Position numbers and translations under genes: made by a program. The notes under the pieces were generated by a model. The model was not told where the DNA came from. It was given only the letters and a program-made list of their open reading frames with translations, and did not search any database. DNA of 64,000 nt. Source: a bacterium (lineage in GTDB: Bacteria; Acidobacteriota; Blastocatellia; HR10). Shown here in pieces: positions 1-64,000 of the stretch. How positions within the stretch are numbered: the first letter of the stretch is position 1; each line of letters opens with the position of its first letter. The stretch covers positions 160,229 to 224,228 of the forward strand of contig JBEPZV010000001.1 of assembly GCA_041640655.1 (NCBI GenBank), in the 5' to 3' direction.

Positions 1-168
1 GTCCGGGGACGATCCTGGACGCGGTGACCCAGGGCGCTCACCTGGCGGCGAAGCTGTGAGCCGATGCCGGGGCCTCAAGCGTTCCCTCGACGCGCGCGGG
101 CTTGCCCGGCGCCGGCGCCGTGCGGCAAGCTTGAAGCGCGGGGCATCTTCGCGAAAGGAGGAGAAGAC

Positions 169-849
169 GTGGTCGTCGCACGAGGACGCGCCAGACGACA
201 CCCCGGCGAAGAGGGGGAACGCTTCGAGGAGATCTTGAGGGCCGCCGCCGAACTCTTCTATGAGAAGGGATATCACGCGACAACGATGCAGGACGTCGCC
301 GATCGGGTGGGGATGCTCAAGGGATCGCTCTACTACTACATCGACTCCAAAGAGGACCTGCTCTACATCACGCTCGATCAGGTCATCAAAAAGGGCGACG
401 ATTATTTCCTGCAGAAGGTCGCTTCAGCGCGCGATCCGATCGAGAAGCTGCGCCGCGCCATCGAGGCCGAGATCGAATACGTCATCCGAGATCAGGTGAC
501 CGTCGGGCTTTTCCTGCATGAGTTCGACACGCTCTCGGATCGGCGCCGCCGTCGTATCCTCGCCCGCATGCGCCGGTTCCAGAATCGCTACATCGAGATC
601 ATCCGCGAGGGACAAGCGGCGGGCGTCTTCCGCGAGCTCGATCCTCGGCTGGTGGTCTACGGGATCCTCGGCATGTGCAATTGGGTGTATCGGTGGTATC
701 GGCCCGATCTCGGGTTCCCGCTCGAGCAGATCACCGCCGTCTTCACCCGCCTCATCCTCGACGGCATCGTGAAGCCGGACGCCAGGCCGGATTCGTCCAG
801 AGCGCGGAGACGATCGGGGCGGACACCGAGATCGCGTCCCTCGAGATGA
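169..849 (+). CDS. TetR/AcrR family regulator (KstR2-like C-terminal domain)
   Basis: HTH ILRAAAELFYEKGYHATTMQDVADRVGMLKGSLYYY; C-terminal ILGMCNWVYRWYRP; GTG start at 169 after AGGAGG. Confidence 0.9.
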   Translation: MVVARGRARRHPGEEGERFEEILRAAAELFYEKGYHATTMQDVADRVGMLKGSLYYYIDSKEDLLYITLDQVIKKGDDYFLQKVASARDPIEKLRRAIEAEIEYVIRDQVTVGLFLHEFDTLSDRRRRRILARMRRFQNRYIEIIREGQAAGVFRELDPRLVVYGILGMCNWVYRWYRPDLGFPLEQITAVFTRLILDGIVKPDARPDSSRARRRSGRTPRSRPSR

Positions 850-909
850 CGTGGGCGCGCCCGTCCCGAATCGCGAGACGGGACGCCGTGAGAGAATCCG
901 CATGAGGAG

Positions 910-2124
910 GTGAGGGCCATGGTCGCGCACCGTTCGGAGAAGAACGTCCCCCTCGACGGGGGATTGAATTTCGACCTCGGCAAGGAGAAGGAGCTGCTGC
1001 GACAGAATATCCGCGCGTTCGTCGAACGCGAGTGTCCGCGCGAGTACGTGCGCGAGCTGGATGAGCGGGAGGAATATCCGGAGCGCATCTGGCAGAAGCT
1101 CGCCGAATACGGGTTTCTGCAACTCCCCGTTCCGGAATCCTACGGGGGAATCGGGGGGGATATCGTGGATCTGGCCATCGTCACCGAGGAGCTGGCGCGA
1201 CGCAGCGGGGCCATCGCCCTGACGTTCTGGATGTCCGCATGCTTCGGCGCCATGACGCTGAATCTGGTGGGGACCGAGGAGCAGAAGCGGCGGTATCTGC
1301 CCCTGCTCGCCGAGGGGAAGATCAAGTTCGCTATCTCCCTGACCGAGCCCGATGGTGGGACTGACGTGGCCGGAGCCATGAAGACGCGCGCGGTCGAGGA
1401 TGGCGACGGATACGTGATCACGGGACAGAAGGTGTGGACGACGGCGGCTCACGTCTCCGATTACCTGATCGTCTTCGCGCGCACAAACGAGAACGTCGCG
1501 AAGCGGGTGGATGGCATCTCGGCCTTCCTCGTGGACCGGCGCACGCCGGGCATCACGCTGCGGAGGTTGGAGAAGATCGGTATCCGCGCCACGCCATCCT
1601 TCGAGGTCTTCTACGATCAGGTGCGCGTCCCGCGGGAGAATCTGCTCGGAGAGCGGGATAAGGGGCTCTATCAGTTGTTCGGCATGCTCAACGAGGAGCG
1701 CATCCTCACGGCCGCCATGTGCGTGGGCGAAGCTCAAGGGGCCTTCGAGGACGCGCTCGCGTACGCCAAGCAGCGGCAGGCCTTCGGCAAGCCGATCGGC
1801 CAATTTCAAGCCATTCAGCACAAGCTCTCGTGGATGTACACGAAGCTGGAGCTGGCGCGGTTGATCACCTACAAGGCGGCCTGGCTGCAATCGCAGGGAC
1901 GAGACTGCGCCCTCGAGGCCAATATGGCGAAGCTCGTGGCGGCCAACTTCGGTTTCGAGATCGCCGACATGGGGATGCAGATTCTCGGCGGATACTGCTA
2001 CAGCCGCGAATACGATATGCAGCGCTACTGGCGCGACGTGCGGCTGCATCGCGTCGGCCCGATCTCCGACGAGATGGTGCTGAATTTCATCGGAGAGCGC
2101 CTGGGCTTGCCGCGCAGCTATTGA
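910..2124 (+). CDS. acyl-CoA dehydrogenase
   Basis: ISLTEPDGGTD, GQKVWTT, RQAFGKPIGQFQAIQHKL, GMQILGG motifs. Confidence 0.95.
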   Translation: MRAMVAHRSEKNVPLDGGLNFDLGKEKELLRQNIRAFVERECPREYVRELDEREEYPERIWQKLAEYGFLQLPVPESYGGIGGDIVDLAIVTEELARRSGAIALTFWMSACFGAMTLNLVGTEEQKRRYLPLLAEGKIKFAISLTEPDGGTDVAGAMKTRAVEDGDGYVITGQKVWTTAAHVSDYLIVFARTNENVAKRVDGISAFLVDRRTPGITLRRLEKIGIRATPSFEVFYDQVRVPRENLLGERDKGLYQLFGMLNEERILTAAMCVGEAQGAFEDALAYAKQRQAFGKPIGQFQAIQHKLSWMYTKLELARLITYKAAWLQSQGRDCALEANMAKLVAANFGFEIADMGMQILGGYCYSREYDMQRYWRDVRLHRVGPISDEMVLNFIGERLGLPRSY

Positions 2125-2137
2125 TGCGGGGGAGGCG

Positions 2138-2962
2138 ATGCTCTCGCTCGAGGGGAAGGTCGCCATCGTGACCGGATCGGGACGCGGGATCGGACGCGCC
2201 ACGGTCCTGACCCTGGCGGCGCTCGGCGCCCGCGTCGTCATCAATGATGTGGACGAGGAGCCGGCGCGCGAGACCGAAGCCCTCGTGCGCCAGCGGGGCG
2301 GACACGCGGTCGTCCTGATCGGGAGCGTCGCGCGCTCGGACGTGGCTCCGGCGCTTGTGCGCGCGGCCCTCACGCACTTCGGAGAGCTCGATATCCTCGT
2401 CAATAACGCCGGAGTCACCGCCGATGCCATGCTCCACCGGATGACCGACGAACAATACGACCGCGTCATGGACGTCGTGCTGCGCGGCACGTTCTACGGC
2501 ATGCGCGCGGCGGCGGCTTATTTCCGGGAGGCCTTCCGACAGGACCAGCAGCGCGGCGCGCGCGTGCACCGCAAGATCATCAACGTCAGCTCGATCGCCG
2601 GTATTCACGGGGCCGTCGGCAACGCCAACTACGCCGCGGCCAAGGCCGGAGTGATCGGCTTGACCAAGGCCGCCGCCCGCGAGCTGGCGCCCTTTCTGGT
2701 CAACGTGAACGCGGTCGCCCCCGGCTTCATCGAAACCCGTTTGACCGCTGCGCGCGACGCGACCGCCTCACCCGAGCTTGGCCTTCCCCCATCGGTGCGC
2801 GAGCGCATCCTGCAACAGATGCCTTTCGGGCGTCCCGGATATCCGGAGGATGTGGCCGCGGCCATCGCGTTCCTGGCCTCTCCGCATGCCGATTTCATCA
2901 CCGGACAGGTCCTGCAGATTGATGGCGGATTGGAGTTCATCAATCCCGTCTCCGGGACATAA
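2138..2962 (+). CDS. short-chain dehydrogenase/reductase (FabG-like)
   Basis: TGSGRGIG, NNAG, YAAAK motifs. Confidence 0.95.
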   Translation: MLSLEGKVAIVTGSGRGIGRATVLTLAALGARVVINDVDEEPARETEALVRQRGGHAVVLIGSVARSDVAPALVRAALTHFGELDILVNNAGVTADAMLHRMTDEQYDRVMDVVLRGTFYGMRAAAAYFREAFRQDQQRGARVHRKIINVSSIAGIHGAVGNANYAAAKAGVIGLTKAAARELAPFLVNVNAVAPGFIETRLTAARDATASPELGLPPSVRERILQQMPFGRPGYPEDVAAAIAFLASPHADFITGQVLQIDGGLEFINPVSGT

Positions 2963-2996
2963 CCGATCCTCACATCGCCGCAGGGAGGACGTCACC

Positions 2997-3485
2997 ATGC
3001 CGAAACTGAAGTTCGATCACATCGCTTTTCTAGTGCGCGATCTGGATCAGGCCGTGCGGGATTATCAGCAGATCCTGAGCGTCCTCGACCCGGAACAGGC
3101 GGAGCAGGTCGTCTGGGACGAGGGCGAAGCCGATGGCTATAAGCTCCGCTGGGCAACCTTCGTCAATCCCCACGGGACCTCGATCCAATTCTTCGAGAGT
3201 CAGCACCCGGCCGATCAAAAGCTCTTGGAGAAGTACGGCGAGCGCGTGCATCATCTGGCGTTCACGACGAGCGATCTCCCGCAGACGATCGCGGAGTTGC
3301 AAAAGGCGGGCATTCCGCTGATCAGCGCCGAGCCCACGGGGCCATCGCATATCCCCTGGTTGAAGTGGGTCTTCGTTCCTCCGCGCAAGGCGCACGGCGT
3401 GCTCATCGAGGTCGCCACGCGCTATCGCGTGGAGAATAACCGATGGGTGCCCGATGTGGAGGGAGGAGACGAGGCATCGTCCTGA
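2997..3485 (+). CDS. VOC family protein (methylmalonyl-CoA epimerase-like)
   Basis: DHIAFLV, VHHLAF, FVPPRKAHGVLIE; ATG 2997 after GGAGG. Confidence 0.85.
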   Translation: MPKLKFDHIAFLVRDLDQAVRDYQQILSVLDPEQAEQVVWDEGEADGYKLRWATFVNPHGTSIQFFESQHPADQKLLEKYGERVHHLAFTTSDLPQTIAELQKAGIPLISAEPTGPSHIPWLKWVFVPPRKAHGVLIEVATRYRVENNRWVPDVEGGDEASS

Positions 3486-3499
3486 GCGGAGGACCGAGC

Positions 3500-4876
3500 A
3501 TGGCGTCGGGGGAGCACCGATCCGAGGCGTACTTCGAACCGCAGTGGGAGTTGATGCCGCGCGAACAGCTCGAGGCCGTGCGGCTGCAGAAGTTGCACCG
3601 GCAACTCCGCTACGCGTACGAGGCGTCGGCCTTCTACCGGGAGAAGTTTCATCAGGCGGGGGCGCGCCCCCAGGACATCCGCACGCTCGAGGATCTCCGC
3701 CGGTTGCCGATCTTCATCACGCCGGAGATTCATCGGGAGAGCCAGGAGCAGTCGCTGCGCGAGGAGGGACATCCCTTCGGGATGTTCCTCTGCGCGCCCC
3801 CGGAGCAGGTCATCGCCGTGGCGGCGACCTCGGGGACCACGGGAGAGCCCACCTTCTACGCCTTCACCCGACAAGATGTGGAGGTGACCAACCGCCTCTG
3901 GGCGCGCGCCTTCTGGCGCGCGGGGATCAGACCGGGCGATACGGTGATGCACGCCTTCGGCTTGAGCATGTTCCTGGCCGGAGTCCCCGTCGTCCGCGCC
4001 CTGGAATGGATGGGCGCGCGCCCCATCCCCTGCGGGGCCGAGGCCGGAAGCGAGCGCTTGCTGAAGCTCATCCGGTGGACGCGCCCGCGCGCGCTGCTGT
4101 GCACGCCCTCATACGCCGAGTATCTGATCGAGGTCGCCCCCAAGGTCCTCGGCTGCGACGTCGGCGATCTGGGCATCGAGATCATCTGCTGCGCGGGCGA
4201 GCCGGGAGCCGGATTGCCGGAGGTTCGCCGCAAGATTCAGGACGCCTACGGCGCGCGCCTCTACGATATGCTCGGGGGCGCTCATGGGATCATGAACGTC
4301 TCCTGCGAGGCCTCCGAATACCAGGGGATGCATGTCCTCGGCGATGACTTCTCCGTCTCCGACGACCTCGTGGATCCGGAGACGAAGGAGCCCATCCCCC
4401 TCACAGAGGGAGCCATCGGCGAGCGGGTGAAGACGGCACTGCAGTGGGAGGCGCAGCCGCCGATCCGATACTCCGTCGGGGACATCTATCAGGTGTTCAC
4501 CGAGCCGTGCCCCTGCGGGCGACCGGGACCGCGGATCAAGGTGCTCGGGCGCGTGGATGATCTGCTGATCGTCAAGGGCGTCAAGGTGTACCCGGCGGCC
4601 GTGAAGAACCTCGTGGAATCGTTCGGCCCACGCACGACCGGAGAGATGCGCATCGTGCTCGAGGCACCGGGACCACGGGTGACGCCCCCGCTGCGGCTGC
4701 GCGTCGAATATCGCGCTGGTCTGGAGGGCGAACAGATCGAGCGCCTCAAGGCGGAGATCGCCGAGGCTATGCACCACCGATTGCGCGTGCGCCCGGAGAT
4801 CGAGATGGTCCCCGAAGGGACGCTCCCGCGCACGGCCCATAAGACGACGCTCATCGAACGACGATACGCCAGATGA
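3500..4876 (+). CDS. phenylacetate-CoA ligase family acyl-CoA synthetase
   Basis: TSGTTGEP, GEPG, GRVDDLLIVKGVKVYP motifs. Confidence 0.9.
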   Translation: MASGEHRSEAYFEPQWELMPREQLEAVRLQKLHRQLRYAYEASAFYREKFHQAGARPQDIRTLEDLRRLPIFITPEIHRESQEQSLREEGHPFGMFLCAPPEQVIAVAATSGTTGEPTFYAFTRQDVEVTNRLWARAFWRAGIRPGDTVMHAFGLSMFLAGVPVVRALEWMGARPIPCGAEAGSERLLKLIRWTRPRALLCTPSYAEYLIEVAPKVLGCDVGDLGIEIICCAGEPGAGLPEVRRKIQDAYGARLYDMLGGAHGIMNVSCEASEYQGMHVLGDDFSVSDDLVDPETKEPIPLTEGAIGERVKTALQWEAQPPIRYSVGDIYQVFTEPCPCGRPGPRIKVLGRVDDLLIVKGVKVYPAAVKNLVESFGPRTTGEMRIVLEAPGPRVTPPLRLRVEYRAGLEGEQIERLKAEIAEAMHHRLRVRPEIEMVPEGTLPRTAHKTTLIERRYAR

Positions 4877-6540
4877 CGAACCGAACGGAGAAGATCCTCA
4901 CGCTCGCCGAAGCCGTCCGGCAGATCGAGGACGGGAGCACGATCGCCCTCGGCGGTCTCTCCTACTTCAACGCGCCAATGGCGCTGGTGCGCGAATTGAT
5001 CCGCCAGCGAAAGCGCGGGCTGACGGTGATCACCTCCGCCGTGACGGGCCTGCAGGCGGATCTGCTCATCGCCGCCGGAGGCGTGCGCCGGCTCATCAGC
5101 CCCTACGTGGGCCTGGAAGAGCTGGGCATGGCGCCGAATTTCCGGCGCGCGGCCGAGCGCGGGGAGATCGAGATCTGCGAGATCGGAGAGGCCTTCCTCG
5201 CCTTCGGTCTGAAGGCGGGAGCAGCCGGCGCGCCCTTCTTCCCCCTCCCTCGCGCGCTCGCCCGCACGGATCTCGTTCGGGTGAATACCGACTATCGCTT
5301 CACCCGAGACCCATTCACCGGCGAGGAGGTCCTCTGCGTGCCGGCGCTTGTGCCCGATTGGGCGCTGCTGCACGCGCAGCAGAGCGATCCGTTCGGAAAC
5401 GCGCGCCATCTCGGATCGGCTTACATGGACCTGCTGTTGGCGCGCGCCGCGCGCCGCTGTATCGTGAGCTGCGATGAGGTGATCCCTCAAGAGGCCGTGC
5501 GCGCGGAGCCGCAGCGCACGACGCTGCCGGCAGTTCTCGTGGACCACGTCGTCCCGCTCTTCGGGAGCGCGCATCCGACGGCGAGCGAGCCGCTCTACGA
5601 TGTGGACCGCGAGCACCTGCGGCTCTATCTCGAACTCAGCCGGACGCCCGAAGGCGCGGCGCAATATCTCCAGGAATTCGTGCGCTCCTCCGACGAATCG
5701 GCGTATCTCCAGAAGGTGAGGGGGACTGCGCAGGTCTCCGCATCCCGAGTGGAATCGACCGCGTGCGAACCCGAGGAAGCGCCGCCATCGGTCGGAGAAC
5801 TCTTGGCCATCATCTTCTCGCGCCTGGTCGAGGATGGGGACGTCGTGGGCGTCGGCACGGGATGTATGGAGGTCGCGGCCGGACTTCGATTGGCGCAGCT
5901 CACACACGCTCCCAACCTCTCCTTCATCATGGGCGGAACGGGGGCGCTCAATCCGGACGCGGAGGAGTTGCCCCCCTCGGTGAACTCGGCGCGGGCGATC
6001 TCCCGAGCCGAAGCCGTGCTGCGGCTGGAGGATCTGTTCGATCTGGAGCTGAAGGGCGATCTCGATGTGATGTTCCTGAGCGGCTTGCAGATTGATCGGC
6101 ACGGGAACGTGAACCTCGTGGGCATTGGTCCGTGGTCGGCACCGCGACGCCGAGGGCCGGGAAGCGTGGGATTGGAGCTGGCTCCCCGCGCGCGACGCCG
6201 CGTGGCCTTCTTCCGTCGGCACACGCGCCAGATCTTCGTCGAACGGGTTGATTTCATCTCGGCCCCGGGTTATGTTCCCCAGGTGATCGAAGGCGGAGCC
6301 TACTGGGTCATCACCGATCTGGCCGTGATGGATTTCGATGACGAGGGGCGAATGCGGCTGGCCTCCCTCCATCCCGGCGCGACGGTGGAGCAGGTTCGAG
6401 AGCGAACGGGCTTTGAACTCCTCATCCCGGCCTCGGTGCCGACGACGCCACCGCCGACGCACGAGGAGCTTCACTTGTTACGCACCCAGGTGGACCGCCG
6501 AGGGCTCCTGCGGGCGGGTCCCCGCATGGGGTGTCCGTGA
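4873..6540 (+). CDS. fused alpha/beta CoA-transferase (glutaconate CoA-transferase/IpdAB-like)
   Basis: N-half EAVRQIEDGSTIALGG...APNFRRA; C-half GLQIDRHGNVN, VDFISAPG, ITDLAVMDF. Confidence 0.85.
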   Translation: MTNRTEKILTLAEAVRQIEDGSTIALGGLSYFNAPMALVRELIRQRKRGLTVITSAVTGLQADLLIAAGGVRRLISPYVGLEELGMAPNFRRAAERGEIEICEIGEAFLAFGLKAGAAGAPFFPLPRALARTDLVRVNTDYRFTRDPFTGEEVLCVPALVPDWALLHAQQSDPFGNARHLGSAYMDLLLARAARRCIVSCDEVIPQEAVRAEPQRTTLPAVLVDHVVPLFGSAHPTASEPLYDVDREHLRLYLELSRTPEGAAQYLQEFVRSSDESAYLQKVRGTAQVSASRVESTACEPEEAPPSVGELLAIIFSRLVEDGDVVGVGTGCMEVAAGLRLAQLTHAPNLSFIMGGTGALNPDAEELPPSVNSARAISRAEAVLRLEDLFDLELKGDLDVMFLSGLQIDRHGNVNLVGIGPWSAPRRRGPGSVGLELAPRARRRVAFFRRHTRQIFVERVDFISAPGYVPQVIEGGAYWVITDLAVMDFDDEGRMRLASLHPGATVEQVRERTGFELLIPASVPTTPPPTHEELHLLRTQVDRRGLLRAGPRMGCP

Positions 6541-6563
6541 CGAACGAGAGAGGACGCTCTCGG

Positions 6564-7967
6564 ATGATCGGGATCACAGGATACGCCGTATATCTGCCGC
6601 GCCATCGGATCGAGCGGGAGAAGATCGCAGCCGCTCATGGGACGAAGCCGATTCTGGGAGGAGAGCGAACGGCCATCGGCTTCGATGAGGATGCGCTGAC
6701 GCTGGCTCTGGAAGCCGTGCAGGCTCTGGAGCTCCCCGAATGCCGGGGGATATATTTCGCGTCCACGACGGCGCCCTACCTGGAGCGCATGAACGCGGCG
6801 CTTCTGGCCACGGCGTGCGATCTCCCGGAAGAGGTCGCCGTGGCCGACTTCGCGCATTCGCTGCGAGCGGGGACGGTGGCGCTCGCCGCGGCCCTGGATC
6901 GCGTAGCAGTCGGCGGCCAGGACCCCATCGTGGTGGTGGCCGCCGACGCGCGCGAAGCGCCACCGGAATCACCCGAAGAGCAATGGTTCGGCGATGGCGC
7001 GGCGGCCCTGGCCATCGGGCGGGGAGCAGAGGTCTTGGCCGCAGTGCGAGCGCGGACGAGCGTGACCGATGATTTCCTCGATTTCGTCCGGCGCGATAAG
7101 GATGAGCAGATCACGAGCTTCGCCTCCCGATTCACCCTGGAGGGGTATCGGCGAATCGTCGGTCGAGCCATCACGCAGGTCCTCGAACACAGTGGGGTGA
7201 ATCCGTCGGAGATCGCGCGCGTCATCCTGCCACCTCTGGATCCGAAAGCCTCCATTCGCACGGCCATGGAGTTGGGATTTCGGGCCGATCAGGTTCAGGA
7301 GACGTTCCTCGACCGCGTGGGGATGATCGGATGCGCCATGCCGCTCTTCCTCTTGAGCGCGGCCTTGGAGACGGCACGGCCTGGCGATCTGATCCTCCTG
7401 GTGGGCTACGGGAGCGGCGCCGATGCCTTGCTCTTCGAGGTGACACCCGCTCTGGAGCGCTCCCGCAGATGTCCCTCGATCGCGGATCACTTGGAGGGCG
7501 GACTCCGATTCCCATCATACGAATTGTTCCGGAAAGCCCGGGCCTACTTCCGACGCCACGACGACGGGCCGGTGGTGTCGAACATCTTCTATGAGAAGGA
7601 AGAGGTGCGCACGATTCGGCTCCGAGGGACCGAATGCGGAGAATGCGGGCTGCGACAGTTCCCGCCGACGGCCGTGTGTCAGCGCTGTCGGAGCACAGAG
7701 GGATTGCGAGAGGTGAAGCTCGGGCGGCGCGGAGCCGTGTTCACCTATACCGTGGATTGGCTGGCGACTTCGCCCATGCCGCCGACGATCCTGGCCGTCG
7801 TGGATGTGGAGGGGGGAGGACGGCTCTATCTGCAAATGACCGACGTCGAGCCATCGGCAGTGCGCATCGGCATGCCCGTGCGCGTGACGCTGCGACGGCT
7901 CGGAGCCGGTGGCGGTTTGTACCATTACTACTGGAAGTGCCGACCGGAGGGACGAAGCGATGGGTGA
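6564..7967 (+). CDS. HMG-CoA synthase-like domain fused to Zn-ribbon/OB-fold (DUF35)
   Basis: GITGYAVYLPR, DEDALTLA, GDGAAA, GYGSGADA; C-terminal CGECG...CQRC plus OB fold; catalytic Cys position reads SLRAG. Confidence 0.85.
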   Translation: MIGITGYAVYLPRHRIEREKIAAAHGTKPILGGERTAIGFDEDALTLALEAVQALELPECRGIYFASTTAPYLERMNAALLATACDLPEEVAVADFAHSLRAGTVALAAALDRVAVGGQDPIVVVAADAREAPPESPEEQWFGDGAAALAIGRGAEVLAAVRARTSVTDDFLDFVRRDKDEQITSFASRFTLEGYRRIVGRAITQVLEHSGVNPSEIARVILPPLDPKASIRTAMELGFRADQVQETFLDRVGMIGCAMPLFLLSAALETARPGDLILLVGYGSGADALLFEVTPALERSRRCPSIADHLEGGLRFPSYELFRKARAYFRRHDDGPVVSNIFYEKEEVRTIRLRGTECGECGLRQFPPTAVCQRCRSTEGLREVKLGRRGAVFTYTVDWLATSPMPPTILAVVDVEGGGRLYLQMTDVEPSAVRIGMPVRVTLRRLGAGGGLYHYYWKCRPEGRSDG

Positions 7968-9123
7968 GAGCCTCAAGGACAGAGTGGCCATCATCGGGAT
8001 CGGTTGCACGAAGTTCGGCGAGCTGCACGAGAAGAGCCTTCAAGACCTGATGGTCGAGGCGAGCTTCGCCGCTTACGCGGACGCGGGGATCGAGCCCGAT
8101 CGCGTGGAAGCGGCGTGGCTGGGAACGTTCTCACCGGGTTTCGGGGGAGGGAAGGCGAGCGTCACCCTGGCCGACGCGCTGCGACTCTATGGCAAGCCGA
8201 TCACCCGCGTGGAGAACTACTGCGCCACGGGGACCGATGCCTTCCGAAACGCGTGCCTGGCCGTGGCCGCCGGCGTCTACGAAGTGGCCTTGGTCGTCGG
8301 AGCGGAGAAGTTGCGAGATCGGCCCGTGCGGGGATTGCAACGCGAGGGGACGCATCCGTACTTGGAAGCGGGCTCGACCCCACCGGGACTTTTCGCCCTG
8401 GCAGCGAATCGGTATTTCCATCGCTTCGGCGGGGATCGGCGGACGTTGGCCAAGGTCGCCGTCAAGAATCATCACAACGGAGCCCTCAATCCGAAAGCCC
8501 ATTTTCAGATGGAGGTGACCGAGGAGCAGGTCCTCAACGCGCCGCTCATCGCCTATCCGTTCGGTCTGTATGACTGCTGCCCCACGACAGACGGAGCCGC
8601 GGCCGTCATCATCTGTCGGGCCGATCTGGCGCGGCAGTTTCGAGACGATCCGGTCTACGTGAAGGGCATCGGATTGGCCGTGGAGACGGGATGGCCTTTC
8701 TTCGATCCCACGTTCGAGTACATCGGGTTCCCGGCGACGACGGCGGCGGCGGCCGAAGCCTATCGCATGGCGGGAATCCGCCACCCGGCGCGGGAGATCT
8801 CCGTGGCCGAAGTGCATGATTGTTTCACGTGGACCGAGATCGCCAATTATGAGGACCTGGGCTTCTGTCGGAAGGGCGAGGGGAGGTACTTCATCGAGGA
8901 GGGACGGAGCGCGCTCACGGGCGATCTGCCCGTGAATCCGAGCGGCGGATTGAAATCGTTCGGCCATCCGATCGGAGCCAGCGGCGTGCGCATGCTCACG
9001 GAGATCGTCCTGCAGTTGCGCGGTCAAGCCGGAGCTCGCCAGGTGAAGAACGCCGAGCTGGGACTCGTGCATAATCTGGGCGGACCCGGCTCGGTCGCCT
9101 GCGTCGTCATTCTCGGACGGTGA
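7960..9123 (+). CDS. thiolase family protein (SCP-x/Ltp/PhlC-type acetyl-CoA acetyltransferase)
   Basis: VENYCATG, CCPTTDGAAA, EVHDCF, NPSGGLKSFGHPIGASG. Confidence 0.9.
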   Translation: MGESLKDRVAIIGIGCTKFGELHEKSLQDLMVEASFAAYADAGIEPDRVEAAWLGTFSPGFGGGKASVTLADALRLYGKPITRVENYCATGTDAFRNACLAVAAGVYEVALVVGAEKLRDRPVRGLQREGTHPYLEAGSTPPGLFALAANRYFHRFGGDRRTLAKVAVKNHHNGALNPKAHFQMEVTEEQVLNAPLIAYPFGLYDCCPTTDGAAAVIICRADLARQFRDDPVYVKGIGLAVETGWPFFDPTFEYIGFPATTAAAAEAYRMAGIRHPAREISVAEVHDCFTWTEIANYEDLGFCRKGEGRYFIEEGRSALTGDLPVNPSGGLKSFGHPIGASGVRMLTEIVLQLRGQAGARQVKNAELGLVHNLGGPGSVACVVILGR

Positions 9124-9168
9124 ACATCGTTCGGGCAACCCCGCGGGGGATCCCTGAAGGAGTCGAGG

Positions 9169-10020
9169 ATGCGTATCGTCGTCTGCCTGACGCAGATTCT
9201 CGATCCGGAGATGCCGCCGAGTGAATTTCGACTGGATCCGCAACGAAAGGCGGCCGCCGAGGGGATCGGACAGCTCGTCGTCAGCATCTTCGATGAGAAC
9301 GCGCTCGAGGTGGCGCTGCAGGTGCGCGAGCGCATAGCCGAGCGCGAGGGAGCACCCCACGCGATCTCTCGATCGCGTGAGGACCCCGGCCCGGTGGAGA
9401 TCGTCGCGCTCACCGTCGGTCCTCCTTCGGCCGCCGACGTCCTGCGGAAGGCGCTCAGTCTGCGCGCCGATCGCGCCATTTTGATCTCCAGCGAGGGATG
9501 GCCTCCGCTGGAAGGCGCCATCGTCGCCCGCCTTCTGGCCGCCGCCGTGAGACGGCTCCATCCGGTGGACCTCGTGCTCTGCGGGCGCGAGACGGGAGAT
9601 TGGCATGGGGGACAGGTCGGCGCCTTCCTGGCCGAAGCGCTCGGATGGGCGAGCGTGAGCTTCGTCTCCCGCATCGAGGTGGAGGGGGAGACCTTCCTCA
9701 TGCGACGCCAATCGGACGAAGGATGGGAGATCGTGCGCGCGAGACGACCCGCCGTGGCGACGATCACCAACGATGAGACGAACGTCCCGCGCTTGCCGAA
9801 GGTCAGAGATACGATGCTGGCCGCCCGCGCGTCGCTCCCCGTGTGGACGATCCCGGAACTGGTCGAAGATCCGAGAGAGCTGTGGCAGGCGAATGCCCTG
9901 CAGGTGCGCGAGTTGTTCATTCCGAGCAGCTCGAAGGCGTGCGAGGTGATCGAGGGGGAGACGGTTCAGGAGAAAGCCGTTCGGCTTCTCCAGGCGCTGC
10001 GCCGACGACGGATTCTCTGA
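9169..10020 (+). CDS. etfB: electron transfer flavoprotein beta subunit (carries an in-frame palindromic insertion)
   Basis: FDENALEVAL, DLVLCGRETGDWHGGQVG, PRLP motifs. Confidence 0.9.
   Translation: MRIVVCLTQILDPEMPPSEFRLDPQRKAAAEGIGQLVVSIFDENALEVALQVRERIAEREGAPHAISRSREDPGPVEIVALTVGPPSAADVLRKALSLRADRAILISSEGWPPLEGAIVARLLAAAVRRLHPVDLVLCGRETGDWHGGQVGAFLAEALGWASVSFVSRIEVEGETFLMRRQSDEGWEIVRARRPAVATITNDETNVPRLPKVRDTMLAARASLPVWTIPELVEDPRELWQANALQVRELFIPSSSKACEVIEGETVQEKAVRLLQALRRRRIL
9350..9389. repeat. palindromic element copy inside etfB
   Basis: gagcaccccacgcgatctctcgatcgcgtgaggaccccgg; 36/40 match to the 14782 copy. Confidence 0.85.
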
Positions 10021-10040
10021 GCTGAGAGGAGGACGTCCTC

Positions 10041-11036
10041 ATGCGCACCGTGATGGTTCTCCTGCCGACATCCCGCATCGAGCGGGCCGAGCGCGAGGCC
10101 ATCGGCGCCGCGCGCGCGTTGTCGCGGGAATGGTCGGCGAACGTGCAGGTGGCCCTCATCGCCCCAACGGCGGAGGGAATCGAAGGCCTCCGAGGGAGGA
10201 CGGAGGCCTCTGGAGATGTGCGCCTGTGGATCGCCGCCCATCCGCAGCTGGCGGCGTATTCGCCCGAGCTGTATGTGAGCGCCAGCGAACAGCTCATCAC
10301 ACGCGCGCGACCGGACGTGATTGTCTTCCCCAGTCGGACGATCCCGCTTGAGATCGCGCCGCGTCTCGCATACCGGATCGGGGCGGCGATGGCGACCGAT
10401 GTCATCGAGCTGCGCGCCGAGGATGAGACCGTCCGCATCACGAAGCCCGTCTACGGCGGCAAGGCGCACGCGGTGTTGATGGCGCAACGGTTCCCCCTCG
10501 TCCTCTGCGTGCGCCCGCGCGCGTTCGATCCGTTTGAGGGGGAGCTGCGCGACGATGCGGCGATGCGCGTCCAGGTGACGCTCGATCCCTCGTCCGTCCG
10601 CACGCAGCTCGTCCGACGGATTCAAGAGGACGCCGCGGCGGGAGTGTCGCTCGAAGAGGCGCGCGTCATCGTCAGCGGCGGGCGCGGCCTCGGCGGACCC
10701 GAGGGCTTCCGATTGCTCGAAGAATTGGCGCGGTGGCTCGGCGGCGCCGTCGGCGCTTCGCGCGCGGCGTGCGACGCCGGGTGGGTGCCGGCCAGCTGGC
10801 AAATCGGGCAAACGGGAAAGAAGGTCGCCCCCGATCTCTATATCGCCGTCGGGATCTCCGGAGCCAGCCAGCACATCGTCGGCATCTCCGGGGCCAAGTG
10901 CATCGTCGCCATCAACACGGACCCCAAAGCGCCGATCTTCACAGTGGCGGATCTCGGGATCGTCGGCGATTATCGAGCGGTCGTCCCCGCTCTGATCGCG
11001 GAGGTCAAACGGATGCGTGAGGAAGCAGAGGGATGA
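10041..11036 (+). CDS. etfA: electron transfer flavoprotein alpha subunit
   Basis: [34 protein letters not shown]. Confidence 0.95.
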
Positions 11037-11074
11037 ACGCTTGAACGCGACGAGACCTTCTGGGAGGACGCGAC

Positions 11075-11872
11075 ATGAGTGAGCCGACGGTGCAGCTTGT
11101 CGTGGACGATGGCGTGGCCACGGTGACGCTCAACCGGCCCGAGGCGTTGAACGCTATTGACGCGACGTTGGCGGCCGAGTTGCGCGAGGTCTTTCGAACG
11201 TTGGGAGCGCGAGAGGATGTTCGGGCCGTGATCCTGACGGGAGCGGGACGGGCGTTCTCGGCGGGTGCGGATTTGAAGTACCTTCACCGGAGATTGGAGG
11301 AGGGCGCTTCGGCCGAACAGTTGCTGGACGAGTTGCTCGGGCCGTTGAACGATACAATTCGACTCATTCGGGGCATGCCGAAGATCATCATCGCGGCCAT
11401 TCACGGGGTCGCCAGCGGTGGCGGCTGTAACCTCGCGCTGGCGTGCGATTATCGGGTGGCGGCTGTGGGGACGCGGTTCAACCAGGCGTTCGTGCGACTC
11501 GGGATCGCTCCGGATTGCGGAGGGACGTTCATTGTGCCGCGCCTGATCGGCTGGACGAAGGCGTTCGAATGGATGGTGAGTGGAGCGTTGATCGAGGCTG
11601 AGGAGGCGGCCGCCTGGGGACTCGTGCATCGCGTCGTCCCCGAGGATCGCGTGCTCGAAGAGGCGCGCGCCTTCGCGCGCTCCGTGTGCGAAGGGCCGAC
11701 ACGAGCGATCGTGACCATCAAACACTTGCTCGCGATGAGCCTCGGAGCCTCCCTGGATGAGCAGCTGGAGCGGGAGCGGCAGCTCGTGGGCTTGCTCGCC
11801 GGCACCGAGGATTTCCGCGAAGGCGTGCGCGCCTTCCTCGAGAAGCGCCCCCCGCGCTTCTCCGGGCGATGA
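11075..11872 (+). CDS. enoyl-CoA hydratase/isomerase family protein
   Basis: LNRPEALNA, AFSAGADL, GGGCNLALACD, DFREGVRAFLEKR. Confidence 0.95.
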   Translation: MSEPTVQLVVDDGVATVTLNRPEALNAIDATLAAELREVFRTLGAREDVRAVILTGAGRAFSAGADLKYLHRRLEEGASAEQLLDELLGPLNDTIRLIRGMPKIIIAAIHGVASGGGCNLALACDYRVAAVGTRFNQAFVRLGIAPDCGGTFIVPRLIGWTKAFEWMVSGALIEAEEAAAWGLVHRVVPEDRVLEEARAFARSVCEGPTRAIVTIKHLLAMSLGASLDEQLERERQLVGLLAGTEDFREGVRAFLEKRPPRFSGR

Positions 11873-11886
11873 CGCGTCGCCCCGAT

Positions 11887-11932
11887 CCTCCCGGGGTCCC
11901 CACGCGATCCGGAGATCGCGTGGGGTGCCCGA
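11887..11932. repeat. palindromic element, intergenic copy
   Basis: Perfect 12-bp stem ccccacgcgatc (11898-11909)/gatcgcgtgggg (11914-11925) with cgga loop. Confidence 0.9.
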
Positions 11933-11951
11933 ACTCCCCGAACGGAGGACT

Positions 11952-12908
11952 ATGTCGAGCGCATTCGAATTCGTTCCCCCCGGTCTCGATCTCGCCGATG
12001 ATGACATCCATCCCATCGGTCCGGAACCCTGGTGGCGCGAGGCCTGGTACTTCGAATTCTTCGACCCGGCTTCGCGCGTTCAGTTCCAGGTCTATCAAGG
12101 CATCTTCCCGAACGCCGGTCGAGGGGATCTGACCTGCTACGTGTTCGTGGAGGGACGCCTGCGATACGAGCTGATGAAGATGGACTTCGCGATTCCGTCC
12201 GACATCGGGCGGGAGCGCTTGTGCTTCGGCCCCTTGAAATTAGAGATGCTCGAGCCCTTCGTCCGATGGCGCTTGCGCTACGATAGCCCGAGGATGCAGT
12301 GCGATCTCTCCTTCCGCGCGCTCCATCGCGCCTTCAGTTGGGCGGAGACCCGGCTCTGGATGGAAGACGCTCCGGTCGGGCAGCAGAGCCGCCATTTCGA
12401 TCAGGTGGGATGGTACGAGGGATGGCTGCATCTGGATGACGAGCAGCTCTCCATCTCGGCGATCGGGATGCGCGATCGGATGTGGGGGTGGGGAGGGCGC
12501 GCTCTCTGGCGCGGGTATCTGGTCCTGTGGGCGCCCTTCTCCGAAGCCTTCGTCGTCAATGTGGCGGCCATGAACTTCGCCGACGGTCGACGCCACCTCT
12601 GCGGATATCTCCATCGCGAGGGCGAACGCACCTATCTCGACTCCGCGCGCCTGACCATCACCTGGAGCGAGCAGCGATGGAAGTCGGTCGAACGTGTGCA
12701 CGCGCAGCTCACCGATCGGCGCGGGCGGTCGCTCGCGCTCTCGGCCCGACCGCTCGGCATCATTGATACATCGCATCATTGGCCGCACCGATTCGATCAC
12801 CTCCTCTTCTCCATCGGCGAATATGAGTGCCAGGGGATGACCGGCTACGGATGCCTGACGTGGAGCTTCGTCACGGCGGAGGAGAAGATGCGCGCCATCG
12901 AGTTCTGA
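11952..12908 (+). CDS. hypothetical protein, AttH/CrtC-like all-beta hydratase/cyclase fold (tentative)
   Basis: WWREAWYFEF, HFDQVG, GMRDRMWG patterns; RBS GGAGG before ATG 11952. Confidence 0.55.
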   Translation: MSSAFEFVPPGLDLADDDIHPIGPEPWWREAWYFEFFDPASRVQFQVYQGIFPNAGRGDLTCYVFVEGRLRYELMKMDFAIPSDIGRERLCFGPLKLEMLEPFVRWRLRYDSPRMQCDLSFRALHRAFSWAETRLWMEDAPVGQQSRHFDQVGWYEGWLHLDDEQLSISAIGMRDRMWGWGGRALWRGYLVLWAPFSEAFVVNVAAMNFADGRRHLCGYLHREGERTYLDSARLTITWSEQRWKSVERVHAQLTDRRGRSLALSARPLGIIDTSHHWPHRFDHLLFSIGEYECQGMTGYGCLTWSFVTAEEKMRAIEF

Positions 12909-12932
12909 GAGGCGAAGCTCGGAGACGTGGCC

Positions 12933-14144
12933 ATGAAGTCGACCGACCTCACCGGGATCCTCCCGCGATCTCTCGATCGCGTGGCGTGCCTGAACGCGCT
13001 GCTCCATCGGTTCGGGGAGAGCGTCCGTCACTTCTTCCGCGCCGAGCAACGCTCGCACCTGTTCTCCCCCCTCTTTCATCTCCCCGGGCGATTGATCGCG
13101 GGGAGCTATTGCTACTACGAGCACCTGGTGCCCTTGTTGCGACAGGTGGCGCGACAGATGCCGCCGGAAGCCCTCGCGCATCGGGTGAAGCGACTCGGGG
13201 CGCGACCCAACGAGATCAACGCCAATTCTCTGCTGCTCGGGTATCTGAACGGGCGGGAGCAGCGGCGGCTGCTCGGCCATCGCGTGGCAGATGATCCGGA
13301 GGAGATCGCCTTCCTCCTGGACTTCTGGGCGCGCTTCCTCGCCGCCTATCGCGCCGATGGTCGGCTCTTGCCGGAGGAGAGCGGATTCGTTCTGCCGGTG
13401 CTCGAAGCGCGAGCGCTCGAAGTGCTCCTGCCGGAACTCCATCCGGAACCGGAGCACGCACGACGCCAGCGAGGTCCCCATGTGATCGGGAGATCGCGTG
13501 GGGTGCCCGAGCGGATGCGTCGCGCCCTGGCCACGCTCGAGCTCTTCGCCTTCGTCTTCAACGGCGAGGCGCGCGTCGGCCTCTTTCACCACGGGCCCTA
13601 TCCCCGACCCGACGGCACGTGCGTGCTCGTCAAGGAGCTGGTGGGGTTGCAGGACGATTTCTATTCCTGGGCGGAGGAGTCCGTGCGACTCCCCGTGGCC
13701 CATGTGGCCTGCCTCTTGCTCGTGAAGGACGTCGAAGTGAGAATCGGTTTATTCGGATCGCTCCGGACGGAGCCCCGGGAGTACGCTCAGAACGTCGTGG
13801 CCTGTGGCCTCTTCACCGCCACGGGGGAAGACGTTCGTCCTCTCACGCTCGAGGAGCTGGAGGAGATCGCCGCGCACGCGGCTGAGGCGCAGATGCGCCT
13901 CTATCGCCACTTCCTCACATGGGATGATCGGCGTCGCATCGCCTATGGAGCGGAGCTCTACGGGAACCTGCTGCGCGTCTTCGGCGATCAGGCGGGACTC
14001 GGGCCGGATTTCCATCGGGAGATCCGAGAGCGCTTCCGGGAGAGCACGGACCGACATCTACAAGCCATACTCGCTGGCGAGCCTCCGGCCATCCTGCGGC
14101 ATATCGCGGAGACGGCGGGAGAGATCTACAGCCCCCTCGCATGA
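12933..14144 (+). CDS. hypothetical protein, paralog 1 (carries an in-frame palindromic insertion)
   Basis: Long ORF in operon; shares DDPE-I-F-LDFW, YR-DG-LLPEE, ATLEL-AF---GE, LF-HGPY with the next gene. Confidence 0.8.
   Translation: MKSTDLTGILPRSLDRVACLNALLHRFGESVRHFFRAEQRSHLFSPLFHLPGRLIAGSYCYYEHLVPLLRQVARQMPPEALAHRVKRLGARPNEINANSLLLGYLNGREQRRLLGHRVADDPEEIAFLLDFWARFLAAYRADGRLLPEESGFVLPVLEARALEVLLPELHPEPEHARRQRGPHVIGRSRGVPERMRRALATLELFAFVFNGEARVGLFHHGPYPRPDGTCVLVKELVGLQDDFYSWAEESVRLPVAHVACLLLVKDVEVRIGLFGSLRTEPREYAQNVVACGLFTATGEDVRPLTLEELEEIAAHAAEAQMRLYRHFLTWDDRRRIAYGAELYGNLLRVFGDQAGLGPDFHREIRERFRESTDRHLQAILAGEPPAILRHIAETAGEIYSPLA
13470..13510. repeat. palindromic element copy inside paralog 1
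   Basis: 37/41 identical to 11892-11932. Confidence 0.85.
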
Positions 14145-14156
14145 AGACCGGGTCGG

Positions 14157-15386
14157 ATGAGGCGCATGACCCTCGAGGAGATCAATCGCCACATCCGGCT
14201 GATCGCGGAACAGCTGAAGGCGTTCATGCGCTCGGAGCAACGCGCGCTCCTGCGATCGGCGCTTTTTGACGTCCCCCGCCGCTCCTCGCTCGGATGGGAA
14301 TGCCTCTACCGCACGGCCTATCCGCTGCTGGCGGACCTCACGTCGGTCGTCACGCCTGAGGAGATCGGACGCCGGATGAAGCGCGTGTGCGCGCGCCCGA
14401 ATTTCCTCACGCTGAGCATTCTGATCTGCTGCTACCTCGGGGGACGCCAGCAGCGGATCCTCGATCTCGGCGTGCGACCGGGAGAGCCCTTCCCCGAGGA
14501 TGATCCCGAGCAGATCGGCTTCGTCCTCGACTTCTGGTGGCGCGTCTGCCGCACCTATCGCGAGGATGGTGCCCTCTTGCCGGAAGAGCGAGGAGGGACG
14601 ATGCCGATCCTGCCGGCCGGAACGATCGCTCGACTCCGCGCGCTGCTGGTCGAGACGGATCCGCTCACGGTGAAACGCCTTCGTCGTCTGGCGGCGACGC
14701 TGGAGCTGTACGCGTTCATCCTGCACGGGGAGCAACGCGATGGCCTCTTCGCGCACGGCCCGTACGCGCTGCAGGAGCGGGCGGGCACCCCACGCGATCT
14801 CCGGATCGCGTGGGGACCCCGGGAGGTGCTCGTCATTCGCGAGTTCACCGACCTGCAGAACAGTTATCTCCCCTGGGCGCAGACGCGCGCGCGGAACCTC
14901 TACCCGAATCTGGCGCTCGCGCTCCAGCTTCGGGACGTGACGGCTCAGTTCGATCTCTTCGGAGGGGTGCGATTCGATCCCCCGGAATATGCTGATCGCG
15001 TTCGCGCCGTCGCGTTGGTGACCGTGGCCGACAATGGGGAGATCCGAGCCGTCCCTTTCGAGGAGATCGAGGAGATCGAACGCCGCGCGGCCGACGCCCA
15101 GATGGAGCTGTATCAACGCGCGCTCTGCTGGTCGCCGCGCTTCAAGATCGAATACGGCCTCTACCTGTTCGCGAACCACGTGAAGGCGTTCTTCGATCTG
15201 GCGGGGGTGGAGGCGGGCGAGCGCATTCGTCGGGCGTTCGAAGAGGCCGCCGCTCCGTTCCTGCAGCGGTTGCTCGCCGATGCCGAACCACCATTCATCT
15301 GGCGGTTCATGGCGACGACAGAAGGCGATTTCTTCTATCCGATCTCCGCGCAGATGCCCGAACGTGAGGGAGGAGAGGGGCGATGA
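14157..15386 (+). CDS. hypothetical protein, paralog 2 (carries an in-frame palindromic insertion)
   Basis: Collinear similarity to 12933..14144; stop overlaps the start of the next gene. Confidence 0.8.
   Translation: MRRMTLEEINRHIRLIAEQLKAFMRSEQRALLRSALFDVPRRSSLGWECLYRTAYPLLADLTSVVTPEEIGRRMKRVCARPNFLTLSILICCYLGGRQQRILDLGVRPGEPFPEDDPEQIGFVLDFWWRVCRTYREDGALLPEERGGTMPILPAGTIARLRALLVETDPLTVKRLRRLAATLELYAFILHGEQRDGLFAHGPYALQERAGTPRDLRIAWGPREVLVIREFTDLQNSYLPWAQTRARNLYPNLALALQLRDVTAQFDLFGGVRFDPPEYADRVRAVALVTVADNGEIRAVPFEEIEEIERRAADAQMELYQRALCWSPRFKIEYGLYLFANHVKAFFDLAGVEAGERIRRAFEEAAAPFLQRLLADAEPPFIWRFMATTEGDFFYPISAQMPEREGGEGR
14782..14826. repeat. palindromic element copy inside paralog 2
   Basis: Exact 45-nt reverse complement of 11887-11931. 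Confidence 0.9.
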
Positions 15387-17539
15387 GAGAGGAGAGCCTC
15401 TTGATGGTTCACCAGCAGGAGCCGCTTGGTCAGAGCGAGCCCGCTCGGGAATACTCCTGCGCTGTGGATACGGGGGGGACGTTCACCGACTGCGTCGTCG
15501 GCGATTCGGAGGGGAATCTGGTCTTCGCCAAGAGCCCCTCGACGCCGCACGATTTTTCGGCGGGCTTCTTCGCCGCACTCGCCCTGGCGGCGGAGCAGCT
15601 TGGGCTCACGCTCACCGAACTGATGGCGCGCACGCGACGGCTCATGCACGGGACGACGGTGGGCACCAACGCCATGGTGGAGCTCAAAGGGGCGCGCGTG
15701 GGGTTGATCACGACGCGGGGGCATGGGGATGCCATCCTCATCATGCGCTCGGTGGGCCGCTCGGCGGGATTGCCGATCGAGCGGTTGCTGCATGTCTCCC
15801 GTCATCAGAAACCCCGGCCCCTCGTCCCCCGCCACCTCATTCGCGAGGTGAGCGAACGCGTGGACTGGCGCGGCGAGGTCATCGTGCCTCTGAATCGAGA
15901 AGAGGCGCGTCGCGCCATCGAGGAGTTGCTGGAGCAGAAGGTCGAGGCCATCGCCATCGCCTTCCTCTGGGGATTCGTGAATCCCATCCACGAGCGCGAG
16001 GTTCGCCGCATGGTCGAGGAGATAGCGCCCGACCTCTTCGTCACCTGCGCGCACGAGTTGATCGCGAAGCCGGGCGAGTATGAGCGGACGGCGGCGACCG
16101 TGATCAATTGTTTCATCGGGCCGAAGACGACGCAGTACATCCGCCGGGTGGAAGAGCGGGCTCGCGCGCTCGGCTGCACGGCTCCCCTCCTCATCATGCA
16201 AGCATCAGGTGGCGTCGCGCCGGCCCGGGAGATCCTGCGCGCGCCGTTGTTCACCATCGGCTCGGGGCCGGCAGGGGGCTTGATGGGATGCCAGTTCCTG
16301 GCCGAGACCCTCGGACATCCCCACGTCATCGCCACGGACATGGGGGGGACGAGCTTCGACGTCGGCCTCATCGTGGACGGGATGCCGCTGTCGGCGTCCG
16401 AGACCACACTCGAGCAGTACACCTTCTTCATGCCTCGCTTGGACATCCTCTCCATCGGCGCGGGCGGAGGATCCATCATCTGGATCGATGAGCGGAGCGG
16501 AACCCTGAAAGTCGGTCCGGAATCAGCGGGGGCAGACCCGGGACCCGCCTGCTACGGACGCGGAGGCACACGACCCACGGTGACCGATGCGGACCTCATC
16601 CTCGGCTATTACAATCCGGAGTTCTTCCTGGGGGGGAGGCTGACGCTCAATCCTGAAGCGGCTCACCACGCGATGCGCACGGTCGCCGACCCCCTCGGGT
16701 TGGACATCACCGAGGCGGCCGACGGAGCCACGCGGATCGTTGAGATGCAGATGGCCGATCTCATCCGGCAGATGACCATCCAGCGGGGATACGATCCGCG
16801 CGATTTCGTCATCTACGCCTACGGCGGAGCCGCCGGCGCCCATGCGGCTGTCTACGCGCGGGAGTTGGGATGCCGCACGGTCGTCATCCCGCGCGGAGTC
16901 CTGGCCGCCACCTGGTCGGCCTTCGGGATCCTCTCGACGGATGTCCAGCACGTCTTCGAGAGATCGGAGCTGCTCATCGCACCCCTGGATGCGACGCGCG
17001 TCACGGAGATCTTCCTCGAGCTGGAAGAGCGAGCCCGCCGACAATTGTGCGAGGAGGGGGTGGCCGAGGATCAGATCCTCCTGCGCCGCTTCGCGGAGAT
17101 GAAGTTCCGACTGCAGATCCATCGCGTCGAGATCCCCGTCCCCGGTGGGATTCTGACCGATCAGGACATGCGCGATCTGGAGCAGGCATTCGTACAAAAG
17201 TACGAGACGCTCTATGGACGCGGATCGGCATTCACGGCGGCGGGCATGGAGATCGGCCTGCTGCGCGTGGTGGCGCTCGGGCGCATCGCTCGCGGGCCGT
17301 TGAAGCAGCTCTCCACCGAGCACCGCAGCGGATGGACGCCCGTCGGACGGCGCCAGGTCTACTGGCGGGAACTCGGACGACGGATTCAAACGCCCATCTT
17401 CTCCGGGGAAGGGATCCCCCCTGAGACATCTCTGGAGGGTCCGGCGATCGTCGAACTGCCCGTGACGACCATCGTCGTCCGCCCGGGCGACCGCCTCACC
17501 ACCGATGCATATGGGAATTTCATCCTCACCCTCCCCTGA
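15383..17539 (+). CDS. hydantoinase/oxoprolinase A family (ATP-binding; acetone/acetophenone carboxylase-like)
   Basis: DTGGTFTD, HGTTVGTNA, DMGGTSFDV, SIGAGGGS, GPESAGADPGPACYG. Confidence 0.95.
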   Translation: MREESLLMVHQQEPLGQSEPAREYSCAVDTGGTFTDCVVGDSEGNLVFAKSPSTPHDFSAGFFAALALAAEQLGLTLTELMARTRRLMHGTTVGTNAMVELKGARVGLITTRGHGDAILIMRSVGRSAGLPIERLLHVSRHQKPRPLVPRHLIREVSERVDWRGEVIVPLNREEARRAIEELLEQKVEAIAIAFLWGFVNPIHEREVRRMVEEIAPDLFVTCAHELIAKPGEYERTAATVINCFIGPKTTQYIRRVEERARALGCTAPLLIMQASGGVAPAREILRAPLFTIGSGPAGGLMGCQFLAETLGHPHVIATDMGGTSFDVGLIVDGMPLSASETTLEQYTFFMPRLDILSIGAGGGSIIWIDERSGTLKVGPESAGADPGPACYGRGGTRPTVTDADLILGYYNPEFFLGGRLTLNPEAAHHAMRTVADPLGLDITEAADGATRIVEMQMADLIRQMTIQRGYDPRDFVIYAYGGAAGAHAAVYARELGCRTVVIPRGVLAATWSAFGILSTDVQHVFERSELLIAPLDATRVTEIFLELEERARRQLCEEGVAEDQILLRRFAEMKFRLQIHRVEIPVPGGILTDQDMRDLEQAFVQKYETLYGRGSAFTAAGMEIGLLRVVALGRIARGPLKQLSTEHRSGWTPVGRRQVYWRELGRRIQTPIFSGEGIPPETSLEGPAIVELPVTTIVVRPGDRLTTDAYGNFILTLP

Positions 17540-17571
17540 GCAGGGGGCTATCCCTTCGGAGGAGGACGACT

Positions 17572-19836
17572 ATGTCATCCATCGCGTGGGACGGCCGGCA
17601 ATACCCCTACGTCTATGGCCGAGAGCTGAAGATCGCTCCCGGCCTGAAACTCCACACGGAGGCGGTCGAGCGTATAGACCCGATCACCTACGAGGTCATC
17701 CGCCACGCCCTCTGGAATATCAACGTCGAACACGGGCTGACCATCATGAAGATCTCCGGCTCCCCCATCTGCGCCTACGGGCATGACTTCAATCCCTGCC
17801 TCCTTGACGAGAAGGGGGATTTCGTCTTCTTCGGCCCGTTCCTTCAGTATCTCTCCTCGGCGACCAGCTCGGCGGTGAAGTGGACGCTGGAGTATCGCTC
17901 GGAGAATCCGGGGATCGAGGAGGACGACATCTTCTTGACGAACGATCCGTGGATCGGCGCGACCCATCAATCGGATGTGACGTTGATCGCGCCCGTCTTC
18001 TGGGAGGGGGAGCTGTTCTGCTGGGTGGGGAATACGCTGCACCAGTGGGATTTAGGGGGGACATCGCCCGGAGGGTTCAATCCCATGGCCCCCGATGTCT
18101 ATTGGGAGGCCGGATGCATCCCCCCGATCAAGATCGTCGAACGCGGACGCTTGCGGCGCGATCTGGAGGAAGAGTACATCCGCCGGTCGCGAATGCCGGA
18201 ACTGGTGGCCCTGGATCTGCGCGCGGAGATCGCCGGCTGCCACGTCGCCCGCGAGCGCATCAAACAGTTGCTCGCGCGATACGGAGCCGCGACCGTCAAG
18301 GGCGTCATGCGCAAGCTTCAGGAGGATTCGGAGCGCGCCTTCGTGCGACGCTTGGCGACCATCCCCGATGGGACGTGGCGCGAGGTCGGATGGGTGGAGT
18401 GGGCGCACCCGGGCGATCGGCGCGTGTACCGGAATTGCCTGACGCTCACCAAGCGCGGCGATCAGTTGATCTTCTCCAACGAGGGGACTGACCCACAAGC
18501 CGGCACGCTCAATTGCACGCTCGTCGCCTGGAGGGGGGCCATCATGGCCATGGTCTCGGCGCAACTGCTCTTCGATCAGATGTTCGTCGTCGAAGGCGCC
18601 TATCGGCATGTCCAGTTCCAGGTGCAGCCGGGGACGCTCACGTGCGCGCTCTTTCCGGCCGCGGTGAGCGCTGCCCCCGCGCTCACGCTCCTTCAGACGA
18701 TCGCCCTCTCGGGACTCGTGATCTCCAAGATGCTCGCCTGTTCGGACGATCCCGAGTTGCGGATGGAAGTCCAAAGCTGCATGGGCGCACCCATGTATCC
18801 GATCGCGGCCGTGAGCGGCCTCAATCAGCGGGGATCGCCCTACGTCTCCTTCCTGCTCGATCCGGTGGGAGCCGCCCTGGCCGGACTCTCCTGGCGAGAT
18901 GGCGTGGATACGGGCGGCTGGCCCTGGGATCTGCAAAGCACCATGCCCAATGTCGAGGAGAACGAGTGGTTCTATCCGATCCTCTACCTCTGGCGTCGCG
19001 AGCTGCCCGATTCAGGCGGAGCGGGAATGTTCCGCGGTGGGAACGCCGCCGAATTGGCCTTCCTCCCTCATGGGACGGAACGCATCACGCTCTTCACCGC
19101 GACCGGACATTGCGCCGTCCCGGGACCGGGGCTGTTCGGCGGCTTCCCCACTTCGACGACGCGGTATGCCCTTGTTCGCAACACTCGCGCGCGATCACTC
19201 TTGTCCGCCGGACACGTGCCAGATCGCCTGGAGGTTCTCGGAGGACATGTGGAATATCTCCCGCCCAAGGCCTTCGACATCGTTCAGAATCCCGACGACG
19301 TCTTCATCATGTCCTGGGCCTCAGCGGGCGGCTACGGGGATCCGTTGCGGCGCGATCCTGAGCGCGTGGCCGAGGACTATCGCGAAGGGCGCTTGACCCG
19401 GGAGTGGGCGCAACGAGCCTATGGGGTCGTGCTCGATGAGACCGGAGCTGTCCTCGCGCCGGAGACGGAGCAGCTGCGCCAGCAGATGCGCCGGCATCGT
19501 ATAGGAGCCGAGCCGAAGCCGCAAACGGCTCCTGATGAACCCGAGGCGCGCCTCTTGGCTGAAGGTCTGAAACTCGTCGGGGGATGGATCCGCTGCCGGT
19601 ATTGCGATCATCCCCTCTCACCCCCGACGGAGAACTATAAGCGCCACTGCCTCCGAAAAAGCCTCTCCATTCAGGACGCGAACCCGCATATCCGCGATCC
19701 GAAGCTCTACATCGAAGAGACTCTGGAGTGGCGCCACTTCTACTGCCCGGGATGCGGCGCGCTCCTTCAGACGGAATTGGCGCGACCTTCGGATCCTCCC
19801 CTCTGGGACCTGCAGCTTGATCTCGGCGCGAAGTGA
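17572..19836 (+). CDS. hydantoinase B/oxoprolinase family with C-terminal acetone carboxylase gamma-like Zn domain
   Basis: DPITYEV, NDPWIGATHQSD, HQWDLGG, DSGGAGMFRGG, GGYGDP; tail CRYCDH...YCPGCG. Confidence 0.9.
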   Translation: MSSIAWDGRQYPYVYGRELKIAPGLKLHTEAVERIDPITYEVIRHALWNINVEHGLTIMKISGSPICAYGHDFNPCLLDEKGDFVFFGPFLQYLSSATSSAVKWTLEYRSENPGIEEDDIFLTNDPWIGATHQSDVTLIAPVFWEGELFCWVGNTLHQWDLGGTSPGGFNPMAPDVYWEAGCIPPIKIVERGRLRRDLEEEYIRRSRMPELVALDLRAEIAGCHVARERIKQLLARYGAATVKGVMRKLQEDSERAFVRRLATIPDGTWREVGWVEWAHPGDRRVYRNCLTLTKRGDQLIFSNEGTDPQAGTLNCTLVAWRGAIMAMVSAQLLFDQMFVVEGAYRHVQFQVQPGTLTCALFPAAVSAAPALTLLQTIALSGLVISKMLACSDDPELRMEVQSCMGAPMYPIAAVSGLNQRGSPYVSFLLDPVGAALAGLSWRDGVDTGGWPWDLQSTMPNVEENEWFYPILYLWRRELPDSGGAGMFRGGNAAELAFLPHGTERITLFTATGHCAVPGPGLFGGFPTSTTRYALVRNTRARSLLSAGHVPDRLEVLGGHVEYLPPKAFDIVQNPDDVFIMSWASAGGYGDPLRRDPERVAEDYREGRLTREWAQRAYGVVLDETGAVLAPETEQLRQQMRRHRIGAEPKPQTAPDEPEARLLAEGLKLVGGWIRCRYCDHPLSPPTENYKRHCLRKSLSIQDANPHIRDPKLYIEETLEWRHFYCPGCGALLQTELARPSDPPLWDLQLDLGAK

Positions 19837-19868
19837 CCGCCCGACCTTCGCCGACAAGGAGACCGACG

Positions 19869-20213
19869 ATGAGGAAAATCGGGGAAGGGGAGCCGACGTC
19901 CGGACACGGCGCCGTCGGCATCTTGCGCAAAGTCGAAACCTTGGAGGACGTCCTGCGGTTGATGGAGATCGATCTCTCGGAGACGATCGTCTTCACTCCC
20001 TCGGCCTCGGTGACGGCCATCACGCCGATCCTTCCCAAGATCCGAGGGCTCATCTGCGCTTCCGGAGGCTTCACGTCGCATCTGGCGATCGTCGCCCGGG
20101 AGTTCGATCTGCCGTGCCTGATGGGAAGCCACCTCGAGGAGGTGAGCGCCCTCGAAGGACGTCGCGTGCGATTCACGGCCCAAGGGGAGATCTTTCTCGA
20201 GGACGATGTCTGA
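19869..20213 (+). CDS. stand-alone PEP-utilising enzyme phosphohistidine swivel domain
   Basis: GGFTSHLAIVARE motif; ATG 19869 after AAGGAG. Confidence 0.85.
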   Translation: MRKIGEGEPTSGHGAVGILRKVETLEDVLRLMEIDLSETIVFTPSASVTAITPILPKIRGLICASGGFTSHLAIVAREFDLPCLMGSHLEEVSALEGRRVRFTAQGEIFLEDDV

Positions 20214-21084
20214 ACGGCGCCCGAAGATTTACCTGAATCTGAGCTTCCCCCAATTGGCCGCTCGGTACGCGCATCTTCCCGCCGATGGCGTCGGGCTCTT
20301 GCGCGCCGAATTCCTCGCCCTCTCGCTGGGTGTCCATCCGAAGCAGCTCCTCGCCGAAGGGGGGGCGGAGACCTTCATCCGAGCCTTCGCCGAGGGAGTG
20401 ATCGAGGTCGCGCGCCAGTTCTGGCCCCGACCGGTCACCTATCGCGCGCTCGACCTGAAATCGAACGAATATCGCGGCCTGCGCGGAGGCCAGCAGCTCG
20501 AGGAGCCGGAAGAGAACCCCGCGCTCGGTCTGCGCGGATGCCGCCGCTATCTGGATGATCCGGAGCTCCTCCGCCTCCAAGCGCGCGCCGTACGAAGCGT
20601 CCATGAGGCCGGATGGACCAACGTGCGCCTGATGCTCCCCTTCGTGCGCACCGTGTCGGAGGTCCTCGCCTGCCGCGAGATCCTTCAGCAGGAGGGGCTC
20701 TTCGAGAGAGGTATCCCCCTCTGGATCATGGTCGAAGTGCCCTCGGTCGTCTTCCTCATCGAACGATTCCTCCCGTTGGTGGACGGCGTCTCCATCGGAA
20801 CCAACGATCTCACGCAGCTCATCCTCGGCGTGGATCGAGATAACCCGCGATTGATCCCCCTGTGGGATGAGCGCGACGACGCCATCATGCGCGCTATCGA
20901 ATGGGTCGCGCGCGCATGCCGGGAGAGCGCCCTGGAGTGCTGCGTCTGCGGCGATGCCCCCTCGCGACGCCCGGAGCTGATCCCCCAGCTGCTGCAACTG
21001 GGCCTCACGGCCCTCTCGGTCTCCCCCGAGGCCTTTGAGCGAACGCTTCGAATCGTGCGCGAGAGAGAGCCCGGCTCAGGGTGA
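20206..21084 (+). CDS. stand-alone PEP/pyruvate-binding TIM-barrel (PEP synthase C-terminal-like)
   Basis: DGVGLLRAEF, EENPALGLRG, MVEVPS, SIGTNDLTQ, CG motifs. Confidence 0.9.
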   Translation: MSERRPKIYLNLSFPQLAARYAHLPADGVGLLRAEFLALSLGVHPKQLLAEGGAETFIRAFAEGVIEVARQFWPRPVTYRALDLKSNEYRGLRGGQQLEEPEENPALGLRGCRRYLDDPELLRLQARAVRSVHEAGWTNVRLMLPFVRTVSEVLACREILQQEGLFERGIPLWIMVEVPSVVFLIERFLPLVDGVSIGTNDLTQLILGVDRDNPRLIPLWDERDDAIMRAIEWVARACRESALECCVCGDAPSRRPELIPQLLQLGLTALSVSPEAFERTLRIVREREPGSG

Positions 21085-21736
21085 GCCGCTAGCGTACGTC
21101 GCTCGCCCAGAGCCGCGAGCCTTCTTGCTCCCATCACCCTCCCCGGGTTCCCCACCCTATCCCCCATCGCCACGATTTCCGCCTCATCTCAGTCCGTGCG
21201 GGGACGTCCGCTGCTGCTCTCGCTCTTGTTTCGTCCGTCGGCCCGCCGGATCCCCGGTCACCTCTCCATCCCCTCTGAATCCGACGCCTTTCAGGAACCG
21301 CCGCTGTGCCGGAAGCCACGACAGGCTCGATCGCGCATCATCGGGCGAAAATCCCTATATCCACATGAGCCTCCGCACGCTCATACCCGAAGCAGACGGC
21401 ATCGGAACGTAGATCCCAGGTCGACCGCCTCGCCCACAACCTGCGAGGCAGCTCCCGCAGCAGATGCCTCAGCCTTCGACCATATCGGGGGCATCGGGTT
21501 TGGGCCGCGTCCTCCGACAGGCGAAGCGCGCTCCCCATCCCACATCGGGGGGAGGGAGTCGGTCCGAGGATCCGCTCTTCGGGCTTTAAAACGAGCTTCG
21601 GTATGCCTTATGATTGATCTTCCACAGGAGCGAGCACGATGTGTGAGCTGGACATGGAGAGAATGGCTCAGCGTGGGCATCCTGTGATCGGCGCGCGCTT
21701 CGCTCCGAGCGCGCTCTCTCAATAGGGAGGATCGCG

Positions 21737-22987
21737 ATGGCCTTCACCATGAAGGATCTCCACGATTTGATTCGGATCTTGGAGAAGCATCCGGAGTGGC
21801 GCACGGAACTGCGGCGGCTCCTTCTGACCGATCAGCTGCTGGAGCTGCCCGTCATCGTTCGCGAGTTGGCCGAAGCACAGCGACGAACGGAGGAACGCGT
21901 GGAGGCGTTGGCCGAGGCGCAGCGGCGGACGGAAGAACAGGTGCGGGCCTTGACGCAGCAGGTGCAGGCCTTGGCCGAGGCGCAACGGCGGACGGAGGAG
22001 CGGGTCAGTCGGGTGGAGGAAGAGCTGGCCAAGTTGGCCGAAGCGCAACGGCGGACGGAAGAACAGGTGCGGGCCTTGACGCAGCAGGTGCAGGCCTTGG
22101 CCGAGGCGCAACAGCGGACGGAGGAGCGGGTCAGTCGGGTGGAGGAAGAGCTGGCCAAGTTGGCCGAAGCGCAACGGCGGACGGAAGAACAGGTGCGGGC
22201 CTTGACGCAGCAGGTGCAGGCCTTGGCCGAGGCGCAACAGCGGACGGAGGAGCGGGTCAGTCGGGTGGAGGAAGAGCTGGCCAAGTTGGCCGAAGCGCAA
22301 CGGCGGACGGAAGAACAGGTCCGGGCCTTGACCGAGGCGCAGCGACGAACGGAAGAACAGGTGCGAGCCTTGACTGAAGCGCAGCGGCGGACGGAGGAGC
22401 AGGTGCAAGCCTTGACCGAAGCGCAGCGGCGGATCGAACAGCAAGTCGCCGATCTGGTGGCCGCTCAACAGCGCACCGAGCGCACCTTGCAACGCCTCCT
22501 CGAATGGCAACAGGGCGAAGCGGGACGGCGCGAGGGCGAGCGATACGAGCGGCGCATCGTGGTGCGCGCGCCCAACCTGTTCTTCGGTGGCGAGGGCGGT
22601 GCACCCGGGGAGCCGGATGTGCGTCGTCAACTCAGCCGGTGGCTTCACCCGTTCTATCGAGAGGGTCGAGCCCCGGATCCCCCCGCCGATCCTCTCCTGG
22701 CCGACCTCATTTGGTGGAAAGGAGAGGAAGTGTTCGTCGTGGAGGTGTCGCAGAAAGTGGACCCTCAGGACATCCACCGCGCCCGTCAACGAGCCGATAC
22801 CTTGCGCGAAGCGGGCGTGAACGCCACACCGGCTGTGATCGGCGAGGAGTGGGCGACGCCGGAGTCACAGGCGCTGGCCCAACAGGAATCGGTGGAATGG
22901 TTGGTCGGCGGAGGCCTTTCCCAGGGGTTCCTGCGCTTCCGCCGCCTGTCAGCCGAGACGCTGGAAAATCCCCCACGCGAAGGATGA
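21737..22987 (+). CDS. coiled-coil repeat protein with C-terminal PD-(D/E)XK-like domain
   Basis: N-terminal LEKHPEWRTELRRLLL; tandem [10 protein letters not shown] units; C-terminal ADLIW...VVEVS...DIHRARQRA. Confidence 0.8.
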   Translation: MAFTMKDLHDLIRILEKHPEWRTELRRLLLTDQLLELPVIVRELAEAQRRTEERVEALAEAQRRTEEQVRALTQQVQALAEAQRRTEERVSRVEEELAKLAEAQRRTEEQVRALTQQVQALAEAQQRTEERVSRVEEELAKLAEAQRRTEEQVRALTQQVQALAEAQQRTEERVSRVEEELAKLAEAQRRTEEQVRALTEAQRRTEEQVRALTEAQRRTEEQVQALTEAQRRIEQQVADLVAAQQRTERTLQRLLEWQQGEAGRREGERYERRIVVRAPNLFFGGEGGAPGEPDVRRQLSRWLHPFYREGRAPDPPADPLLADLIWWKGEEVFVVEVSQKVDPQDIHRARQRADTLREAGVNATPAVIGEEWATPESQALAQQESVEWLVGGGLSQGFLRFRRLSAETLENPPREG

Positions 22988-23296
22988 GCCCCAAAACTCG
23001 CGCCGCCAAACCCTGAGACCCGGCGGAGCAGTCATCCCCGTGGCAACCCGGTGACCTCTCTCGCTCGCGCATCCTCCCCTCACGATCCAGGTCAGGCGTT
23101 GAATTCGGCTTCACTCGAATGGAGTCCGGATGCCTGCCCTGGCACGTGCTGCGCCTCTTCTCCATCCCTGCCTCTTCGTCCACGGCCCTGAGGGGTTCCT
23201 CTCACACCCGGAGCGCGACGCTTGATCTCAACGATGGATCGAGCCCTCTCAGCCTCTCCCCCTTCCGGAGCGAACCCGCGCTGTCGGGAGATCGCT

Positions 23297-23434
23297 ATGC
23301 GTCCTGAAAATGTCAATAGGTATCTCCGGCACATAGCAGAAGAGCATGCGGCGGTTCTGGCGAGCGGTGCGATTATACGCGTGACTGAAGTGCGTATCCA
23401 GATTCGCACTCTCCCCTTGCGAACAGAGGAGTAG
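23297..23434 (+). pseudogene. C-terminal fragment of a DUF5615/PIN-like toxin
   Basis: ...LASGAIIRVTEVRIQIRTLPL resembles the C-terminus of DUF5615 proteins; no intact N-terminus. Confidence 0.5.
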
Positions 23435-23450
23435 TCGCCATGGCGCAGAA

Positions 23451-23508
23451 GCCTAACACTCGCTCCAGCCGACCCGCCGCGGCAGGCGGCTGAGCCTGGT
23501 CGTTAGGC
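23451..23508 (+). mobile_element. solitary integron attC site
   Basis: GCCTAAC...GTTAGGC R boxes; ctc(c)agccg/cggctgag L boxes with one extra-helical base; 58 bp, just after a stop codon. Confidence 0.75.
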
Positions 23509-23644
23509 GGCATTCCGGGTGCCAAAGGAGGAGCGCGATGAACCATCCACGGCAATCGGTGATGGACATTTGGATCATACGGGTTGGAATCCGGCGAATC
23601 ACAAGAGTTGTCGGGTTCTAGAAAATCTCACGAAAGGAGGGAGT

Positions 23645-24280
23645 ATGCGACGGAGAACGTTTCACTCGATGACGAAAGTGGGGGCGATGATCGCGCTCAT
23701 GGGGATGTATGCTTGGGGTGTGGAGGCCCGTCTCTCCCAAGCGCCGCCCGTCCAGGATTCACGCCTGGAGCCGGCGCTCCAGCAAGCCCGGCAGGTGGCC
23801 AATGAGTTGGCCGACACAGTTCGCCGCCTGCTGTTCAAAGAGCTGGAGAAAGGAGGATATGCTGATGCGGTGCGCGTTTGCTCGGAAGTGGCCCAGGACA
23901 TCCCGCGCGAGTTCACCGCTCGCACCGGTCATTCTGTTCGCCGCGTGAGCCTCGGCTATCGCAATCCCAAGGATGTGCCCGATGACTATGAGCGGCAGAA
24001 GCTCGAAGAATTCGACCGCCTCAATCGGGGGAAGAAGCTAGAGAACGATTACTTTGAGGTTGTGAAAGAAGGCGAGCGTGAGTATCTCCGTTATCTCAAG
24101 CCACTCATTGCCGGGCCGATGTGTCTCACCTGTCACGGCGAGACGGCGAACATCCCGCCGGAGGTGAGGGCGATTCTCGCTGAGAAGTACCCTGAGGACC
24201 GAGCGACCGGCTATCACACGGGCGACGTGCGCGGAGCTATCAGTGTGAAGATCGCCTTGCCGCCGGGCAAGCCTCAATGA
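23645..24280 (+). CDS. DUF3365/Tll0287-like periplasmic c-type heme protein
   Basis: Signal peptide; RRVSLGYRNP; CLTCH; YPEDRATGY...GDVRGAIS. Confidence 0.85.
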   Translation: MRRRTFHSMTKVGAMIALMGMYAWGVEARLSQAPPVQDSRLEPALQQARQVANELADTVRRLLFKELEKGGYADAVRVCSEVAQDIPREFTARTGHSVRRVSLGYRNPKDVPDDYERQKLEEFDRLNRGKKLENDYFEVVKEGEREYLRYLKPLIAGPMCLTCHGETANIPPEVRAILAEKYPEDRATGYHTGDVRGAISVKIALPPGKPQ

Positions 24281-24297
24281 TGTCTGGAGGAAGATGA

Positions 24298-24507
24298 ATG
24301 GTGACCAAAGAGACGCTCATTGAAGACATCGTCAGCCAGCACCCGGAGTCGGTGCGGTTTTTGTTCGAGAAGGGAATCAAGTGCATCGAGTGCGGCGAGC
24401 CGGCGTGGGGAACGCTGGAGGAAAACGCGCGGCGGAAAGGTCTGGATGAGGCGGCAATTGAGCGCCTCGTCCAGGAGTTGAATCAGTGGCTGGTTGAACA
24501 CCCGTGA
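24298..24507 (+). CDS. DUF1858 domain small protein
   Basis: TKETLIEDIVSQHPE...GIKCIECG...TLEE. Confidence 0.8.
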   Translation: MVTKETLIEDIVSQHPESVRFLFEKGIKCIECGEPAWGTLEENARRKGLDEAAIERLVQELNQWLVEHP

Positions 24508-24509
24508 CG

Positions 24510-24850
24510 CTGCTTGGTGAAAGTATCACCCGTGTCCAGCTTCACCAGGACTGTCGGCTGATTCGGCAGTTGATAGACGATGTAGCGGAAGCCGGTTGCC
24601 ACGTGACAGCCGTTACAGAAATTGACCATGTTGGTGAAATTGGTCTGGAAAGCGTTGAAACCCTGGTTGACGATGCCTTCAGTCCGCCCCTGCACACTCG
24701 GTCTTCAACCGAGCCATCGTCTGCTCTAGCTCGGCCAGATGGTGCTTGAGCTGCTTTGTATGCTTTCGTACCACTTTGGGAGCCATCCGGTTGACATCTT
24801 TCCTGAGGCGCTCCAGATCATTCAACACCGTGCTCATCTCCTTCATCGTG
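24510..24850 (-). pseudogene. frameshifted remnant of a helical c-type cytochrome
   Basis: CNGCH heme motif in a short ORF preceded by an out-of-frame helical segment. Confidence 0.4.
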
Positions 24851-25190
24851 GATTCCGAACCTGGTTGTTTACCCCTACCGGCAATAGCGTTCTTTCCAAG
24901 AGCCGAGGGAACAAAGTCAGGAAAAGCACGACACGCTGCTGACGCTGTTTGTACTGCCTGTGCTCTACCGCCGGTTTGAGAAGGAGTGGGCCGAGGTGGA
25001 GATCGAGCTGGATTTTGTTGACACGACAAGCCGCGCCAGTTGACCCACCAACGGCGGCAAATGCCCCGACCGACTCGGCCCTCGACGCATCTGGCTTGGC
25101 CGGTTGTGAAATCGGGCGCGTGCCACATCACCAACGAGATCCATGCGTTAATTGGTCTCTCTAAATTTGCCTACGGCGTTCATTCCTCGC

Positions 25191-25206
25191 TGGCATGATA
25201 TTTGCT
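25191..25206 (+). promoter_or_regulatory. sigma54 (-24/-12) promoter upstream of ArsR
   Basis: TGGCATGATATTTGCT, GG-N10-GC. Confidence 0.65.
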
Positions 25207-25229
25207 TATCCGCATAGGCGGAGGAAGAA

Positions 25230-25625
25230 ATGAAAGAATTGGAGAAAACACTCAAAGCGTTGGCTGATCCAAGCCGATTGAGAATCTTGAACATCTTGTT
25301 CCACCAAGAAGTCTGTGTTTGCGATCTGCAATCGGTGTTGGGATTGCCCCAACCATTGCTTTCCCGGCACTTGGCGTATCTCCGAAACGCGCACCTGGTG
25401 CGAGACCGTCGAGACGGTCCGCGCGTGTGGTATTCGCTGGCGCTCGATGACGAAGTGGGACGCGCAGTTCGAGAGTTTCTTCAGAGAGTGTTTCCACTTT
25501 TTGAAACCTTTCAGACAGATTCAGCGAGAATGCGGCAATTTACGGAGAGTTGCGCCACCCCGCGAGGACATCAAAAGCTCCATCGGCGGGCCAATAGCTT
25601 AGCATTCGAGGAGATGACATCATGA
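25230..25625 (+). CDS. ArsR/SmtB family regulator
   Basis: KALADPSRLRIL, VCVCDL, SRHLAYLR. Confidence 0.9.
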   Translation: MKELEKTLKALADPSRLRILNILFHQEVCVCDLQSVLGLPQPLLSRHLAYLRNAHLVRDRRDGPRVWYSLALDDEVGRAVREFLQRVFPLFETFQTDSARMRQFTESCATPRGHQKLHRRANSLAFEEMTS

Positions 25626-26668
25626 TGAAGGACCTCATCCTGGCCGGTGTCGTGGCGCTCAAAGATTACATCGCGCTGCATGTGATCACCTGTCTTATCC
25701 CGGCCTTTCTGCTGGCGGGCGCGCTGGTGACGTTCATCTCGCGCGAGGCCATCATCCGGTATCTGGGTGCGGCGGCGCGCAGGATCACCTCGTTTGGGCT
25801 GGCGTCGGTGGCGAGCTTTTTCGTGGCGGCCTGTTCGTGCACGGTCATTCCCGTGTCGAGCGGAATTTACTATGGCGGAGCAGGCATCGGGCCGGCCTTC
25901 ATCATCCTGTGGGTCGCACCCGCGGCCAACATCCTGGCGCTCGTCTACACGGGAGCGATCTTGGGCGGGCAGATGGTGGCCGCGCGCATCGCCGCAGCGC
26001 TCACCATGGCCTTTGTAGTGGGCACCGTCATGAGCCTGGCCTTTCGGCGGGAAGAGTCCACTCGGGCTTCAGCCTTTGTCGCCCATCCGGGCGAGAAGGT
26101 CATGTCCCGGAAAGATGTGATCTTGATTCTGCTCATTGTGGCCGACTTGCTGGCGCCGAACTACCTCATTCGCAGCGGGCCGTATCTTCACAAGGTTTAC
26201 GTATGGGCCGTGGGCATGGTGGTGATCGCGATCTATGCCTACTTGACCAAGAGCAGAGAGGACATCCTCGCCTGGGTGAAGGAGACCTGGTGGTTTGTGC
26301 GCGTGATCTTTCCGCTGTTGCTTGTCGGTGTGTTCATCGTCGGCGTCATCGGCGCGATTCTGCCCCAGTGGTGGATTCAGAACTGGCTGGGTGGTTCAGG
26401 GATTTTCGCTTCGTTTCTGGCCACTCTGATCGGTGCCATCAGCTATTTTGCCACCCTGACCGAAGCGCCGTTTGTGGACAAACTCATGAGCTTGGGCATG
26501 GGCAAAGGGCCGGCCCTGGCGCTGTTGCTGACGGGGCCGGGCTTGAGCCTGCCCAATTGGCTCGCCATCGGGCGTGTGTTCGGAGTGAAGAAGGCCGTCA
26601 TCTACGTCATCACCATCGTCGTTCTCGGCACATGTGTGGGATGGTTTGCCGGGAACGTGATTTTCTAA
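25622..26668 (+). CDS. DUF318/ArsP-like permease
   Basis: Multi-TM protein; HVITCLIPAF, ACSCTVIP, YFATLTEAP, GPGLSLP. Confidence 0.85.
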   Translation: MMKDLILAGVVALKDYIALHVITCLIPAFLLAGALVTFISREAIIRYLGAAARRITSFGLASVASFFVAACSCTVIPVSSGIYYGGAGIGPAFIILWVAPAANILALVYTGAILGGQMVAARIAAALTMAFVVGTVMSLAFRREESTRASAFVAHPGEKVMSRKDVILILLIVADLLAPNYLIRSGPYLHKVYVWAVGMVVIAIYAYLTKSREDILAWVKETWWFVRVIFPLLLVGVFIVGVIGAILPQWWIQNWLGGSGIFASFLATLIGAISYFATLTEAPFVDKLMSLGMGKGPALALLLTGPGLSLPNWLAIGRVFGVKKAVIYVITIVVLGTCVGWFAGNVIF

Positions 26669-26771
26669 ATGGAGCTTCGTAGCGCCGCCCTCTTGGTGGC
26701 ATGCCGGGAGAGAGACGGGCGCTACGGTGATAGGCGACGAAAATCTTGAACGTGAAGGGGAGGGAGCCGAG

Positions 26772-27056
26772 ATGAGAATCGAAGTGTTAGGTCCGGGATG
26801 CTCTCGCTGCCATAACACGTTGAGGACTATTGAACACGCGCTCCAGGCGCTCGGCGTCGCCGCCGAGGTCGTTCATATCCACGACCCACGAGAGTTTGCC
26901 ACCCGGGGAGTGCTTTTCACCCCCGCCGTCTTCATCAACGGTGTGATGAAAGCATCGGGGCGAATTCCCAAGCTGGAAGAAGTGAAACAGTGGTTGATGG
27001 AGTGCCAAGAAACGAACACACAGAAGGGCGAAAGATCGAGCGAGGAGTCGCCGTGA
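26772..27056 (+). CDS. small redox-active disulfide protein (thioredoxin family)
   Basis: IEVLGPGCSRC, TPAVFING. Confidence 0.85.
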   Translation: MRIEVLGPGCSRCHNTLRTIEHALQALGVAAEVVHIHDPREFATRGVLFTPAVFINGVMKASGRIPKLEEVKQWLMECQETNTQKGERSSEESP

Positions 27057-27438
27057 CGCCGTGAGGTTTCACCAACGACGAGGGACTCCATGGAGTTGAG
27101 CATGTCGCCTGACCGATGCGAAGAAACGATGAAAAATTGGTGTGCCTCTCCCCCACGGCAAGCCCGATTTTCGATGACTACATCGCCGAGGCTCAGGTAT
27201 TGAGGCTGCTTTTCTTCTACCCGCGACCATCACGTTCGACATTCGCGCCGTGCGGCCACGCAAGCTGGCGGCCATGCGAGCGTATCGCAGCCAAAGCCAC
27301 CTCGTGAAAGCGTTGCGACAGGATCATGTGGCGTGGCACGCGCCGCAGGAATACTTTCATCGGGCGTTCCCTGCGTTGTCCGAACAACATCAAGAAAGCA
27401 CGGAGGCTGTCATGTGCGCGTAATCGTGAGTCGGAAGT

Positions 27439-27822
27439 ATGACGGAGCGATTGGAGCAACAAGCTGAGGCGTTACACCAGATGGTCACCGAGTTGGTGAA
27501 GGAATACCCCTTTCGCGACCATCAAGAAATCTGCTGTCATGGTATTTCCGTCTCGCCGGACGATGCGCTGGCAGCTCTCAATGAGTCAAAGAAACTGACG
27601 AAGGGGAATTGGCCGAGCCGATGCACCGGATTATCGCTCGATGCGATTGATCTGTTTGAAATCAACGAAGCGTTTGCGGTGGTAGAGCTGGCGGCGATTC
27701 GACCGCTCAAACTCGATCCCCAGAAGGGGAACGTCAATGGCGGCGCGGTCGCCTTTGGTCCTCTGACGCTCTGCATCGGCGGCGGCGAGGCCGTGGCGAT
27801 GGTGGTGGAACGAGCATCCTGA
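27439..27822 (+). pseudogene. chimeric remnant: MarR-like N-terminus joined to an internally deleted thiolase C-terminus
   Basis: [15 protein letters not shown] then [25 protein letters not shown]. Confidence 0.6.
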
Positions 27823-27946
27823 GGTTAGCCTGGAGGGCGGCGCGCGCTCACCGTGGAGCGCTACTGGTGTAATCACAGCCGACATTTCAGTAAGGCGGCT
27901 GTTGAACGATAGAGAGTCATCACCCAGGACACGGTAAGCGATGGCC

Positions 27947-30900
27947 TTACACCTTCACCACGTTCACGCGCGTGTCGTAGAACGAGACGCTGCCGCCGAC
28001 GGTGTCAACCATGCACGTGTTCTTCAAGTAGTCGTCCACGCGCATGGCCGCATTGGCGTGGACGCCCTGAGCGCGACGCTCGTCGCCGGGAATGCGCACA
28101 CCGTCAATCATGATGTCGCTTGAGCCGACGGCCCAGTGGCCAAAGCCCAGCGCAAAGCTGACCACTCCAGGACGTATTCCCAGGACCGGTTTGACCGTGC
28201 CGATCATCGGCACGCGCCGTCCGTTCTTCAGATCCCACACCCCATTGGGATTCGTCGCCGAGACGATCTTCACCCGGTCACCGTCTGCCAACCCCATTCG
28301 GTACGCGTCCTCAACGTTCATCAAGACGAAGTTCTCCGGCATCAGATCGAGCAGCCAGTAATCCACCACCGTGCGCGATTTGGTGTGGAAGATCTCGCGG
28401 TGCGTGATCAGATGCAGGGCGAACCCTTCATCCCTGACCTCGCGCCCCAGCGCATCGCGAATGGGCAGGTACACGGCTACGCCCGGCAGGTACTCTCCCG
28501 TCATGGCGCTCCTGGTGGTCGCCACTTTCTCCAGGTAAATGCTGGCCAGCTTGCCGTACTTGGATTTCGCCTGATCGCCGACCCAAGCATCGCTGTAGTT
28601 CTCGAAGCGCCCCCCGCGATTGAGCACGTAGATGACCTTGCGCCACCACCGGGAGCCGACGATCTGCTCCCATCGCGCGGGATCGAAGACCGTTGGCGGC
28701 AAGTGCCGCCGGGCTTTCAGGAACAGCTCGACCTCCTCATCGCTGGCATCCGGCACCGCATCCGTGCCATCGGATTTGTCGCCGAAGGCGATGTTGGCGA
28801 CCACGCGGAGATGAAAATCCTCCGGACGCTTCAAATCTTTCCCCGGCTCGAATCCGTTCGGACCGAATCCCGGCAATCCCATCTTCTCGGCCAGGCCGAG
28901 CAACAAGGCTTCCAACGAGAGCGGCATCTCCTCGCCGAACACGGTGACGGTTTCCGTGAGCGGTGCGACGACCGGCTGGCGCACCGGCGAAACCTTCTGC
29001 GGAATGGAGGGATGCGAGCCGTGAAATTCCCAGCGCTCCAGGTAGGAGAGGTCGGGGAAGATATAATCGGCGTACATCGAGGTCTCGCCGATGATGATGT
29101 CGCTGGCCACGATGAGGGGAATCTTGTTCGGATCGGCGAGGATCTCGATGTTGGTGTGACCGGCCGGCAGCGCATAGACCGGCGATCCCATGTAGATGAA
29201 GAGCGCCTTGATGGGATAGGGATAGCCATCACCTGCTGACGGGATGATCTCCTGATAAATGTCGCTCGCAAACGGATACCAGTTGCGCGGTGCCGGATAG
29301 CCCGAGAAGAGGGTCGTCTTCTCGTAATTCACCTCATGCCGGATGATACTGATCCCAAACGGCGTCAGCTTCGCCGGATGCTTGCCCAGGTTGAACGGCT
29401 TGCCCGGCGTCGAACCCATCTGATCATACGTCCCACCGCCATAGATCATGCCGCCTTTCCAATCGAAGTTACCGATGAGCAGGTTGACGGTCATCACCGC
29501 CAGCACGTTGTAGAACCCGTTGGTGTGCTGTGCGACGCCGCGATGCGGCTCCATGACGGCGCGTTTGCCGTGAGCGGTGAACTCGCGAGCGAGATCAACG
29601 ATGTCTTGAGCAGCAATGCCGCAGATCTGGGCCCACTCCTCAATCGTTCGCGAGGCCGCCGATTCGTAAACGAGTTGCAGCGCGCTCTTGACGCGAATGC
29701 CGCCGACCACCGCATCGACAAAGAGGTCGCCCTCCACCACCGTCTGCTCATCGTCAACCTTGAACGCCCGTGGCTGGCCATTTCGGAGCACGACGAAACT
29801 ATCGGCGTCGCCCAGTCCAATTTCATCGGCTCGCAGGAATTTCGAGGGCCGCCCATCGGCCTCGATCTTGACGAGCCAGGACGCATTGGTCCAGGTCGGT
29901 TCATTGTCGGCTCTGGCCGCGCCTCGGTTGGCGTTCTCCAGGAACCTTCGATCATACCGCTCGTTTTCGATGATCCAGCGGATCATGCCCAGGGCGAGAG
30001 CCGCTTCCGTGCCCGGTTTGATCGGCACCCACTTCCAGGCTTTCGCGGCGGTCTTGGAGAAACGGGGATCAACAACGGCGATCTTCAGCCGGTTGTCCAC
30101 GGCCCCTTTGGTGATCTTCCCGGCCTTGAACGGCGGGCCGTAGTTGGCTTCCAGCGGGCTCGCGCCGATGTAGATGATGAACTCGGCGTGGGCCGTGTCC
30201 GCCATCCAGTAGGCTTTGCGCCCGCCCGTCCATTTGCCGCCGGTGTACTGATCGCTCATCGCCTTGCCGGTGAAATAGAGCGACCCCTGACACACCGTCG
30301 TGTGGCCGTGCGCGTTGATCGAACCGAAGCTATCGCGGACGAACCGGCTGATGAATTCCGCCCTTCCGGCTTTGAGTCGGCCCCACATGAAGACGAGTTG
30401 ATTATTCTTCGGGCCGAGATCGGGATGATCGGGGTCAATCAGCTTGTCCAAGTGCGCGGCGTACTTGGCCTTGAACTCCTCGACGGTCATTTTCTTGTCC
30501 CAGATCCGGGCCACATCATCGGCCATGGATTTCATCAACGCCGGGTCGCGCACGGCCCACAGCTCCCGCAGTCCGGTGACCACGCGATTCTCTTCACCGG
30601 GGACATGGGCGAACAGCAGGCCGCCGTTGACGATCTCCTCGATGGCTTGTTCAAACGGAATCGTCATCCACTTGTTCTCGCCGCGACGGCCCGCTCGCTT
30701 GAGCACTTTGACGACACGATACGGATCGTAGTGCGTTTGAATGCCCGCCTGACCTTTGGGGCAGATGTGTCCGTCCACGGTGGCCATGTCCAGCGGCGAG
30801 CTGTCATACGCCACATGCGGCCACATCGCGCGCGGCCCGTAGGGGCTGCCGTCAATCTTCACCACCACGCCGTCGAGAATCTTGGCTTTGATCTCGCAGC

Positions 30901-31171
30901 CGGTGTTGCACTGGAGGCAAGTGGTGTAGAGGACATTCTCCGCCTTCGCCAGTTCGTACTCCGGTCCCGGAGCCTGCGCCTGAGCCGGCGCGAAGATGTT
31001 GTGCATCCATTTCGCTCGGCTGGCCAGGAGCGCGGAGCCACCGAGCAGGGCCGAGGTTTTCAGCACAGCTCGCCGCGTCGCGCAAAAGGTCGGATCACTG
31101 ATGTTCTCGCTCGACGGCGTCGGCGACGAGTTTTGAGAAGCGGTGCTGTCGGTGAGCATTCTCTCTTTCAT
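27947..31171 (-). CDS. ttrA: Tat-exported molybdopterin oxidoreductase, tetrathionate reductase A-like
   Basis: RRAVLK Tat motif; CLQCNTGC...CPKG FeS motif; HTTVCQGS; SETSMYADYIFPD-like motif (GETSMYADYIFPD). Confidence 0.75.
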   Translation of the reverse strand: MKERMLTDSTASQNSSPTPSSENISDPTFCATRRAVLKTSALLGGSALLASRAKWMHNIFAPAQAQAPGPEYELAKAENVLYTTCLQCNTGCEIKAKILDGVVVKIDGSPYGPRAMWPHVAYDSSPLDMATVDGHICPKGQAGIQTHYDPYRVVKVLKRAGRRGENKWMTIPFEQAIEEIVNGGLLFAHVPGEENRVVTGLRELWAVRDPALMKSMADDVARIWDKKMTVEEFKAKYAAHLDKLIDPDHPDLGPKNNQLVFMWGRLKAGRAEFISRFVRDSFGSINAHGHTTVCQGSLYFTGKAMSDQYTGGKWTGGRKAYWMADTAHAEFIIYIGASPLEANYGPPFKAGKITKGAVDNRLKIAVVDPRFSKTAAKAWKWVPIKPGTEAALALGMIRWIIENERYDRRFLENANRGAARADNEPTWTNASWLVKIEADGRPSKFLRADEIGLGDADSFVVLRNGQPRAFKVDDEQTVVEGDLFVDAVVGGIRVKSALQLVYESAASRTIEEWAQICGIAAQDIVDLAREFTAHGKRAVMEPHRGVAQHTNGFYNVLAVMTVNLLIGNFDWKGGMIYGGGTYDQMGSTPGKPFNLGKHPAKLTPFGISIIRHEVNYEKTTLFSGYPAPRNWYPFASDIYQEIIPSAGDGYPYPIKALFIYMGSPVYALPAGHTNIEILADPNKIPLIVASDIIIGETSMYADYIFPDLSYLERWEFHGSHPSIPQKVSPVRQPVVAPLTETVTVFGEEMPLSLEALLLGLAEKMGLPGFGPNGFEPGKDLKRPEDFHLRVVANIAFGDKSDGTDAVPDASDEEVELFLKARRHLPPTVFDPARWEQIVGSRWWRKVIYVLNRGGRFENYSDAWVGDQAKSKYGKLASIYLEKVATTRSAMTGEYLPGVAVYLPIRDALGREVRDEGFALHLITHREIFHTKSRTVVDYWLLDLMPENFVLMNVEDAYRMGLADGDRVKIVSATNPNGVWDLKNGRRVPMIGTVKPVLGIRPGVVSFALGFGHWAVGSSDIMIDGVRIPGDERRAQGVHANAAMRVDDYLKNTCMVDTVGGSVSFYDTRVNVVKV

Positions 31172-31184
31172 CGTCACCCCCTCC

Positions 31185-32132
31185 TTATCGGTGACACACG
31201 CGGCAGGATAGCAGTCGGCGCACATTGGGCAATTCGTCCTCGATATAGAAGACGCGCGGCTGAGTCCCGGCGCTGGCCTTCACCTGCATCACCTTGTGCG
31301 TGGCCAGCAATTCGGAGACGAGACTCTGCGGATCATTCCTGTCGCCGAAGGACATCGCCCCGCCGATGCAGGTGGTCACGCAGGCCGGCAACATCCCGGC
31401 GTTGAGCCGATGCAAACAGAAGTGGCACTTGCGCGCGCGGCCGACCGGCGTCTGACCGCCCGCGCGCGTGTACTCGCCTTCGTATTCGTAGAACCTGCGC
31501 GTCTCGTAGGGCTGCGTCCCGCCGGGTGTATCGCTCGTGTAGAAATCACCGTCGTCGAAATAGAGGGCCGTGTATGGACAGGCCTGACGCGCGGCCTCGA
31601 ACGCTTCGCGCGAAGTGAATTTCGTGTAATCAATCGCCACGATGCCGTCGGGCCGCTTGGTGATCGCCCCCGGCGGGGCCGCTCTCATACAAGGCGGGTT
31701 GTCGCATTGCATGCAGTTGGTCGGCATGAACACGCGATTGAGGTTCGGGTACGTCCCGAATTCGATTTCGGGAACCGTTCGATAGGAAACGCCCGGCGGC
31801 GTCACATTCTCGGCTTTGCACGAGACGACGCACGCCTGACAACCGATGCAACGGCGCGGATCAATCACCATCACCCAGCTTCGCTCGGCGACCGGCTTGG
31901 CCAACGCCCGCTTCAAATCTTGTTGCATGCGTAAAAGGGCATTTTCGATCTGGGCCTGGTCGAGTCGGGTCTCTCGGGCCAGACCGGCAGCGGCTGTCTT
32001 CAGCGATGCGCGGTTGTCCCGGGCGACTTCGGCCAGTAGCGCTCCGGCCGCTCCCACCCCCACCAGTTTCAAGAACTTCCTCCTTTTGGCACGGCGCGTA
32101 GGCTCGTTCATCGTCGCCTCCTTCTGTGCCAT
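31185..32132 (-). CDS. ttrB: Tat-exported 4Fe-4S dicluster subunit (TtrB-like)
   Basis: RRKFLK; CIGCQAC..C, CMQCDNPPC, ACPY, CHFC..PACVTTC. Confidence 0.8.
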   Translation of the reverse strand: MAQKEATMNEPTRRAKRRKFLKLVGVGAAGALLAEVARDNRASLKTAAAGLARETRLDQAQIENALLRMQQDLKRALAKPVAERSWVMVIDPRRCIGCQACVVSCKAENVTPPGVSYRTVPEIEFGTYPNLNRVFMPTNCMQCDNPPCMRAAPPGAITKRPDGIVAIDYTKFTSREAFEAARQACPYTALYFDDGDFYTSDTPGGTQPYETRRFYEYEGEYTRAGGQTPVGRARKCHFCLHRLNAGMLPACVTTCIGGAMSFGDRNDPQSLVSELLATHKVMQVKASAGTQPRVFYIEDELPNVRRLLSCRVCHR

Positions 32133-32177
32133 CCTGAAATAGAGCCGCCCTCATGGGCGACCTGCAGTTCAGGGTTT

Positions 32178-32193
32178 AGCAACATCCATGCCA
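32178..32193 (-). promoter_or_regulatory. sigma54 promoter upstream of ttrB
   Basis: Minus strand reads TGGCATGGATGTTGCT. Confidence 0.65.
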
Positions 32194-32430
32194 CGCCATC
32201 ACTCTCCACGAGAGCGTGATAAAACTGACGGCATTCGCGTGAGTTGGAGATCCCGGTGGATCCGAAAGAGCGGACGAACACGGGGTATTTCGCCCAACCC
32301 GTGCGCGAAATCGCATAGGTTCAGGTTCGGGGTCGGTGATCCGGTGCGATTATCATTCAGGGTGTGTGGTTTGAGCGCATGTGCGAGGAGGGGGTATGCG
32401 CTTGGCGCGGTATCGTTGGCAGGGCCGGGA

Positions 32431-32673
32431 ATCGGCAATGCGGGACGAAACCTCCTGCCGGGTCCGGGGTGGGTGAACTTCGATTTCTCCGTGATCAAAA
32501 ACACCTATGTGACCGAGAGCGTCAATCTTCAGTTCCGAGCCGAGATCTTCAATCTCTTCAACCATCCGAACTTCTTCAACCCGGAGCGCTTCTTCGACAC
32601 GCCGCTTTTCGGGAAGGTGACGGCGGCGGCGGATCCTCGGCTCGTCCAGTTGGCGCTGAAGGTGATCTTTTAA
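32431..32673 (+). pseudogene. 3' fragment of an Acidobacteria-type TonB-dependent receptor
   Basis: GNAGRN..GPG..NFDFS..K...LQFRAEIFNLFNHPNF...PRLVQLALKVIF. Confidence 0.8.
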
Positions 32674-33754
32674 ACGCAGCGCCTTCGCCGGGAGTGACGG
32701 CTCGTGCGCCTCGGTGGGAGGCGGGTCGTCACCCCCTGGTGTGGTTCGCCGGATCTCGCGCGGGGGCCTCATGAGGATCGCGGCAAGAGGCGCGTCCCGG
32801 ATCAAGAGCAGGGCGTGGACGAGCCCGCTGTCAGATACAGGCGCAGGGAGCGCGCAGGCCGCTTGCCGATCATACCACAGCCGGAGCCGACGCAAGGGGA
32901 AAGGGTCCGGGCAGCGGTTCGCCGTCCGCGCATCCGGTCCCAGACGGCGCGCCAGCTCGCTCGCGTCAAGGCCGATGCTATGGGGAGGGGGGTGAGGGTG
33001 CTCGTTGGATTGGTCGTCGGCGAGCGGCCGAGGGCCAGGTCCAGGCTCTGTGTGAAGGCACGAGTGGCTGTCCAGATTGTGGAGCCGTTTTGCTGGGAGC
33101 GGGGGGCTGATGAAGGTCCCCATCTGGGGCTGTGCTCTCGATGGGGTTCCCTGAAGGTCCCCTCCGTTTCGACCTTTGGGCGGATCATCGTGCGCGACCC
33201 TCAGAAGATGTGGGTCAGTTGGGGGCGCTTGGACGCGTGGGGGGTGAAAAGGATGGACTTTTGGTGCCCGGACACGATCGTGCGGGTACTGGAAGGGTCG
33301 AGGCGAGACATTCTGATTCATAGTCCTTGCCGATGGTGCCGGCGTGTGCGCGCCGGTCGCTAGTGCAAGAGGGTGGGGGGGGGTCTTTCAAAAGCTTCTC
33401 CGAAGTGCTGGCCGTAGGCGGATTCGGCCATGCCTCTGGGGGGCTTGCGGGCGTCGTGGACGCCGACAACGGGCCGGAGATTAGGGAGGCCAGGCTCACG
33501 GGCGGCGAAGGCCTAGGGCACTTCGCCCTCCACCCTTGCTCGCCCAAACAAGACGCCGCTCTCGCTTCAATCGCACCCTGCGGGGAACCTTCGTAGACTT
33601 CCACGAAGAGCTGCTCCTTACGGACCACAACGCCTTCAGCCGCCGCCTCGCCGCCTTCCTGATCGCTTCCAACATTTCTATCTCCCCCTCAATCTGCAAC
33701 CCCCGTCCGGGCCTTCGCCCGTTAATCTGTCCCAAAGATACAGATCCAACCCTC

Positions 33755-33782
33755 TTGACAGGAGATCGGGGCGTGCTATAAT
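33755..33782 (+). promoter_or_regulatory. consensus sigma70 promoter with extended -10
   Basis: TTGACA (33755)-N16-TATAAT (33777), preceded by TG. Confidence 0.8.
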
Positions 33783-33820
33783 TGTTTTGCCAAACGAAAA
33801 TAAGTTTTATTGTACGAAAC

Positions 33821-34882
33821 ATGAAACGGCTGCGCGCGACGTCGGATCGGTACGTGGTCGAGGCCGTTGTGAAGGCGCTCGAGCTGTTGGATGCCTTCCA
33901 AGAGGCCATCGAAGTGATGCGGAAAGTGGACACGCTCATCGGGGATAAAACGGGCACGCTGACGGAGGGCAAGCCCAAACTCGTCACGGTGGTTCCCGCA
34001 GAAGGCTGGGACGAGCGGACGGTGCTGCGACTGGCCGCCAGCTTGGAGCGCGGCAGCGAGCATCCACTGGCGGCAGCCATCGTCGCGGGAGCGCGCGAGC
34101 GGGCGGTTGAGCTGACCGACGCGGAGTCCTTTGAATCAGTCCCGGGCAAGGGCGTGAAGGGTCGAGTTGACGGTTGTGCCGTCAGTTTGGGCAATCACAA
34201 GCTGCTCGGCGATCTCGGGATTGATCCGGACGATCTGACGACGACAGCGGAGGCCTTGCGGGCCGACGGTCAAACGGTGATGTTCCTGGCGGTAGAAGGC
34301 GCGGTGGCCGGTCTGCTCGGTGTGACTGACCCGATCAAGGCGACGACGCCGGAGGCTATTCGGCAGCTTCACGACGAAGGCATCCGCATCGTCATGGTCA
34401 CCGGCGACAATCATACGACGGCACAGGCGGTCGCCGGGAAGCTCAATATTGACGAGGTGGTCGCCGAAGTCCTGCCCGACCAGAAGGTCGAAGTGGTCAA
34501 GAAGCTCCAGGCCGAAGGCCGAATTGTGGCGATGGCCGGGGATGGCATCAACGATGCTCCGGCGTTGGCTCAAGCTCACGTGGGGATTGCCATGGGCACG
34601 GGCACGGATGTGGCGATGGAGAGCGCGGGAGTGACATTGGTCAAGGGAGACCTCCGGGGCATTGTCCGGGCGCGGCGTCTGAGCCGGGCGACCATGCGCA
34701 ACATCAAAGAGAACCTTTTCTTCGCCTTCATCTACAGCTTGCTCGGCGTGCCGATTGCGGCCGGAGTGCTCTATCCGTTCTTCGGCATCCTGCTCAGTCC
34801 GATCATCGCGGCGGCGGCGATGAGCTTCAGTTCGGTGTCTGTAGTGGGCAACGCGCTGCGGCTGCGGCGGGTGCGCTTATAA
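33821..34882 (+). pseudogene. IclR N-terminal stub fused in frame to the C-terminal half of a CopA-type P1B ATPase
   Basis: [16 protein letters not shown] followed by [28 protein letters not shown]; no TM1-6, CPC or TGE. Confidence 0.75.
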
Positions 34883-34925
34883 AAGGATTGTGCGATAGGG
34901 GTACGGTGTGGTAATCTTATCATCT

Positions 34926-35276
34926 ATGATCCGAGTGGCGGTGGTCATTATCCTGCTCTTGATTCCGGCAACCGATTTGCTGACGCCGGGACTCTGCCCC
35001 GAGGATCTCCAAGGGACGCCGATGCTGGCGATGGTCAACCAAAGCTGTGCAAGCCAGAGCGTCACTTCAACTACGCTCGCTGAACAACAGCAACATCCTC
35101 ACCACTCGAATTCTCCTCCGGAAGATGAATGTTTTTGCTGCTGCCATCATGTTGTGCTGCAATTGATCTTTGTTCCTCCAAACCATGAAACTTCCGTCAA
35201 AGTAATCCCAGAGGCGGTTGAAGATTTGGTGTCACCCACGGGCGACCCACCCTATCATCCCCCCCGCTTCTCCTAA
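34926..35276 (+). CDS. small exported Cys/His-rich protein preceding czc (CzcI/DUF2946-like)
   Basis: Signal-like N-terminus; HPHH, CFCCCHH, C-terminal PPYHPPR. Confidence 0.6.
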   Translation: MIRVAVVIILLLIPATDLLTPGLCPEDLQGTPMLAMVNQSCASQSVTSTTLAEQQQHPHHSNSPPEDECFCCCHHVVLQLIFVPPNHETSVKVIPEAVEDLVSPTGDPPYHPPRFS

Positions 35277-35455
35277 TCTCGCTGCTCAACACTCGACAAC
35301 TGTTCACCCTGCTGCGATAAGCAGCGGTGCGTGAATCCATTTAACGGAGGTGTGCTCTGGGCATGGCGCCCTTCATCCATCGAATGAAGGAAGCGCCGGG
35401 CTGCCTCCGGCGATGGCCGAGCAACCCGCTCGGTGAGCAGAATGACGAGGTGAGT

Positions 35456-36856
35456 ATGAAACTCAAATCATTCAGAAAATTTGTTCGCATGGCATTCGTT
35501 TTCTGTCTGATCATTCGGCTGGTTGCGCTTCATGTTTGGGCGCAATCTCAGTCGGTTAGCCAGACACCGGATCAAGAAACTTTGGATTTTTCAGTGCGCC
35601 CGAACATAACCGTTTCTTTCACGAAGTATGTTGATCCTGTCCAGGGCACCGGCGTGGAAGAACTGGTGCAAAGGGCGCTCACGCGGAACGCCGAATTGCT
35701 GGCCGCTCGCCAACGAGCGACCGAAGCGCAAGGACTCCTTCTTCAAGCTGGATTCCGCCCCAATCCCGGATTTGAAGTCAGCATGACCAATGGCTCTATC
35801 CTGGGCAGCCGAGGCGAGCGCGAACTGACGCTCGGCTACGCCCATACATTTGAACTGGGTGGGAAACGGGAGCGCCGAGTTGAAGTGGCTCAGATCGGGT
35901 TGGAACTCGCTCAGCTTGAAATCGCTGACCGTGAGCGTCAACTGAAAGCAGACATCAAAGCCCGTTATGGCGAAGCGCTGGCGGCGGTGCGGAATCTGGA
36001 AATCGCCGAGCGATTGTTGCAACTGAATCAGCAAGTCTATCACCTGACCCAAGCGCGCGTGCGCGAAGGCGAAGCCGCACCGGTTGAACAAGGACTGCTC
36101 CAGGTGGAGGTCGGTCGTATCGAGTCAGATCGGCTGCTGTTTGAGAATCAGGTCGCCCGCGCCATCCTGGAGTTAAAGACGCTCGCGGGAATGAGTCTGG
36201 ACGAACCACTTCGGCTGAGGGGCGATCTGAGCACGCCGCCGGTCACGATCTCGCTTGTCGAGGCGATCGAGCGGGCGCTCAGCGAACGACCTGATCTGAA
36301 AATCGCTCGTCTGGAAGAAAACCTCGGAGAGGCCGAAGTTCGGCTGGCCCGCGCCGAAGCTACTCCCAATCTGATCGGCTTTGCCCGCTACACGCGGGTC
36401 AACTCGCGCTTCGATCAGTTTGGGCTGAGGGGAGCAGGAGGACTTGTTCCGATCCGGGATACGGATAATTTGTTCACTGCCGGTGTGTCCATCACACTGC
36501 CTACACGCAACCGCAATCAAGGTAACATTCAAGCCGCCATTGCCCGACGAGAAGCGGCGCGGTTGCGCCGGCAGTTTATTGAACAGGTCGTGCGGCGCGA
36601 AGTCCAGGCGGCTTACAGCCGGTATGAGACGGCGCGCCGGGCACTGGAGATTTTCGATCAAAGAGTCATTGGGCAGGCCCAGGATAATCTGCGCATCATT
36701 CGGGCCGCCTACAGCCTCGGCGAATTGCGCATCTTTGACGTGATCAATGAGCAACGGCGGTTGATTGATACGCAGAAAGCGTACACCGAGGTACTCAAGG
36801 AATACTACCTGGCGCTGGTGGAGCTCGAGCGCGCCGTTGGAGCACCGATCAGGTAA
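35456..36856 (+). CDS. czcC: TolC family outer-membrane efflux protein
   Basis: QAGFRPNP, ELGGKR, RNRNQGNI; upstream of MFP and RND genes. Confidence 0.85.
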   Translation: MKLKSFRKFVRMAFVFCLIIRLVALHVWAQSQSVSQTPDQETLDFSVRPNITVSFTKYVDPVQGTGVEELVQRALTRNAELLAARQRATEAQGLLLQAGFRPNPGFEVSMTNGSILGSRGERELTLGYAHTFELGGKRERRVEVAQIGLELAQLEIADRERQLKADIKARYGEALAAVRNLEIAERLLQLNQQVYHLTQARVREGEAAPVEQGLLQVEVGRIESDRLLFENQVARAILELKTLAGMSLDEPLRLRGDLSTPPVTISLVEAIERALSERPDLKIARLEENLGEAEVRLARAEATPNLIGFARYTRVNSRFDQFGLRGAGGLVPIRDTDNLFTAGVSITLPTRNRNQGNIQAAIARREAARLRRQFIEQVVRREVQAAYSRYETARRALEIFDQRVIGQAQDNLRIIRAAYSLGELRIFDVINEQRRLIDTQKAYTEVLKEYYLALVELERAVGAPIR

Positions 36857-36868
36857 AAGGAGGTTCAG

Positions 36869-38176
36869 ATGAAGAGCGAGAAAGTTTCAAAAATCAAAAC
36901 GTGGATGGAAGGGAGGAGCAAAACCCGGACGATGGTCATTCTTTGGGTGGTATTTCTCCTGATCGTGATCGTTGCCAGAGTGTGGTGGAGCTCACATCAG
37001 TCGGACATAAACGACGAAGCGAGCGGTCGTGAGGAAACCTTGGAAGCGGCTGCTCCAAATGTGGTGACGCTCGACGCTGCCGCTCAGCGCAACATTGGTC
37101 TGAGGGTGGAAGCCGCGCAGATCAGGACCATCGTGCAAACGATTCAAACGACCGGTGTCGTCGGCCCGAACGAGACGCGGGTGGCGCATATTCGTCCGCT
37201 GGCGCGGGGTCGGATCGAGAAGGTCTACGTGCGGCTGGGCGACCGCGTGCGCGCCGGGCAGCCGCTGGTCGCCTATGACAATATCGAACTCGGCGAATTG
37301 ATCGGGGAGTATCTGAGTGCGGTGGCCGCGCTGGAGAAGGCGAATGCGGAGGCTGAAGTGGCGAAACGTTCACTCGAGAGGGCGCAAAATCTGGTCGAAC
37401 TCGGGGCCATCGCGAGAGCCGAATATGAGAGGCGAAATGCGGAGTACAAAAACGCGCTGGCTGCAATCAACAGCCAGAAGGCCGAGATCGCCAAGATCGA
37501 GGAGAAACTGCATCGCTTTGGGCTCACTGATGCAGATATCGCGCAAGTTACCAACCTGCGCCACACGCCATTTCACCGGGAAGCCTCCCACAGCGTCCTG
37601 CGCGCTCCCTTCGATGGCGTCGTGATCAAGTCCGATGTGGCCGAAGGCGAGGTGGTGGAAACGGACCGCGAACTCTTCACGATCGCTGATCTCTCAACTG
37701 TCTGGGTGCAGGCGGATGTCTATGAAAAGGACATCGCCTCGATCCGCGAAGGTCAGGAGGTGAAGGTTCTTGTGGATGCTTATCCAGGCGAAACGTTCGT
37801 CGGGAAGATCACCTACGTGAGCGATTTTCTTGATCCGAAGACGCGCACGGCCAAAGTCCGCTGTGAAGTGCCCAACCCCGATGGTCGGCTGAAACTGGAG
37901 ATGTTTGCCACGATTCAAATTCCTACGCCGATAGGCCGAGAAGCGGTGATGATTCCCACGGCGGCAGTTCAGCAGATTGATGACAAGCCAGTTGTGTTTG
38001 TGAAAACCGGCGACACACAGTTTCAAAAACGCGATGTTCAACTTGGGAATCAAAGTGATGGTTGGGTTGAGGTCAAGAGCGGGTTGAAAGCGGGCGAGGT
38101 CGTGGTGACGCAAGGAAGCTTTTACTTGAAATCCATGCTACTGCGAGAGCAGATCGGTGGGGAGGAGGGGCACTGA
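36869..38176 (+). CDS. czcB: RND membrane fusion protein
   Basis: GDRVRAGQPL, LRAPFDGVV, ADLSTVWV, DPKTRT. Confidence 0.9.
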   Translation: MKSEKVSKIKTWMEGRSKTRTMVILWVVFLLIVIVARVWWSSHQSDINDEASGREETLEAAAPNVVTLDAAAQRNIGLRVEAAQIRTIVQTIQTTGVVGPNETRVAHIRPLARGRIEKVYVRLGDRVRAGQPLVAYDNIELGELIGEYLSAVAALEKANAEAEVAKRSLERAQNLVELGAIARAEYERRNAEYKNALAAINSQKAEIAKIEEKLHRFGLTDADIAQVTNLRHTPFHREASHSVLRAPFDGVVIKSDVAEGEVVETDRELFTIADLSTVWVQADVYEKDIASIREGQEVKVLVDAYPGETFVGKITYVSDFLDPKTRTAKVRCEVPNPDGRLKLEMFATIQIPTPIGREAVMIPTAAVQQIDDKPVVFVKTGDTQFQKRDVQLGNQSDGWVEVKSGLKAGEVVVTQGSFYLKSMLLREQIGGEEGH

Positions 38177-38178
38177 CC

Positions 38179-41100
38179 ATGCATCGGATCATTGAACTCT
38201 CACTCAAGTATCGCTTTTTGGTCATCGTGCTCACGCTGCTGATGATTGGTGTCGGCATCTATAACTTGCGGCGGCTGCCCATTGATGCCGTGCCCGACAT
38301 CACACCCAATCAGGTGTTAATCCTGACGCGCGCGCCCGGTCTTGGGCCGGTCGAGGTCGAACGCTTCATCACCTTTCCCGTCGAAACAGCGATGAGCGGA
38401 CTGCCCGGCGTTACCGAGATTCGCTCTATCTCTCGCTTTGGACTCTCCGTAGTTTATGTCTTCTTTGAGGAGTCCATGGACATCTACTTCGCACGGCGTC
38501 TGGTAATGGAACGGCTGCCGCAGGCGCGGGAGATGATACCGCCAGGCTTCGGCAGCCCTGAGATGGGGCCGATATCGACGGGCCTGGGCGAAATCTATCA
38601 GTTCGAGGTGAGGGGAGAGGGCTATTCGCTGATGGAGCTGCGCTCAATCCTGGAATGGGATATTGCGTTCAAACTCCGTTCGGTGCCCGGCGTCGTCGAG
38701 GTCAATACATACGGCGGCGAACTGAAGACCTATGAGGTGCAGCTCGATGCCAACAAGCTCGTCGGTTACAACATCTCGCTTGAACAAGTGATGGAGGCGC
38801 TGGAGCGTAACAACTTCTCGACCGGCGGCGCCTACATTGAACACAATCAAGAACAACAGGTCATACGGGGAGAAGGGCTTGTTGAAAATCTTCAGGACAT
38901 CGAGAACATCGTGGTGGCGGCCACTCCGGAAGGCGTCCCGATTTACATTAAGAACATCGGGAAGGTTGCTTTCGCTCCGCGGGTGCGCCAGGGTGCAGTA
39001 ACTCGTGATGGTCGAGGCGAAGTAGTCACCGGCGTGGTAATGATGCTCACCGGCGAGAACTCGCGGGTCGTAGTCCAGCGGGTAAAAGAGAGACTTGAGG
39101 AGATCAAGAAATCGCTGCCGCCGGGCGTGGTTCTTGACGGCTACTATGATCGCACCGATTTGGTACGCAAGACCATTAACACTGTCACCAAGAATCTCAC
39201 CGAAGGCGCGTTATTGGTGATTGCCGTGTTGCTTTTGCTGCTGGGCAATCTGCGCGGCGGCCTGATCGTGGCCTCGGCCATCCCGCTCTCGATGCTGGTG
39301 GCATTCACCGGCATGATGTACGCCAAGTTGTCAGGCAACCTGATGAGCCTCGGGGCAATTGATTTCGGACTCATCGTTGATGGATCGGTGGTGATGATTG
39401 AAAACATCGTGCGGAAGCTGGCGGAGCGGAATAAAGAGAATCCAGGGGATCCCATGGCGGCCATCTTGGAGGCGGGGCGTGAGGTCGCGCGGCCCGTCTT
39501 CTTCGCCGTGGGCATTATCATCATCGTCTACCTGCCCATTCTCACCCTACAGGGCGTGGAAGGCAAGATGTTTCGGCCAATGGCGTTGACGGTGATCTTT
39601 GCGCTCTGCGCCGCGCTGGTGTTGTCGCTCACGTTGATGCCGGTGCTCGCCTCGATCGTCTTCCGGCGCGGGGTAGAAGAGCATGAGACCTGGGTCATTC
39701 GCAAGGTGAAACAGGCGTATCTGCCGATTCTGAGGAAAGCCGTTGATCACCCTCGCCTCACGGTATCCATAGCCGCTACGATCTTCCTGCTGAGCGTGGT
39801 TGTGGCCTTGACGATGGGGGCGGAGTTCATTCCCCGTCTGGATGAAGGAGTCATCGCCCTGCAAGCGTGGCGGCTGCCGAGCGTGGCGCTCTCGGAAGCA
39901 GTCAAGAATACAACTCTGATCGAAAAGACGTTGAAACAATTTCCTGAAGTCACATCCGTTATCTCCCGGACCGGACAAGCGGAGATTCCCACCGACCCGA
40001 TGGGGGTTGAGGTCAGTGACATTTACGTACTGCTCAAACCTCGCGACGAATGGACGACGGCCAAGACCCGTGAGGAGTTGATTAAAAAAATAGATCGGGC
40101 TTTGAAAGAAAACGTACCGGGCACGATCTTCAGCTACTCCCAGCCGATTGAACTCCGGATGCAAGAGCTGATTGCCGGTGTGCGCTCCGACATCGCTATC
40201 AAGCTCTATGGCGATGACCTGGAGGTGCTGAAACAGAAAGCCGACGAGATCGTGCGGGTGATCTCACGAATTCCCGGCGCGGCTGACACCAAGGCCGAGC
40301 AAGTGGCTGGGCTGCCGTTCTTACGCATTCGCATCAACCGCGAGGCCATCGCCCGCTATGGCATCAACGCCGCACAAATTCTCGATGTGGTGGAGGCGAT
40401 GGGCGGCAAGATCGTCGGGCAAGTCCTCGAAGGCCAGCGCCGCTTTTTCTTGCAAGTGCGATTTCAAGAGAGCGACCGACAAGACGTGGAGCAAATCAAG
40501 AACATCAAAGTGGCTGACCCGCAAGGGCGACTCATTCCCATCAGCCAACTGGCTGACGTGTGGGTTGAACAAGGCCCGGCGCAGATCAGCCGGGAGAACC
40601 TTCACCGGCGCATCACAGTCGAGACGAACGTTCGCGGGCGAGACATTGCCAGTTTTGTCGCTGAGGCCCGGCGAGCCATTGAGCAAAAGGTTAAACTACC
40701 ACCCGGCTACTGGCTGGAGTGGGGCGGCCAGTTTGAGAACTTGCAGCGGGCCAGCGCGCGGCTCGCCCTTGTCGTGCCGCTGGCGCTCTTTCTCATCTTC
40801 GTCTTGCTCTACACGACCTTTAACTCAGCACGGCTCGCCGCGCTCATCTTCATCAACGTCCCAATGGCGGCAACGGGTGGCGTCTTCGCGCTGTTTGTGC
40901 GCGGCATGCCGTTCAGCATCTCGGCAGGCGTTGGATTCATTGCGCTGTTCGGCGTCGCTGTGCTCAACGGCGTCGTGCTCGTCAGTTACATCAAGAAGAT
41001 GCGAGAGGAAGGCGCACCACCCATCGAAGCGGCAATGAAAGCCGCCGAGATTCGCCTTCGTCCGGTGCTGATGACAGCACTTGTGGCCAGTCTGGGGTTC

Positions 41101-41259
41101 GTGCCAATGGCGCTCTCAACGAGCGCCGGGGCCGAAGTGCAACGACCGCTGGCGACGGTGGTCATCGGCGGACTCATCACCTCGACCTTGCTCACCTTGC
41201 TCGTCTTGCCAGCGATCTATCGCTGGTTTGAGAAAGAGCGGCCTGAGGTGGAGATTTGA
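38179..41259 (+). CDS. czcA: CusA/CzcA heavy-metal efflux RND transporter
   Basis: IDAVPDIT, NLMSLGAIDFGLIVDGSVVMIEN, RLRPVLMTA. Confidence 0.95.
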   Translation: MHRIIELSLKYRFLVIVLTLLMIGVGIYNLRRLPIDAVPDITPNQVLILTRAPGLGPVEVERFITFPVETAMSGLPGVTEIRSISRFGLSVVYVFFEESMDIYFARRLVMERLPQAREMIPPGFGSPEMGPISTGLGEIYQFEVRGEGYSLMELRSILEWDIAFKLRSVPGVVEVNTYGGELKTYEVQLDANKLVGYNISLEQVMEALERNNFSTGGAYIEHNQEQQVIRGEGLVENLQDIENIVVAATPEGVPIYIKNIGKVAFAPRVRQGAVTRDGRGEVVTGVVMMLTGENSRVVVQRVKERLEEIKKSLPPGVVLDGYYDRTDLVRKTINTVTKNLTEGALLVIAVLLLLLGNLRGGLIVASAIPLSMLVAFTGMMYAKLSGNLMSLGAIDFGLIVDGSVVMIENIVRKLAERNKENPGDPMAAILEAGREVARPVFFAVGIIIIVYLPILTLQGVEGKMFRPMALTVIFALCAALVLSLTLMPVLASIVFRRGVEEHETWVIRKVKQAYLPILRKAVDHPRLTVSIAATIFLLSVVVALTMGAEFIPRLDEGVIALQAWRLPSVALSEAVKNTTLIEKTLKQFPEVTSVISRTGQAEIPTDPMGVEVSDIYVLLKPRDEWTTAKTREELIKKIDRALKENVPGTIFSYSQPIELRMQELIAGVRSDIAIKLYGDDLEVLKQKADEIVRVISRIPGAADTKAEQVAGLPFLRIRINREAIARYGINAAQILDVVEAMGGKIVGQVLEGQRRFFLQVRFQESDRQDVEQIKNIKVADPQGRLIPISQLADVWVEQGPAQISRENLHRRITVETNVRGRDIASFVAEARRAIEQKVKLPPGYWLEWGGQFENLQRASARLALVVPLALFLIFVLLYTTFNSARLAALIFINVPMAATGGVFALFVRGMPFSISAGVGFIALFGVAVLNGVVLVSYIKKMREEGAPPIEAAMKAAEIRLRPVLMTALVASLGFVPMALSTSAGAEVQRPLATVVIGGLITSTLLTLLVLPAIYRWFEKERPEVEI

Positions 41260-41296
41260 TGCTATGAAGTGAAACCATAAAAGGAGAGATTCGATT

Positions 41297-42301
41297 ATGA
41301 GACCAGATAGAAGAACCTTTCTAAAATGGAGTATTTCGGGGACCACGTTTTTCGCCGCAGCCTCTTTGCTTGATTTACGTGGAGACCGAGCGGCGGCTGT
41401 CGTAGGAACCCTGAGCGAAGCTCATGCAAGCGCCAGGCGCCCCTTGTTTGTTGCCCCGCAACGCGAATTCGTTCTTCGTGTGCGTGAGGGATTCCGCCGG
41501 ATGGTGGATGGCCGCAGCCTCTACGCGTGGGGATATACAGATGAGAGTGGTGTGATTCAAGGCGTCGGACCGCCGCTCACGGTTCGTGAGGGTGAGCGAA
41601 TCACAGTGACGCTGGTGAATGAGGGCCGCGATGGGCATAGCTTCCATATCAAGGACATTCTCTCAGATCAAACGGTGGTTCCGCCGGGAGGGCAACATAC
41701 GTATGAGTTCATGGCTCCGCTGGCGGGGACTTACCTCTACTACGATTCGGCCAATGATCCGCTTGGTCGGGCGCTGGGGCTGTGCGGCGCATTGGTGGCG
41801 TTGCCTGCTGATGGCCGTCAGACAGCGTGGACTGGCGGCCCGGCGTTCGATCAGCAATTCCTCTGGGTGCTCAGCGAGCTGGATGAGCGATGGAACGTGG
41901 CCCGGCAAAACGCCCAACCGGTCGACCTGCGGGACTATCGGCCCAACTATTTCTTCATCAATGGCCGGAGTTTCCCCGAGACCATGTCTGATCCAAACGC
42001 GATGATGGCAGGTCGCGTCGGGCAGACCGTTTTGATCCGCACCGTCAACGGCGGACTCATCTCGCACGCGATGCACTTTCACGGGTATCACTTCAGAATC
42101 ATCGCCCGAAATGGGCAGCCGCAAGCTGCGTTCATCGAGAAAGATACTTTCGTCGTCTATCCCGGCGAAACGATGGACGTGCTCGTCACACTCGACCAGC
42201 CGGGCCGATACCCGGTGCATGATCACTCGCTGATGGCGGTGACCGCCAATGGCGTTTATCCCAACGGCATGATGGCCGAATTTGATGTGAGGGAGGCGTA
42301 A
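41297..42301 (+). CDS. two-domain multicopper oxidase-like protein A (Tat)
   Basis: RRTFLK; domain 2 HAMHFHG and HDH; domain 1 YYD in place of HCH. Confidence 0.85.
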   Translation: MRPDRRTFLKWSISGTTFFAAASLLDLRGDRAAAVVGTLSEAHASARRPLFVAPQREFVLRVREGFRRMVDGRSLYAWGYTDESGVIQGVGPPLTVREGERITVTLVNEGRDGHSFHIKDILSDQTVVPPGGQHTYEFMAPLAGTYLYYDSANDPLGRALGLCGALVALPADGRQTAWTGGPAFDQQFLWVLSELDERWNVARQNAQPVDLRDYRPNYFFINGRSFPETMSDPNAMMAGRVGQTVLIRTVNGGLISHAMHFHGYHFRIIARNGQPQAAFIEKDTFVVYPGETMDVLVTLDQPGRYPVHDHSLMAVTANGVYPNGMMAEFDVREA

Positions 42302-42303
42302 CG

Positions 42304-43185
42304 ATGGCAATTCGAGATTTCACACTCTTTGCTGGTTTCGGTAGCACGACGATGCCCGACGGAAACACGTTTCCGGTTTGGGGCTTCTCCACCACGCCTG
42401 GACGGGTAGTCGTTCCTGCTCCCACGCTCACGGTGAACGAAGGCGACTGGGTCAGGCTCACGCTGCGCAACATGACGATGATGGAACACACCATTCATCC
42501 CCACGGCCTCGATGTTGACACACTCAACGACGGAGTTCCCCACACTTCCTTCACCGTGCCGCCCATGGGCAGTTACACCTATCAGTTCACGGCCAGGCAC
42601 GCCGGAACGTATGCTTATCATTGTCACGTCAACACCGTGCTTCATCAGCAGATGGGGATGTATGGCGCGTTCATTGTGATGCCTGCTGATGGAAGTCAGC
42701 GGGCATGGACGGGCGGGCCTGCGTTTGACAAGCAATACGTTTGGGTGCTGAGCGAATTCGATAGCGCGTGGCATCGAGCGGCGGGCATGATGGGTGGTCC
42801 TCCCGTGGGCAACGTCAATTTCGCTTCCTACAATCCCGACTACTTTCTTATAAACGGCAAGGCTGATCCGGAGACGCTCAGCGACGCGTCGACGGCCATC
42901 GTCGCGGATCGAGGCCAACGGGTGCTCGTCCGGTTGATCAACATGGGGTACTTAAACCAACGAGTCTCGCTTGGCGCATTGCTGTTTCGAGTGATCGCCT
43001 CCGATGGCCGACCTCTGCCGCGAAGTTATGAAGCGAGCCGTATCGTTCTCGCTCCGGGTGAGCGATATGATGTTCTTGTGGCGGTGCCTCAAGAGCCAGG
43101 CGTGCATACAGCGCAGGTGGATTATCTGTCGCTGTACGACGGCTCAGTCTTAGGAGTAGCCAGAACCCAGATTCGGGTCGCGTGA
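42304..43185 (+). CDS. two-domain multicopper oxidase-like protein B (no signal peptide)
   Basis: Domain 1 HTIHPHG and HCHVNTVLHQQMGM; domain 2 lacks Cu-binding His pairs. Confidence 0.85.
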   Translation: MAIRDFTLFAGFGSTTMPDGNTFPVWGFSTTPGRVVVPAPTLTVNEGDWVRLTLRNMTMMEHTIHPHGLDVDTLNDGVPHTSFTVPPMGSYTYQFTARHAGTYAYHCHVNTVLHQQMGMYGAFIVMPADGSQRAWTGGPAFDKQYVWVLSEFDSAWHRAAGMMGGPPVGNVNFASYNPDYFLINGKADPETLSDASTAIVADRGQRVLVRLINMGYLNQRVSLGALLFRVIASDGRPLPRSYEASRIVLAPGERYDVLVAVPQEPGVHTAQVDYLSLYDGSVLGVARTQIRVA

Positions 43186-43211
43186 CGCGGCTCGACAGAA
43201 GAGGTGAAACC

Positions 43212-43553
43212 ATGAAAGAAATCAAAGCGATCATTCAACCGTTCATGCTCTCGAAGGTGATTAACGCCTTGAAAGAGCTGGAAGGATTGCCCGGTCTGAC
43301 TGTCTCTGAGGTGAAAGGCTTTGGAAAAAGTCAGGCGGAGGATGCGGAACACAAGATCGTTGAAGACTTCGTCGGGTATGTCAAGAAAGCCAAGCTGGAG
43401 ATCGTCGTCCCCGATCATCTGGTCGGAGCGGTCGCTGAGATCATCCAGACGCACGCACACACAGGCAATCCGGGCGACGGGAAAATCTTCATCTCGACAG
43501 TGGATGATGTGATTAAGATCCGCACCGGCGAACGAGGTGAAGGAGCGATCTAG
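43212..43553 (+). CDS. P-II family protein associated with metal efflux
   Basis: MKEIKAIIQP, EVKGFG, TGNPGDGKIF, IRTGERG. Confidence 0.9.
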   Translation: MKEIKAIIQPFMLSKVINALKELEGLPGLTVSEVKGFGKSQAEDAEHKIVEDFVGYVKKAKLEIVVPDHLVGAVAEIIQTHAHTGNPGDGKIFISTVDDVIKIRTGERGEGAI

Positions 43554-43615
43554 AACATGTGAAAGCGAGCAAGCTCTTGCGCGGCAGGTAACAGCCAACC
43601 CAAAGGAGGACAACG

Positions 43616-44002
43616 ATGAACGCATTTGAGCGAACAGTCACAACTGACAAATCGTTTGAAGAGGCCGTTGCGGCCATTGAGCAGAAGGCCGCTGAGAAGG
43701 GTTTCCGGGTGCTGCACACGCACGATGTGGCGGCGACGTTGGCGGAAAAGGGCTTCCCACGCGAGCCCCTGAAGATTATTGAAATCTGCAACGCCAAGTA
43801 CGCGAGCCAGGTGCTCAACAGGGATGTGAAGATTTCCCTCATGCTCCCCTGCCCGATCAGTGTGTATGTCGAAGGCGGCCAGACGCACATCAGCACGCTG
43901 CTCCCGACTTCGATTGTGCAGTTCTTTCCCCACGCCGGGATTGAGGATCTCGCGTCGGAGGTGGAGAGCATTGTGCTCCGGATTATAGAAGAGGCGCGTT
44001 GA
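43616..44002 (+). CDS. DUF302 domain protein
   Basis: GFRVLHTHDV, EICNA, LMLPCPISV. Confidence 0.85.
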   Translation: MNAFERTVTTDKSFEEAVAAIEQKAAEKGFRVLHTHDVAATLAEKGFPREPLKIIEICNAKYASQVLNRDVKISLMLPCPISVYVEGGQTHISTLLPTSIVQFFPHAGIEDLASEVESIVLRIIEEAR

Positions 44003-44007
44003 GGAAA

Positions 44008-45921
44008 ATGAAAGAGGATAAGAAAATGAAAGAGGACAAGAAGGAAGAAATCTTTGAGGGGAAATGGTACGCTCACCCCCCAATGCGAAACGCATTGATA
44101 GCCGCCGTGCTCGCAGGCACCGCATTTGGGTTGGCTCATCTTGGGAGTATTCCTTCGCTGGTCGAGACCGCTCTCTATCTGGTGGCCATCCCATTGGGTG
44201 GCTACCACTGGGCTCGCGAAGGGATTGAAGAGTTGATCGAAGAGAACGAGATCGGCATAGAAATCCTGATGCTGGCGGCTACGCTTGGTTCAGCGGTGTT
44301 GGGCATGTTGGATGAAGCCGCCTTCCTGGTCGTCCTCTACGGGGCGGCTGAGGGATTGGAGGAGTACACCTACGCCAGAACCAGGGCTTCCATCAGGAAA
44401 CTTCTCGACCTCGCTCCCAAAGAGGCGAGAGTCATCAGGAATGGGGAAGAAATAATCATACCCGCTGAAGAGATAGCTGTCGGAGATGTCTTCGTCGTCC
44501 GGCCCGGCGAGTCCATCCCAACAGATGGCATTATTGTCAAAGGTCGGTCCAGCATCAATGAGGCTCCTGTGACCGGCGAATCCATCCCGGTTGAAAAGAA
44601 AGAGGGAATGAAGGTCTTTGCCGCTACTATCAATCAAGAAGGAGCGTTGGAGATCAGGGCCACAGCGACGTTTGAAGATAATACCCTCGCCAAAATGGTC
44701 CATCTGGTCGAGGAAGCACAGGAACAAAAGAGCAAGACTCAGCTCTTCATTGAAACGTTTGGGCGGAGATACTCTCCGTTAGTCCTCTTGAGTTCCTTGC
44801 TTCTCATCGTCATCCCTCCTCTGATCGGAGCGTCTTTTTCGGAATGGGCAACAAGGGCGGTGGTCCTTTTAGTCGCCGCTGCCCCTTGTGCTTTGGTGAT
44901 GTCTACGCCCGTCGCCATTGCCGCTGGGATTGGTCGGGCGGGCCGATCTGGCGTGCTGATTAAGGGAGGAATTCATCTCGAAAATCTGGGCAAGATCAAG
45001 GCGGTGGCGTTCGATAAGACAGGAACGCTCACCAGAGGCAAACCCATTGTAACCGACGTGGTGCCCCTGAATGGAGACGAATCTCAACTGCTGGCGTTCG
45101 CTTACAGTGTGGAGAGATTTTCTGAGCATCCCCTGGCCCAGGCCATTGTGGAAAAGGCGAAAGAATCTCATGTCGAGGCTCTGGAAGCCACCGACTTTAG
45201 CGCTCTTGTTGGTTCGGGCGCGAAGGCCAAGATTGCCGGCAGAACGATTTACGTTGGCAAACCAGGGCTATTTGAAGAGCTGGGTCTGAAGGTCCGGGGC
45301 ATTCCAGACGCTGAGAGGCTCAGGGACGAAGGGAAGACGGTGATTCTCGTGGGCACAGAAGAAAGTATTGCAGGGTTCATTGCCATCCGAGATGAGGTGA
45401 GACCCCAAGCCAAAGAGGTCGTAGATCAGCTTCACCGGATGGGTGTGAGAGTCGTCATGCTGACTGGCGACAATGAGGTGACGGCCAAAGCGATTGCTAA
45501 GGAACTGGGTATAGATGAAGTGAAGGCCGATCTCAAGCCAGAAGATAAGATCAAAGCGGTGGAAGAATTGGAAAAGAAGTATGGGTCTGTGGCGATGGTT
45601 GGTGATGGTATCAACGATGCGCCGGCATTGGCCAGAGCGACCGTTGGCATAGCTATGGGCGTAGCCGGGACCGATGCCGCCATCGAAGCCGCCGATATTG
45701 CTCTTATGGCCGATGATCTCACCAAGGTGGTTTATGCGATCAATCTTGGCAAGAGAGCCAGACGGATCAGCTTGCAGAACATTGTCTTTTCGCTCCTCAT
45801 TCTGGCGGTTCTGATACCCTCAGCTCTCATTGGCATCATGACAGTGGCCATTGCGGTTGTGGCGCATGAGGGCTCAGAGCTTTTGGCGGTGGCCAATGGT
45901 TTGCGGGTAGCAAGGGGGTAG
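44008..45921 (+). CDS. P1B heavy-metal ATPase (Zn/Cd/Co type, no N-terminal HMA domain)
   Basis: [30 protein letters not shown]. Confidence 0.92.
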   Translation: MKEDKKMKEDKKEEIFEGKWYAHPPMRNALIAAVLAGTAFGLAHLGSIPSLVETALYLVAIPLGGYHWAREGIEELIEENEIGIEILMLAATLGSAVLGMLDEAAFLVVLYGAAEGLEEYTYARTRASIRKLLDLAPKEARVIRNGEEIIIPAEEIAVGDVFVVRPGESIPTDGIIVKGRSSINEAPVTGESIPVEKKEGMKVFAATINQEGALEIRATATFEDNTLAKMVHLVEEAQEQKSKTQLFIETFGRRYSPLVLLSSLLLIVIPPLIGASFSEWATRAVVLLVAAAPCALVMSTPVAIAAGIGRAGRSGVLIKGGIHLENLGKIKAVAFDKTGTLTRGKPIVTDVVPLNGDESQLLAFAYSVERFSEHPLAQAIVEKAKESHVEALEATDFSALVGSGAKAKIAGRTIYVGKPGLFEELGLKVRGIPDAERLRDEGKTVILVGTEESIAGFIAIRDEVRPQAKEVVDQLHRMGVRVVMLTGDNEVTAKAIAKELGIDEVKADLKPEDKIKAVEELEKKYGSVAMVGDGINDAPALARATVGIAMGVAGTDAAIEAADIALMADDLTKVVYAINLGKRARRISLQNIVFSLLILAVLIPSALIGIMTVAIAVVAHEGSELLAVANGLRVARG

Positions 45922-46025
45922 AGGCGAACCATGAGTTCAAAGTGCGCATTGACCGCTTCCTGACAGGCAAAGGAACACGCATGCAGGGTTGTTGGACATG
46001 GCGGAGATCAAGTCGCTTTTGTCGC

Positions 46026-46076
46026 TGGACACTTTCACTTGCCGTCTCTAGAATAGTTGAGCAATTGTTCAATTAT
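46026..46076 (+). promoter_or_regulatory. sigma70 promoter with overlapping SmtB/CadC-type operator
   Basis: TGGACA-N17-TAGAAT (46026-46054); inverted repeat ATAGTTGAGCA-AT-TGTTCAATTAT (46053-46076). Confidence 0.75.
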
Positions 46077-46091
46077 GATTATGAGGTGAAT

Positions 46092-46490
46092 ATGCCGAAA
46101 GCGACTGTCACTAAGAAGCGAACCAGCGCCCGGCTCCCAGTGCGCGACACGTGCGAGCAAGTTTGCTACGATGCGCCGCTTGTGCGCACGCTCAAGCGAG
46201 AGATGCTCGCCGACGATACTGTGATGGAACTGGTGGCGACCTTCGAGGTTTTGGCCGACCCAACACGCCTCCGAATTATCTACGCGCTCGGCCGGGGCGA
46301 ATTGTGCGTGTGCGACCTGGCGCATGTGCTGGGGATGAGCTTGTCTGCCACGTCGCACCAACTGCGGCGACTGCGCGATCTTCGGCTGGTCAAGTACCGA
46401 TACGAGGGCCGGATGGCCTTCTATTCGCTCGATGACGAGTTCATCAAGAAGATGGTGGAAGATGCGGTGCAGCACGTAGAGAGTGATTGA
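46092..46490 (+). CDS. ArsR/SmtB metalloregulator (CadC/SmtB-like)
   Basis: N-terminal CEQVC; LADPTRLRI; ELCVCDLA; SHQLR; C-terminal H. Confidence 0.9.
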   Translation: MPKATVTKKRTSARLPVRDTCEQVCYDAPLVRTLKREMLADDTVMELVATFEVLADPTRLRIIYALGRGELCVCDLAHVLGMSLSATSHQLRRLRDLRLVKYRYEGRMAFYSLDDEFIKKMVEDAVQHVESD

Positions 46491-46491
46491 G

Positions 46492-47610
46492 ATGACGAAT
46501 CAAGAGCCGATTGAGAAAATCCGATCCGAACTGCAAGAGGGCATGAGCCTGGCCAAATGCCGGAAGTGTGGATGCATGAAGGAGACCCTGGAAAATCTCG
46601 GGACTTCGCTTTCTTCAATCGAAACTCCGGCTTCTTCAGATTTGCGTCAACAGATCGGAGCCTGGCTAAAGCAAATGGAACCGATCAAGTATGCGTGCCT
46701 GGGGTGCGAGTATTGCTTCCCGGCGGTGGCGATGAATGTTTTTCACCAAGCCTTTCCTGAAGCCGCACAGGGTCCATCGCTAGGGTGCGCCTTTGAAGTG
46801 AGAGTGCGAACCTGGCCCCCTGTGCCAGGGGAATATTTCGCTTTCTGTGATGGCCCAGCTTGTCCAGTCGCCGTCTCCACTCTGGCCAGTGTGGAACTGG
46901 CCGAAACGCTGGCCGGCATAAGACCAAAAGAGCTTTGCATTGTCGGCAAGACAGAGACAGAAAACATCGGCATTGACAAGGTCATCAAGAACACGATCAC
47001 CAATCCCACGATTCGCTTTCTTCTGTTGGTGGGGGAAGACCCTCAAGGCCATCAGCCCGGCAGGACATTTCTTGCTCTGTCGAAAAATGGTGTTGATGAG
47101 AACGGGCGGGTGATAGGCTCTCCTGGCAAGCGCCCTATTTTAAGAAACGTGACCCCTGAAGAGGTGGAAACCTTTCGGAAACAGGTGCGGGTTGTGGACC
47201 TAATTGGATGTGAAGATGTGAAGACCATCATTGAGAAACTCAAAGAACTCTCACAGAGTCTCAGCCTGTCCTGCAACTGTGCGGAGTCCACTAAGGAAAC
47301 CATGCCTGTTCAGAATTCCACCGTGCCAGTCATTCAGGCAGAAGAGCCCACGAAAGTTGAGATGGATAAGGCCGGCTATTTCGTGATCATTCCACAGCCA
47401 GAGAAGGGGATCATCGCGGTAGAACATTACTCTTACGACAACCGGCTTTTAAGAGTCATTGAGGGCAAGAATGCCAGAAGCATCTCCTGGACAATCATTG
47501 AAAACGGTTGGGTGACGCAGCTCTCTCACGCCGCTTATCTCGGAAGGGAATTGGCTAAGGCAGAACTTTCAATGAGACTGAGATTCAAATACATTCAGGA
47601 CGGAGCATAA
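46492..47610 (+). CDS. Cys-rich N-domain + MtrA-like corrinoid-binding domain + DUF4346
   Basis: CRKCGC, CLGCEYC; WPPVPGEY, TENIGIDKVI, NPTIRFL..GH; MDKAGYF...SHAAYLGRELAKAE...YIQD. Confidence 0.85.
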   Translation: MTNQEPIEKIRSELQEGMSLAKCRKCGCMKETLENLGTSLSSIETPASSDLRQQIGAWLKQMEPIKYACLGCEYCFPAVAMNVFHQAFPEAAQGPSLGCAFEVRVRTWPPVPGEYFAFCDGPACPVAVSTLASVELAETLAGIRPKELCIVGKTETENIGIDKVIKNTITNPTIRFLLLVGEDPQGHQPGRTFLALSKNGVDENGRVIGSPGKRPILRNVTPEEVETFRKQVRVVDLIGCEDVKTIIEKLKELSQSLSLSCNCAESTKETMPVQNSTVPVIQAEEPTKVEMDKAGYFVIIPQPEKGIIAVEHYSYDNRLLRVIEGKNARSISWTIIENGWVTQLSHAAYLGRELAKAELSMRLRFKYIQDGA

Positions 47611-47615
47611 AAACG

Positions 47616-48302
47616 ATGGAAAGGGGAACTTCAACCATAGTGAAACAAGTTTTGGACGCGCAGCGCCAACATTGGGAAAATACATTTTCAAAGAAGCCTG
47701 ATATGTTTGGGAGCGAGCCCAGTGATTGCGCTCGAAAAGCAGCAGAGCTATTCAAAAAAGAAGGTCAAACCAAGATTCTCGAACTCGGAGGCGGACAGGG
47801 GCGAGATACCATCTTCTTTGCTCAAAGTGGTTTTCACGTTCACGTACTTGATTATTCTGGGAACGCAGTTGAAGCCATCACCCAAAAAGCCCGAGCATTG
47901 GGCTTGTCTCAGTCCGTCAGAGCGATATGTCACGATGTTAGAGAACCCCTCCCCTTCGATAATGAATCTTTCGATGGTTGCTATTCGCATATGTTGTATT
48001 GTATGGCGCTCACAACTTCGGAGCTCGAATTTCTTTCAGACGAAGTCAGGCGGGTATTAAAACCAGGTGGACTCAACATTTACACAGTTAGGCATACAGG
48101 TGACCCCCATTATGGAACAGGCATTCATCGAGGGGAGGGTATGTATGAGGTTGACGGATTTATTGTGCATTTTTTTAGTAAAGAAAAAGTACAACATTTA
48201 GCCAAAGGATATGAAATCGTTGGCGTTGATGAATTTGAAGAAGGTGGACTTCCCAGAAAACTATTCCGAGTAACACTGAGAAAGAAAGGAGGCGAATCAT
48301 GA
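47616..48302 (+). CDS. class I SAM-dependent methyltransferase
   Basis: ILELGGGQGRD, FDGCYSHM, RRVLKPGG. Confidence 0.9.
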   Translation: MERGTSTIVKQVLDAQRQHWENTFSKKPDMFGSEPSDCARKAAELFKKEGQTKILELGGGQGRDTIFFAQSGFHVHVLDYSGNAVEAITQKARALGLSQSVRAICHDVREPLPFDNESFDGCYSHMLYCMALTTSELEFLSDEVRRVLKPGGLNIYTVRHTGDPHYGTGIHRGEGMYEVDGFIVHFFSKEKVQHLAKGYEIVGVDEFEEGGLPRKLFRVTLRKKGGES

Positions 48303-48805
48303 CGAAGACAAAACTTGCAGTGCTCACTACCGCCTGCTTAATCTTAGGTGGCATTTGGCTGTCCAGTTATGCTCAACAGAGCGAAGTGCACAAAAAAGCA
48401 ACGGAAGGACAGTCTCAAATGCAAATGGGACCGGAGATGATGCAGCAAATGATGAAGGACATGGGCAACAATCCTATGATGGCCCAATGCCAGCACATGA
48501 TGCGCACCGTCATCTATCCCGATAGTGCATCGAGCATCCTTGCCTTGAAGGAACAACTTGACCTTTCCGAAAAGCAGACGAAAGAGCTCATAGCCATTCA
48601 GGAAAAGGCCAATGCCGAGGCAAAGAGAGTCCTTACCGAGGAGCAGGGTAAGAAGTTTGAAGCGCTGACCAAAGACTGGAAGCCACAATCCATGATGCAA
48701 TGCATGCAAACCATGATGTCTCAGATGCAGAAGATGATGGGAGGCCAGATGCCTGCCTGTCCTATGATGCAAATGATGCAAGGAAAGGAGCGACGAACAA
48801 AGTAA
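48299..48805 (+). CDS. exported Met-rich Spy/CpxP-like protein
   Basis: Signal peptide; LDLSEKQ and LTEEQ motifs; many Met residues. Confidence 0.6.
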   Translation: MTKTKLAVLTTACLILGGIWLSSYAQQSEVHKKATEGQSQMQMGPEMMQQMMKDMGNNPMMAQCQHMMRTVIYPDSASSILALKEQLDLSEKQTKELIAIQEKANAEAKRVLTEEQGKKFEALTKDWKPQSMMQCMQTMMSQMQKMMGGQMPACPMMQMMQGKERRTK

Positions 48806-48918
48806 CGGGACAAAAGTTCGGGGCGCTTTTTGCTGGTGCCTTGACAGCTATTCAAGAGCGTTCCTTTGGTTTAAAAGTGTTCCCGAACTTTTGTCCACCT
48901 ACTAAGGAGCATTGAATC

Positions 48919-49344
48919 ATGAAGCGAGTCATCCTCGTGCTGATCATTGTGGCTGTAGCCGCCGTCGTGACCGTGAAGCTGGTAAGCAGAAAGCAAAAGC
49001 CTCAACCGCCATCGGCAGTGGTGACCGCACCATCATCGGCCAGCACCCAAGGCAAGCCAATTCTTTATCTGTTTCACGATCCGTCTGATCAGGATGCCGG
49101 TTGTCGGCGCATTTACGCCTATCTGGATCAGGCCGAGAGAGAACTGGCTGGGCAAGTGGAAGTGCGGCGGCCGGATGTTGAGCGTGAGAAGAATCTTGTC
49201 GAGCAGTTTCAGGTGCGGGTGCTGCCGACGGTCTTGCTCGTATCGCCAACCGGTGCTGTTGAGCAACGCTTTGAAGGTGAGGACAGTTCAACCGCCGAGC
49301 ACATCGAGCAGGCGCTCGAACGATTGAAAGGGATGCCACAGTGA
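48919..49344 (+). CDS. membrane-anchored thioredoxin-fold protein (single Cys)
   Basis: N-terminal TM; HDPSDQDAGC; VRVLPT..L...RFEG. Confidence 0.65.
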   Translation: MKRVILVLIIVAVAAVVTVKLVSRKQKPQPPSAVVTAPSSASTQGKPILYLFHDPSDQDAGCRRIYAYLDQAERELAGQVEVRRPDVEREKNLVEQFQVRVLPTVLLVSPTGAVEQRFEGEDSSTAEHIEQALERLKGMPQ

Positions 49345-50000
49345 ATCCACCGAACATTGAAGAGATTTCTTTGACAGCTTTTGTGCTGACCTTTATGGGC
49401 GGGATCGTGACCGGCTTCAATCCCTGCTGCTATACGATGGTCCCAGCACTGGTTGGCTACCTGAGCGGGTACTGTGAGCCATCGGTGAAGCGATGCGCGT
49501 GGCTGTCGGGCTGGTTTGCCATCGGGCTTGCTACGGCCACTGCGATGTTGGGATTAATCGCTGTGCTTGCTGGTGGAATATTCGGCGGCGTGCATCCAGC
49601 GGTGCGTTATCTTCTCGCCGTGATACCGATTGTAATGGGTTTGCACCTGTTGGGGATTATCAATATCAAAGTGCCAGCGGTTCGCCATTGGCGGCCTATC
49701 CGCTCTGGTACACTCGGCGCGTATCTCACCGGCTTGCTATTTTCTCTGGCGATCCTTCCTTGTGCTACTCCTATTTTGGCTTCAATTCTCGCGTATACTG
49801 CCAGTCATGGCAGTGTGCTTTATGGCTCAGCATTGCTCTTCATCTATGGCACAGGAATCGGTGTGCCAATTGTACTTGTCGGTACAAGCCTCGGCATTCT
49901 TTCATCACTGCGACTACTGGCTTGCTGGTGGTCGGTGGTTCACCGCCTCAGCGGCGTAATCCTCATTGGGCTGGGCTTCTACTTGCTCTGGCAAGCATAA
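49341..50000 (+). CDS. CcdA/DsbD transmembrane-domain protein
   Basis: GFNPCC..VP, PCATPIL, six TM segments. Confidence 0.85.
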   Translation: MNPPNIEEISLTAFVLTFMGGIVTGFNPCCYTMVPALVGYLSGYCEPSVKRCAWLSGWFAIGLATATAMLGLIAVLAGGIFGGVHPAVRYLLAVIPIVMGLHLLGIINIKVPAVRHWRPIRSGTLGAYLTGLLFSLAILPCATPILASILAYTASHGSVLYGSALLFIYGTGIGVPIVLVGTSLGILSSLRLLACWWSVVHRLSGVILIGLGFYLLWQA

Positions 50001-50227
50001 TTCGCTATGGACCACAAAGAAAAAAGCTGGTCGTTCCAGGCAATAGCCACACTCACCACAACGCCAGCGGGCAGACGGTCAAAGACCTTGTCTGGGGGAA
50101 CCCTTTGAAGAAATGGCTCGACATGATGCGCCAATTCTGGGCGAGATTTGTCCTGACGGCTCCGATTCTCCACATCCACTGGCCCGATGAGTTGACCATC
50201 TCCCAAGTATCGCTCTAACGTCGTATC

Positions 50228-51304
50228 GTGGGGCAGCTCGCCGCCTATACGCTCTTTCTGTTTAATGGTCGTCTGGCCTTCCAACTGGCGGACGCTGTGG
50301 GAACCGGATTTACCAACTACATCTCGAACGCCTCGGTGAATGATGGGCAGTGGCATCATGTTGCGGCGACGGTTCAGCGAACGAGCGGGCCCCCCATGCT
50401 CACGCTCTACGTGGATGGCATGTCAGTTCTCACCAATCCGAATCCGAGAATGGGCAATCTGACGAACACGAATCCATTATGGATCGGACGGCGGCATCCT
50501 GTTCCTGGCGCTACGACGGACCGGTTCTTCGTCGGAGACATTGACGAAGTGGAACTCTTCAACCGGGCGCTGACTCAGCAAGAGATTCAAGCCATCGTCC
50601 AGGCGGGCGCGGCGGGCAAATGCAAGGGGTGCATCGAAGGCATGAAGTGGAACGATGCCAACGGCAACGGTGTGAAAGATCCCAATGAGTCAGGGCTGTC
50701 GGGCTGGACGATTCAGCTCAGCGGTCCTTCTGGTGTGATTGCCACGACCACCGGCACCGGCGGCACCTATCGCTTCTGCGGATTGCCGCCGGGCACCTAC
50801 ACGGTGGCAGAAGTGTTAGTGTTGCAGCCTTTCTGGGTGCGCACGTTCCCGCCGCCACCGGGCACGCACACGGTCACGCTCGGCGTCAATCAGACGGTGT
50901 CCAACATCAACTTCGGCAATCGGCGGGTGATCGTTCTGCCTGATTTCGTGGTGAAGAATCTGCGCGTGCTGCCGCCCGTGATTCCGCGGGGAGGGACGGC
51001 CATTGTTTCGTTTGACATCGTCAATCAAGGTGAAGGGGAAGCCGGTCCGGCGACCCATCAGGTGCGGCTCTTCATCCGGCGTCCCGGTCTTCCCGACCTT
51101 GATGTGTTGCTCGCCACGGTGGCGACGGGAACGCTGGCTGCCGGCGGCTCGCAATCGTTCACCGTGGCGATCCGGTTGCCGCAAGAGGTTCCGACCGGCA
51201 CGGCCCTGATTCGCGTCCTGGCCGATGCAGGGAGAACGGTCAACGAGTCGAACGAGGAGAACAACGTGGCCGAAGTTCAGATCACCATCACCGGAGGACC
51301 GTAG
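50228..51304 (+). pseudogene. 5'-truncated LamG + SdrD-B-like + CARDB surface protein
   Basis: DGQWHHVA..LYVDG..GDIDEV; WNDANGNG..D; PDFVV...ESNEENN; no signal peptide. Confidence 0.7.
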
Positions 51305-51929
51305 TTGGGAAAATCATTCCGTACGGGCGACGGTCTCCGGCCGTCCCCCATCGGCGGGGGGGACGGCGAGACCTCCGTACAGCGGCCCGCGCTCTTAACA
51401 GGGAAGCGGAATTGTGGGATCGTTCAAATCCCACCTGCTCTCTCAACGCCTTGCGGGGCGCCCCACGGGGACCCTCTCTGACGACGGAACTCTACGCCTC
51501 ATTCGCAGCGAAGACTCTCTCCGCCGCCTCTGTAGCTCGGATTGCGGCGCCGGCATCCGACCGGCTCGGCGCGAATCCTGGGGAAAGGCCAGGCTCATCT
51601 CGCCGCCCGTCCGGCTAAAGGTGAGGGACGTTTTGTCCACATCACCGGGAGCATCAAAGTCGGGAGCGTATCGGCGACGCCGCTGCCTGGCGGTGATTCG
51701 AGACGGGCGACCGGCCGGATCCTCACCGAACCTTCGGATCCAGGAAGGCCAGCCGATTGTCTGCGGCGATCACCGCCAGTCGCCCCGTGGACGAGCGGGT
51801 GAGGGAAACGGCCGCCCCCCCCGTGCTCACCCGATCCCGCTCCTTCCCCTCCAGATCGTAGGTCACGACCGCTCCGTTCACGAGAAAACAGCGTGACGCG
51901 CGGATCTCGCATTCGTTTGAGGCCACGCC

Positions 51930-52772
51930 TCAAAAGTGATAACTCAAGCCGAAGACGCCGTGATGGGAGCGAAGGAGCGCTTCGGCGTGACCAGCGAAGA
52001 TTGCGCCGCGCTGCCGCGTGCGCGTGAATTTGTATTCGCTGAGCACGTAGAGGCCGCGCCAGAGGTGAACCTCCCCGCCGACAGCCCACTGCCACGCGAG
52101 GCGTCCCCACTGGTACTGCTCCTGCTCATGGCCCTCGATGGTGCTCTCCGTATGCGGGATTGTGGGGCCGAGGCCAAATCGCGTGGTCACCATCAGGGGG
52201 CTTCGACGGGCATCGGCGCGTTGACCGAGCGGCGCGCGGGCGACGACGTTCAGGAGCAGGAGGTTCGCTCCATGAGAGATCGCGTAGCGCTGGACGATCT
52301 CCGAGAGCGCGAGTTCTCGCTCCAGTCGCGCGCCGCGATGCAACCCGGCCACGCGCACGCGCTGTTGCGGATCGGCGTAGACTTTCATGTGGATGAACTC
52401 GGCTTCAAAGCCGAAGAACCGGAGGCGTCCGGGAAAGTAGCCTCCCCGAACGCCATAATAAAGCGGCGGATCGAAGGAACGGCCTTCGAAGCGAACCCCC
52501 TCGAAATCGAGCTCGGTCTTCAGCGTCGGTTGCCGGATGCGCAATCTGGACGGGGTCGTGTGCGCGCCTCCGAGATAAAGGGCGATGACCCAGCGGCTGC
52601 GCTCCGGGCGAGGGGATTGGCTGCCGTCGCGGGCTGGAAACGTCGGTCCGAGTGGGTTCGAGCCCGTTGCTTCATGGGGGGACTGGGTTTGGTGCGTTGC
52701 TTGAGCGAATGCGGTGGGGAAGGTCGGCGCGAGCGCGAGCAAGGCGGTGAGCGCGAGCCGTTCGATCTTCAT
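51930..52772 (-). CDS. outer-membrane beta-barrel protein (LpxQ-like, tentative)
   Basis: Signal peptide; PPLYYGVRGGY, EFIHMKVYA, SHGANLL; terminal GLSYHF. Confidence 0.65.
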   Translation of the reverse strand: MKIERLALTALLALAPTFPTAFAQATHQTQSPHEATGSNPLGPTFPARDGSQSPRPERSRWVIALYLGGAHTTPSRLRIRQPTLKTELDFEGVRFEGRSFDPPLYYGVRGGYFPGRLRFFGFEAEFIHMKVYADPQQRVRVAGLHRGARLERELALSEIVQRYAISHGANLLLLNVVARAPLGQRADARRSPLMVTTRFGLGPTIPHTESTIEGHEQEQYQWGRLAWQWAVGGEVHLWRGLYVLSEYKFTRTRQRGAIFAGHAEALLRSHHGVFGLSYHF

Positions 52773-53421
52773 GGCGCTTCCTCCGTTCGCCGAGCTCACC
52801 CACATTGTGCCACGAGTAGCGGTGTTTGTGAACTGAGCAGGCGAACCGCTGTCGGTGTGCGCCGGATGCGAATCGGAGACGACGCGAACGGACCGAAGGA
52901 GGGACACCCTGTTGTGAGAACGGCGCAGCCAGAATCCGGGAGCGTCAATGGCGGATACTTCGAGCTTGCCGAACTTCGAGATCCTCCGCGAGCGGCTGGC
53001 TCGGGAACTGATCCTCTGCCTCAGTCTGGACCATTTGACGCTCTGGACTGCCTGAGAGGGGGATCGCGAGCGGTGGAGGGGCCAGCTCGTGGCTGAACTG
53101 CGCACCGATGACTTGTCGTGATGGATGCGGAGCTGGCACGTGTGAAGAAGAGAACCGCAAGCGACATCGGGTGATCAATGGAGGGGGAGCGGAGCCTGGG
53201 GAGAGGTGCTCGGTCTCAGGAAGCCCATTGAGTCCGATAATTCGACGAGGACCGAGCGTCTGGCGAGGGCTCGGTCGTCGTTGTTTTGTTTGTTTGCGGT
53301 GTCCGCTTCCACGCCATTTCATGTGAAGGAGGCGTGGCTTATCCCGGGCGTGTTTCGGCGCTTGAGGCGTGTGGCCTCGTCGTGTATAGTGTTGGTGATT
53401 GGGCGGAGGTCATGTGGCACT

Positions 53422-54618
53422 ATGGCTTTTGAGGTGGACGATTATCTGGATCTGATTCGACTGCTGCAGGAGCATCCGGAGTGGCGGGCAGAGCTGCGCC
53501 GTCTGCTGCTGACGGAGGAGCTGCTGGCGCTACCGGAGCTGGTCCGTGATCTGGTCCACGCCCAGCGGCAGACGCAAGAACACCTGGCGGCGTTGGCCGA
53601 GGCGCAACGGCGGATCGAACAACAGGTGGAGGCGTTGACGCAACAGGTGCAGGCCTTGGCCGAGGCACAACGGCGGACGGAGGAGCGGGTCAGTCGGGTG
53701 GAGGAAGAGCTGGCCAAGCTGGCCGAAGCGCAACGGCGGACGGAGGAGCGGGTCAGTCGGGTGGAGGAAGAACTGGTCAAGCTGGCCGAGGCACAACGGC
53801 GGACGGAGGAGCGGGTCAGTCGGGTGGAGGAAGAACTGGTCAAGCTGGCCGAGGCACAACGGCGGACGGAGGAGCGGGTCAGTCGGGTGGAGGAAGAGCT
53901 GGCCAAGCTGGCCGAGGCACAACGGCGGACAGAAGAGCGGGTCAGTCGGGTGGAGGAAGAGCTGGCCAAGCTGGCCGAGGCACAACGGCGGACGGAGGAG
54001 CGGGTCAGTCGGGTGGAGGAAGAACTGGTCAAGCTGGCCGAGGCACAACGGCGGACGGAGGAAGAGGTGCGTGCTCTGGCCGAGGCCCAGCGCCGGACCG
54101 AGCAGCGTGTTGGCCATCTGGAAGAAGCGCTGCAGGTCCTGATCGAGAGCCACAAACGCTTGACGGATGTGGTGGGCGATCTCAGGGGGCGCGTGTTGGA
54201 ACAGACCTACCGCGACCGGGCCGGCGCATACTTCGGTCCGTTGCTGCAGCGGCTCCGGGTCGTGGACCCGTATGCGCTGGAGGAGGTGTTGCGCGTCCAT
54301 CTCACGGCGGACGAGTTTTACGATCTGCTGCGCGTAGACCTGCTCGTTTGTGGGCAGCCGCGGTTGCGGCCGGAGATGATGGAGGTCTGGCTGGTGGTGG
54401 AGATCTCGGCCGTCGTGGATCAGGGTGATGTCGAGCGCGCCCAACGGCGGGCCAAACACTTGCGCCGAGCCGGCTATCGGGCGATTCCGATGGTGGCTGG
54501 GGAGCGCGTGACGTCGGGCGCAGAGGACGAGGTCCGCCGGCACCGCGTGGCGGTCTTGCAGGATGGGAGCGTGTCCTTCTGGGAGGAAGCCCTGGAGGCG
54601 TGGGCGGGCAGCGCCTGA
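53422..54618 (+). CDS. coiled-coil repeat protein with C-terminal PD-(D/E)XK-like domain (paralog of 21737..22987)
   Basis: [16 protein letters not shown]; six 63-nt [19 protein letters not shown](A/V)K units; VDLLV...VVEIS...DVERAQRRA. Confidence 0.8.
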
Positions 54619-54770
54619 GGAGCCGATGGTGTGTCGTTGTCCCTTCCTTCTGTGCGAGGAGCCCGTCCCCGGTTCGTGGCAGCCCGCTGCCTGCCCACGA
54701 GTGAGGACCGCGCCGTCCGTGGGTCGGTGGGATTCACCGAGGCCGGAGTCAAGCGGTGCGCTGTGCTGCT

Positions 54771-54809
54771 GGGCACCCCGCGCAATCTCCCGATCACGTG
54801 GGAACCCCG
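54771..54809. repeat. palindromic element, diverged intergenic copy
   Basis: gggcaccccgcgcaatctcccgatcacgtgggaaccccg; 34/39 match to the 14782 copy. Confidence 0.75.
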
Positions 54810-54926
54810 TAGGGTCGAGGATCGCCTGAATGCGCAGGCGGTGCGGCACGCCTTCAGGACGATCAACCGGGGGCTACTCGGCCGGCCCCGAGCCAACGCC
54901 TCACCTGTCCTGGAGAGAAGCACATC

Positions 54927-57173
54927 ATGAAACGCTCCTTCACTCGTGCCATCTTGGTGTTGGTGGTGATCCTGGTTTCCGTTCAGGAGGGAGTGGCCGG
55001 GCAAAGCCATCCGGCGGATTCCATGCCTTCCCCGGTGCGCATCGCCACCGCGCGGCGGCTCACGGCGGAGATCACGCTGGATGGCCGGCTCGATGAACCG
55101 ATCTGGAACGAGATCGAGCCGATCACCGATTTCACCCAGACGGAACCCGACGAAGGCCAACCGGCAACCGAACGAACCGAAGTTCGGATCTTTTACGATC
55201 GCAAGAAGCTCTATTTCGGCTTTCGCTGCTTCGACTCGGAGCCGAGTCGAATCGTGGCTCGCCTCGATGCTCATGATGCCCGCACCTTCTCCGACAGTGT
55301 GGAGATTTTGCTCGACACGTTTCATGATCGTCGCACGGGCTATTTTTTCAGCGTCAATGCTCGCGGCGTTCAATTCGACGCCATTGTGTCGGAGACAACT
55401 GGAGGCGGCTCCGGCTTTGGCCTGTACGATGGGACGTGGGATGGACTGTGGGAGAGCGCGGCGACGATTGACGAATTCGGCTGGACGGCGGAAATCGCCA
55501 TCCCGTTCAAGATCCTCCGATTTCCTCGCACATCGCCGCAGACCTGGGGGCTCAATCTCGGCCGGGTAATTGTGAGAAAGAACGAAACCGTGCGCTGGTA
55601 TCCGGTGGCTCGGTTCGATGCGGTGATGAAGCCGTCGAAGTCCGGCGTCCTTCGAGGACTCGACGACATTGAGCCCGGACGCGATCTGGAGATCATTCCG
55701 TTCACCCTCCAGCCGGGGCGCTTTCGCACGACGGTTCCCACCCTTTCGGGCTATCATCCCACCGCCGGCGTGGACGTGCGCTATGGTCTGACGGCCAACC
55801 TGAAGGCGAACCTGACCGTCAATCCCGATTTCGCCCAGACCGAAGCGGACGAGATCAATATCACGCTCTCCCGGTTCGAGCTGTTTTTTCCGGAAAAGCG
55901 CGCGTTTTTCGTCGAAGGGGCGAATTTTTTCCGCACGCCGCTTCGCCTCTTCTTCACCCGACGGGTGGGCCTGCGGGTGCCCGACGGATCGGAGCAGCGG
56001 ATCGCCGCCGGAGCCAAGATCACCGGCAAGATCGGGCGATACAGTCTGGGTCTGCTGGAAGCCCGCACCCGCGATCAATTTTTCCTCGATCCCAAATCGG
56101 GACAACGGCGCGTGAGTCCGGGAGCCAATTTCTTCGTCCTGCGCCTGCAGCGCGACATCTTCGAGAAATCCGCGCTCGGATTCATCACGGTGAATCGGGA
56201 TCAGCCGGGGAGCGATTTTTCTCACTCGGTGCGCGCGCATGGGATTGATCTGTCGCTCGCCCGAGGACGACATGTCACCTTTTCCTCGCAGGTGGCCGTG
56301 AGTCAAAATCCCGGCGTGCGGGCGAGTCTGTGGCAGCAGGCCGGCGCCACGGCCGAGTTCCGCTATGATTCCGATCAATTCGAATACCAAGTTAAGGCGA
56401 AATATCTTGGCCGCGACTTCGATGTCGGCGGCATCGGCTTTGAGCCCGAGACGGGGCGGGTGAGCGGGCAGATGAGTTTCACCTACAAGCCGTTTCTCAA
56501 TCGCTTCGGCATCCGGCAGATTTTCCTGGAGCCCAACTACGATCACGTCGCTTTGGTGACGGGCGAGCTCGATGACTCGGGCGCCGATCTGCGCCTGCGC
56601 GTGCAATTGAAGAATTTCTGGTCGGTGCGGGCCGTCTATTCCTACGACCGGGTTCGATTCAACGAGTTCGTGAACCAAGCGGCGCTCGATCGGATGAGAG
56701 TCTACATCATGCCGCGCGTCATTCTGGGGGTGACGACCAATGAGAATCGGTCGGTTTCCCTGAGCCTTCAAGTCGTGCGGCGAAAGTTCGTGGACTTTCG
56801 TGACAACTACTACGGTCGTCTCTGGTTTTACGAAGTGGGGTTGAATGCCCGGCTGGCCGGCCGCACGAAGCTCGAACTGCGGGGCCTGCTCTTCCGCGAG
56901 TCTTTCATGAATGGGAAGCTGGAGGAGAATCGAAGTTTGATCCTCGCCCGCCTCGGCTATCAGTTCACGCCCAAGCTGCGCGCTCGATGGCTCGCCCAGT
57001 TCAACAACGACAATCGCCGCAATCAATTCAACCTCAACTTTCTGCTCTCTTACGATTTCACCGCCCGCAGCGCCCTGGCCATCGGCTACAACACGGAGAC
57101 GATCTCGCCCGAGTCGCCTTTTCGCCTCGGACGGGAATTCTTCGTGAAATTCTCCTATGTGTTGGCCTTTTGA
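54927..57173 (+). CDS. CBM9-like/DUF5916 outer-membrane protein
   Basis: Signal peptide; ITLDGRLDE..W, WTAEIAIPF, TVNPDFAQ.EAD, FFPEKR.FF.EG; terminal F. Confidence 0.85.
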   Translation: MKRSFTRAILVLVVILVSVQEGVAGQSHPADSMPSPVRIATARRLTAEITLDGRLDEPIWNEIEPITDFTQTEPDEGQPATERTEVRIFYDRKKLYFGFRCFDSEPSRIVARLDAHDARTFSDSVEILLDTFHDRRTGYFFSVNARGVQFDAIVSETTGGGSGFGLYDGTWDGLWESAATIDEFGWTAEIAIPFKILRFPRTSPQTWGLNLGRVIVRKNETVRWYPVARFDAVMKPSKSGVLRGLDDIEPGRDLEIIPFTLQPGRFRTTVPTLSGYHPTAGVDVRYGLTANLKANLTVNPDFAQTEADEINITLSRFELFFPEKRAFFVEGANFFRTPLRLFFTRRVGLRVPDGSEQRIAAGAKITGKIGRYSLGLLEARTRDQFFLDPKSGQRRVSPGANFFVLRLQRDIFEKSALGFITVNRDQPGSDFSHSVRAHGIDLSLARGRHVTFSSQVAVSQNPGVRASLWQQAGATAEFRYDSDQFEYQVKAKYLGRDFDVGGIGFEPETGRVSGQMSFTYKPFLNRFGIRQIFLEPNYDHVALVTGELDDSGADLRLRVQLKNFWSVRAVYSYDRVRFNEFVNQAALDRMRVYIMPRVILGVTTNENRSVSLSLQVVRRKFVDFRDNYYGRLWFYEVGLNARLAGRTKLELRGLLFRESFMNGKLEENRSLILARLGYQFTPKLRARWLAQFNNDNRRNQFNLNFLLSYDFTARSALAIGYNTETISPESPFRLGREFFVKFSYVLAF

Positions 57174-57591
57174 GCGGGAGCCCGTCTCACGCAGCGGGCG
57201 CAACATGCTGTTGGTGGTGGGGCGGCAGGGTTCATCCGCGGGGAGGTGCTCGCGCGAGGTCCATCGAGTCCGATAAGTAATGTTACGCCTCAAATGATAT
57301 CCCAAGCACCCATTCACGCCGCGTTCGGTCTCTTCGCCCACGCCCCTCACGTCCTCATGCGGAGAACCCCTCCAAAGGTCACGCCCGCAGGCTCGCCGCT
57401 CGCATCAGGCTTGCCACTCGCATGCGGCAATGGCCTCAAGGTCGGCCACCACATCCACAGCAGCCTACCGGAAAGCCCGCGCGCCGCGGCTTCCTCCGCG
57501 GATTACGACCCTATAAAACCGCAGGAATACAGAGTCCCGGCCCTTCCCGAATCCACGCGCACAACCCGGAACCCAGGTCATTGAGTGGCTC

Positions 57592-58173
57592 TCACTGCGC
57601 CGAGGACGACGACATTTCTCCAGGATCGGCTGTCACCATCTCCGGTTCGGGATCGACGCCGAGAGCATCTGCCACTCGGTTGATGTAGTTGAAATAGGCG
57701 ATAACCTGAACCAAGTCGAGAATGTCTCGGTCGCTCAGGCCCACGCTCCGCAGCCGATCCAGATCGGAAGGCGTGACGTTCCAGGGCGTGCGCGTCACTT
57801 TCTCGGCAAATTCACAGAGCGCACGCTCGCGCTCGCTGAGCGGAGCCCGTCGGTAATCGTGCTTCACCTGGGCCACCAGATCGTTGTTGTTGGTTTCCTT
57901 ACGGAGATCCTCCCCGTGCGCTTCGACTCAGTAGAAGCAGCGGTTGGCCCATGACGTGACGGTCGCCACCAGCTCCCGCTCGGCGCGCGAGAGCTTCGAT
58001 TCCCCGTACATCACCGTAAGGTAGAGCTGAACGCCCGCCCGCAAGGCCGCCGGATTGAGGCTCTGTACCTTGACGATATTGAAGACCTTCCCGGCCCGTC
58101 GCCGCGCGGCTTCATATTCTCGTGCCAGGAATCCGGTCGCTTCCTCTTCCCCGATGATCCGTATCCATGCCAT
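57592..58173 (-). CDS. AhpD/carboxymuconolactone decarboxylase-like peroxidase, predicted selenoprotein (CxxU, in-frame TGA 57928-57930)
   Basis: Two ORFs join in frame across TGA to give NRCFY-U-VEAHG; C-half AYFNYINRVADALG; hairpin after the UGA. Confidence 0.85.
57901..57917 (-). promoter_or_regulatory. putative bacterial SECIS hairpin
   Basis: ACGGGGA-GGA-UCUCCGU starting 11 nt after the UGA, with G in the apical loop. Confidence 0.65.
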
Positions 58174-58289
58174 AACTGCCTCCTCTGAGAAACACCCGCC
58201 CACCACACAAGACAACGCCCAATGAGCGGCCATCCTCTCTGCGCCTCATCGGTCGCAACGCGAACCCGCCTCAAAGGACGCGAGGCCCA

Positions 58290-58437
58290 CCACCGCGGGC
58301 TCACCCCAGTTCGACACCATGTCGCCAGCCGCAGCGAAACGAGAGGACATACACGTCTCTGCGCCTCGCGCTCGCGCCACGGCCGGCGTGGCCGTCGCAT
58401 CAATGCCGCCGCTCAGAAGAACCACGGCGTTCTTCAT
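58290..58437 (-). pseudogene. queC: 5' fragment of 7-cyano-7-deazaguanine synthase
   Basis: MKNAVVLLSGGID, then frameshifted VYVLSFRCGWRH..EL. Confidence 0.7.
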
Positions 58438-58708
58438 CAGAGCGACATTATACCAGGAGTCCGAAAGATGCAGATGGGCGGCCGCGTGTCACCACAGGCA
58501 GATCCGCTCTCCTTTCGCACACCGGCTCCTGCAGCTCCTGAGGACACGCCGCGCCAGTTGCCCCACCGACGGCGAGAAATTCCCCGACCGACCCGGCCCT
58601 CGACACATCCGGCCCGGTCGGTCGTGAGATCGGGCGTGGGCCACATGACCAACGAAGTCAATGCGTTAATTGGCCTCTCCGAATCCGCCCGCGGCGTCCA
58701 TTCCTTGC

Positions 58709-58724
58709 CGGCACGAGATTTGCT
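58709..58724 (+). promoter_or_regulatory. sigma54 promoter upstream of the multiheme cytochrome
   Basis: CGGCACGAGATTTGCT, GG-N10-GC. Confidence 0.65.
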
Positions 58725-58766
58725 ACATTTGTTTAACGCCGATGGAGAAATGAAAGAGAGGAGGTG

Positions 58767-59894
58767 ATGCGGATGCGCCGGTTGACGAAGATGAGCATCG
58801 TGTTTTCGGCGGTTTTGTTCGGAGGAATTCTTGTCCTCCCCGTGGGGGGCGGCGGCAAAGCACCCGTCAAACAGTCGGTCCCACCAGAACAGGCGTTCCC
58901 GACGAGCCTTCACGCGACGCGGCGGGGCAAAGCAACGTGGTACGCAGCGGCGAACGGCGGTTTTGAAGCATTGACAAACATCCCGATCAACCAGCTTGCT
59001 TGCCTCGGTTGTCACCCGGGCACTAAGGCGGATGGTTCTCCAATTGACCCGGCGACTTACAAACCGGATTGCTTCGACTGTCACATCCAGCCCGGCGACA
59101 GGGTGAGCGACCAGACTTGCCTCAAATGCCATCGCCGCCAAGCCTCCGAAATTGCGTTCGGCTACCCCGATGTGCACCGAAGTGCCGGTGGCTTCCGCTG
59201 CATGAGTTGCCACACGCTCAAAGAGATGCACGGCGACGGTCGCGAATACGCCTCCTGGCTCGAGCCCGGCGCAATGGAGGTGACCTGCGAACAATGCCAC
59301 CCCGCACCCAAGCGCAATCCTGCTCACGACATTCACCTGGCGACGGTTCAGTGCACTGCCTGCCACACCAAATCGGTCCTCTCGTGTTACAACTGCCACT
59401 TCGAGAGTGAGGTTGAGGGCGGGATAAAGCGACCTTATGGTGTGATGCGCGATTTCGTTTTCCTCGTCCGCAGACATGGAACCAACAAGGTCTATGCGGG
59501 AACGATGATGAGCTTGACGTACAATGGCAAATCCTTCGTCGCCATCGCCCCGTATCGAGCCCACACGATCGTCAAGGAAGCGCGCACGTGTGACGAGTGC
59601 CACAACAACGCGGCGGTTCAGGAATACCGGCAGACCGGCAAAATCACCATCACGAGATGGGACCCCGATCGAGGCAAATTGGTCGGTCCCAAAGGCATCA
59701 TCCCCATCCCTCCCGACTGGCGGCAGGCGCTGCAGTTTGACTTCGTCGACTACACTGGTGACCCCAAATCACCGACCACCGATCCGACCAAGTGGGTGTT
59801 TCTCAAATCAGGTGCGGATTTGATGCAGATGCTTTACGCCGACCCACTCACCCCTGAACAAATGCGGAAATTGTCCACGCCGTATTCGCCTTGA
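58767..59894 (+). CDS. octaheme c-type cytochrome
   Basis: Signal/TM segment; eight CxxCH motifs (CLGCH, CFDCH, CLKCH, CMSCH, CEQCH, CTACH, CYNCH, CDECH). Confidence 0.9.
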   Translation: MRMRRLTKMSIVFSAVLFGGILVLPVGGGGKAPVKQSVPPEQAFPTSLHATRRGKATWYAAANGGFEALTNIPINQLACLGCHPGTKADGSPIDPATYKPDCFDCHIQPGDRVSDQTCLKCHRRQASEIAFGYPDVHRSAGGFRCMSCHTLKEMHGDGREYASWLEPGAMEVTCEQCHPAPKRNPAHDIHLATVQCTACHTKSVLSCYNCHFESEVEGGIKRPYGVMRDFVFLVRRHGTNKVYAGTMMSLTYNGKSFVAIAPYRAHTIVKEARTCDECHNNAAVQEYRQTGKITITRWDPDRGKLVGPKGIIPIPPDWRQALQFDFVDYTGDPKSPTTDPTKWVFLKSGADLMQMLYADPLTPEQMRKLSTPYSP

Positions 59895-59905
59895 TACATG
59901 CCGGC

Positions 59906-59955
59906 AAGTGGCGGGGTGAAAAGGCGAAAGCCTCCCTCCCCCGCCACTTCTTTCA
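59906..59955 (+). terminator. hairpin, probable intrinsic terminator
   Basis: aagtggcgggg...ccccgccactt followed by ctttc. Confidence 0.5.
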
Positions 59956-59992
59956 CACCGATGGGTCAGACGATAAGGTCGCAATCCTCTTC

Positions 59993-60029
59993 GTCGCGAT
60001 CCTCTTGAAAGCGAGTCCCGGGTTCCAAC
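59993..60029 (-). CRISPR. isolated degenerate CRISPR repeat (plus a 14-nt partial copy at 59978)
   Basis: 32/37 match to the array repeat. Confidence 0.75.
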
Positions 60030-60053
60030 TCTAGGCGACAAGCAATGATTCCT

Positions 60054-61178
60054 TTACGCACCATCTTGAATGTATTTGAACCCCAGCTTGATGGAAAGCT
60101 CTGCCTTCGCCAACTCCTTGCCAAGGTAGGCGGCATGACTGAGTTGCGTAACCCAACCGTTGTTGATGATCGTCCAATAGATGCTCCGCGCATCCTGGCC
60201 CTCGATCACTCGCTGGAGCGTGTTATCGTAGGAGTAATGCTCGACGACGATGACCTGCCTTTCTGGTTGAGGGAGAATCACAAAATAGCCTGCCTTATCC
60301 ATCTCTATCTTTGCGGGCGGTTCCGCGCGGATGATGGGCACTTCTGAGAACGGAGCCGGAGTGGTTCGCTCGCGGGTTTCTCGACAGGCGCAAGACGGAC
60401 GAGACGTCTGAGCAAGTTCCTTGATTGTCTCAATGATGTTCTCCATATCTTCGCATCCTATCATATCCACAACCCGGACCTGCTTCCGGAAGACTTCCAC
60501 CTCTTCACGCGTTACATTCCTCAGAATCGGGCGTTTGCCAGGGGAACCGATGACTCGCATGGTTTCGTCAACCCCGTTTTCCCATAGGGCGAGGAAGGTC
60601 CTGCCGCTTTGGTGCCCCCTCGGATCTTTTCCGGCGACCAGGAGAAAGCGAATCGTTGGGTTTGTAATGATATTTTTGATCACCTTCTCAATGCCGATGT
60701 TTTCCGTCTCGGTCTTCCCCACAATACAAAGCTCTTTTGGCCTCGCGCGGGCAAGGCTTTCAGCAAGCTCTACCGAGGCAAGGGTGGAGACGGCCACAGG
60801 GCAGCCGGGACCATCGCAGAACGCATGATATTCTCCAGCAACCGGAGGCCACTTGTGCTCGCTCACCTCAAAGGCGCAACCGAGTGACTGAGATTCGCCG
60901 ACTTCAGGAAAGGCTTGATGAAACACGTTCATCGCCACCGCCGGAACGCAGTAATCGCACCCAAGGCAGGCATACTTGATCGGCTCCATCTGCCCCAGCC
61001 AGCGCTCGATATTTGCAAGCAAGTCCGAGGAAGCTTCGACTTGCAAAGACGAAAGCGAGGTTCGCAGGCTCTCTAAAGTCTCTTTCATACAGCCGCACTT
61101 CCGGCATTTCGGAAGCACCATGCCTTCTCGGAGTTCAGATTGAATTTTGTCCTTCCAATTTGCGTCCGTCATATCCAA
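60054..61178 (-). CDS. second Cys-rich/MtrA-like/DUF4346 protein
   Basis: Collinear with 46492..47610 and shares long identical runs (QMEPIKYACLGC, RPKELCIVGKTETENIGI, GWVTQLSHAAYLG). Confidence 0.85.
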   Translation of the reverse strand: MDMTDANWKDKIQSELREGMVLPKCRKCGCMKETLESLRTSLSSLQVEASSDLLANIERWLGQMEPIKYACLGCDYCVPAVAMNVFHQAFPEVGESQSLGCAFEVSEHKWPPVAGEYHAFCDGPGCPVAVSTLASVELAESLARARPKELCIVGKTETENIGIEKVIKNIITNPTIRFLLVAGKDPRGHQSGRTFLALWENGVDETMRVIGSPGKRPILRNVTREEVEVFRKQVRVVDMIGCEDMENIIETIKELAQTSRPSCACRETRERTTPAPFSEVPIIRAEPPAKIEMDKAGYFVILPQPERQVIVVEHYSYDNTLQRVIEGQDARSIYWTIINNGWVTQLSHAAYLGKELAKAELSIKLGFKYIQDGA

Positions 61179-61844
61179 TCCGTACTCCTTTTTATATGTC
61201 GCCTAACTATCGATTAAGACTATCAGGCCGTCTCGTCAAGTCGGAGGAGGAGGCGAGGGTTTCGGGTCGCCGGGGCCGTCGCGGACGAGGGCAAGATGGG
61301 AACAGAAGTGATGCTCGGATGCGTGCAAAATGCGTTATCATCTTTGCGCCCTGCGCCGAGGCGGGCCTCCTGCGGTAGGAGTCCGAACTCCGCATCCGCA
61401 TCGTCCGGGAGGCGTAGGCGGGGGCCGGAGCCCCCCGAAAATGAAACTCTGAGACTCAGGTGTGACTGTTCCATTTTTGGTGGGTCAGGGAGGGGACCTG
61501 GGACCAGGTCGGCGGGATGGGGGGCAGTGCCCCGCCACTTGCTTCCTCATCGCCGCCCCACAGGTCTTCACCCGTACCAAAGCCGGCCGGGTGTCGGCCC
61601 GAATGGGAAAAAGTCCCCACCCACGATGCCTTCATCCGACGGCTTCCGTGACAGCCTCCCGACACGAAAGCACTGGTGCCAGGGAGACCGAGGACTTCGC
61701 GGACCTTGAGCAGGAGCTTCTCCAATGCCCCAGCACCGGAGCCGCGTTTCCGAGGCGGGTCGTGAAGGATATGAGGTGCGTCCGTCGGAGGCGCGGCCCG
61801 CCCAGGCAATCACCGGCCCGGTGGGGAAATCCGAGGCTGTGAAG

Positions 61845-61959
61845 GTCGCAATCCTCTTCCAAGCGAGTCCCGGTTTCCCACAGCGCCCGCCATCCCCGAA
61901 TCGGAAGGCCCGCCTCGTTCAAGTCGCAAGCTTCTTTTCAGCCAGTCCCAGTTGCCGAC
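61845..61959 (-). CRISPR. two degenerate CRISPR repeats separated by a 41-nt spacer
   Basis: 61845-61881 and 61923-61959 are 37-nt variants of the array repeat. Confidence 0.75.
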
Positions 61960-62408
61960 CCGACATCCGCCAGGAGGAAGCCCCATGCGCACAAGCATGG
62001 ATTTGCCGAGGACAAAGCCGCCGCCCTCAGAGGAGATCATCCGCGCCATCCCCGCGGCCATCACACTCACCGTCGCGGCCGCCCGTTTGGGCATTCTGCG
62101 GGTTCTCCCTTCTGCCACCGCTCACCTCTTCACCACAACACTCGGAGGGCTTTCGCACCGATGAAGCAGGCCATCGAGATGACCCTCGCCATTGATGAGA
62201 ACGTCCTCACCATGGAGATCGTCGGAGCCTGCTCGCCCTCCGACTCCTGGGGCCTCAGCCTGAGCCTCCCCTGAGGAGAAGAGCGGGCCGCCGCCGCCCT
62301 GGCGAACGTCGCCCGCGCCCTCGGGATGCTGCACGAAGACGGCAAGACCCACATCCACGCCGACTCCGACAATCCCTGGGGGTGCGCTTACAACGGCGAT
62401 CACTACTG

Positions 62409-63053
62409 GTCGCAATCCTCTTTAAAGCGAGTCCTGGTTTCCGACGGGGGAAATCGAGGACGGTGTTGAATATAGCCGGCCTCGGTTGTCGCAATCCTCT
62501 TTAAAGCGAGTCCTGGTTTCCGACGCGGCAAAGCCCGCACGGTGTTGTCGGTAGCTGGATTGGGTCGCAATCCTCTTTAAAGCGAGTCCTGGTTTCCGAC
62601 AAAAGATGGCCACAAGGTGGTAATAGACATGCTGCTAAGCGTCGCAATCCTCTTTAAAGCGAGTCCTGGTTTCCGACAGAAAGTTGCTCTTGAGTGGGCT
62701 CCGGCGTTTACCGGAGTGTCGCAATCCTCTTTAAAGCGAGTCCTGGTTTCCGACCCGAAGTTGAGGAAATTGAGTAGTTACCGGACGCAAACGTCGCAAT
62801 CCTCTTTAAAGCGAGTCCTGGTTTCCGACTGTGATCTACGGAAAGTATGTGCCTCAGAAGTTGCTATGTCGCAATCCTCTTTAAAGCGAGTCCTGGTTTC
62901 CGACGGCTAGAGTTTATCTACGATGCTGCTCTCCCTAATCCGTCGCAATCCTCTTTAAAGCGAGTCCTGGTTTCCGACCGCGTACTTGAACGCCCATGCC
63001 GATCTTTTGGCGGATTGTCGCAATCCTCTTTAAAGCGAGTCCTGGTTTCCGAC
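62409..63053 (-). CRISPR. CRISPR array: 9 identical 37-nt repeats, 8 spacers of 37-42 nt
   Basis: Repeat GTCGGAAACCAGGACTCGCTTTAAAGAGGATTGCGAC (minus strand) at 62409, 62488, 62564, 62641, 62718, 62793, 62868, 62942, 63017; leader on the cas2 side. Confidence 0.98.
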
Positions 63054-63449
63054 TGCCGTGGGGTTTAGTTCTGAAAGTCCAATGGGTTAGGTGGGCGAAA
63101 GTGATAACCCCCATACCCCCTCGGGCTTCGGCCCCCATCTGAAGGGCCATGAAGGGACCGATGTTTCGACCTAACCCTCTGAATCCCCACATCTTAGCCT
63201 TCCGGTGATAACCCCCCTTACCCCCCCTCCCAAAACCAGGACCTCCGGGTTGTCAAACACCAAGCCGATTTGGGCACGTTCGCCCTTCTTTTACTCCATC
63301 TCACCCAAAAAGTCAACGGTTGTGTATCCGCCCGGCGCCTTTGGGACCCTACAGGTCCAGGAACTGCCGCACGCTGGATCACCTCTTCTGCCAATAAGGC
63401 GAGCACTGCGCTCTGGTCCCCCTTTGCGCGCTCGAAGATCGGCTCAAGC

Positions 63450-63743
63450 TCACCAGATGTAGATGTCCTCCTGACGGGTGACATCGCCTCGCCCCTCGAC
63501 GATGATCTCGTCCACGCAGGCCTGGCAGAGCCGATAGCAGCGCAGGCTGTCAGTCGCCGGATCAATCTTCGTTCGAAGCCGCCCGAGCAAGACTATGAAC
63601 TGATCCTCCGTCAGCAGGCACTCGAAGACGCTGTATTGGACGCGGGTGCCGAAGTCCTTGAGGATCTCGGCGACCTGGGTGCGCCGTTTGTCGTCGGTGA
63701 TGTCGTAGCTGATGATGTAGAACATGACGCGTTTGATCGGCAT
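63450..63743 (-). CDS. cas2: CRISPR-associated endoribonuclease Cas2
   Basis: YIISYDITDDKRR, RVQYSVFEC, DSLRCYRLC. Confidence 0.95.
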   Translation of the reverse strand: MPIKRVMFYIISYDITDDKRRTQVAEILKDFGTRVQYSVFECLLTEDQFIVLLGRLRTKIDPATDSLRCYRLCQACVDEIIVEGRGDVTRQEDIYIW

Positions 63744-63745
63744 GC

Positions 63746-64000
63746 TCAGGGTTCGGCCAAGTAGGGGGTATATTCCCCGCCGGTGGTGACGGCGTGCGCC
63801 AGGTGTTCGGCCTGTCCCAGCAGGAGCCGACGAAAGTTCGTGCGGTGGCCCGTATGGCGGGAGATGAAGGCACGCTGCATCATGTCCTCGTACTGGCGGA
63901 GGAAGTGCTTCTTCGCTTCCGGCGTGAACCAGATGCCGCCGCTCTCGGTGGCGGTGAAATGCTGGGGCGACAGGGCCTCGGTATTGAAGAGCGTCAGCAC
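63746..64000 (-). CDS. cas1: Cas1 C-terminus (cut by the window edge)
   Basis: Position directly upstream of cas2; ...KKHFLRQYE...QAEHLAHAV...YTPY. Confidence 0.75.
   Translation of the reverse strand: MLTLFNTEALSPQHFTATESGGIWFTPEAKKHFLRQYEDMMQRAFISRHTGHRTNFRRLLLGQAEHLAHAVTTGGEYTPYLAEP

What the first reader, a model, noticed from the sequence alone, without database searches (positions are those of the whole stretch)
9350..14826. A ~45-bp palindromic element inserted in frame into three protein-coding genes, each read in a different frame (Rickettsia-palindromic-element-like)
Seen: the hairpin ggg(c/t)..ccccacgcgatc-N4-gatcgcgtgggg occurs intergenically (11887-11932, 54771-54809) and inside three ORFs: etfB (9350-9389, GAPHAISRSREDPG), paralog 1 (13470-13510, RGPHVIGRSRGVP) and paralog 2 (14782-14826, GTPRDLRIAWGPRE, an exact 45-nt reverse complement of the intergenic copy). 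The paralogs control for each other: each lacks the ~15-aa stretch where the other carries it. In EtfB it lies where the canonical family has a short loop. Core-deleted variants appear at 6516-6537 and about 51456-51474. Known: Rickettsia RPEs add peptide segments to proteins this way. Inference: a much shorter mobile palindrome is tolerated in surface loops and diversifies the proteome of this lineage.
Basis: partly seen in the sequence, partly recalled or inferred. Interest (0 to 1): 0.85.

Follow-up and report, generated by a model that had tools for sequence, protein, structure and literature searches.

The report
14-codon hairpin element inside genes
A tiny 42-letter DNA hairpin that copies itself around the genomes of one group of hot-spring bacteria lands inside genes as often as between them, adding exactly 14 amino acids to loops of otherwise ordinary proteins; the behaviour is known from Rickettsia and some REP repeats, but this is an unusually small, clean and traceable case.

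Summary
The hairpin CGGGGTCCCCAYGCGATC-N4-GATCGCRTGGGGTGCCCG occurs 5 times in the window at 3 or fewer mismatches, against 0 in shuffles, and about 31 times in the 3.1-Mb genome.

Sister genomes have clean empty sites. EtfB, paralog 1 and paralog 2 each carry an exact 42-nt (14-codon) insertion. A fourth copy lies in the N-terminal region of paralog 1.

Across three species I found 18 filled/empty pairs differing by exactly 42 nt, at coding and intergenic sites alike. Decayed copies inside genes differ by multiples of 3.

About 58% of the G000 copies lie in called genes (OpcA, Crp, FtsW and others). Most copies have no stop codon in any of the six frames. Both modelled insertions sit in low-confidence loops.

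The element was found only in one genus among the 61 relatives searched, with a few hits in unrelated MAGs. I found no Y1/RAYT or IS110 transposase, no GTAG/CGTC tag and no fixed target duplication. Neighbouring copies share loop variants, which suggests local spread.

It behaves like RPEs and intragenic REPs but is not a tested member of either. This scan has noted similar in-frame palindromes on other DNA, though not this sequence. How it moves is unresolved.

The parts
9349..9390 (-). 42-nt copy inside etfB (peptide GAPHAISRSREDPG, residues 61-74)
   Evidence: Exact 42-nt gap in G001, G003, G004 and G006. G002 keeps a 15-nt remnant. Predicted coil between helix 40-59 and strand 77-84, pLDDT block 55.
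11887..11931 (+). Intergenic copy between the enoyl-CoA hydratase gene and the DUF7064/7065 gene; 45 nt identical (reverse complement) to 14782-14826
   Evidence: DNA hairpin -20.9 kcal/mol, z -6.0. G002 has a core-deleted form at this place.
12951..12994 (+). Diverged copy in the 5' region of paralog 1 (LTGILPRSLDRVACLN if translation starts at GTG 12927 or ATG 12933); not in the original finding
   Evidence: 3 mismatches. G002 has the same copy 24 nt shorter, in frame with a conserved upstream ATG. Model residues 1-14 have pLDDT below 50. The start codon is not established.
13468..13509 (+). 42-nt copy inside paralog 1 (RGPHVIGRSRGVPE)
   Evidence: Absent from all 5 relatives in the protein alignment. 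At DNA level G002 (about 93% identical) and G003 show an exact 42-nt gap; the other relatives align only partly. Empty site GACGCC|AGCGGATG with 4-nt AGCG junction homology. Model residues 183-193 have pLDDT below 50.
14782..14826 (-). Copy inside paralog 2 (GTPRDLRIAWGPRE)
   Evidence: 42 nt absent in G001, G003 and G004. G002 has it with a 15-nt internal deletion.
54768..54811 (-). Degenerate intergenic copy
   Evidence: 4 mismatches; between called genes. Weak hairpin, z -0.48.
6516..6536 (+). Possible core-deleted short form at the 3' end of ORF 4873-6540
   Evidence: The pattern is not specific, so this is plausible only.
51456..51474 (-). Possible core-deleted short form, intergenic
   Evidence: Plausible only.
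9169..10020 (+). etfB host gene (ETF beta subunit; best solved relative CarD, 6fah_B)
   Evidence: Pfam PF01012; PDB profile search.
12927..14144 (+). Paralog 1 host gene (no Pfam family)
14157..15386 (+). Paralog 2 host gene (no Pfam family; about 40% identical to paralog 1)

Best explanation
This is a non-autonomous, selfish palindromic mini-element. Its core is 40 nt: a 4-bp outer stem, a conserved 2x2 mismatch that gives it an orientation, a 12-bp inner stem and a 4-nt loop. It is added to DNA as a unit of exactly 42 nt.

Three properties make it compatible with coding sequence. Forty-two is 14 codons. Most copies have no stop codon in any of the six frames. The G- and C-runs at both ends read as Gly-x-Pro in the consensus. 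A landing inside a gene therefore adds a 14-residue, loop-prone peptide instead of breaking the gene. Selection then keeps the copies that fall in loops, linkers and termini.

Copies decay by internal deletions, and inside genes the deletions measured are multiples of three, so the copies are read as protein.

Shown here: the insertion polymorphism, the fixed length, frame and stop neutrality, loop location in two models, the in-frame decay, the genus-restricted distribution and the local clustering.

Inferred: the element is moved as a defined hairpin, probably on single-stranded DNA, by a structure-specific enzyme acting in trans that I could not identify. It moves without a fixed target-site duplication and mostly over short distances.

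The confidence given is for the whole statement. For the shown part alone (a mobile, in-frame, tolerated element) I would put about 0.9.
For: Insertion polymorphism with clean empty sites:
- etfB, paralog 1 and paralog 2.
- 12 of 21 measured sister-genome copies differ from the G000 site by exactly 42 nt, including 4 of 6 intergenic sites.
- Three more exact 42-nt gaps around C1:57.5-58.6 kb.

Decay in frame: at coding sites the length differences were 42 (x8), 15, 15, 18, 30, 36, 39 and one 47, so 14 of 15 are multiples of 3. The two intergenic differences other than 42 were 46 and 47.

Stop neutrality: 32 of 56 aligned copies have no stop in any of 6 frames and 16 have one in a single frame. 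The consensus reads G-x-P ... G-x-P in all frames.

Coding habitat: 18 of 31 copies lie in called genes. Host genes confirmed by Pfam include OpcA, Crp/FNR, MerT-HMA, DUF3179, DUF1015, FtsW/RodA, BatA/VWA and TPR.

Loops: low-confidence coil at both modelled insertions.

Hairpin: -20.9 kcal/mol, z -6. There are 17 double-sided changes against 6.3 in shuffles, reached by 0 of 500 shuffles.

Distribution: only 4 of 61 related genomes, all in one genus, with 0 hits to the reversed control pattern.

Local spread: 21 of 31 copies lie on a contig that is 7% of the assembly. Copies within 15 kb share the loop tetramer in 26 of 76 pairs, against 59 of 582 for distant pairs, reached by 0 of 2000 permutations.

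No fixed target duplication.
Against: - No mobilising enzyme was found. PF01797 (Y1/RAYT) gave 0 of 7 genomes over the cut-off, and PF01548 (IS110) gave 0 of 7.
- TnpB genes are present in 5 of 7 genomes, but no canonical copy sits at their ends.
- No longer element uses the arms as terminal repeats.
- Three of the four element-bearing genomes are incomplete MAGs (73-90% complete; G006 is 97%), and repeats are often unassembled, so absence of an enzyme is weak evidence.
- Junctions show 0-8 nt of homology in different registers. That fits annealing-based insertion better than a clean enzymatic cut.
- Translation of the inserted peptides is inferred from the in-frame decay only.
- Gene calls outside the window come from my own crude codon-usage caller.
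- The loop-sharing signal is driven largely by one cluster in G005.
- Covariation in a palindrome can arise from template-switch correction or shared ancestry without any selection (caveat).
Confidence: 0.6

Rival explanations
1. Same element, but it moves without any transposase. New copies arise by replication or repair template switching, or by microhomology-mediated copying, from a nearby donor hairpin. The base of the stem sets the switch points.
For: - No transposase was found.
- There is no fixed target duplication, yet junction homology of 4 nt (AGCG at paralog 1; ACGG at the DUF3179 gene) and up to 8 nt occurs in different registers.
- The base at -1 equals the base at +41 in 32 of 73 copies, against 17.5 expected.
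- The paralog 2 copy shares 5 nt of flank with the intergenic copy 2.85 kb away.
- Copies cluster strongly and neighbours share loop variants.
- Loop tetramers occur in both flips: CGAA/TTCG and TCTC/GAGA.
Against: A length of exactly 42 nt in 18 independent pairs is more regular than template switching usually gives. The element with the same asymmetric ends also occurs in unrelated MAGs, which needs horizontal transfer of a donor copy.
Confidence: 0.22
2. It is an ordinary REP/REPIN family served by a RAYT (Y1) transposase whose gene was simply not assembled.
For: The size, the hairpin shape and the lack of a target duplication all fit. Intragenic REPs are documented (PMC3733652, passages read). 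Three of the four element-bearing genomes are 73-90% complete MAGs.
Against: - PF01797 was not found in any of 7 genomes, including G006, which is 97% complete and has 7 copies.
- There is no GTAG or CGTC tag next to the stem (position counts).
- Copies are mostly single, not inverted doublets.
- 58% of copies lie in genes.
Confidence: 0.1
3. The palindromes are functional sites, for example binding sites of a dimeric DNA-binding protein, or RNA stem-loops that control expression. On this view they are kept for that role and are not selfish.
For: There is a strong 12-4-12 dyad with two GATC motifs. Copies cluster regionally. Some copies sit just after genes.
Against: Positions are not conserved between species that are 85-93% identical. 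Copies decay freely. Most lie inside unrelated genes. There is no Rfam match.
Confidence: 0.05
4. The inserted segments are ancestral protein sequence lost in the relatives, or they are assembly artefacts.
For: None beyond the formal possibility. Two copies cannot be bridged by short-read contigs because they are identical 45-mers.
Against: Outgroups at several depths lack the segments. The same DNA occurs between genes. Contigs of runs from four studies carry the copies with 0 differences.
Confidence: 0.01

Closest known systems
Rickettsia palindromic elements (RPEs; Ogata et al. 2000 and 2002, known to me only as summarised in review PMC10969869, passages read)
   Same: A repeated palindromic element with copies both between genes and in frame inside unrelated genes. 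It adds a peptide that is compatible with the host fold, and about half of the copies are in ORFs.
   Different: RPEs are about 100-150 bp and encode 30-50 residues. This element is 42 nt and 14 residues. The host is a free-living hot-spring lineage with 88% coding density, not a reduced intracellular genome. Here every frame and both orientations are used. I did not compare sequences with RPEs.
Intragenic GTAG- and CGTC-tagged REPs (Di Nocera et al. 2013, PMC3733652; passages read)
   Same: Palindromes of 20-40 bp with an 8-13 bp stem and a 4-5 nt loop. Some copies lie within ORFs of known proteins. The CGTC class has no associated transposase.
   Different: - No GTAG or CGTC tag.
- No RAYT.
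- Most copies are single.
- The majority are in genes rather than downstream of them.
- A fixed 42-nt insertion is documented here by empty sites.
IS200/IS605-type hairpin ends and their gene-less derivatives (name and properties recalled, not taken from a call)
   Same: Hairpin with a conserved imperfection, no target-site duplication, and TnpB genes present in the element-bearing genomes.
   Different: No Y1 TnpA, no conserved target tetranucleotide, and no canonical copy at the TnpB element ends.
Mobile GC clusters and 'byp' elements of yeast mitochondria (recalled; search listing only)
   Same: Very short (about 30-55 nt) GC-rich hairpin elements that invade coding sequence.
   Different: As I recall them, byps are skipped by the ribosome and need not be multiples of three. 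Here the length and the decay products are multiples of three, which argues that the copies are translated.

Membership tests
REP/REPIN-RAYT | Short (20-40 nt) repeated palindrome forming a stable hairpin | tested here: met
   40-nt core, -20.9 kcal/mol, z -6; about 31 copies.
REP/REPIN-RAYT | Conserved GTAG (or CGTC) tetranucleotide at one foot of the stem (PMC3733652) | tested here: not met
   Base counts at -8..-1 and +40..+47 in 73 copies show no such tag.
REP/REPIN-RAYT | A RAYT / Y1 transposase gene (PF01797) in the genome, usually flanked by the repeat | tested here: not met
   0 of 7 genus genomes over the cut-off, while the control rang in 6 of 14 model genomes. Caveat: the element-bearing genomes are 73-97% complete.
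REP/REPIN-RAYT | Mostly extragenic, often as inverted doublets | tested here: not met
   18 of 31 copies lie in called genes. Most copies are single, with only a few adjacent pairs.
Rickettsia palindromic elements | Palindromic repeat inserted in frame in unrelated ORFs as well as between genes | tested here: met
Rickettsia palindromic elements | Unit of about 100-150 bp encoding a conserved peptide of 30-50 residues | tested here: not met
   The unit is 42 nt, or 14 residues.
Rickettsia palindromic elements | Sequence relatedness to the RPE families | not tested
   No RPE sequence was at hand. Rfam has no match to the region.
MITE of a DDE transposon | Target-site duplication of fixed length | tested here: not met
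   The best exact-duplication model fits 21 of 73 copies. Several filled/empty pairs show no duplication at all.
MITE of a DDE transposon | A full-length parent element with the same terminal inverted repeats | tested here: not met
   No solitary arms flanking a gene in G000. The assembly is incomplete.
IS200/IS605-derived hairpin element | Y1 TnpA present, with insertion 3' of a fixed tetra- or pentanucleotide | tested here: not met
   TnpB alone is present in 5 of 7 genomes.

The most novel reading that the evidence does not exclude
A hairpin element whose main habitat is coding sequence. It is 14 codons long, usually stop-free in all six frames and capped by Gly/Pro codons at both ends. It spreads mostly locally and without a dedicated transposase, by hairpin-guided template switching or microhomology-mediated copying. 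It is also exchanged between phyla that share hot springs: the same asymmetric hairpin occurs in MAGs labelled Thermoflexus and Pseudomonadota. In that case its compatibility with proteins would be the trait that lets it persist in a compact genome, not an accident.
Probability: 0.25. Interest if true: 0.75.

Novelty: new variant of a known kind. Interest (0 to 1): 0.55.

Why it matters
In-frame palindromic elements have been known since the Rickettsia work, and intragenic REPs have been listed. How transposase-less palindromes move, and why proteins tolerate them, remains open.

This family offers an unusually tractable case:
- The unit is tiny and of fixed size.
- There are many young insertions with exact empty sites in species 85-93% identical.
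- There is a visible decay series that keeps the frame inside genes.
- There is a clear signal of local spread.

It shows how a selfish DNA can add short loops to enzymes, regulators and membrane proteins in a free-living thermophile. It also gives concrete sequences for testing hairpin insertion mechanisms and the tolerance of proteins to 14-residue Gly/Pro-capped inserts.

Tried and rejected
- **Transposase searches.** PF01797 and PF01548 were not found in the genus. TnpB (PF07282) was found in 5 of 7 genomes but is not tied to the hairpin.
- **Parent element.** A search for a longer element with the arms as terminal repeats found nothing. The apparent arm pair on C2 lies inside one 1338-aa gene.
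- **Composite transposon.** A 138-aa ORF bracketed by two inverted copies (C1:57840-58561) has no Pfam family. Sister genomes show the bracketing copies are separate 42-nt insertions, not one unit.
- **Rfam.** No family matched in 9000-15500 at E up to 1.
- **Viral contigs.** No exact match.
- **RNA evidence.** No RNA holder was listed among the runs, so expression could not be examined.
- **Paralog family.** No Pfam family, no Foldseek PDB match at E of 0.001 or better, VIA-align wide best Z 5.7 on a helical part only, and no usable ESM Atlas hit.
- **Literature.** Searches for this organism label and for prior descriptions of this element found nothing. The terms were 'HRbin10', 'HRbin08', 'bacterium HR10' and 'bacterium HR08' (0 papers). 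Broader searches returned only the general RPE, REP and MITE literature.
- **Core-deleted forms.** The relaxed pattern was no better than its control, 16 against 14.

Full report
**1. Observation**

The window is G000:C1:160229-224228, in a 3.13-Mb, 128-contig, 63.7% G+C assembly. Reading the stated coordinates shows the hairpins as described.

The core CCCCACGCGATC-N4-GATCGCGTGGGG at 3 or fewer mismatches occurs 5 times in the window and never in 100 dinucleotide-preserving shuffles. The copy near 54.8 kb has 4 mismatches.

Oriented by its outer ends, the consensus is CGGGGTCCCCAYGCGATC-N4-GATCGCRTGGGGTGCCCG. It folds as single-stranded DNA into a 4-bp outer stem, a 2x2 mismatch (G.G and T.T), a 12-bp inner stem and a 4-nt loop. 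The energy is -20.9 kcal/mol, with z -6.0.

**2. The three (four) coding copies are clean insertions**

EtfB:
- Orthologues were found in all 40 relatives searched.
- In the 12-sequence alignment, G000 alone carries GAPHAISRSREDPG. Four same-genus genomes and six more distant ones lack it.
- At DNA level the gap is exactly 42 nt. The closest relative, G002 (93% protein identity), keeps a 15-nt remnant with 27 nt of the core missing.

The two paralogs:
- The mid-gene copy of paralog 1 is absent from all five relatives in the protein alignment.
- At DNA level G002 and G003 show an exact 42-nt gap; the other relatives align only partly.
- The empty site reads GACGCC|AGCGGATG, with 4 nt (AGCG) repeated at the junction. 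It is a G000-specific, recent event.
- The paralog 2 copy is absent as 42 nt from G001, G003 and G004, and G006 lacks the residues in the protein alignment. G002 has it with a 15-nt internal deletion.
- G002 also has an extra 15-nt half-element elsewhere in paralog 2.
- The 5' copy of paralog 1 is 24 nt shorter in G002. In both genomes it is in frame with a conserved upstream ATG. The true start codon is not established.

**3. Not an artefact**

Four runs from four studies hold all sampled words of the stretch around the paralog 1 insert. Some of them may be the source of the assembly.

Their contigs cover the etfB copy and both paralog 1 copies with 0 differences, and no indel variant is listed. 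Contigs end at 11887-11931 and 14782-14826 because these are identical inverted 45-mers. The reading frame and the orthologue alignment on both sides fix the orientation.

**4. Census in the genome**

- A profile of the copies finds 31 non-overlapping matches at E below 0.05. Of these, 21 lie on contig C1, which is 7% of the assembly.
- I built a crude codon-usage gene caller: 2518 genes, 87.7% coding. It reproduces the window's genes.
- By it, 18 of 31 copies lie inside genes. That is fewer than random placement would give (binomial P 3.5e-5), but far from the extragenic habit of REPs.
- Pfam confirms many hosts:
  - OpcA.
  - A Crp/FNR regulator, with the copy between the cNMP and HTH domains.
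  - A MerT-HMA protein, with the copy between domains.
  - DUF3179.
  - DUF1015, at the C-terminus.
  - FtsW/RodA, before the Pfam domain.
  - A BatA/VWA protein, with two copies.
  - A TPR protein.
  - A flavoprotein, before the domain.
  - An ECF sigma factor, after region 4.
- All three reading frames and both orientations are used in roughly equal numbers.
- Because the DNA is palindromic, there are only three peptide types: G-x-P-H-A-I..S-R-G-x-P, G-x-P-x-R-S-x-D-R-x-G-x-P and G-x-P-R-D-L-x-I-A-W-G-x.
- Of 56 aligned copies, 32 have no stop in any of the six frames and 16 have a stop in only one.

**5. Fixed 42-nt unit, in-frame decay**

I fetched parts of G002 and G005 and found 39 copies there. 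Of these, 23 had a G000 match spanning both flanks. Two of the 23 align without a gap. The other 21 were measured.

- The net difference is exactly 42 nt in 12 of 21, including 4 of 6 sites that are intergenic in G000.
- At the 15 sites inside G000 called genes the differences are 42 (x8), 15, 15, 18, 30, 36, 39 and one 47.
- The 47 lies in a weakly scoring 136-aa ORF.
- The two intergenic differences other than 42 are 46 and 47.
- Three further G000 copies (C1:57591 in a DUF3179 gene; 57840 and 58519 intergenic) are exact 42-nt gaps in G005, and the first is also one in G002.

With etfB and the paralogs that makes 18 exact 42-nt pairs. Frame neutrality is therefore a property of the element itself. 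The 3n decay products inside genes indicate that the copies are translated and not skipped.

**6. Structure context**

The EtfB model has mean pLDDT 77 and places residues 61-74 in coil between helix 40-59 and strand 77-84. The pLDDT block for residues 61-70 is 55.

The best solved relative, CarD (6fah_B), has a short turn at that place.

The paralog 1 model has mean pLDDT 80. Its only long segments below pLDDT 50 are residues 1-14 and 183-193, which are the two copies.

**7. Distribution**

- Among 61 related genomes, at 3 or fewer mismatches, only four carry the element, all of one genus. Counts are G000 20, G002 14, G005 28 and G006 7.
- G001, G003, G004 and 54 genomes of other genera have none. 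The reversed control pattern has none anywhere.
- Weak single copies in G001 and G003 appear.
- The exact core pattern in the species-representative collection gives 18 loci. They are labelled 'Bacterium HR08' (11), 'Bacterium HR10' (3), a 'Pseudomonadota bacterium' MAG (3) and a Thermoflexus MAG (1).
- The last two have flanks unrelated to G000.
- In the Pseudomonadota MAG the hairpin sits in the middle of a longer repeat of about 200 nt with its own outer inverted repeats.
- In metagenome contigs there are 74 loci. Of these, 53 have flanks alignable to G000 at 69-100% identity, 18 have none and 3 lie at contig ends.
- Viral contigs have none.
- Runs that hold the stretch are mostly labelled hot springs metagenome.

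**8. How it moves**

- No Y1/RAYT and no IS110 family gene was found in the 7 genomes of the genus.
- TnpB genes are present in 5 of 7, namely the four carriers plus G003. No canonical copy lies at their ends.
- No longer element uses the arms as terminal repeats.
- There is no GTAG or CGTC tag.
- There is no fixed target-site duplication. The best exact-duplication model fits 21 of 73 copies, and several pairs show none at all.
- There is a real excess of identity between base -1 and base +41: 32 of 73 against 17.5 expected.
- The youngest insertions show 4 nt of junction homology, in different registers. One shows 8 nt.
- Stem position 6 covaries with its partner: C-G 35, U-A 5, A-U 4 and G-C 2. 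Double-sided changes total 17 cells against 6.3 in shuffles, reached by 0 of 500 shuffles. Shared ancestry or palindrome correction could produce this without selection.
- Copies within 15 kb share the loop tetramer in 26 of 76 pairs, against 59 of 582 for other pairs of the same genome, reached by 0 of 2000 permutations. This signal leans on one G005 cluster.
- The same gene neighbourhoods (the Bat/VWA/TPR cluster; C1:45-62 kb) are hot spots in different species, but at different sites.

I conclude that spread is mainly local. I cannot decide between an unidentified structure-specific enzyme and transposase-free template switching. The enzyme is favoured by the invariant 42-nt unit. Template switching is favoured by the junction homologies, the carried-over donor flank and the missing transposase.

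**9. Comparison with what is known**

Review passages (PMC10969869) describe RPEs of about 150 bp, nearly half of them fused in frame to ORFs.

Di Nocera et al. (PMC3733652, passages) list GTAG- and CGTC-tagged REPs inside known genes. They note that CGTC REPs lack a transposase, and they argue for location in linkers and loops.

The present family works like these but fails the tested membership features of each: the tag, RAYT and extragenic habit for REPs, and the size for RPEs. I did not compare sequences with RPEs.

My literature searches found no description of this element or organism. Supplements of PMC3733652 were not opened.

Earlier notes of this scan report similar in-frame palindromes in other genomes, but none with this sequence.

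**10. Verdict**

This is a real, mobile, 14-codon palindromic element that lives largely inside genes. It is a new variant of a known kind. Interest is moderate, mainly as a clean natural system for studying how transposase-less palindromes spread and how proteins absorb them.

Noticed in passing
window 12927-15386: Two tandem paralogs of about 405 aa (about 40% identical) are conserved across the genus. They sit between a DUF7064/7065 gene and a hydantoinase/oxoprolinase gene, in an ETF, thiolase and enoyl-CoA hydratase cluster. They have no Pfam family, no Foldseek PDB match and no usable Atlas hit. The model is helical with a central beta-sheet (pTM 0.81).
   Followed up: partly
L034, L035, L040 (MAG labelled Pseudomonadota bacterium): The same hairpin, including its asymmetric outer ends, sits at the centre of a longer repeat of about 200 nt with its own outer inverted repeats. 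This is in a 67-71% G+C MAG whose flanks are unrelated to G000. One more copy is in a Thermoflexus MAG (L036). Both suggest transfer between phyla.
   Followed up: partly
G000:C1:28284-30006 (L047:8284-10006): A 440-aa TnpB (OrfB_IS605 plus Cas12f1-like TNB) gene lies next to a 6-phosphogluconolactonase gene fragment that has only profile positions 104-225. My codon-usage gene caller left the TnpB open frame uncalled. The first 82 kb of C1 holds many low-scoring and fragmented genes, for example three DUF3179 pieces at 56.7-59.0 kb, and 15 of the 31 element copies.
   Followed up: partly
window 11931 / 14776: One public contig (run X4) joins 11931 to 14776, that is, across the two identical inverted 45-mers. 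This may be an assembly-graph ambiguity or a real inversion or deletion variant of the 2.8-kb segment between them.
   Followed up: no
G000:C6:18.9-29.5 kb and G005:C124, C76 (L051, L052): The Bat/VWA/TPR gene cluster is a shared hot spot. It has 4 copies in G000 and at least 11 in G005, at different sites, almost all with the loop CGAA or its flip TTCG.
   Followed up: partly
window 9169-11036: The ETF pair is closest to the CarD/CarE type (6fah_B, E 1.6e-47), an electron-bifurcating class. A second, more distant EtfB lies on C17 (34% identity).
   Followed up: no
G000:C1:132612 and 137242: There are two identical 21-nt short forms, GGGTCCCCACGTGGGGTGCCC, which are the element without its central 20 nt or so. 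Similar short forms occur in G002 at the site of the 11887 copy. Either they are recurrent hairpin-tip deletions or they form a separate short subfamily.
   Followed up: partly

Follow-up and report, generated by a model that had tools for sequence, protein, structure and literature searches.

A metal-sensor-led operon with an MtrA-like corrinoid protein in a hot-spring bacterium: a candidate B12-dependent system for metal(loid) detoxification

We analysed a 64,000-nt stretch of DNA from a hot-spring bacterium (the window), in which an operon occupies positions 46092-50000. In order, its genes encode an ArsR regulator of the CadC type, a three-domain protein that we name MtrAL (a Cys-rich helical domain, an MtrA corrinoid domain and DUF4346), a class I SAM methyltransferase, a Met-rich protein, a thioredoxin-like (Trx-like) protein and CcdA. 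The tight coupling of these genes, claimed in the original prediction, is confirmed by stop/start overlaps and short gaps. The ArsR stop codon (46488-46490) overlaps MtrAL if the latter starts with GTG at 46483; with a start at the ATG at 46492, a single nucleotide separates the two genes. The methyltransferase begins at 47616, 5 nt after MtrAL, whose last position is 47610; the methyltransferase stop and the Met-rich ATG overlap in the ATGA at 48299-48302, and the CcdA GTG overlaps the Trx-like stop at 49341-49344. The operon is part of a low-GC metal-resistance island, in which genes for a czcCBA-type RND system, two multicopper oxidases, PII, DUF302 and a P1B ATPase lie upstream, the last two (43616..45921, forward strand; TIGR01525, 612 bits) being immediately adjacent. 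The GC content dips to 0.51-0.54 across 44-50 kb compared with about 0.65 elsewhere. The domain matches upstream and the low GC agree with the czc/P1B-ATPase island proposed at the outset.

A sigma-70-like promoter (TGGACA-17-TAGAAT; 46026..46054, forward strand) with 10/12 matches ends 38 nt 5′ of the ArsR ATG. It is the sole site of this kind within 45500-50600, a count not above chance (shuffled sequences gave a mean of 3.4), and it is called because of its placement before the ArsR ATG, not because of the site count. An imperfect palindrome (46053..46076, no strand assigned), whose 15-nt arms are 87% complementary, overlaps the -10 hexamer and is a candidate ArsR/SmtB-type operator. Its 16-nt core occurs once in the whole window, and the palindrome may resemble operators of the 12-2-12 type. 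Both the predicted promoter and the predicted SmtB/CadC-type operator are present, the latter as a candidate. The regulator itself (132 aa; 46092..46490, forward strand) is an ArsR/SmtB repressor (HTH_5, 64.5 bits; NF033788, 92.2 bits), and its best PDB matches, SmtB (88.7 bits) and CadC 1U2W (71.7 bits), align over the whole length. Its motifs DTCEQVCYD, which holds the N-terminal cysteines, and ELCVCD align with the Cys motifs of CadC 1U2W; this bears out the cadC-like assignment and supports a thiolate sensor of the CadC (alpha3N) type. The ArsR upstream of MtrAL in five relatives (L031, L034, L039, L041 and L043) also has CxxxC and CVCD motifs.

MtrAL (46483..47610, forward strand) has 375 aa, or 372 if translation begins with the ATG at 46492. 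In a Pfam search its residues 109-258 matched MtrA (127.6 bits) and residues 294-373 matched PterinBD-DUF4346 (81.5 bits), with no domains beyond these; together with the Cys motifs described below, the scores establish the Cys-rich, MtrA and DUF4346 architecture read from the sequence earlier. The MtrA domain matches PDB 5LAA by sequence (E 3.5e-31) and by Foldseek (E 2.8e-12), and a VIA structure comparison of MtrAL with 5LAA gave a Z of 21.2 and an rmsd of 2.2 Å over 143 residues at 45% identity. H190, the ‘GH’ histidine reported as retained, indeed pairs with His84 of 5LAA and E160 with Glu54, and both residues are kept in 166/166 aligned homologues. In MtrA, His84 is the cobalt ligand and Glu54 its partner, according to PMC4915002. 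The MtrA meander motif is partly retained (GKRPILRN versus GAIPYIEN). These alignments support the view that MtrAL retains the residues that hold cobalamin in MtrA. MtrAL itself would bind a corrinoid. A corrinoid should be available to it, because the host genome has a cobalamin riboswitch and B12-binding proteins. As predicted, neither a further mtr subunit nor a membrane anchor came to light: MtrAL lacks a C-terminal membrane helix, and a search of the host genome (89.8% complete) found no MtrH, no MetH-type methyl-pterin enzyme and no CobS, the sole pterin-binding protein being of FolP size.

The cysteines of MtrAL form the motifs C26-x2-C29-x-C31 and C72-x2-C75-x2-C78. Among aligned homologues C26, C29 and C31 are found in 157/157, C75 in 164/164 and C78 in 165/165, while position 72 is Cys in 155, Tyr in one and an in-frame stop in eight. 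All eight stops are TGA in the context YT-U-LGC, with a hairpin drawable shortly 3′, and the codon in these relatives probably specifies selenocysteine (Sec). Because the codon is TGA there, the Cys72 site is functional. The invariance of the six cysteines and the Cys72/TGA exchange support a functional Cys cluster. The CxxCxxC triad with a remote Cys could equally well accommodate an Fe-S cluster, which a Sec/Cys pair does not exclude.

A second MtrAL paralog (374 aa, 74% identical), overlooked in the original prediction, stands alone on the reverse strand at 60054-61178, where operator and methyltransferase neighbour are both absent. Within the phylum the distribution is patchy, with MtrAL in 6/301 genomes including that of the host itself. 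The closest full-length relative (L081, 82% identical) sits between a CBS/PALP gene and rpmE-prfA. Our literature search found no paper on the MtrAL family.

The next two genes encode the expected class I SAM methyltransferase (228 aa; 47616..48302, forward strand; Methyltransf_25, 64.7 bits) and Met-rich exported protein (25 of its 168 residues are Met; 48299..48805, forward strand). The methyltransferase, which we regard as an accessory module, is MduS-like and TehB-like: it aligns with positions 6-215 of the 338 in the MduS model (299.5 bits, cut-off 380) and matches Pfam TehB at 29 bits, whereas its scores with the equivalog models for TehB and ArsM fall far under the respective cut-offs. 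No Sec read-through past its stop was found. The Met-rich protein has a signal-like N-terminus and is weakly LTXXQ/Spy-like (E 0.016 for LTXXQ, which does not reach the cut-off); for a relative in L030, Metal_resist PF13801 scored 30.4 bits. The thioredoxin-fold and CcdA genes were likewise correctly recognized. The former (48919..49344, forward strand; Thioredoxin, 27.3 bits) encodes a membrane-anchored protein with a single Cys, DAGC replacing CxxC, and the latter (49341..50000, forward strand; DsbD_TM, 80.9 bits) a CcdA/DsbD-type membrane thiol-relay protein of 219 aa. The Trx-like and CcdA pair also follows MtrAL in L029, L044 and L123, the Trx-like homologues of L029 and L044 having CxxC.

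In order to place the operon among its relatives, genes within 5 kb were surveyed at 160 pooled MtrAL loci. In this set, which is not independent as some metagenome loci are duplicates of genome loci, we found TM4CC at 40 loci, C4unk at 34, ArsR at 33, RND at 19, P1B at 12, CsoR-family at 11, Acr3 and DUF302 at six each, MerR at five, ArsA and ArsP at four each, and MerA and MerT at three each. At least one metal-resistance or Cys-relay gene lies at 76/141 loci without parAB, compared with 142/2000 random 11.1-kb host windows (7%), an enrichment of about 7-fold counted with a search panel that was partly built from the very same loci. Homologues are thus strongly enriched next to metal(loid) genes, which supports the link to metal resistance. 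The anticipated co-occurrence was found for ArsR and RND genes; a homologue of the window's methyltransferase occurs near MtrAL at 1/160 loci. In 19/160 loci, all from Nitrospirota or Thermodesulfovibrionia, MtrAL is followed by parA-parB with no metal gene within 5 kb, and no panel gene was found at 65 of the 141 non-parAB loci, several of which lie amid housekeeping genes.

Metal sensors of three families (ArsR, CsoR-type and MerR) occur immediately 5′ of MtrAL on the same strand in relatives. The metal genes nearby span As, Hg, Cu and Zn/Cd and consequently indicate no single substrate; true ArsM genes occur at two loci (L029 and L049). DUF302 and P1B ATPase are a recurrent neighbour pair, in a single operon with MtrAL in L034, L039 and L041. 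TM4CC is a new membrane domain that has four TM segments and contains a GCCGSP motif; it is fused to or beside MtrAL in its 40 loci, often with a periplasmic Cys-pair protein (C4unk). Among the top 120 homologues in the database, 14 have a length of 508-563 aa; the Pfam domains are displaced by ∼160 residues in 5/5 of the long homologues examined, and the N-terminal extension is TM4CC in 2/2 compared. Half of the loci have neither membrane partner (TM4CC or CcdA), and across the set MtrAL has no conserved neighbour that would donate or accept a methyl group.

Our preferred reading, held tentatively and at somewhat less than an even chance, is that this is a metal-induced detoxification operon in which MtrAL is a soluble B12 enzyme whose substrate is a metal(loid) bound to thiols, with a methyl-metal bond probably being made or broken. 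The ArsR repressor would occupy the palindrome over the -10 hexamer and be released once a soft metal(loid) like Cd, Pb or Bi, or perhaps As, Sb or Hg, is bound at its four-Cys site. MtrAL would carry cobalamin as MtrA does, with the His190-Glu160 pair beneath the cobalt, and the six invariant cysteines of the helical N-domain (Cys72 being Sec in some relatives) would hold a thiophilic metal(loid) near the cobalt. Methyl exchange could then run in one of two directions: CH3-Co(III) may methylate a nucleophile of the As/Sb/Se/Te type to give an exportable or volatile product, or Co(I) may strip the methyl group from a methyl-metal(loid). In many other organisms the substrate would arrive through a mer-like relay, from the periplasmic Cys-pair protein to the 4-TM GCCGSP domain that is often fused to MtrAL; in the window the Trx-like protein and CcdA would take the relay's membrane/periplasm position. 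The methyltransferase and the Met-rich periplasmic protein would be a separately acquired accessory pair rather than a conserved methyl donor. MtrAL is also encoded in the metal-resistance clusters of many other microbes, and this hints at a B12-based route for handling toxic metals that has yet to be described.

MtrAL might instead be a reductase in which an Fe-S cluster of the six-Cys N-domain supplies electrons to the cobalt. A metal ion bound to thiols, or a metalloid oxyanion, would then be reduced by Co(I), for instance Hg(II) to Hg(0) or Se(IV) and Te(IV) to their elemental forms, and MtrAL would be a B12-based equivalent of MerA that receives its substrate from a mer-like relay. The many lone copies with no conserved methyl donor or acceptor, a host without MtrH and a MetH-type pterin enzyme, and the resemblance of the CxxCxxC triad to an Fe-S motif all point this way, as do the mer logic of C4unk/TM4CC import followed by cytoplasmic transformation and the MerA, MerC and MerT genes at some loci. 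We consider it unlikely, however, since a corrinoid is unnecessary for reducing such species; MerA-type flavin enzymes carry out metal(loid) reduction without one. In addition, methyl transfer is the only chemistry known for His-on MtrA-type sites (PMC4915002).

It is less probable that MtrAL is the cytoplasmic donor in a DsbD-like thiol relay, in which its redox-active CxxC/UxxC would hand reducing power to TM4CC or CcdA and these in turn to a Cys-pair or Trx-like protein of the periplasm, so that envelope thiols stay reduced when metals cause stress. According to a review (PMC13188914), a Sec/Cys pair is characteristic of redox-active CxxC sites. The recurrent partners of MtrAL form two alternative pairs of like logic, either TM4CC and C4unk or CcdA and a Trx-like protein, and the second pair is present in the window. 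However, such a relay leaves the fully conserved corrinoid site without a role, CcdA is normally served by thioredoxin, the Trx-like protein of the window has one Cys only, and half of the loci lack both membrane partners.

The original prediction had the adjacent methyltransferase load the cobamide of MtrAL, as a dedicated SAM-to-B12-to-metal pair. In its favour are the 5-nt gap between the genes, a junction spanned by one RNA-library contig (for which DNA carry-over is possible) and a host that shows no other obvious methyl donor for its cobalt. In L103 a same-strand cluster combines a MerT-HMA-thioredoxin fusion, a 33% identical Met-rich homologue, an MduS-like methyltransferase (59% identical, ∼3.9 kb upstream of MtrAL), C4unk and a TM4CC::MtrAL fusion, and 7/160 loci have a class I methyltransferase from another subfamily no more than 5 kb away. 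Nevertheless, L103 is the single locus with the pairing. In L091, the closest relative with a visible downstream side (84% identical MtrAL), a Trx-like gene (81% identical) comes directly after MtrAL and no methyltransferase is present, and the second paralog has no methyltransferase neighbour. The methyltransferase (0.445) and Met-rich (0.485) genes have the lowest GC of the operon; the enzyme scores only 42 bits against the CpaM model of corrinoid-protein-associated methyltransferases (cut-off 180), and it resembles TehB and MduS, enzymes acting alone. The methyltransferase is not a partner of the MtrAL family, and we give a dedicated pair a low probability. In this host it could still load cobalt, given that the search revealed neither MtrH nor a methyl-pterin enzyme of the MetH type.

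Least probable of all is a housekeeping C1, pterin or cofactor enzyme riding in mobile islands with no metal role: the high conservation (49-82% identity across phyla and both prokaryotic domains), the Nitrospirota copies preceding parAB, the housekeeping contexts of L081 and other loci and the DUF4346 of pterin-related archaeal proteins (TIGR00284 match) are outweighed by the enrichment beside metal genes, the sensors directly 5′, the fusion to a Cys-pair membrane domain and the patchy distribution.

The preferred reading, a metal-induced B12 enzyme, can be compared with several known systems. MtrAL shares with MtrA and its cytoplasmic homologues of methanogens (5LAA, 5L8X; PF04208) the Rossmann-type fold and the His84/Glu54 pair, and like the cytoplasmic homologues it is soluble. 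It differs in having a 105-residue six-Cys helical domain and a C-terminal DUF4346, in lacking the Mtr complex, and in being encoded under a metal sensor in a resistance island instead of serving methanogenesis. The regulator resembles CadC of pI258 and SmtB in its N-terminal Cys pair, ELCVCD motif and palindrome over its own promoter, but Phe replaces one His in its C-terminal alpha5 site, and the genes it would control are not a cadA pump, the P1B ATPase lying upstream outside the unit. The methyltransferase matches the methyltransferase domain of MduS but lacks its Sec-bearing C-terminal part, and it is well short of TehB or ArsM. By analogy with HgcA and HgcB, MtrAL may be a corrinoid protein with nearby conserved cysteines that acts on a thiophilic metal. 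The corrinoid fold of HgcA is unrelated, and HgcA has a Cys ligand, a membrane domain and a ferredoxin partner, whereas the lower ligand in MtrAL would be His; hgcAB is not known from metal-induced resistance operons. Selenocysteine variants exist for HgcA and HgcB (PMC13188914), as they probably do for MtrAL. Finally, relatives of the operon resemble mer (MerP, MerT and MerA) in passing from a periplasmic Cys-pair protein to a membrane protein with vicinal cysteines in a helix and a Cys-rich cytoplasmic tail, and then to an enzyme in the cytoplasm whose entry sites are rich in Cys, the whole set being controlled by a metal sensor. Unlike in mer, TM4CC and C4unk matched no Mer family in Pfam or NCBIfam, the cytoplasmic enzyme would be of B12 type and not a flavoprotein, and in the window CcdA and the Trx-like protein stand in place of the mer-like relay.

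The 375-aa protein MtrAL, encoded at 46483-47610 (+), consists of a Cys-rich helical N-domain, an MtrA corrinoid domain and DUF4346 (in the database copy, translation begins with the ATG at 46492 and gives 372 aa). In the reading that we find best supported, it is a predicted B12-type enzyme with a Cys/Sec site that would act on thiophilic metal(loid)s and be induced by them. Pfam MtrA (PF04208) matched residues 109-258 at 127.6 bits against a cut-off of 25, which places the protein in this family, and PterinBD-DUF4346 matched residues 294-373. NF002128, a model of the same architecture, aligned its positions 9-370 (of 390) with residues 6-375 at 443 bits, below its cut-off of 568. TIGR01111, the equivalog for membrane MtrA, gave 121 bits versus a cut-off of 249 and does not include MtrAL, whose C-terminus is DUF4346, not a membrane helix. 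The MtrA domain aligned with a cobalamin-bound homologue from methanogens, 5LAA, at E 3.5e-31, and an AlphaFold2 model of MtrAL (mean pLDDT 83, pTM 0.45) contained an MtrA-type Rossmann fold (VIA Z 21.2 and rmsd 2.2 Å over 143 residues against 5LAA_B; Foldseek E 2.8e-12). In the alignment, the counterparts of 5LAA His84 and Glu54 are H190 and E160, both of which were present in 166 of 166 homologues. PMC4915002 describes His84 as the lower axial ligand of the cobalt, hydrogen-bonded to Glu54, and already records that some bacteria have homologues of MtrA, most of which retain His84. At the meander consensus GAIPF-Y/F-x-EN the window protein reads GKRPILRN where 5LAA reads GAIPYIEN; G, P and N are retained and Glu is replaced by Arg. 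Because a His-on site of the MtrA type suggests methyl transfer by way of Co(I)/CH3-Co(III), the chemistry that we infer and favour for MtrAL is methyl exchange, in one direction or the other, with a metal(loid) bound to thiols. The N-domain was modelled as a helical bundle, with pLDDT 88 when folded alone. Fold assignments for it were rejected, as the best hits of the whole model and of the domain alone (VIA Z up to 6.8) were unrelated helical proteins at the noise level for helical bundles. DUF4346 within the whole model gave no clear structural match, and a word-based search for stand-alone N-domain proteins returned 20 short matches, all of them 52-75% identical pieces of the MtrAL family.

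In an alignment of 60 homologues, C26, C29, C31, C72, C75, C78, H190 and the stretch GKTETENIGI were invariant. Conservation was checked more widely in 166 tblastn matches of at least 200 residues each, and the same residues were invariant except at position 72, which was Cys in 155, Tyr in one and an in-frame stop in eight. Each of these stops is a TGA within YT-U-LGC-x-HC, and the sequence a few bases further on can be drawn as a hairpin. These U-x-x-C forms, from the MtrAL-bearing loci L046, L127, L130, L142, L153, L154, L159 and L160, amount to about five distinct sequences. The TGA form of MtrAL is probably a selenoprotein, judged from this codon and its context, and the TGA leads gene callers to split the gene in some genomes. 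In the truncated relatives L040, L140, L143, L148, L151 and L157, no convincing TGA was found in the first Cys triad. A review of prokaryotic selenoproteins from 2026 names MduS and, by a search for the term, not MtrA (PMC13188914). The Cys/Sec pair appears to mark a chemically active site, serving either redox chemistry or the binding of soft metals. A role as Fe-S ligand is still compatible with it, which keeps a Co/Fe-S reductase as the first rival to methyl exchange; against this rival stands the His-on cobalt site.

MtrAL is the second of six same-strand genes, which are preceded by a sigma-70-like promoter site (TGGACA-17-TAGAAT, 46026-46054, + strand). A palindrome at 46053-46076, unique within the window, overlaps the -10 hexamer and is a candidate operator for the ArsR regulator encoded by the first gene (46092-46490, +). 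After MtrAL come a class I SAM methyltransferase (47616-48302, +), a Met-rich exported protein of 168 residues, 25 of them Met (48299-48805, +), a membrane-anchored thioredoxin-fold protein (48919-49344, +) and CcdA (49341-50000, +), the methyltransferase, thioredoxin-fold and CcdA genes being named from Pfam. Stops and starts overlap or lie at most 5 nt apart at every junction except for a 113-nt gap 5′ of the thioredoxin-like gene. GC content is 0.51-0.54 over the stretch that holds the operon versus ~0.65 elsewhere. Four contigs of the metatranscriptome library X1 are identical to 47415-48962 and span the junctions of the methyltransferase gene with MtrAL and with the Met-rich gene; X1 did not cover the remainder of 45900-50100, and X2 had no cover there. 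As assembled contigs these do not report transcript levels or ends, and we take them as a hint of expression only, because DNA carry-over is possible.

The window ArsR has an HTH_5 winged helix (64.5 bits) and scored 88.7 bits against SmtB and 71.7 bits against CadC of pI258. Its segments DTCEQVCYD and ELCVCD align with both Cys motifs of CadC (1U2W), so that the HTH_5 domain, the N-terminal Cys pair and the CVC motif of helix alpha3 expected of a CadC-type regulator are all present. CadC uses a thiolate site made of those four Cys to sense Cd, Pb and Bi. Position 11 is Gly in the crystallised CadC chain, and we take it to be Cys in the wild type. In the window ArsR, Phe replaces one His of the C-terminal site. 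The ArsR proteins upstream of MtrAL in five relatives (L031, L034, L039, L041 and L043) likewise carry both Cys motifs, from which we conclude that a CadC-type regulator travels with MtrAL.

The operon lies in a metal island that also holds ArsR-ArsP, molybdopterin oxidoreductase and czcCBA-type RND genes, two multicopper oxidases, PII, DUF302 and a P1B ATPase. The last (43999-45921) is short, at 640 aa, lacks an N-terminal HMA domain and has APC and HEGS motifs in its membrane helices; presumably it is closer to the P1B-4 subgroup (Co/Fe/Zn type) than to ZntA or CadA. A cobalt link, if there is one, would be of interest given the corrinoid protein alongside. A second ArsR gene is translationally coupled to an ArsP_1-type permease gene (25230-26668), and within the island the molybdopterin oxidoreductase (1092 aa) is encoded with a 4Fe-4S dicluster subunit at 27947-32132 (-). 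A 366-aa ORF at 33782-34882 comprises the HAD/hydrolase part of a P-type ATPase only and may be what is left of a truncated pump. The gene at 53206-54618 encodes a coiled-coil protein whose tandem repeats are nearly identical. At the window end (62600-64000), inspection by eye of ORF translations revealed a repeat-spacer pattern, with a recurring translated motif in the ORFs at 62617-63192, followed by an ORF of cas2-like size at 63450-63743 (-); this region is probably a CRISPR-Cas locus.

Gene neighbourhoods of MtrAL were compared in 80 genome and 80 metagenome loci, some of the latter duplicating genome loci, with neighbours named from Pfam and NCBIfam. The commonest neighbours in this comparison were two proteins that we call TM4CC and C4unk. 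TM4CC, found in 40 of the 160 loci (for example L030:7483-7995), has ~165 residues and four hydrophobic segments, the third with an invariant GCCGSPML, and a Cys-rich tail. TM4CC either immediately precedes MtrAL or is joined to the MtrAL N-terminus as a fusion; long TM4CC::MtrAL forms made up 14 of the best 120 database matches. C4unk (34 of 160 loci; L030:7103-7486) has ~127 residues, a signal anchor and a conserved G-C-E-D-x-C pair, and usually precedes TM4CC. Neither protein matched a named family in Pfam (E up to 5), NCBIfam or the ESM Atlas, or any Mer family, and C4unk touched CcmE at E 0.014 only. By analogy, the two look like a new mer-type cysteine relay. A true MerT domain was found only as a separate gene, in L103, where eight same-strand genes (90-7125) encode a MerT-HMA-thioredoxin fusion, a Met-rich protein, an MduS-like methyltransferase, a cytochrome c-like protein, a double AhpC/redoxin, C4unk, a second methyltransferase and TM4CC::MtrAL. 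TM4CC and C4unk are both absent from the window, which bears the thioredoxin-like/CcdA pair as an alternative; the same pair follows MtrAL in L029, L044 and L123, and in L091, where MtrAL is 84% identical, the thioredoxin-like gene comes directly after it. These partners also invite a second rival, in which MtrAL would be a donor for an envelope thiol relay. Such a role would leave the conserved cobalt site unexplained.

The original prediction paired MtrAL with the adjacent SAM methyltransferase as the methyl donor of its cobamide. The close spacing of the two genes agrees with such a SAM-B12 pair, and the comparison of loci speaks against a dedicated partnership: a homologue of the methyltransferase stood near MtrAL in one of 160 loci, L103, where it again adjoins a Met-rich homologue. 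Other class I methyltransferase subfamilies occurred in a minority of loci, with true ArsM in L029 and L049. The window enzyme is closest to the methyltransferase domain of MduS (NF045649, 299.5 bits, below the cut-off of 380, model positions 6-215 of 338). MduS continues into a C-terminal part with two Sec, whereas the window methyltransferase has no Sec extension; selenocysteine read-through to a full MduS was considered and rejected, as the frame beyond the TGA is full of stops. Pfam TehB scored 29 bits (cut-off 20.4), and the NCBIfam TehB equivalogs 28-35 bits versus cut-offs of 218-303. Within the operon, GC content is lowest in the methyltransferase and Met-rich genes (0.445 and 0.485). 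In our reading these two are an accessory pair that was apparently inserted, plausibly coding for a chalcogen or thiol methyltransferase and a Met-rich protein that binds metal in the periplasm.

MtrAL belongs to a large and unusually conserved family, with 2220 matches at 90% clustering and 49-82% identity from Nitrospirota to Thaumarchaeota and Asgard archaea; its nearest named relatives are in Blastocatellia. Its distribution is patchy: in the host's phylum, matches at E ≤ 1e-20 came from six of 301 genomes, the host's among them, and only three of those six encode full-length MtrAL at 69% identity or more. Nineteen loci, all from Nitrospirota or Thermodesulfovibrionia, had the order MtrAL-parA-parB and no metal gene. 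Among the remaining 141 loci, 76 had at least one gene of a metal/Cys-relay panel within 5 kb, compared with 142 of 2000 random 11.1-kb windows of the host genome, a difference whose size is only rough because the control is one genome and the panel was partly drawn from the loci themselves. Besides TM4CC and C4unk, the panel genes were ArsR (33), RND (19), P1B (12), CsoR-type (11), Acr3 and DUF302 (6 each), MerR (5), ArsA and ArsP (4 each), and MerA and MerT (3 each). The expected association of homologues with metal genes was thus borne out. A housekeeping role, the weakest rival, can point to the 65 of 141 loci without any panel gene, some of them plainly housekeeping, as in L081, where MtrAL (82% identical) lies between a CBS/PALP gene and rpmE-prfA, and has the metal-gene enrichment against it. 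A membrane protein of ~190-215 residues, c38, stood directly beside MtrAL in eight of 160 loci (among them L006:1522-2175, L007 and L010); it matched no named family in Pfam (E up to 5), NCBIfam or the ESM Atlas.

The host genome (3.13 Mb, 89.8% complete) has two MtrAL copies, both inside the window. The second, at 60054-61178 (-), is 74% identical. It is monocistronic, with a promoter-like sequence of its own, and a multihaem cytochrome c gene (58764-59894) lies facing it; no copy of the ArsR operator was found before it within 3 mismatches. One cobalamin riboswitch, two B12-binding-domain proteins and one pterin-binding protein of FolP size were found in the genome. CobS and MtrH were not found at its 89.8% completeness, and no standard methyl-pterin:corrinoid methyltransferase was visible in it. 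From the riboswitch, the B12-binding proteins and the missing CobS we conclude that a corrinoid is used and probably imported. Outside the window, tblastn matches to MerA-like, MerT/HMA-like and Acr3-like proteins cluster at ~37-50 kb on contig C1 of the host genome (G000), which suggests a separate mercury/arsenic locus.

A search of the accessible literature returned no paper on DUF4346 and none linking MtrAL with metal resistance; for MtrA-like corrinoid proteins of bacteria, the paper listed concerned other, Asgard MtrA/MtrAH proteins. Two sources describe the enzymes of oxygen-free arsenic demethylation as still unidentified, with methanogen corrinoid methyltransferases so far only suspected (PMC10579292; bioRxiv 10.64898/2026.08.27.747368). 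MtrAL is a concrete, testable candidate for such chemistry because it is widespread and conserved, has a Cys/Sec site, lies under metal sensors and is fused to a cysteine transport domain. We put forward, as a tentative proposal whose odds we judge to be against it, that MtrAL is the catalytic protein of a new B12 enzyme class making or breaking carbon-metal(loid) bonds on a Cys/Sec-held substrate, fed in many lineages by the previously unrecognised mer-like C4unk/TM4CC relay. One possibility within this proposal is an oxygen-independent demethylase of methylmercury or methylarsenicals, with Co(I) accepting the methyl group, and another is a multi-element methylase. If true, this would give a function to the non-methanogen genes labelled ‘tetrahydromethanopterin S-methyltransferase subunit A’, a label that can mislead metabolic reconstructions.

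To our knowledge, only a few biological routes make or break methyl-metal bonds, namely ArsM, which depends on SAM, the corrinoid protein HgcA, MerB, and ArsI, which requires oxygen. HgcA has a CFeSP-type corrinoid domain, a membrane domain and the partner HgcB, whereas MtrAL is without these; Pfam detects MtrA and DUF4346 only, and no CFeSP-type domain, in MtrAL, and the operon contains no ferredoxin gene. The order of the relay in its relatives, from a periplasmic Cys pair through vicinal Cys in the membrane to a Cys-rich cytoplasmic enzyme, follows the logic of MerP, MerT and MerA.

Follow-up and report, generated by a model that had tools for sequence, protein, structure and literature searches.

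The second of two genes for MtrA-like proteins in the window analysed here, a stretch of 64,000 nucleotides from an acidobacterial genome (contig JBEPZV010000001.1, assembly GCA_041640655.1), is most probably, at roughly 80%, a relic integron gene cassette that arrived separately from its paralogue, has lost its attC site and lies in the trailer of a CRISPR array. According to this reading, a promoterless, one-gene MtrA/DUF4346 cassette would circulate among the integrons of several phyla, and one copy of it (copy 2) would have entered this hot-spring acidobacterium lineage apart from the resident paralogue (copy 1). Copy 2 would have retained its 5' boundary, G/TTAGGCGACA, a few bases resembling an attI junction, and, of the R'' side of its attC, the initial 9 nt, with loss of the remainder of the attC hairpin leaving the cassette fixed. 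It lies in the decayed trailer in the orientation of the array, with the terminal degenerate repeat immediately downstream, where the sister species has only about 195 nt, and the trailer may have been no more than a selectively neutral landing place. The cassette ancestry, the separate arrival, the loss of attC, the trailer position and the stability of the locus are borne out by the data. The features concerned are collected in Table 1.

Table 1. Features of the copy 2 locus and of the resident paralogue, in window coordinates.
Feature	Position	Strand	Detail or basis
Copy 1, resident MtrA-like gene	46483-47610	+	Operon of P-type ATPase, ArsR, MtrA-like, SAM methyltransferase and unknown gene
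Partial CRISPR repeat	59978-59992	-	15 nt; adding 3 more nt gives 18 nt repeated exactly, in direct orientation, at 61842-61859
Degenerate CRISPR repeat B	59993-60029	-	32/37; 2 nt (GA) past the attC remnant TGTCGCCTA
Putative R''-side remnant of the lost attC, TGTCGCCTA	60040-60032	-	13 nt past the stop; complementary to TAGGCGACA at 61205-61197
Copy 2 stop codon TAA	60056-60054	-	Sequence
Copy 2 MtrA-like ORF, intact, probable cargo of the former cassette	60054-61178	-	374 aa from TTG 61178; 372 aa from ATG 61172
Copy 2 ribosome-binding site AAGGAG	61190-61185	-	Sequence
5' cassette boundary GTTAGGCGACA, GTTRRRY (R') core GTTAGGC + GACA	61207-61197	-	Sequence
attI-junction-like 16-nt stretch TAATCGATAGTTAGGC	61201-61216	-	14/16 against TAAACAATAGTTAGGC, the attI/first-cassette junction of the genome's own two integrons
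GC-rich (0.64) non-coding DNA between cassette and conserved trailer block	61208-61787		580 nt
Degenerate CRISPR repeat A	61845-61881	-	33/37; position kept in the sister genome G002
Degenerate CRISPR repeat	61923-61959	-	29/37; ungapped scan
Live CRISPR array	62409-63053	-	Nine identical 37-nt repeats; ungapped repeat scan
CRISPR leader	63054-63449	-	63096-63320 and the second leader (C1:1-225) share 98% identity
cas2	63450-63743	-	Pfam CRISPR_Cas2, 5.2e-26

Cassette ends of copy 2 and the lost attC

The earlier note, drawn from the sequence alone, placed GTTAGGCGACA with its GTTRRRY core just before the ribosome-binding site and start codon of copy 2, and the complementary 9-mer TGTCGCCTA just past its stop, and both positions were confirmed. 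The rule it invoked for cassette ends holds in its first part, as copy 2 has a 5' cassette boundary at a G/TTRRRY core (the slash marks the crossover point, which would lie between G and TT). Its second part needs a small correction, since RYYYAAC (R'') opens the attC site and does not close the cassette. The core GTTAGGC of copy 2 (61207-61201) matches exactly the R' boxes in the attC sites found in this genome, and also the box that precedes the homologues of loci L009 and L046 described below. On the R'' side, the remnant reads GCCTAGA instead of GCCTAAC.

The likelihood of such a pair arising by chance was estimated by placing two 80-nt flanks, spaced as for copy 2, at random in this genome 100,000 times. 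A perfect inverted repeat of at least 9 nt between the flanks occurred in 4.7% of placements, and therefore the 9-nt inverted repeat alone is weak evidence; with a GTTRRRY core also required in the upstream arm, 7 of the 100,000 placements remained (7e-5). Overlapping the core, 61201-61216 resembles an attI junction (in a local alignment of TAATCGATAGTTAGGC with TAAACAATAGTTAGGC, 1.2% of 500 shuffles reach an equal or higher score), a likeness that is suggestive only. A mini-hairpin 5' of GTTAGGC (61197-61240) folds no better than shuffles.

The genome itself carries an integron platform. Two integron integrase (intI) genes, which look intact, score 485.8 and 479.7 bits against TIGR02249, for which the NCBIfam cut-off of 265 was passed by none of 14 control genomes, and these genes (C1:10600-15391) are adjacent to attC sites (C1:8709-13702). 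A two-integrase integron with co-oriented cassettes is thereby documented in a thermophilic acidobacterium. Searches for attC relied on a covariance model (R1) that was trained here on 8 attC sites and has 22 pairs, 9 of them covarying, in place of a motif-and-fold scan that proved too strict, giving only 4 sites genome-wide. R1 matches at E <= 1e-4 indicate at least 7 attC sites in this genome, one of which, a solitary attC, lies inside the window at 23447-23512 (61 bits). Within the genus, attC sites were found in five of seven genomes.

At the 3' end of copy 2, the attC expected of a cassette (R''-L'' ... L'-R', folding into an imperfect hairpin some 55-140 nt long) is missing, and only TGTCGCCTA is left. 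With filters off, R1 gave no match in 59,000-62,000 save an 8-bit noise match at 59133, the 3' flank holds no hairpin (fold z +0.67, not better than shuffles), and an Rfam scan of 57000-64000 at E <= 1 returned no family. Two defining cassette features are thus absent from copy 2, given the lack of both an attC match and a 3' hairpin, in agreement with the earlier suggestion that most of attC had been lost. Copy 2 also does not stand next to intI or attI or among attC sites; the nearest attC within the window is the solitary one, in this assembly about 205 kb separate the gene from the closest intI, and no intI pseudogene or remnant was found in 59900-62450 (best E 2.4). With the remainder of the attC hairpin gone, copy 2 is, as read from its sequence, an immobilised ex-cassette that the integron integrase can no longer excise.

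The MtrA-like protein, its cassette-borne relatives and its paralogue

In the protein encoded by copy 2, a Cys-rich region at the N-terminus is followed by an MtrA-type domain for cobalamin binding (Pfam MtrA, 1.3e-40, above the gathering score) and a C-terminal PterinBD-DUF4346 domain (7.6e-24). Its match in the PDB is MtrA 5L8X (E 1e-31, about 40% identity over residues 109-257, approximately), in which the QGH motif aligns with the GH motif of copy 2. Foldseek with a structure model of mean pLDDT 72.5 gave seven matches at E <= 0.001, to MtrA chains only and confined to the MtrA domain, and no PDB chain matched the N- and C-terminal domains at this threshold. The likeness to methanogen MtrA (PDB 5L8X, 5LAA), which is the subunit of the Mtr methyltransferase that binds cobalamin, thus lies in this one domain, including the GH motif. 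Unlike methanogen MtrA, however, the protein has the additional Cys-rich N-terminal and DUF4346 C-terminal domains, and its type occurs in bacteria and non-methanogen archaea without other Mtr subunits. It is not the MtrA of an Mtr complex encoded in an mtrA-H operon, as it misses all NCBIfam cut-offs (442.7 against the equivalog cut-off of 568 for NF002128, and 130.9 against 249 for TIGR01111) and its neighbours are not Mtr subunits. The protein may act alone as a corrinoid methyl carrier, probably for metal or metalloid handling. The genes adjoining MtrA/DUF4346 homologues elsewhere point to metal or metalloid handling. Literature searches on DUF4346 or PterinBD returned no papers, and those linking MtrA with integrons returned nothing relevant by title or abstract.

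Homologues of the copy 2 protein, of which 2394 were found, include several that are borne in cassettes. R1 matches stand beside the gene, on its strand, at only 4 of 62 homologue loci, comprising three distinct sequences (L046, which is the same sequence as L050, L048 and L078), with some of the matches lying outside the training set. The homologue in L046, the nearest relative (80% amino acid identity), sits in a multi-cassette array with six co-oriented R1 matches and one ORF per interval between successive sites; a match of 65.1 bits lies directly 5' of the gene, where the GTTAGGC of a full attC stands, and one of 16.3 bits directly 3', followed by others of 40.7 and 43.3 bits. L048 likewise holds a multi-cassette array, with three matches, one of which (45.9 bits) was not in training, and L078 has two.

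A further locus, L009 (70% amino acid identity), was added by eye. Its homologue has GTTAGGCGAC upstream and GTCGCCTAAC, with a full RYYYAAC, downstream, in the same places as the pair of copy 2, and AGTTAGGCGACAT is common to the 5' boundary of copy 2 and the region upstream of this homologue. A hairpin-forming stretch follows GTCGCCTAAC and terminates in GTTATAC, and this AT-rich attC-like site, unseen by R1 at E <= 1, is identified by inspection and fold (z -2.7). In addition, GTCGCC[T/G][A/G]AC stands 12-15 nt past the stop in the cassette-borne homologues of L009, L046 and L048.

Bona fide cassettes carrying homologues were therefore found by R1 at L046/L050, L048 and L078 and by inspection and fold at L009. 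The earlier note had proposed an attC covariance search and a search for close homologues with a full attC, and both led to cassette-borne relatives; it had also made its proposal depend on such relatives and on conservation of the inverted repeat, which recurs in L009. Across the loci as a whole, enrichment of the motifs is weak, with a strict RYYYAAC within 45 nt of the stop at 4 of 43 full-length loci (background 3%) and GTTRRRY around the homologue at 6 of 39 (background 6%). Either most relatives are not visibly in cassettes, or the GC-rich R1 misses their type of attC.

Copies 1 and 2 share about 74-75% amino acid identity, and 25 outside clusters outscore copy 1 as relatives of copy 2, the best at 81-82% identity. 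In a tree of MtrA-like proteins (41 rows, a quick IQ-TREE run), copy 2 falls in a clade with L046 (SH-aLRT 98), and copy 1 in a clade with the copies of G003, G004 and G008, related genomes (SH-aLRT 99). As the tree puts each copy with different relatives, the two arrived separately, which is how the phylogeny proposed in the earlier note turned out. Its claim of independent arrival is further upheld by the outside identities, by the GC content of the gene (0.54, against 0.637 genome-wide), and by the sister genome G002 (87% completeness), which has no homologue anywhere, including at the syntenic site. The similarity of copy 2 to copy 1 and to L046 at the DNA level is limited to the ORF, and the flanks of copy 1 bear no cassette marks.

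These comparisons bear on the alternative that the inverted repeat is a chance match, and that copy 2 came otherwise or arose from copy 1 by local duplication and divergence. Though the flanks of a gene often share a 9-nt inverted repeat (4.7%) and copy 2 has no attC, such an origin is very improbable given the rarity of the pair once the GTTRRRY core is required, its conservation in L009, the full attC sites flanking the homologues in L046 and L048, and the separation of the two copies by tree, identities and ORF-only similarity.

The CRISPR trailer around copy 2

The decayed CRISPR repeats described in the earlier note were recovered on both sides of copy 2, one (32/37) starting 2 nt past TGTCGCCTA and two more (33/37 and 29/37) within 61845-61959. 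All are degenerate, leader-distal and on the array strand, as in a CRISPR trailer, and an ungapped scan with the 37-nt repeat found, besides these and the nine perfect repeats of the array, no site above 21/37 in the window. They share with the degenerate trailer-end repeats of CRISPR arrays their identity of 29-33/37, their co-orientation and their leader-distal position, and they have variant bases in common; in part, the repeats are also kept in the sister genome. In contrast to usual trailer-end repeats, they have 450 nt of non-repeat DNA between them and the live array, and are themselves split by a 1.8-kb gene-holding block. Beyond the leader, cas2 is followed by cas1, which is cut by the contig end.

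Repeat A and its flanking block are conserved in G002. Homology to this genome ends at 59977 and restarts at 61788; in place of 59978-61787, G002 has 195 nt, and the cassette, repeat B and the GC-rich DNA are without clear counterpart. The source of the GC-rich 61180-61800 was sought in this genome and in all fetched loci, with no similarity found. Metagenome contigs from three other studies (7846, 8406 and 4543 nt) are identical over 59700-62437, and L044 is 100% identical to the locus over 7085 nt. In G002, a cassette array runs directly into the leader of the same CRISPR locus. The 18-nt direct repeat (59975-59992 and 61842-61859), an 18-mer found just twice in the genome, was considered as a target-site duplication and rejected, both flanks being native in G002; it probably reflects two related old repeats together with a 15-nt tandem duplication in the terminal repeat.

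The closeness of copy 2 to repeat B raises the alternative that an integron integrase put a circular cassette into a CRISPR repeat as a secondary site, after which the attC hairpin was deleted by slippage. Repeat B begins GTTGGAA, its GTT replacing the GTC of the live repeat, and the CRISPR repeat is partly palindromic; the attC remnant lies just 2 nt from the start of repeat B, the resident IntI genes appear intact, and in G002 a cassette with a 70-bit attC adjoins the leader of the same CRISPR locus. Such an insertion is nevertheless unlikely. The upstream junction is attI-like (14/16), which is not expected from a circular cassette put into a secondary site, and R1 gives no score to the repeat or the junction. 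Furthermore, three other orphan CRISPR-like repeats in the genome (C20, C34 and C62) bear no cassette marks, no CRISPR array was found at any of the 62 homologue loci, and in a single event the adjacency could be chance.

The arrangement in G002, where cassettes, attC, GTCAACGCC repeats, leader, repeat, trailer and a cytochrome gene follow one another, all co-oriented, would also suit a reading of copy 2 as the stranded last cassette of an array split by the CRISPR module, the integron really adjoining the CRISPR locus and the assembly hiding this adjacency. Over 225 nt the leader has a 98% identical counterpart, through which another array in this genome is connected with the integron side of contig C1, and contigs from other samples break in the shared leader stretch (loose ends at 63320), with both continuations present. 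However, the array beside copy 2 in this assembly joins cas2 and cas1 and not the integron, G002 is without the gene at this place, the trailer has no attC or cassette remnant elsewhere, and the nearest relatives of copy 2 are foreign, so that this reading has an even smaller chance of being correct than insertion at a secondary site.

It is likewise doubtful, to about the degree of a secondary-site insertion, that there is a physical interaction between the CRISPR arrays and the integrons of this lineage, with the hairpin-prone, GTT-starting repeat serving as an integrase target and the trailer capturing and expressing cassettes through a transcript that extends the pre-crRNA from the leader promoter. 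Literature searches joining integron, attC or gene cassette with CRISPR array returned nothing relevant by title or abstract.

The former cassette holds a single ORF with a ribosome-binding site. No promoter-like (sigma-70-like) site was found in 59700-63500, in a scan that also misses the CRISPR leader promoter. In one metatranscriptome run, contigs lie on 60958-61177, 61468-61898, 61912-62079 and 62241-62429 at a depth of 3-5; as the data are strandless and DNA carry-over is possible, these contigs do not count as evidence of read-through. Expression of copy 2 may depend on transcription entering from upstream, whether from the CRISPR leader or from the trailer.

Significance and comparison with known systems

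PMC9668308 describes gene cassettes that are located outside functional integrons. Taken as a relic cassette, copy 2 suggests that ex-cassettes can be recognised after decay of attC by an extended R-box complement at both ends. As attC-based tools would miss such ex-cassettes, cassette-derived genes are probably undercounted. The MtrA/DUF4346 corrinoid-binding protein, 60-82% identical across most fetched bacterial and archaeal loci, is identified as integron cargo, which would account for its patchy spread, and the mobility of its cassette argues for a benefit of the protein as a single gene. The adjacency of the ex-cassette to CRISPR repeats is a testable curiosity.

In class 1 integrons, IntI can insert cassettes at secondary (non-attI, non-attC) sites, and cassettes inserted in this way retain the whole attC. 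Copy 2 resembles these insertions in lying away from attI, in being fixed, and in having GTT at its downstream junction; it differs from them in having no attC and an attI-like upstream junction.

CALINs and solitary attC sites are the classes used by IntegronFinder for cassettes outside functional integrons. Copy 2 is like them in being a single ORF that starts at G/TTRRRY and has homologues in attC-bounded arrays, in a host with intI genes and other scattered attC sites. Unlike them, it has an attC that is down to 9 nt, and for this reason would escape attC-based tools, and it is immobilised and surrounded by a CRISPR trailer, not by an attC cluster.

A relic gene cassette in a CRISPR trailer

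The second MtrA-like gene of this genome (copy 2), which shares 74% identity with its paralogue (copy 1, 46483-47610(+)) and combines the Pfam domains MtrA (1.3e-40) and PterinBD-DUF4346 (7.6e-24), is a former integron gene cassette. An earlier note had proposed such a relic origin from cassette-like ends and neighboring decayed CRISPR repeats; this reading is upheld, and all of the sequence features it described are present. Only the dinucleotide GA separates the downstream arm of the inverted repeat from a degenerate CRISPR repeat (60029-59993). Taken alone, the inverted repeat is no more than chance, with a perfect inverted repeat of at least 9 nt found between two 80-nt flanks, spaced as in copy 2, in 4.7% of 100,000 random placements in this genome; 7 of 100,000 also carried a GTTRRRY core on the upstream arm. 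For the cassette marks, comparison with homologues is decisive. Among 24 homologue loci whose flanks were inspected, L009 (a Deltaproteobacteria MAG, 70% amino acid identity) carries AGTTAGGCGACAT ahead of the RBS and GTCGCCTAAC 12 nt past the stop, the same pair as in copy 2 but with a complete RYYYAAC, and thus retains the inverted repeat on which the proposal depended. Apart from this pair of ends, the window resembles its nearest relatives at the DNA level within the ORF only.

Features around copy 2 (window coordinates) and attC model R1 matches in homologue locus L046
Feature	Position	Strand	Evidence
5' core-site sequence GTTAGGCGACA	61207-61197	minus	sequence
RBS AAGGAG of copy 2	61190-61185	minus	sequence
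Copy 2 start codon	TTG 61178, or ATG 61172 as in 372-aa database entry	minus	
Copy 2 stop TAA	60056-60054	minus	sequence
TGTCGCCTA, 13 nt past copy 2 stop	60040-60032	minus	sequence
Terminal decayed repeat (B)	59993-60029	minus	32/37
Partial repeat, 15 nt	59978-59992		
Decayed repeat A	61845-61881	minus	33/37
Further decayed repeat	61923-61959	minus	29/37
Live array, nine perfect copies	62409-63053	minus	ungapped scan
cas2	63743-63450	minus	
L046 R1 match	2226		18.8 bits
L046 R1 match	3911		65.1 bits
L046 R1 match	5134		16.3 bits
L046 R1 match	5811		40.7 bits
L046 R1 match	6536		43.3 bits
L046 R1 match	7595		15.1 bits

On the minus strand, cas1 (cut by the contig end), cas2, the leader and the live array are followed by 450 nt, two decayed repeats, 637 nt, copy 2, a decayed repeat and the partial repeat, past which lies the 3' end of a convergent multihaem cytochrome gene (58764-59894). 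An ungapped scan of the window with the 37-nt repeat found no other repeat-like site above 21/37. All three decayed repeats have C at position 27, where the live repeat has T, and repeat A shares one more variant with the partial repeat; the decayed repeats therefore resemble leftovers of an earlier state of the array. An exact 18-mer over the latter variant has only two occurrences in the genome, 59975-59992 and 61842-61859, which form a direct repeat flanking a 1.85-kb block containing copy 2. In the sister genome G002, a decayed repeat occupies the place of the terminal repeat, which is thus native, and the cassette sits directly upstream of it, in the trailer position proposed previously.

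The arrangement recurs in other data sets, as contigs of three other studies (7846, 8406 and 4543 nt) show zero differences across 59700-62437 and a metagenome contig is identical over 7085 nt. A weak scan of 59700-63500 found no promoter-like site. Contigs from a single RNA library map to the trailer and to the opening 220 nt of copy 2; given their low depth and lack of strand assignment, they were set aside as evidence of read-through.

Separate acquisition and cassette-borne homologues

Copy 2 arrived independently of copy 1, as had been suggested, based on its separate clade, closer outside homologues and GC content. Among 2394 database homologues, 25 outside clusters outscore the in-genome paralogue, the best reaching 81-82% identity vs 75% for the paralogue. 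In a quick IQ-TREE run on 41 loci-derived proteins, copy 2 groups with L046, L011 and L014/L073 (SH-aLRT 98), and copy 1 with G003 and G004 from the same genus, G008 from the same order, and L051 (99). The GC content of copy 2 is 54%, compared to 64% just upstream and 63.7% in the genome. G002, the closest relative, is syntenic at the locus, with blastn homology (87%) that spans the cytochrome gene, ends exactly at 59977 and restarts at 61788 (72%), including repeat A. Between these flanks lie 195 nt in G002 vs 1810 nt here, and no copy 2 homologue was found anywhere in G002 (87% complete). On the left, the novel DNA lacks a sharp boundary, and 580 nt of it (61208-61787) match nothing in this genome or in the homologue loci.

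Homologues borne on cassettes were recovered with R1, an attC model trained on eight aligned, GC-rich sites (five from this genome, one from L046, two from L048). Its consensus fold has an R box, an unpaired spacer and an L stem with a bulged base, and 9 of its 22 pairs show compensatory changes. R1 was applied to 62 homologue loci and the G002 locus. L046 (80% amino acid identity, gene 3992-5119) has six co-oriented matches with a single ORF between each attC and the next, and is repeated by L050. L048 (72%, gene 2282-3403) has matches at 519 (45.9 bits, outside the training set), 1313 and 3415, while L078 (60%) has two immediately upstream of the gene, at 3139 (26.7 bits) and 3868 (19.5 bits). 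R1 thus places attC sites at homologues in 4 of 62 loci, or three distinct sequences; at most other loci this model, built from GC-rich sites, found none. Inspection of L009 adds a fourth cassette-borne sequence, with GCCTAAC, an imperfect hairpin (fold z -2.7) and GTTATAC. Additionally, L009, L046 and L048 share GTCGCC[T/G][A/G]AC 12-15 nt past the stop; the counterpart in the window is GTCGCCTAGA, at 13 nt. A strict motif count around homologues is weakly enriched (4/43 loci vs 3% background).

Archaeal MAG contigs (L012, L013, L017 and L022, from Nitrososphaeria, Caldarchaeum, Thermoproteota and Bathyarchaeota) also encode homologues 58-71% identical to the bacterial protein, and GCCTAAC follows the stop in L013. 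Judging from these sequences, the cassette may have spread across domains.

Loss of attC and the resident integrons

The attC of copy 2 is gone and the gene is no longer excisable. The earlier note had proposed the loss of most of it; R1 with filters off has no match near copy 2, and folding of the 3' flank does not surpass that of shuffles (z +0.67). The same holds for folding just ahead of GTTAGGC. Copy 2 has the 5' boundary of a cassette and cassette-borne homologues; it has neither the attC nor the location of one, and is therefore not a mobilisable cassette today. Cassettes found scattered, and clusters of attC lacking an integrase, are a familiar phenomenon (PMC9668308). No intI remnant was found in 59900-62450.

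The same contig encodes two integron integrases (C1:10600-11541(-) and 14453-15391(-)). The curated cut-off is 265 bits; they score 479.7 and 485.8, none of 14 control genomes exceeded it, and classic attC hairpins surround both genes. This integron (C1:7600-15700, locus L032), outside the window, has after each of its tandem integrase genes (10597-11541(-) and 14447-15391(-)) a conserved 190-nt attI-like region on the same strand, with a TTGACA-17-TATTAT promoter-like pair and two GTTAGGC boxes. Its cassettes follow in intI orientation and encode an O-methyltransferase, a cupin, a globin, an SCO4226-like nickel-responsive protein, a CDF cation-efflux protein split into two ORFs, and unknowns. 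The attI/first-cassette junction common to both resident integrons, TAAACAATAGTTAGGC, agrees in 14 of 16 positions with TAATCGATAGTTAGGC (61216-61201, with the core site at its end), a score reached by 1.2% of shuffles. This likeness is only suggestive of the copy 2 fragment having once been the first cassette at an attI of the resident type.

With filters off, the sole R1 attC in the window lies at 23447-23512 (61 bits). This solitary full attC is followed by about 70 nt resembling the 5' end of the O-methyltransferase cassette (81.7% over 104 nt with C1:8651-8754), making 23447-23570 a second cassette relic in the window. Beyond it are unrelated sequence and a Tll0287-like ORF (23519-24280).

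Two observations leave some room for a mechanistic link between cassette and CRISPR locus. Repeat B starts with GTT where the live repeat has GTC, and just past the leader of the same CRISPR locus G002 has a cassette whose attC scores 70 bits. However, a CRISPR array is absent from all 62 homologue loci, and three other orphan repeats in this genome lack cassette marks, giving no sign that the association is general. Orphan, partly decayed repeats away from arrays lie at C62:970-1060, C34:956-992 and C20:38490-38553, the last with a short tandem run of the repeat's first 9 nt.

A second array with identical repeats begins contig C13 (C13:1-1020), and its leader (C1:1-225) shares 98% identity over 225 nt with 63096-63320. 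From this leader the sequence runs through 11-nt GTCAACGCC repeats toward the integron, 7-15 kb away. Contigs of other samples break within the shared leader stretch, with both continuations observed. The assembly sets the integron 205 kb from copy 2, and the true distance could be much shorter. Directly past the second leader (C1:226-404; also L043:6700-6780), the 11-nt unit TGTCAACGCCY is repeated in tandem about 14 times, in a tract conserved in G002. In G002, one repeat alone links the cytochrome-side trailer to the integron-side leader, perhaps through a genuine rearrangement, perhaps because the assembly was joined across the repeat.

A candidate corrinoid methyl carrier

Copy 1 is flanked by an ArsR gene on one side and a SAM methyltransferase gene on the other, next to a P-type ATPase. 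Its low-GC (0.44-0.57) operon (43999-48805) encodes the P-type ATPase, ArsR with an N-terminal extension, copy 1, the methyltransferase and a 168-aa protein without a family, and adjoins RND and multicopper-oxidase genes (38179-43185). The closest NCBIfam model to the methyltransferase is 'selenoprotein MduS' (299 bits, under the cut-off of 380), with a weak match to 'corrinoid protein-associated methyltransferase CpaM'. In the homologue loci, some of them near-duplicates, 16 of 61 neighboring ORFs belong to metal-related families (ArsR, P-type ATPase, HMA, CDF, RND, FeoB and DsbD_TM).

No paper was found on DUF4346 or PterinBD, and at title and abstract level nothing relevant emerged on MtrA with integrons or on cassettes with CRISPR arrays. 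Residues 109-257 of copy 2 match solved MtrA cobalamin-binding domains (5L8X, E 1e-31; Foldseek 1.5e-11 at about 40% identity), and its GH motif aligns with the QGH of MtrA, whose histidine is the cobalt ligand. H187, C23-x2-C26-x-C28 and C69-x2-C72-x2-C75 are nearly invariant in 38 homologues. We infer that the protein may be a self-contained corrinoid methyl carrier serving in the handling of metals or metalloids; a function selectable alone would fit with its being found as a one-gene cassette. Copy 2 falls below every NCBIfam MtrA cut-off, and its protein is without Mtr partners.
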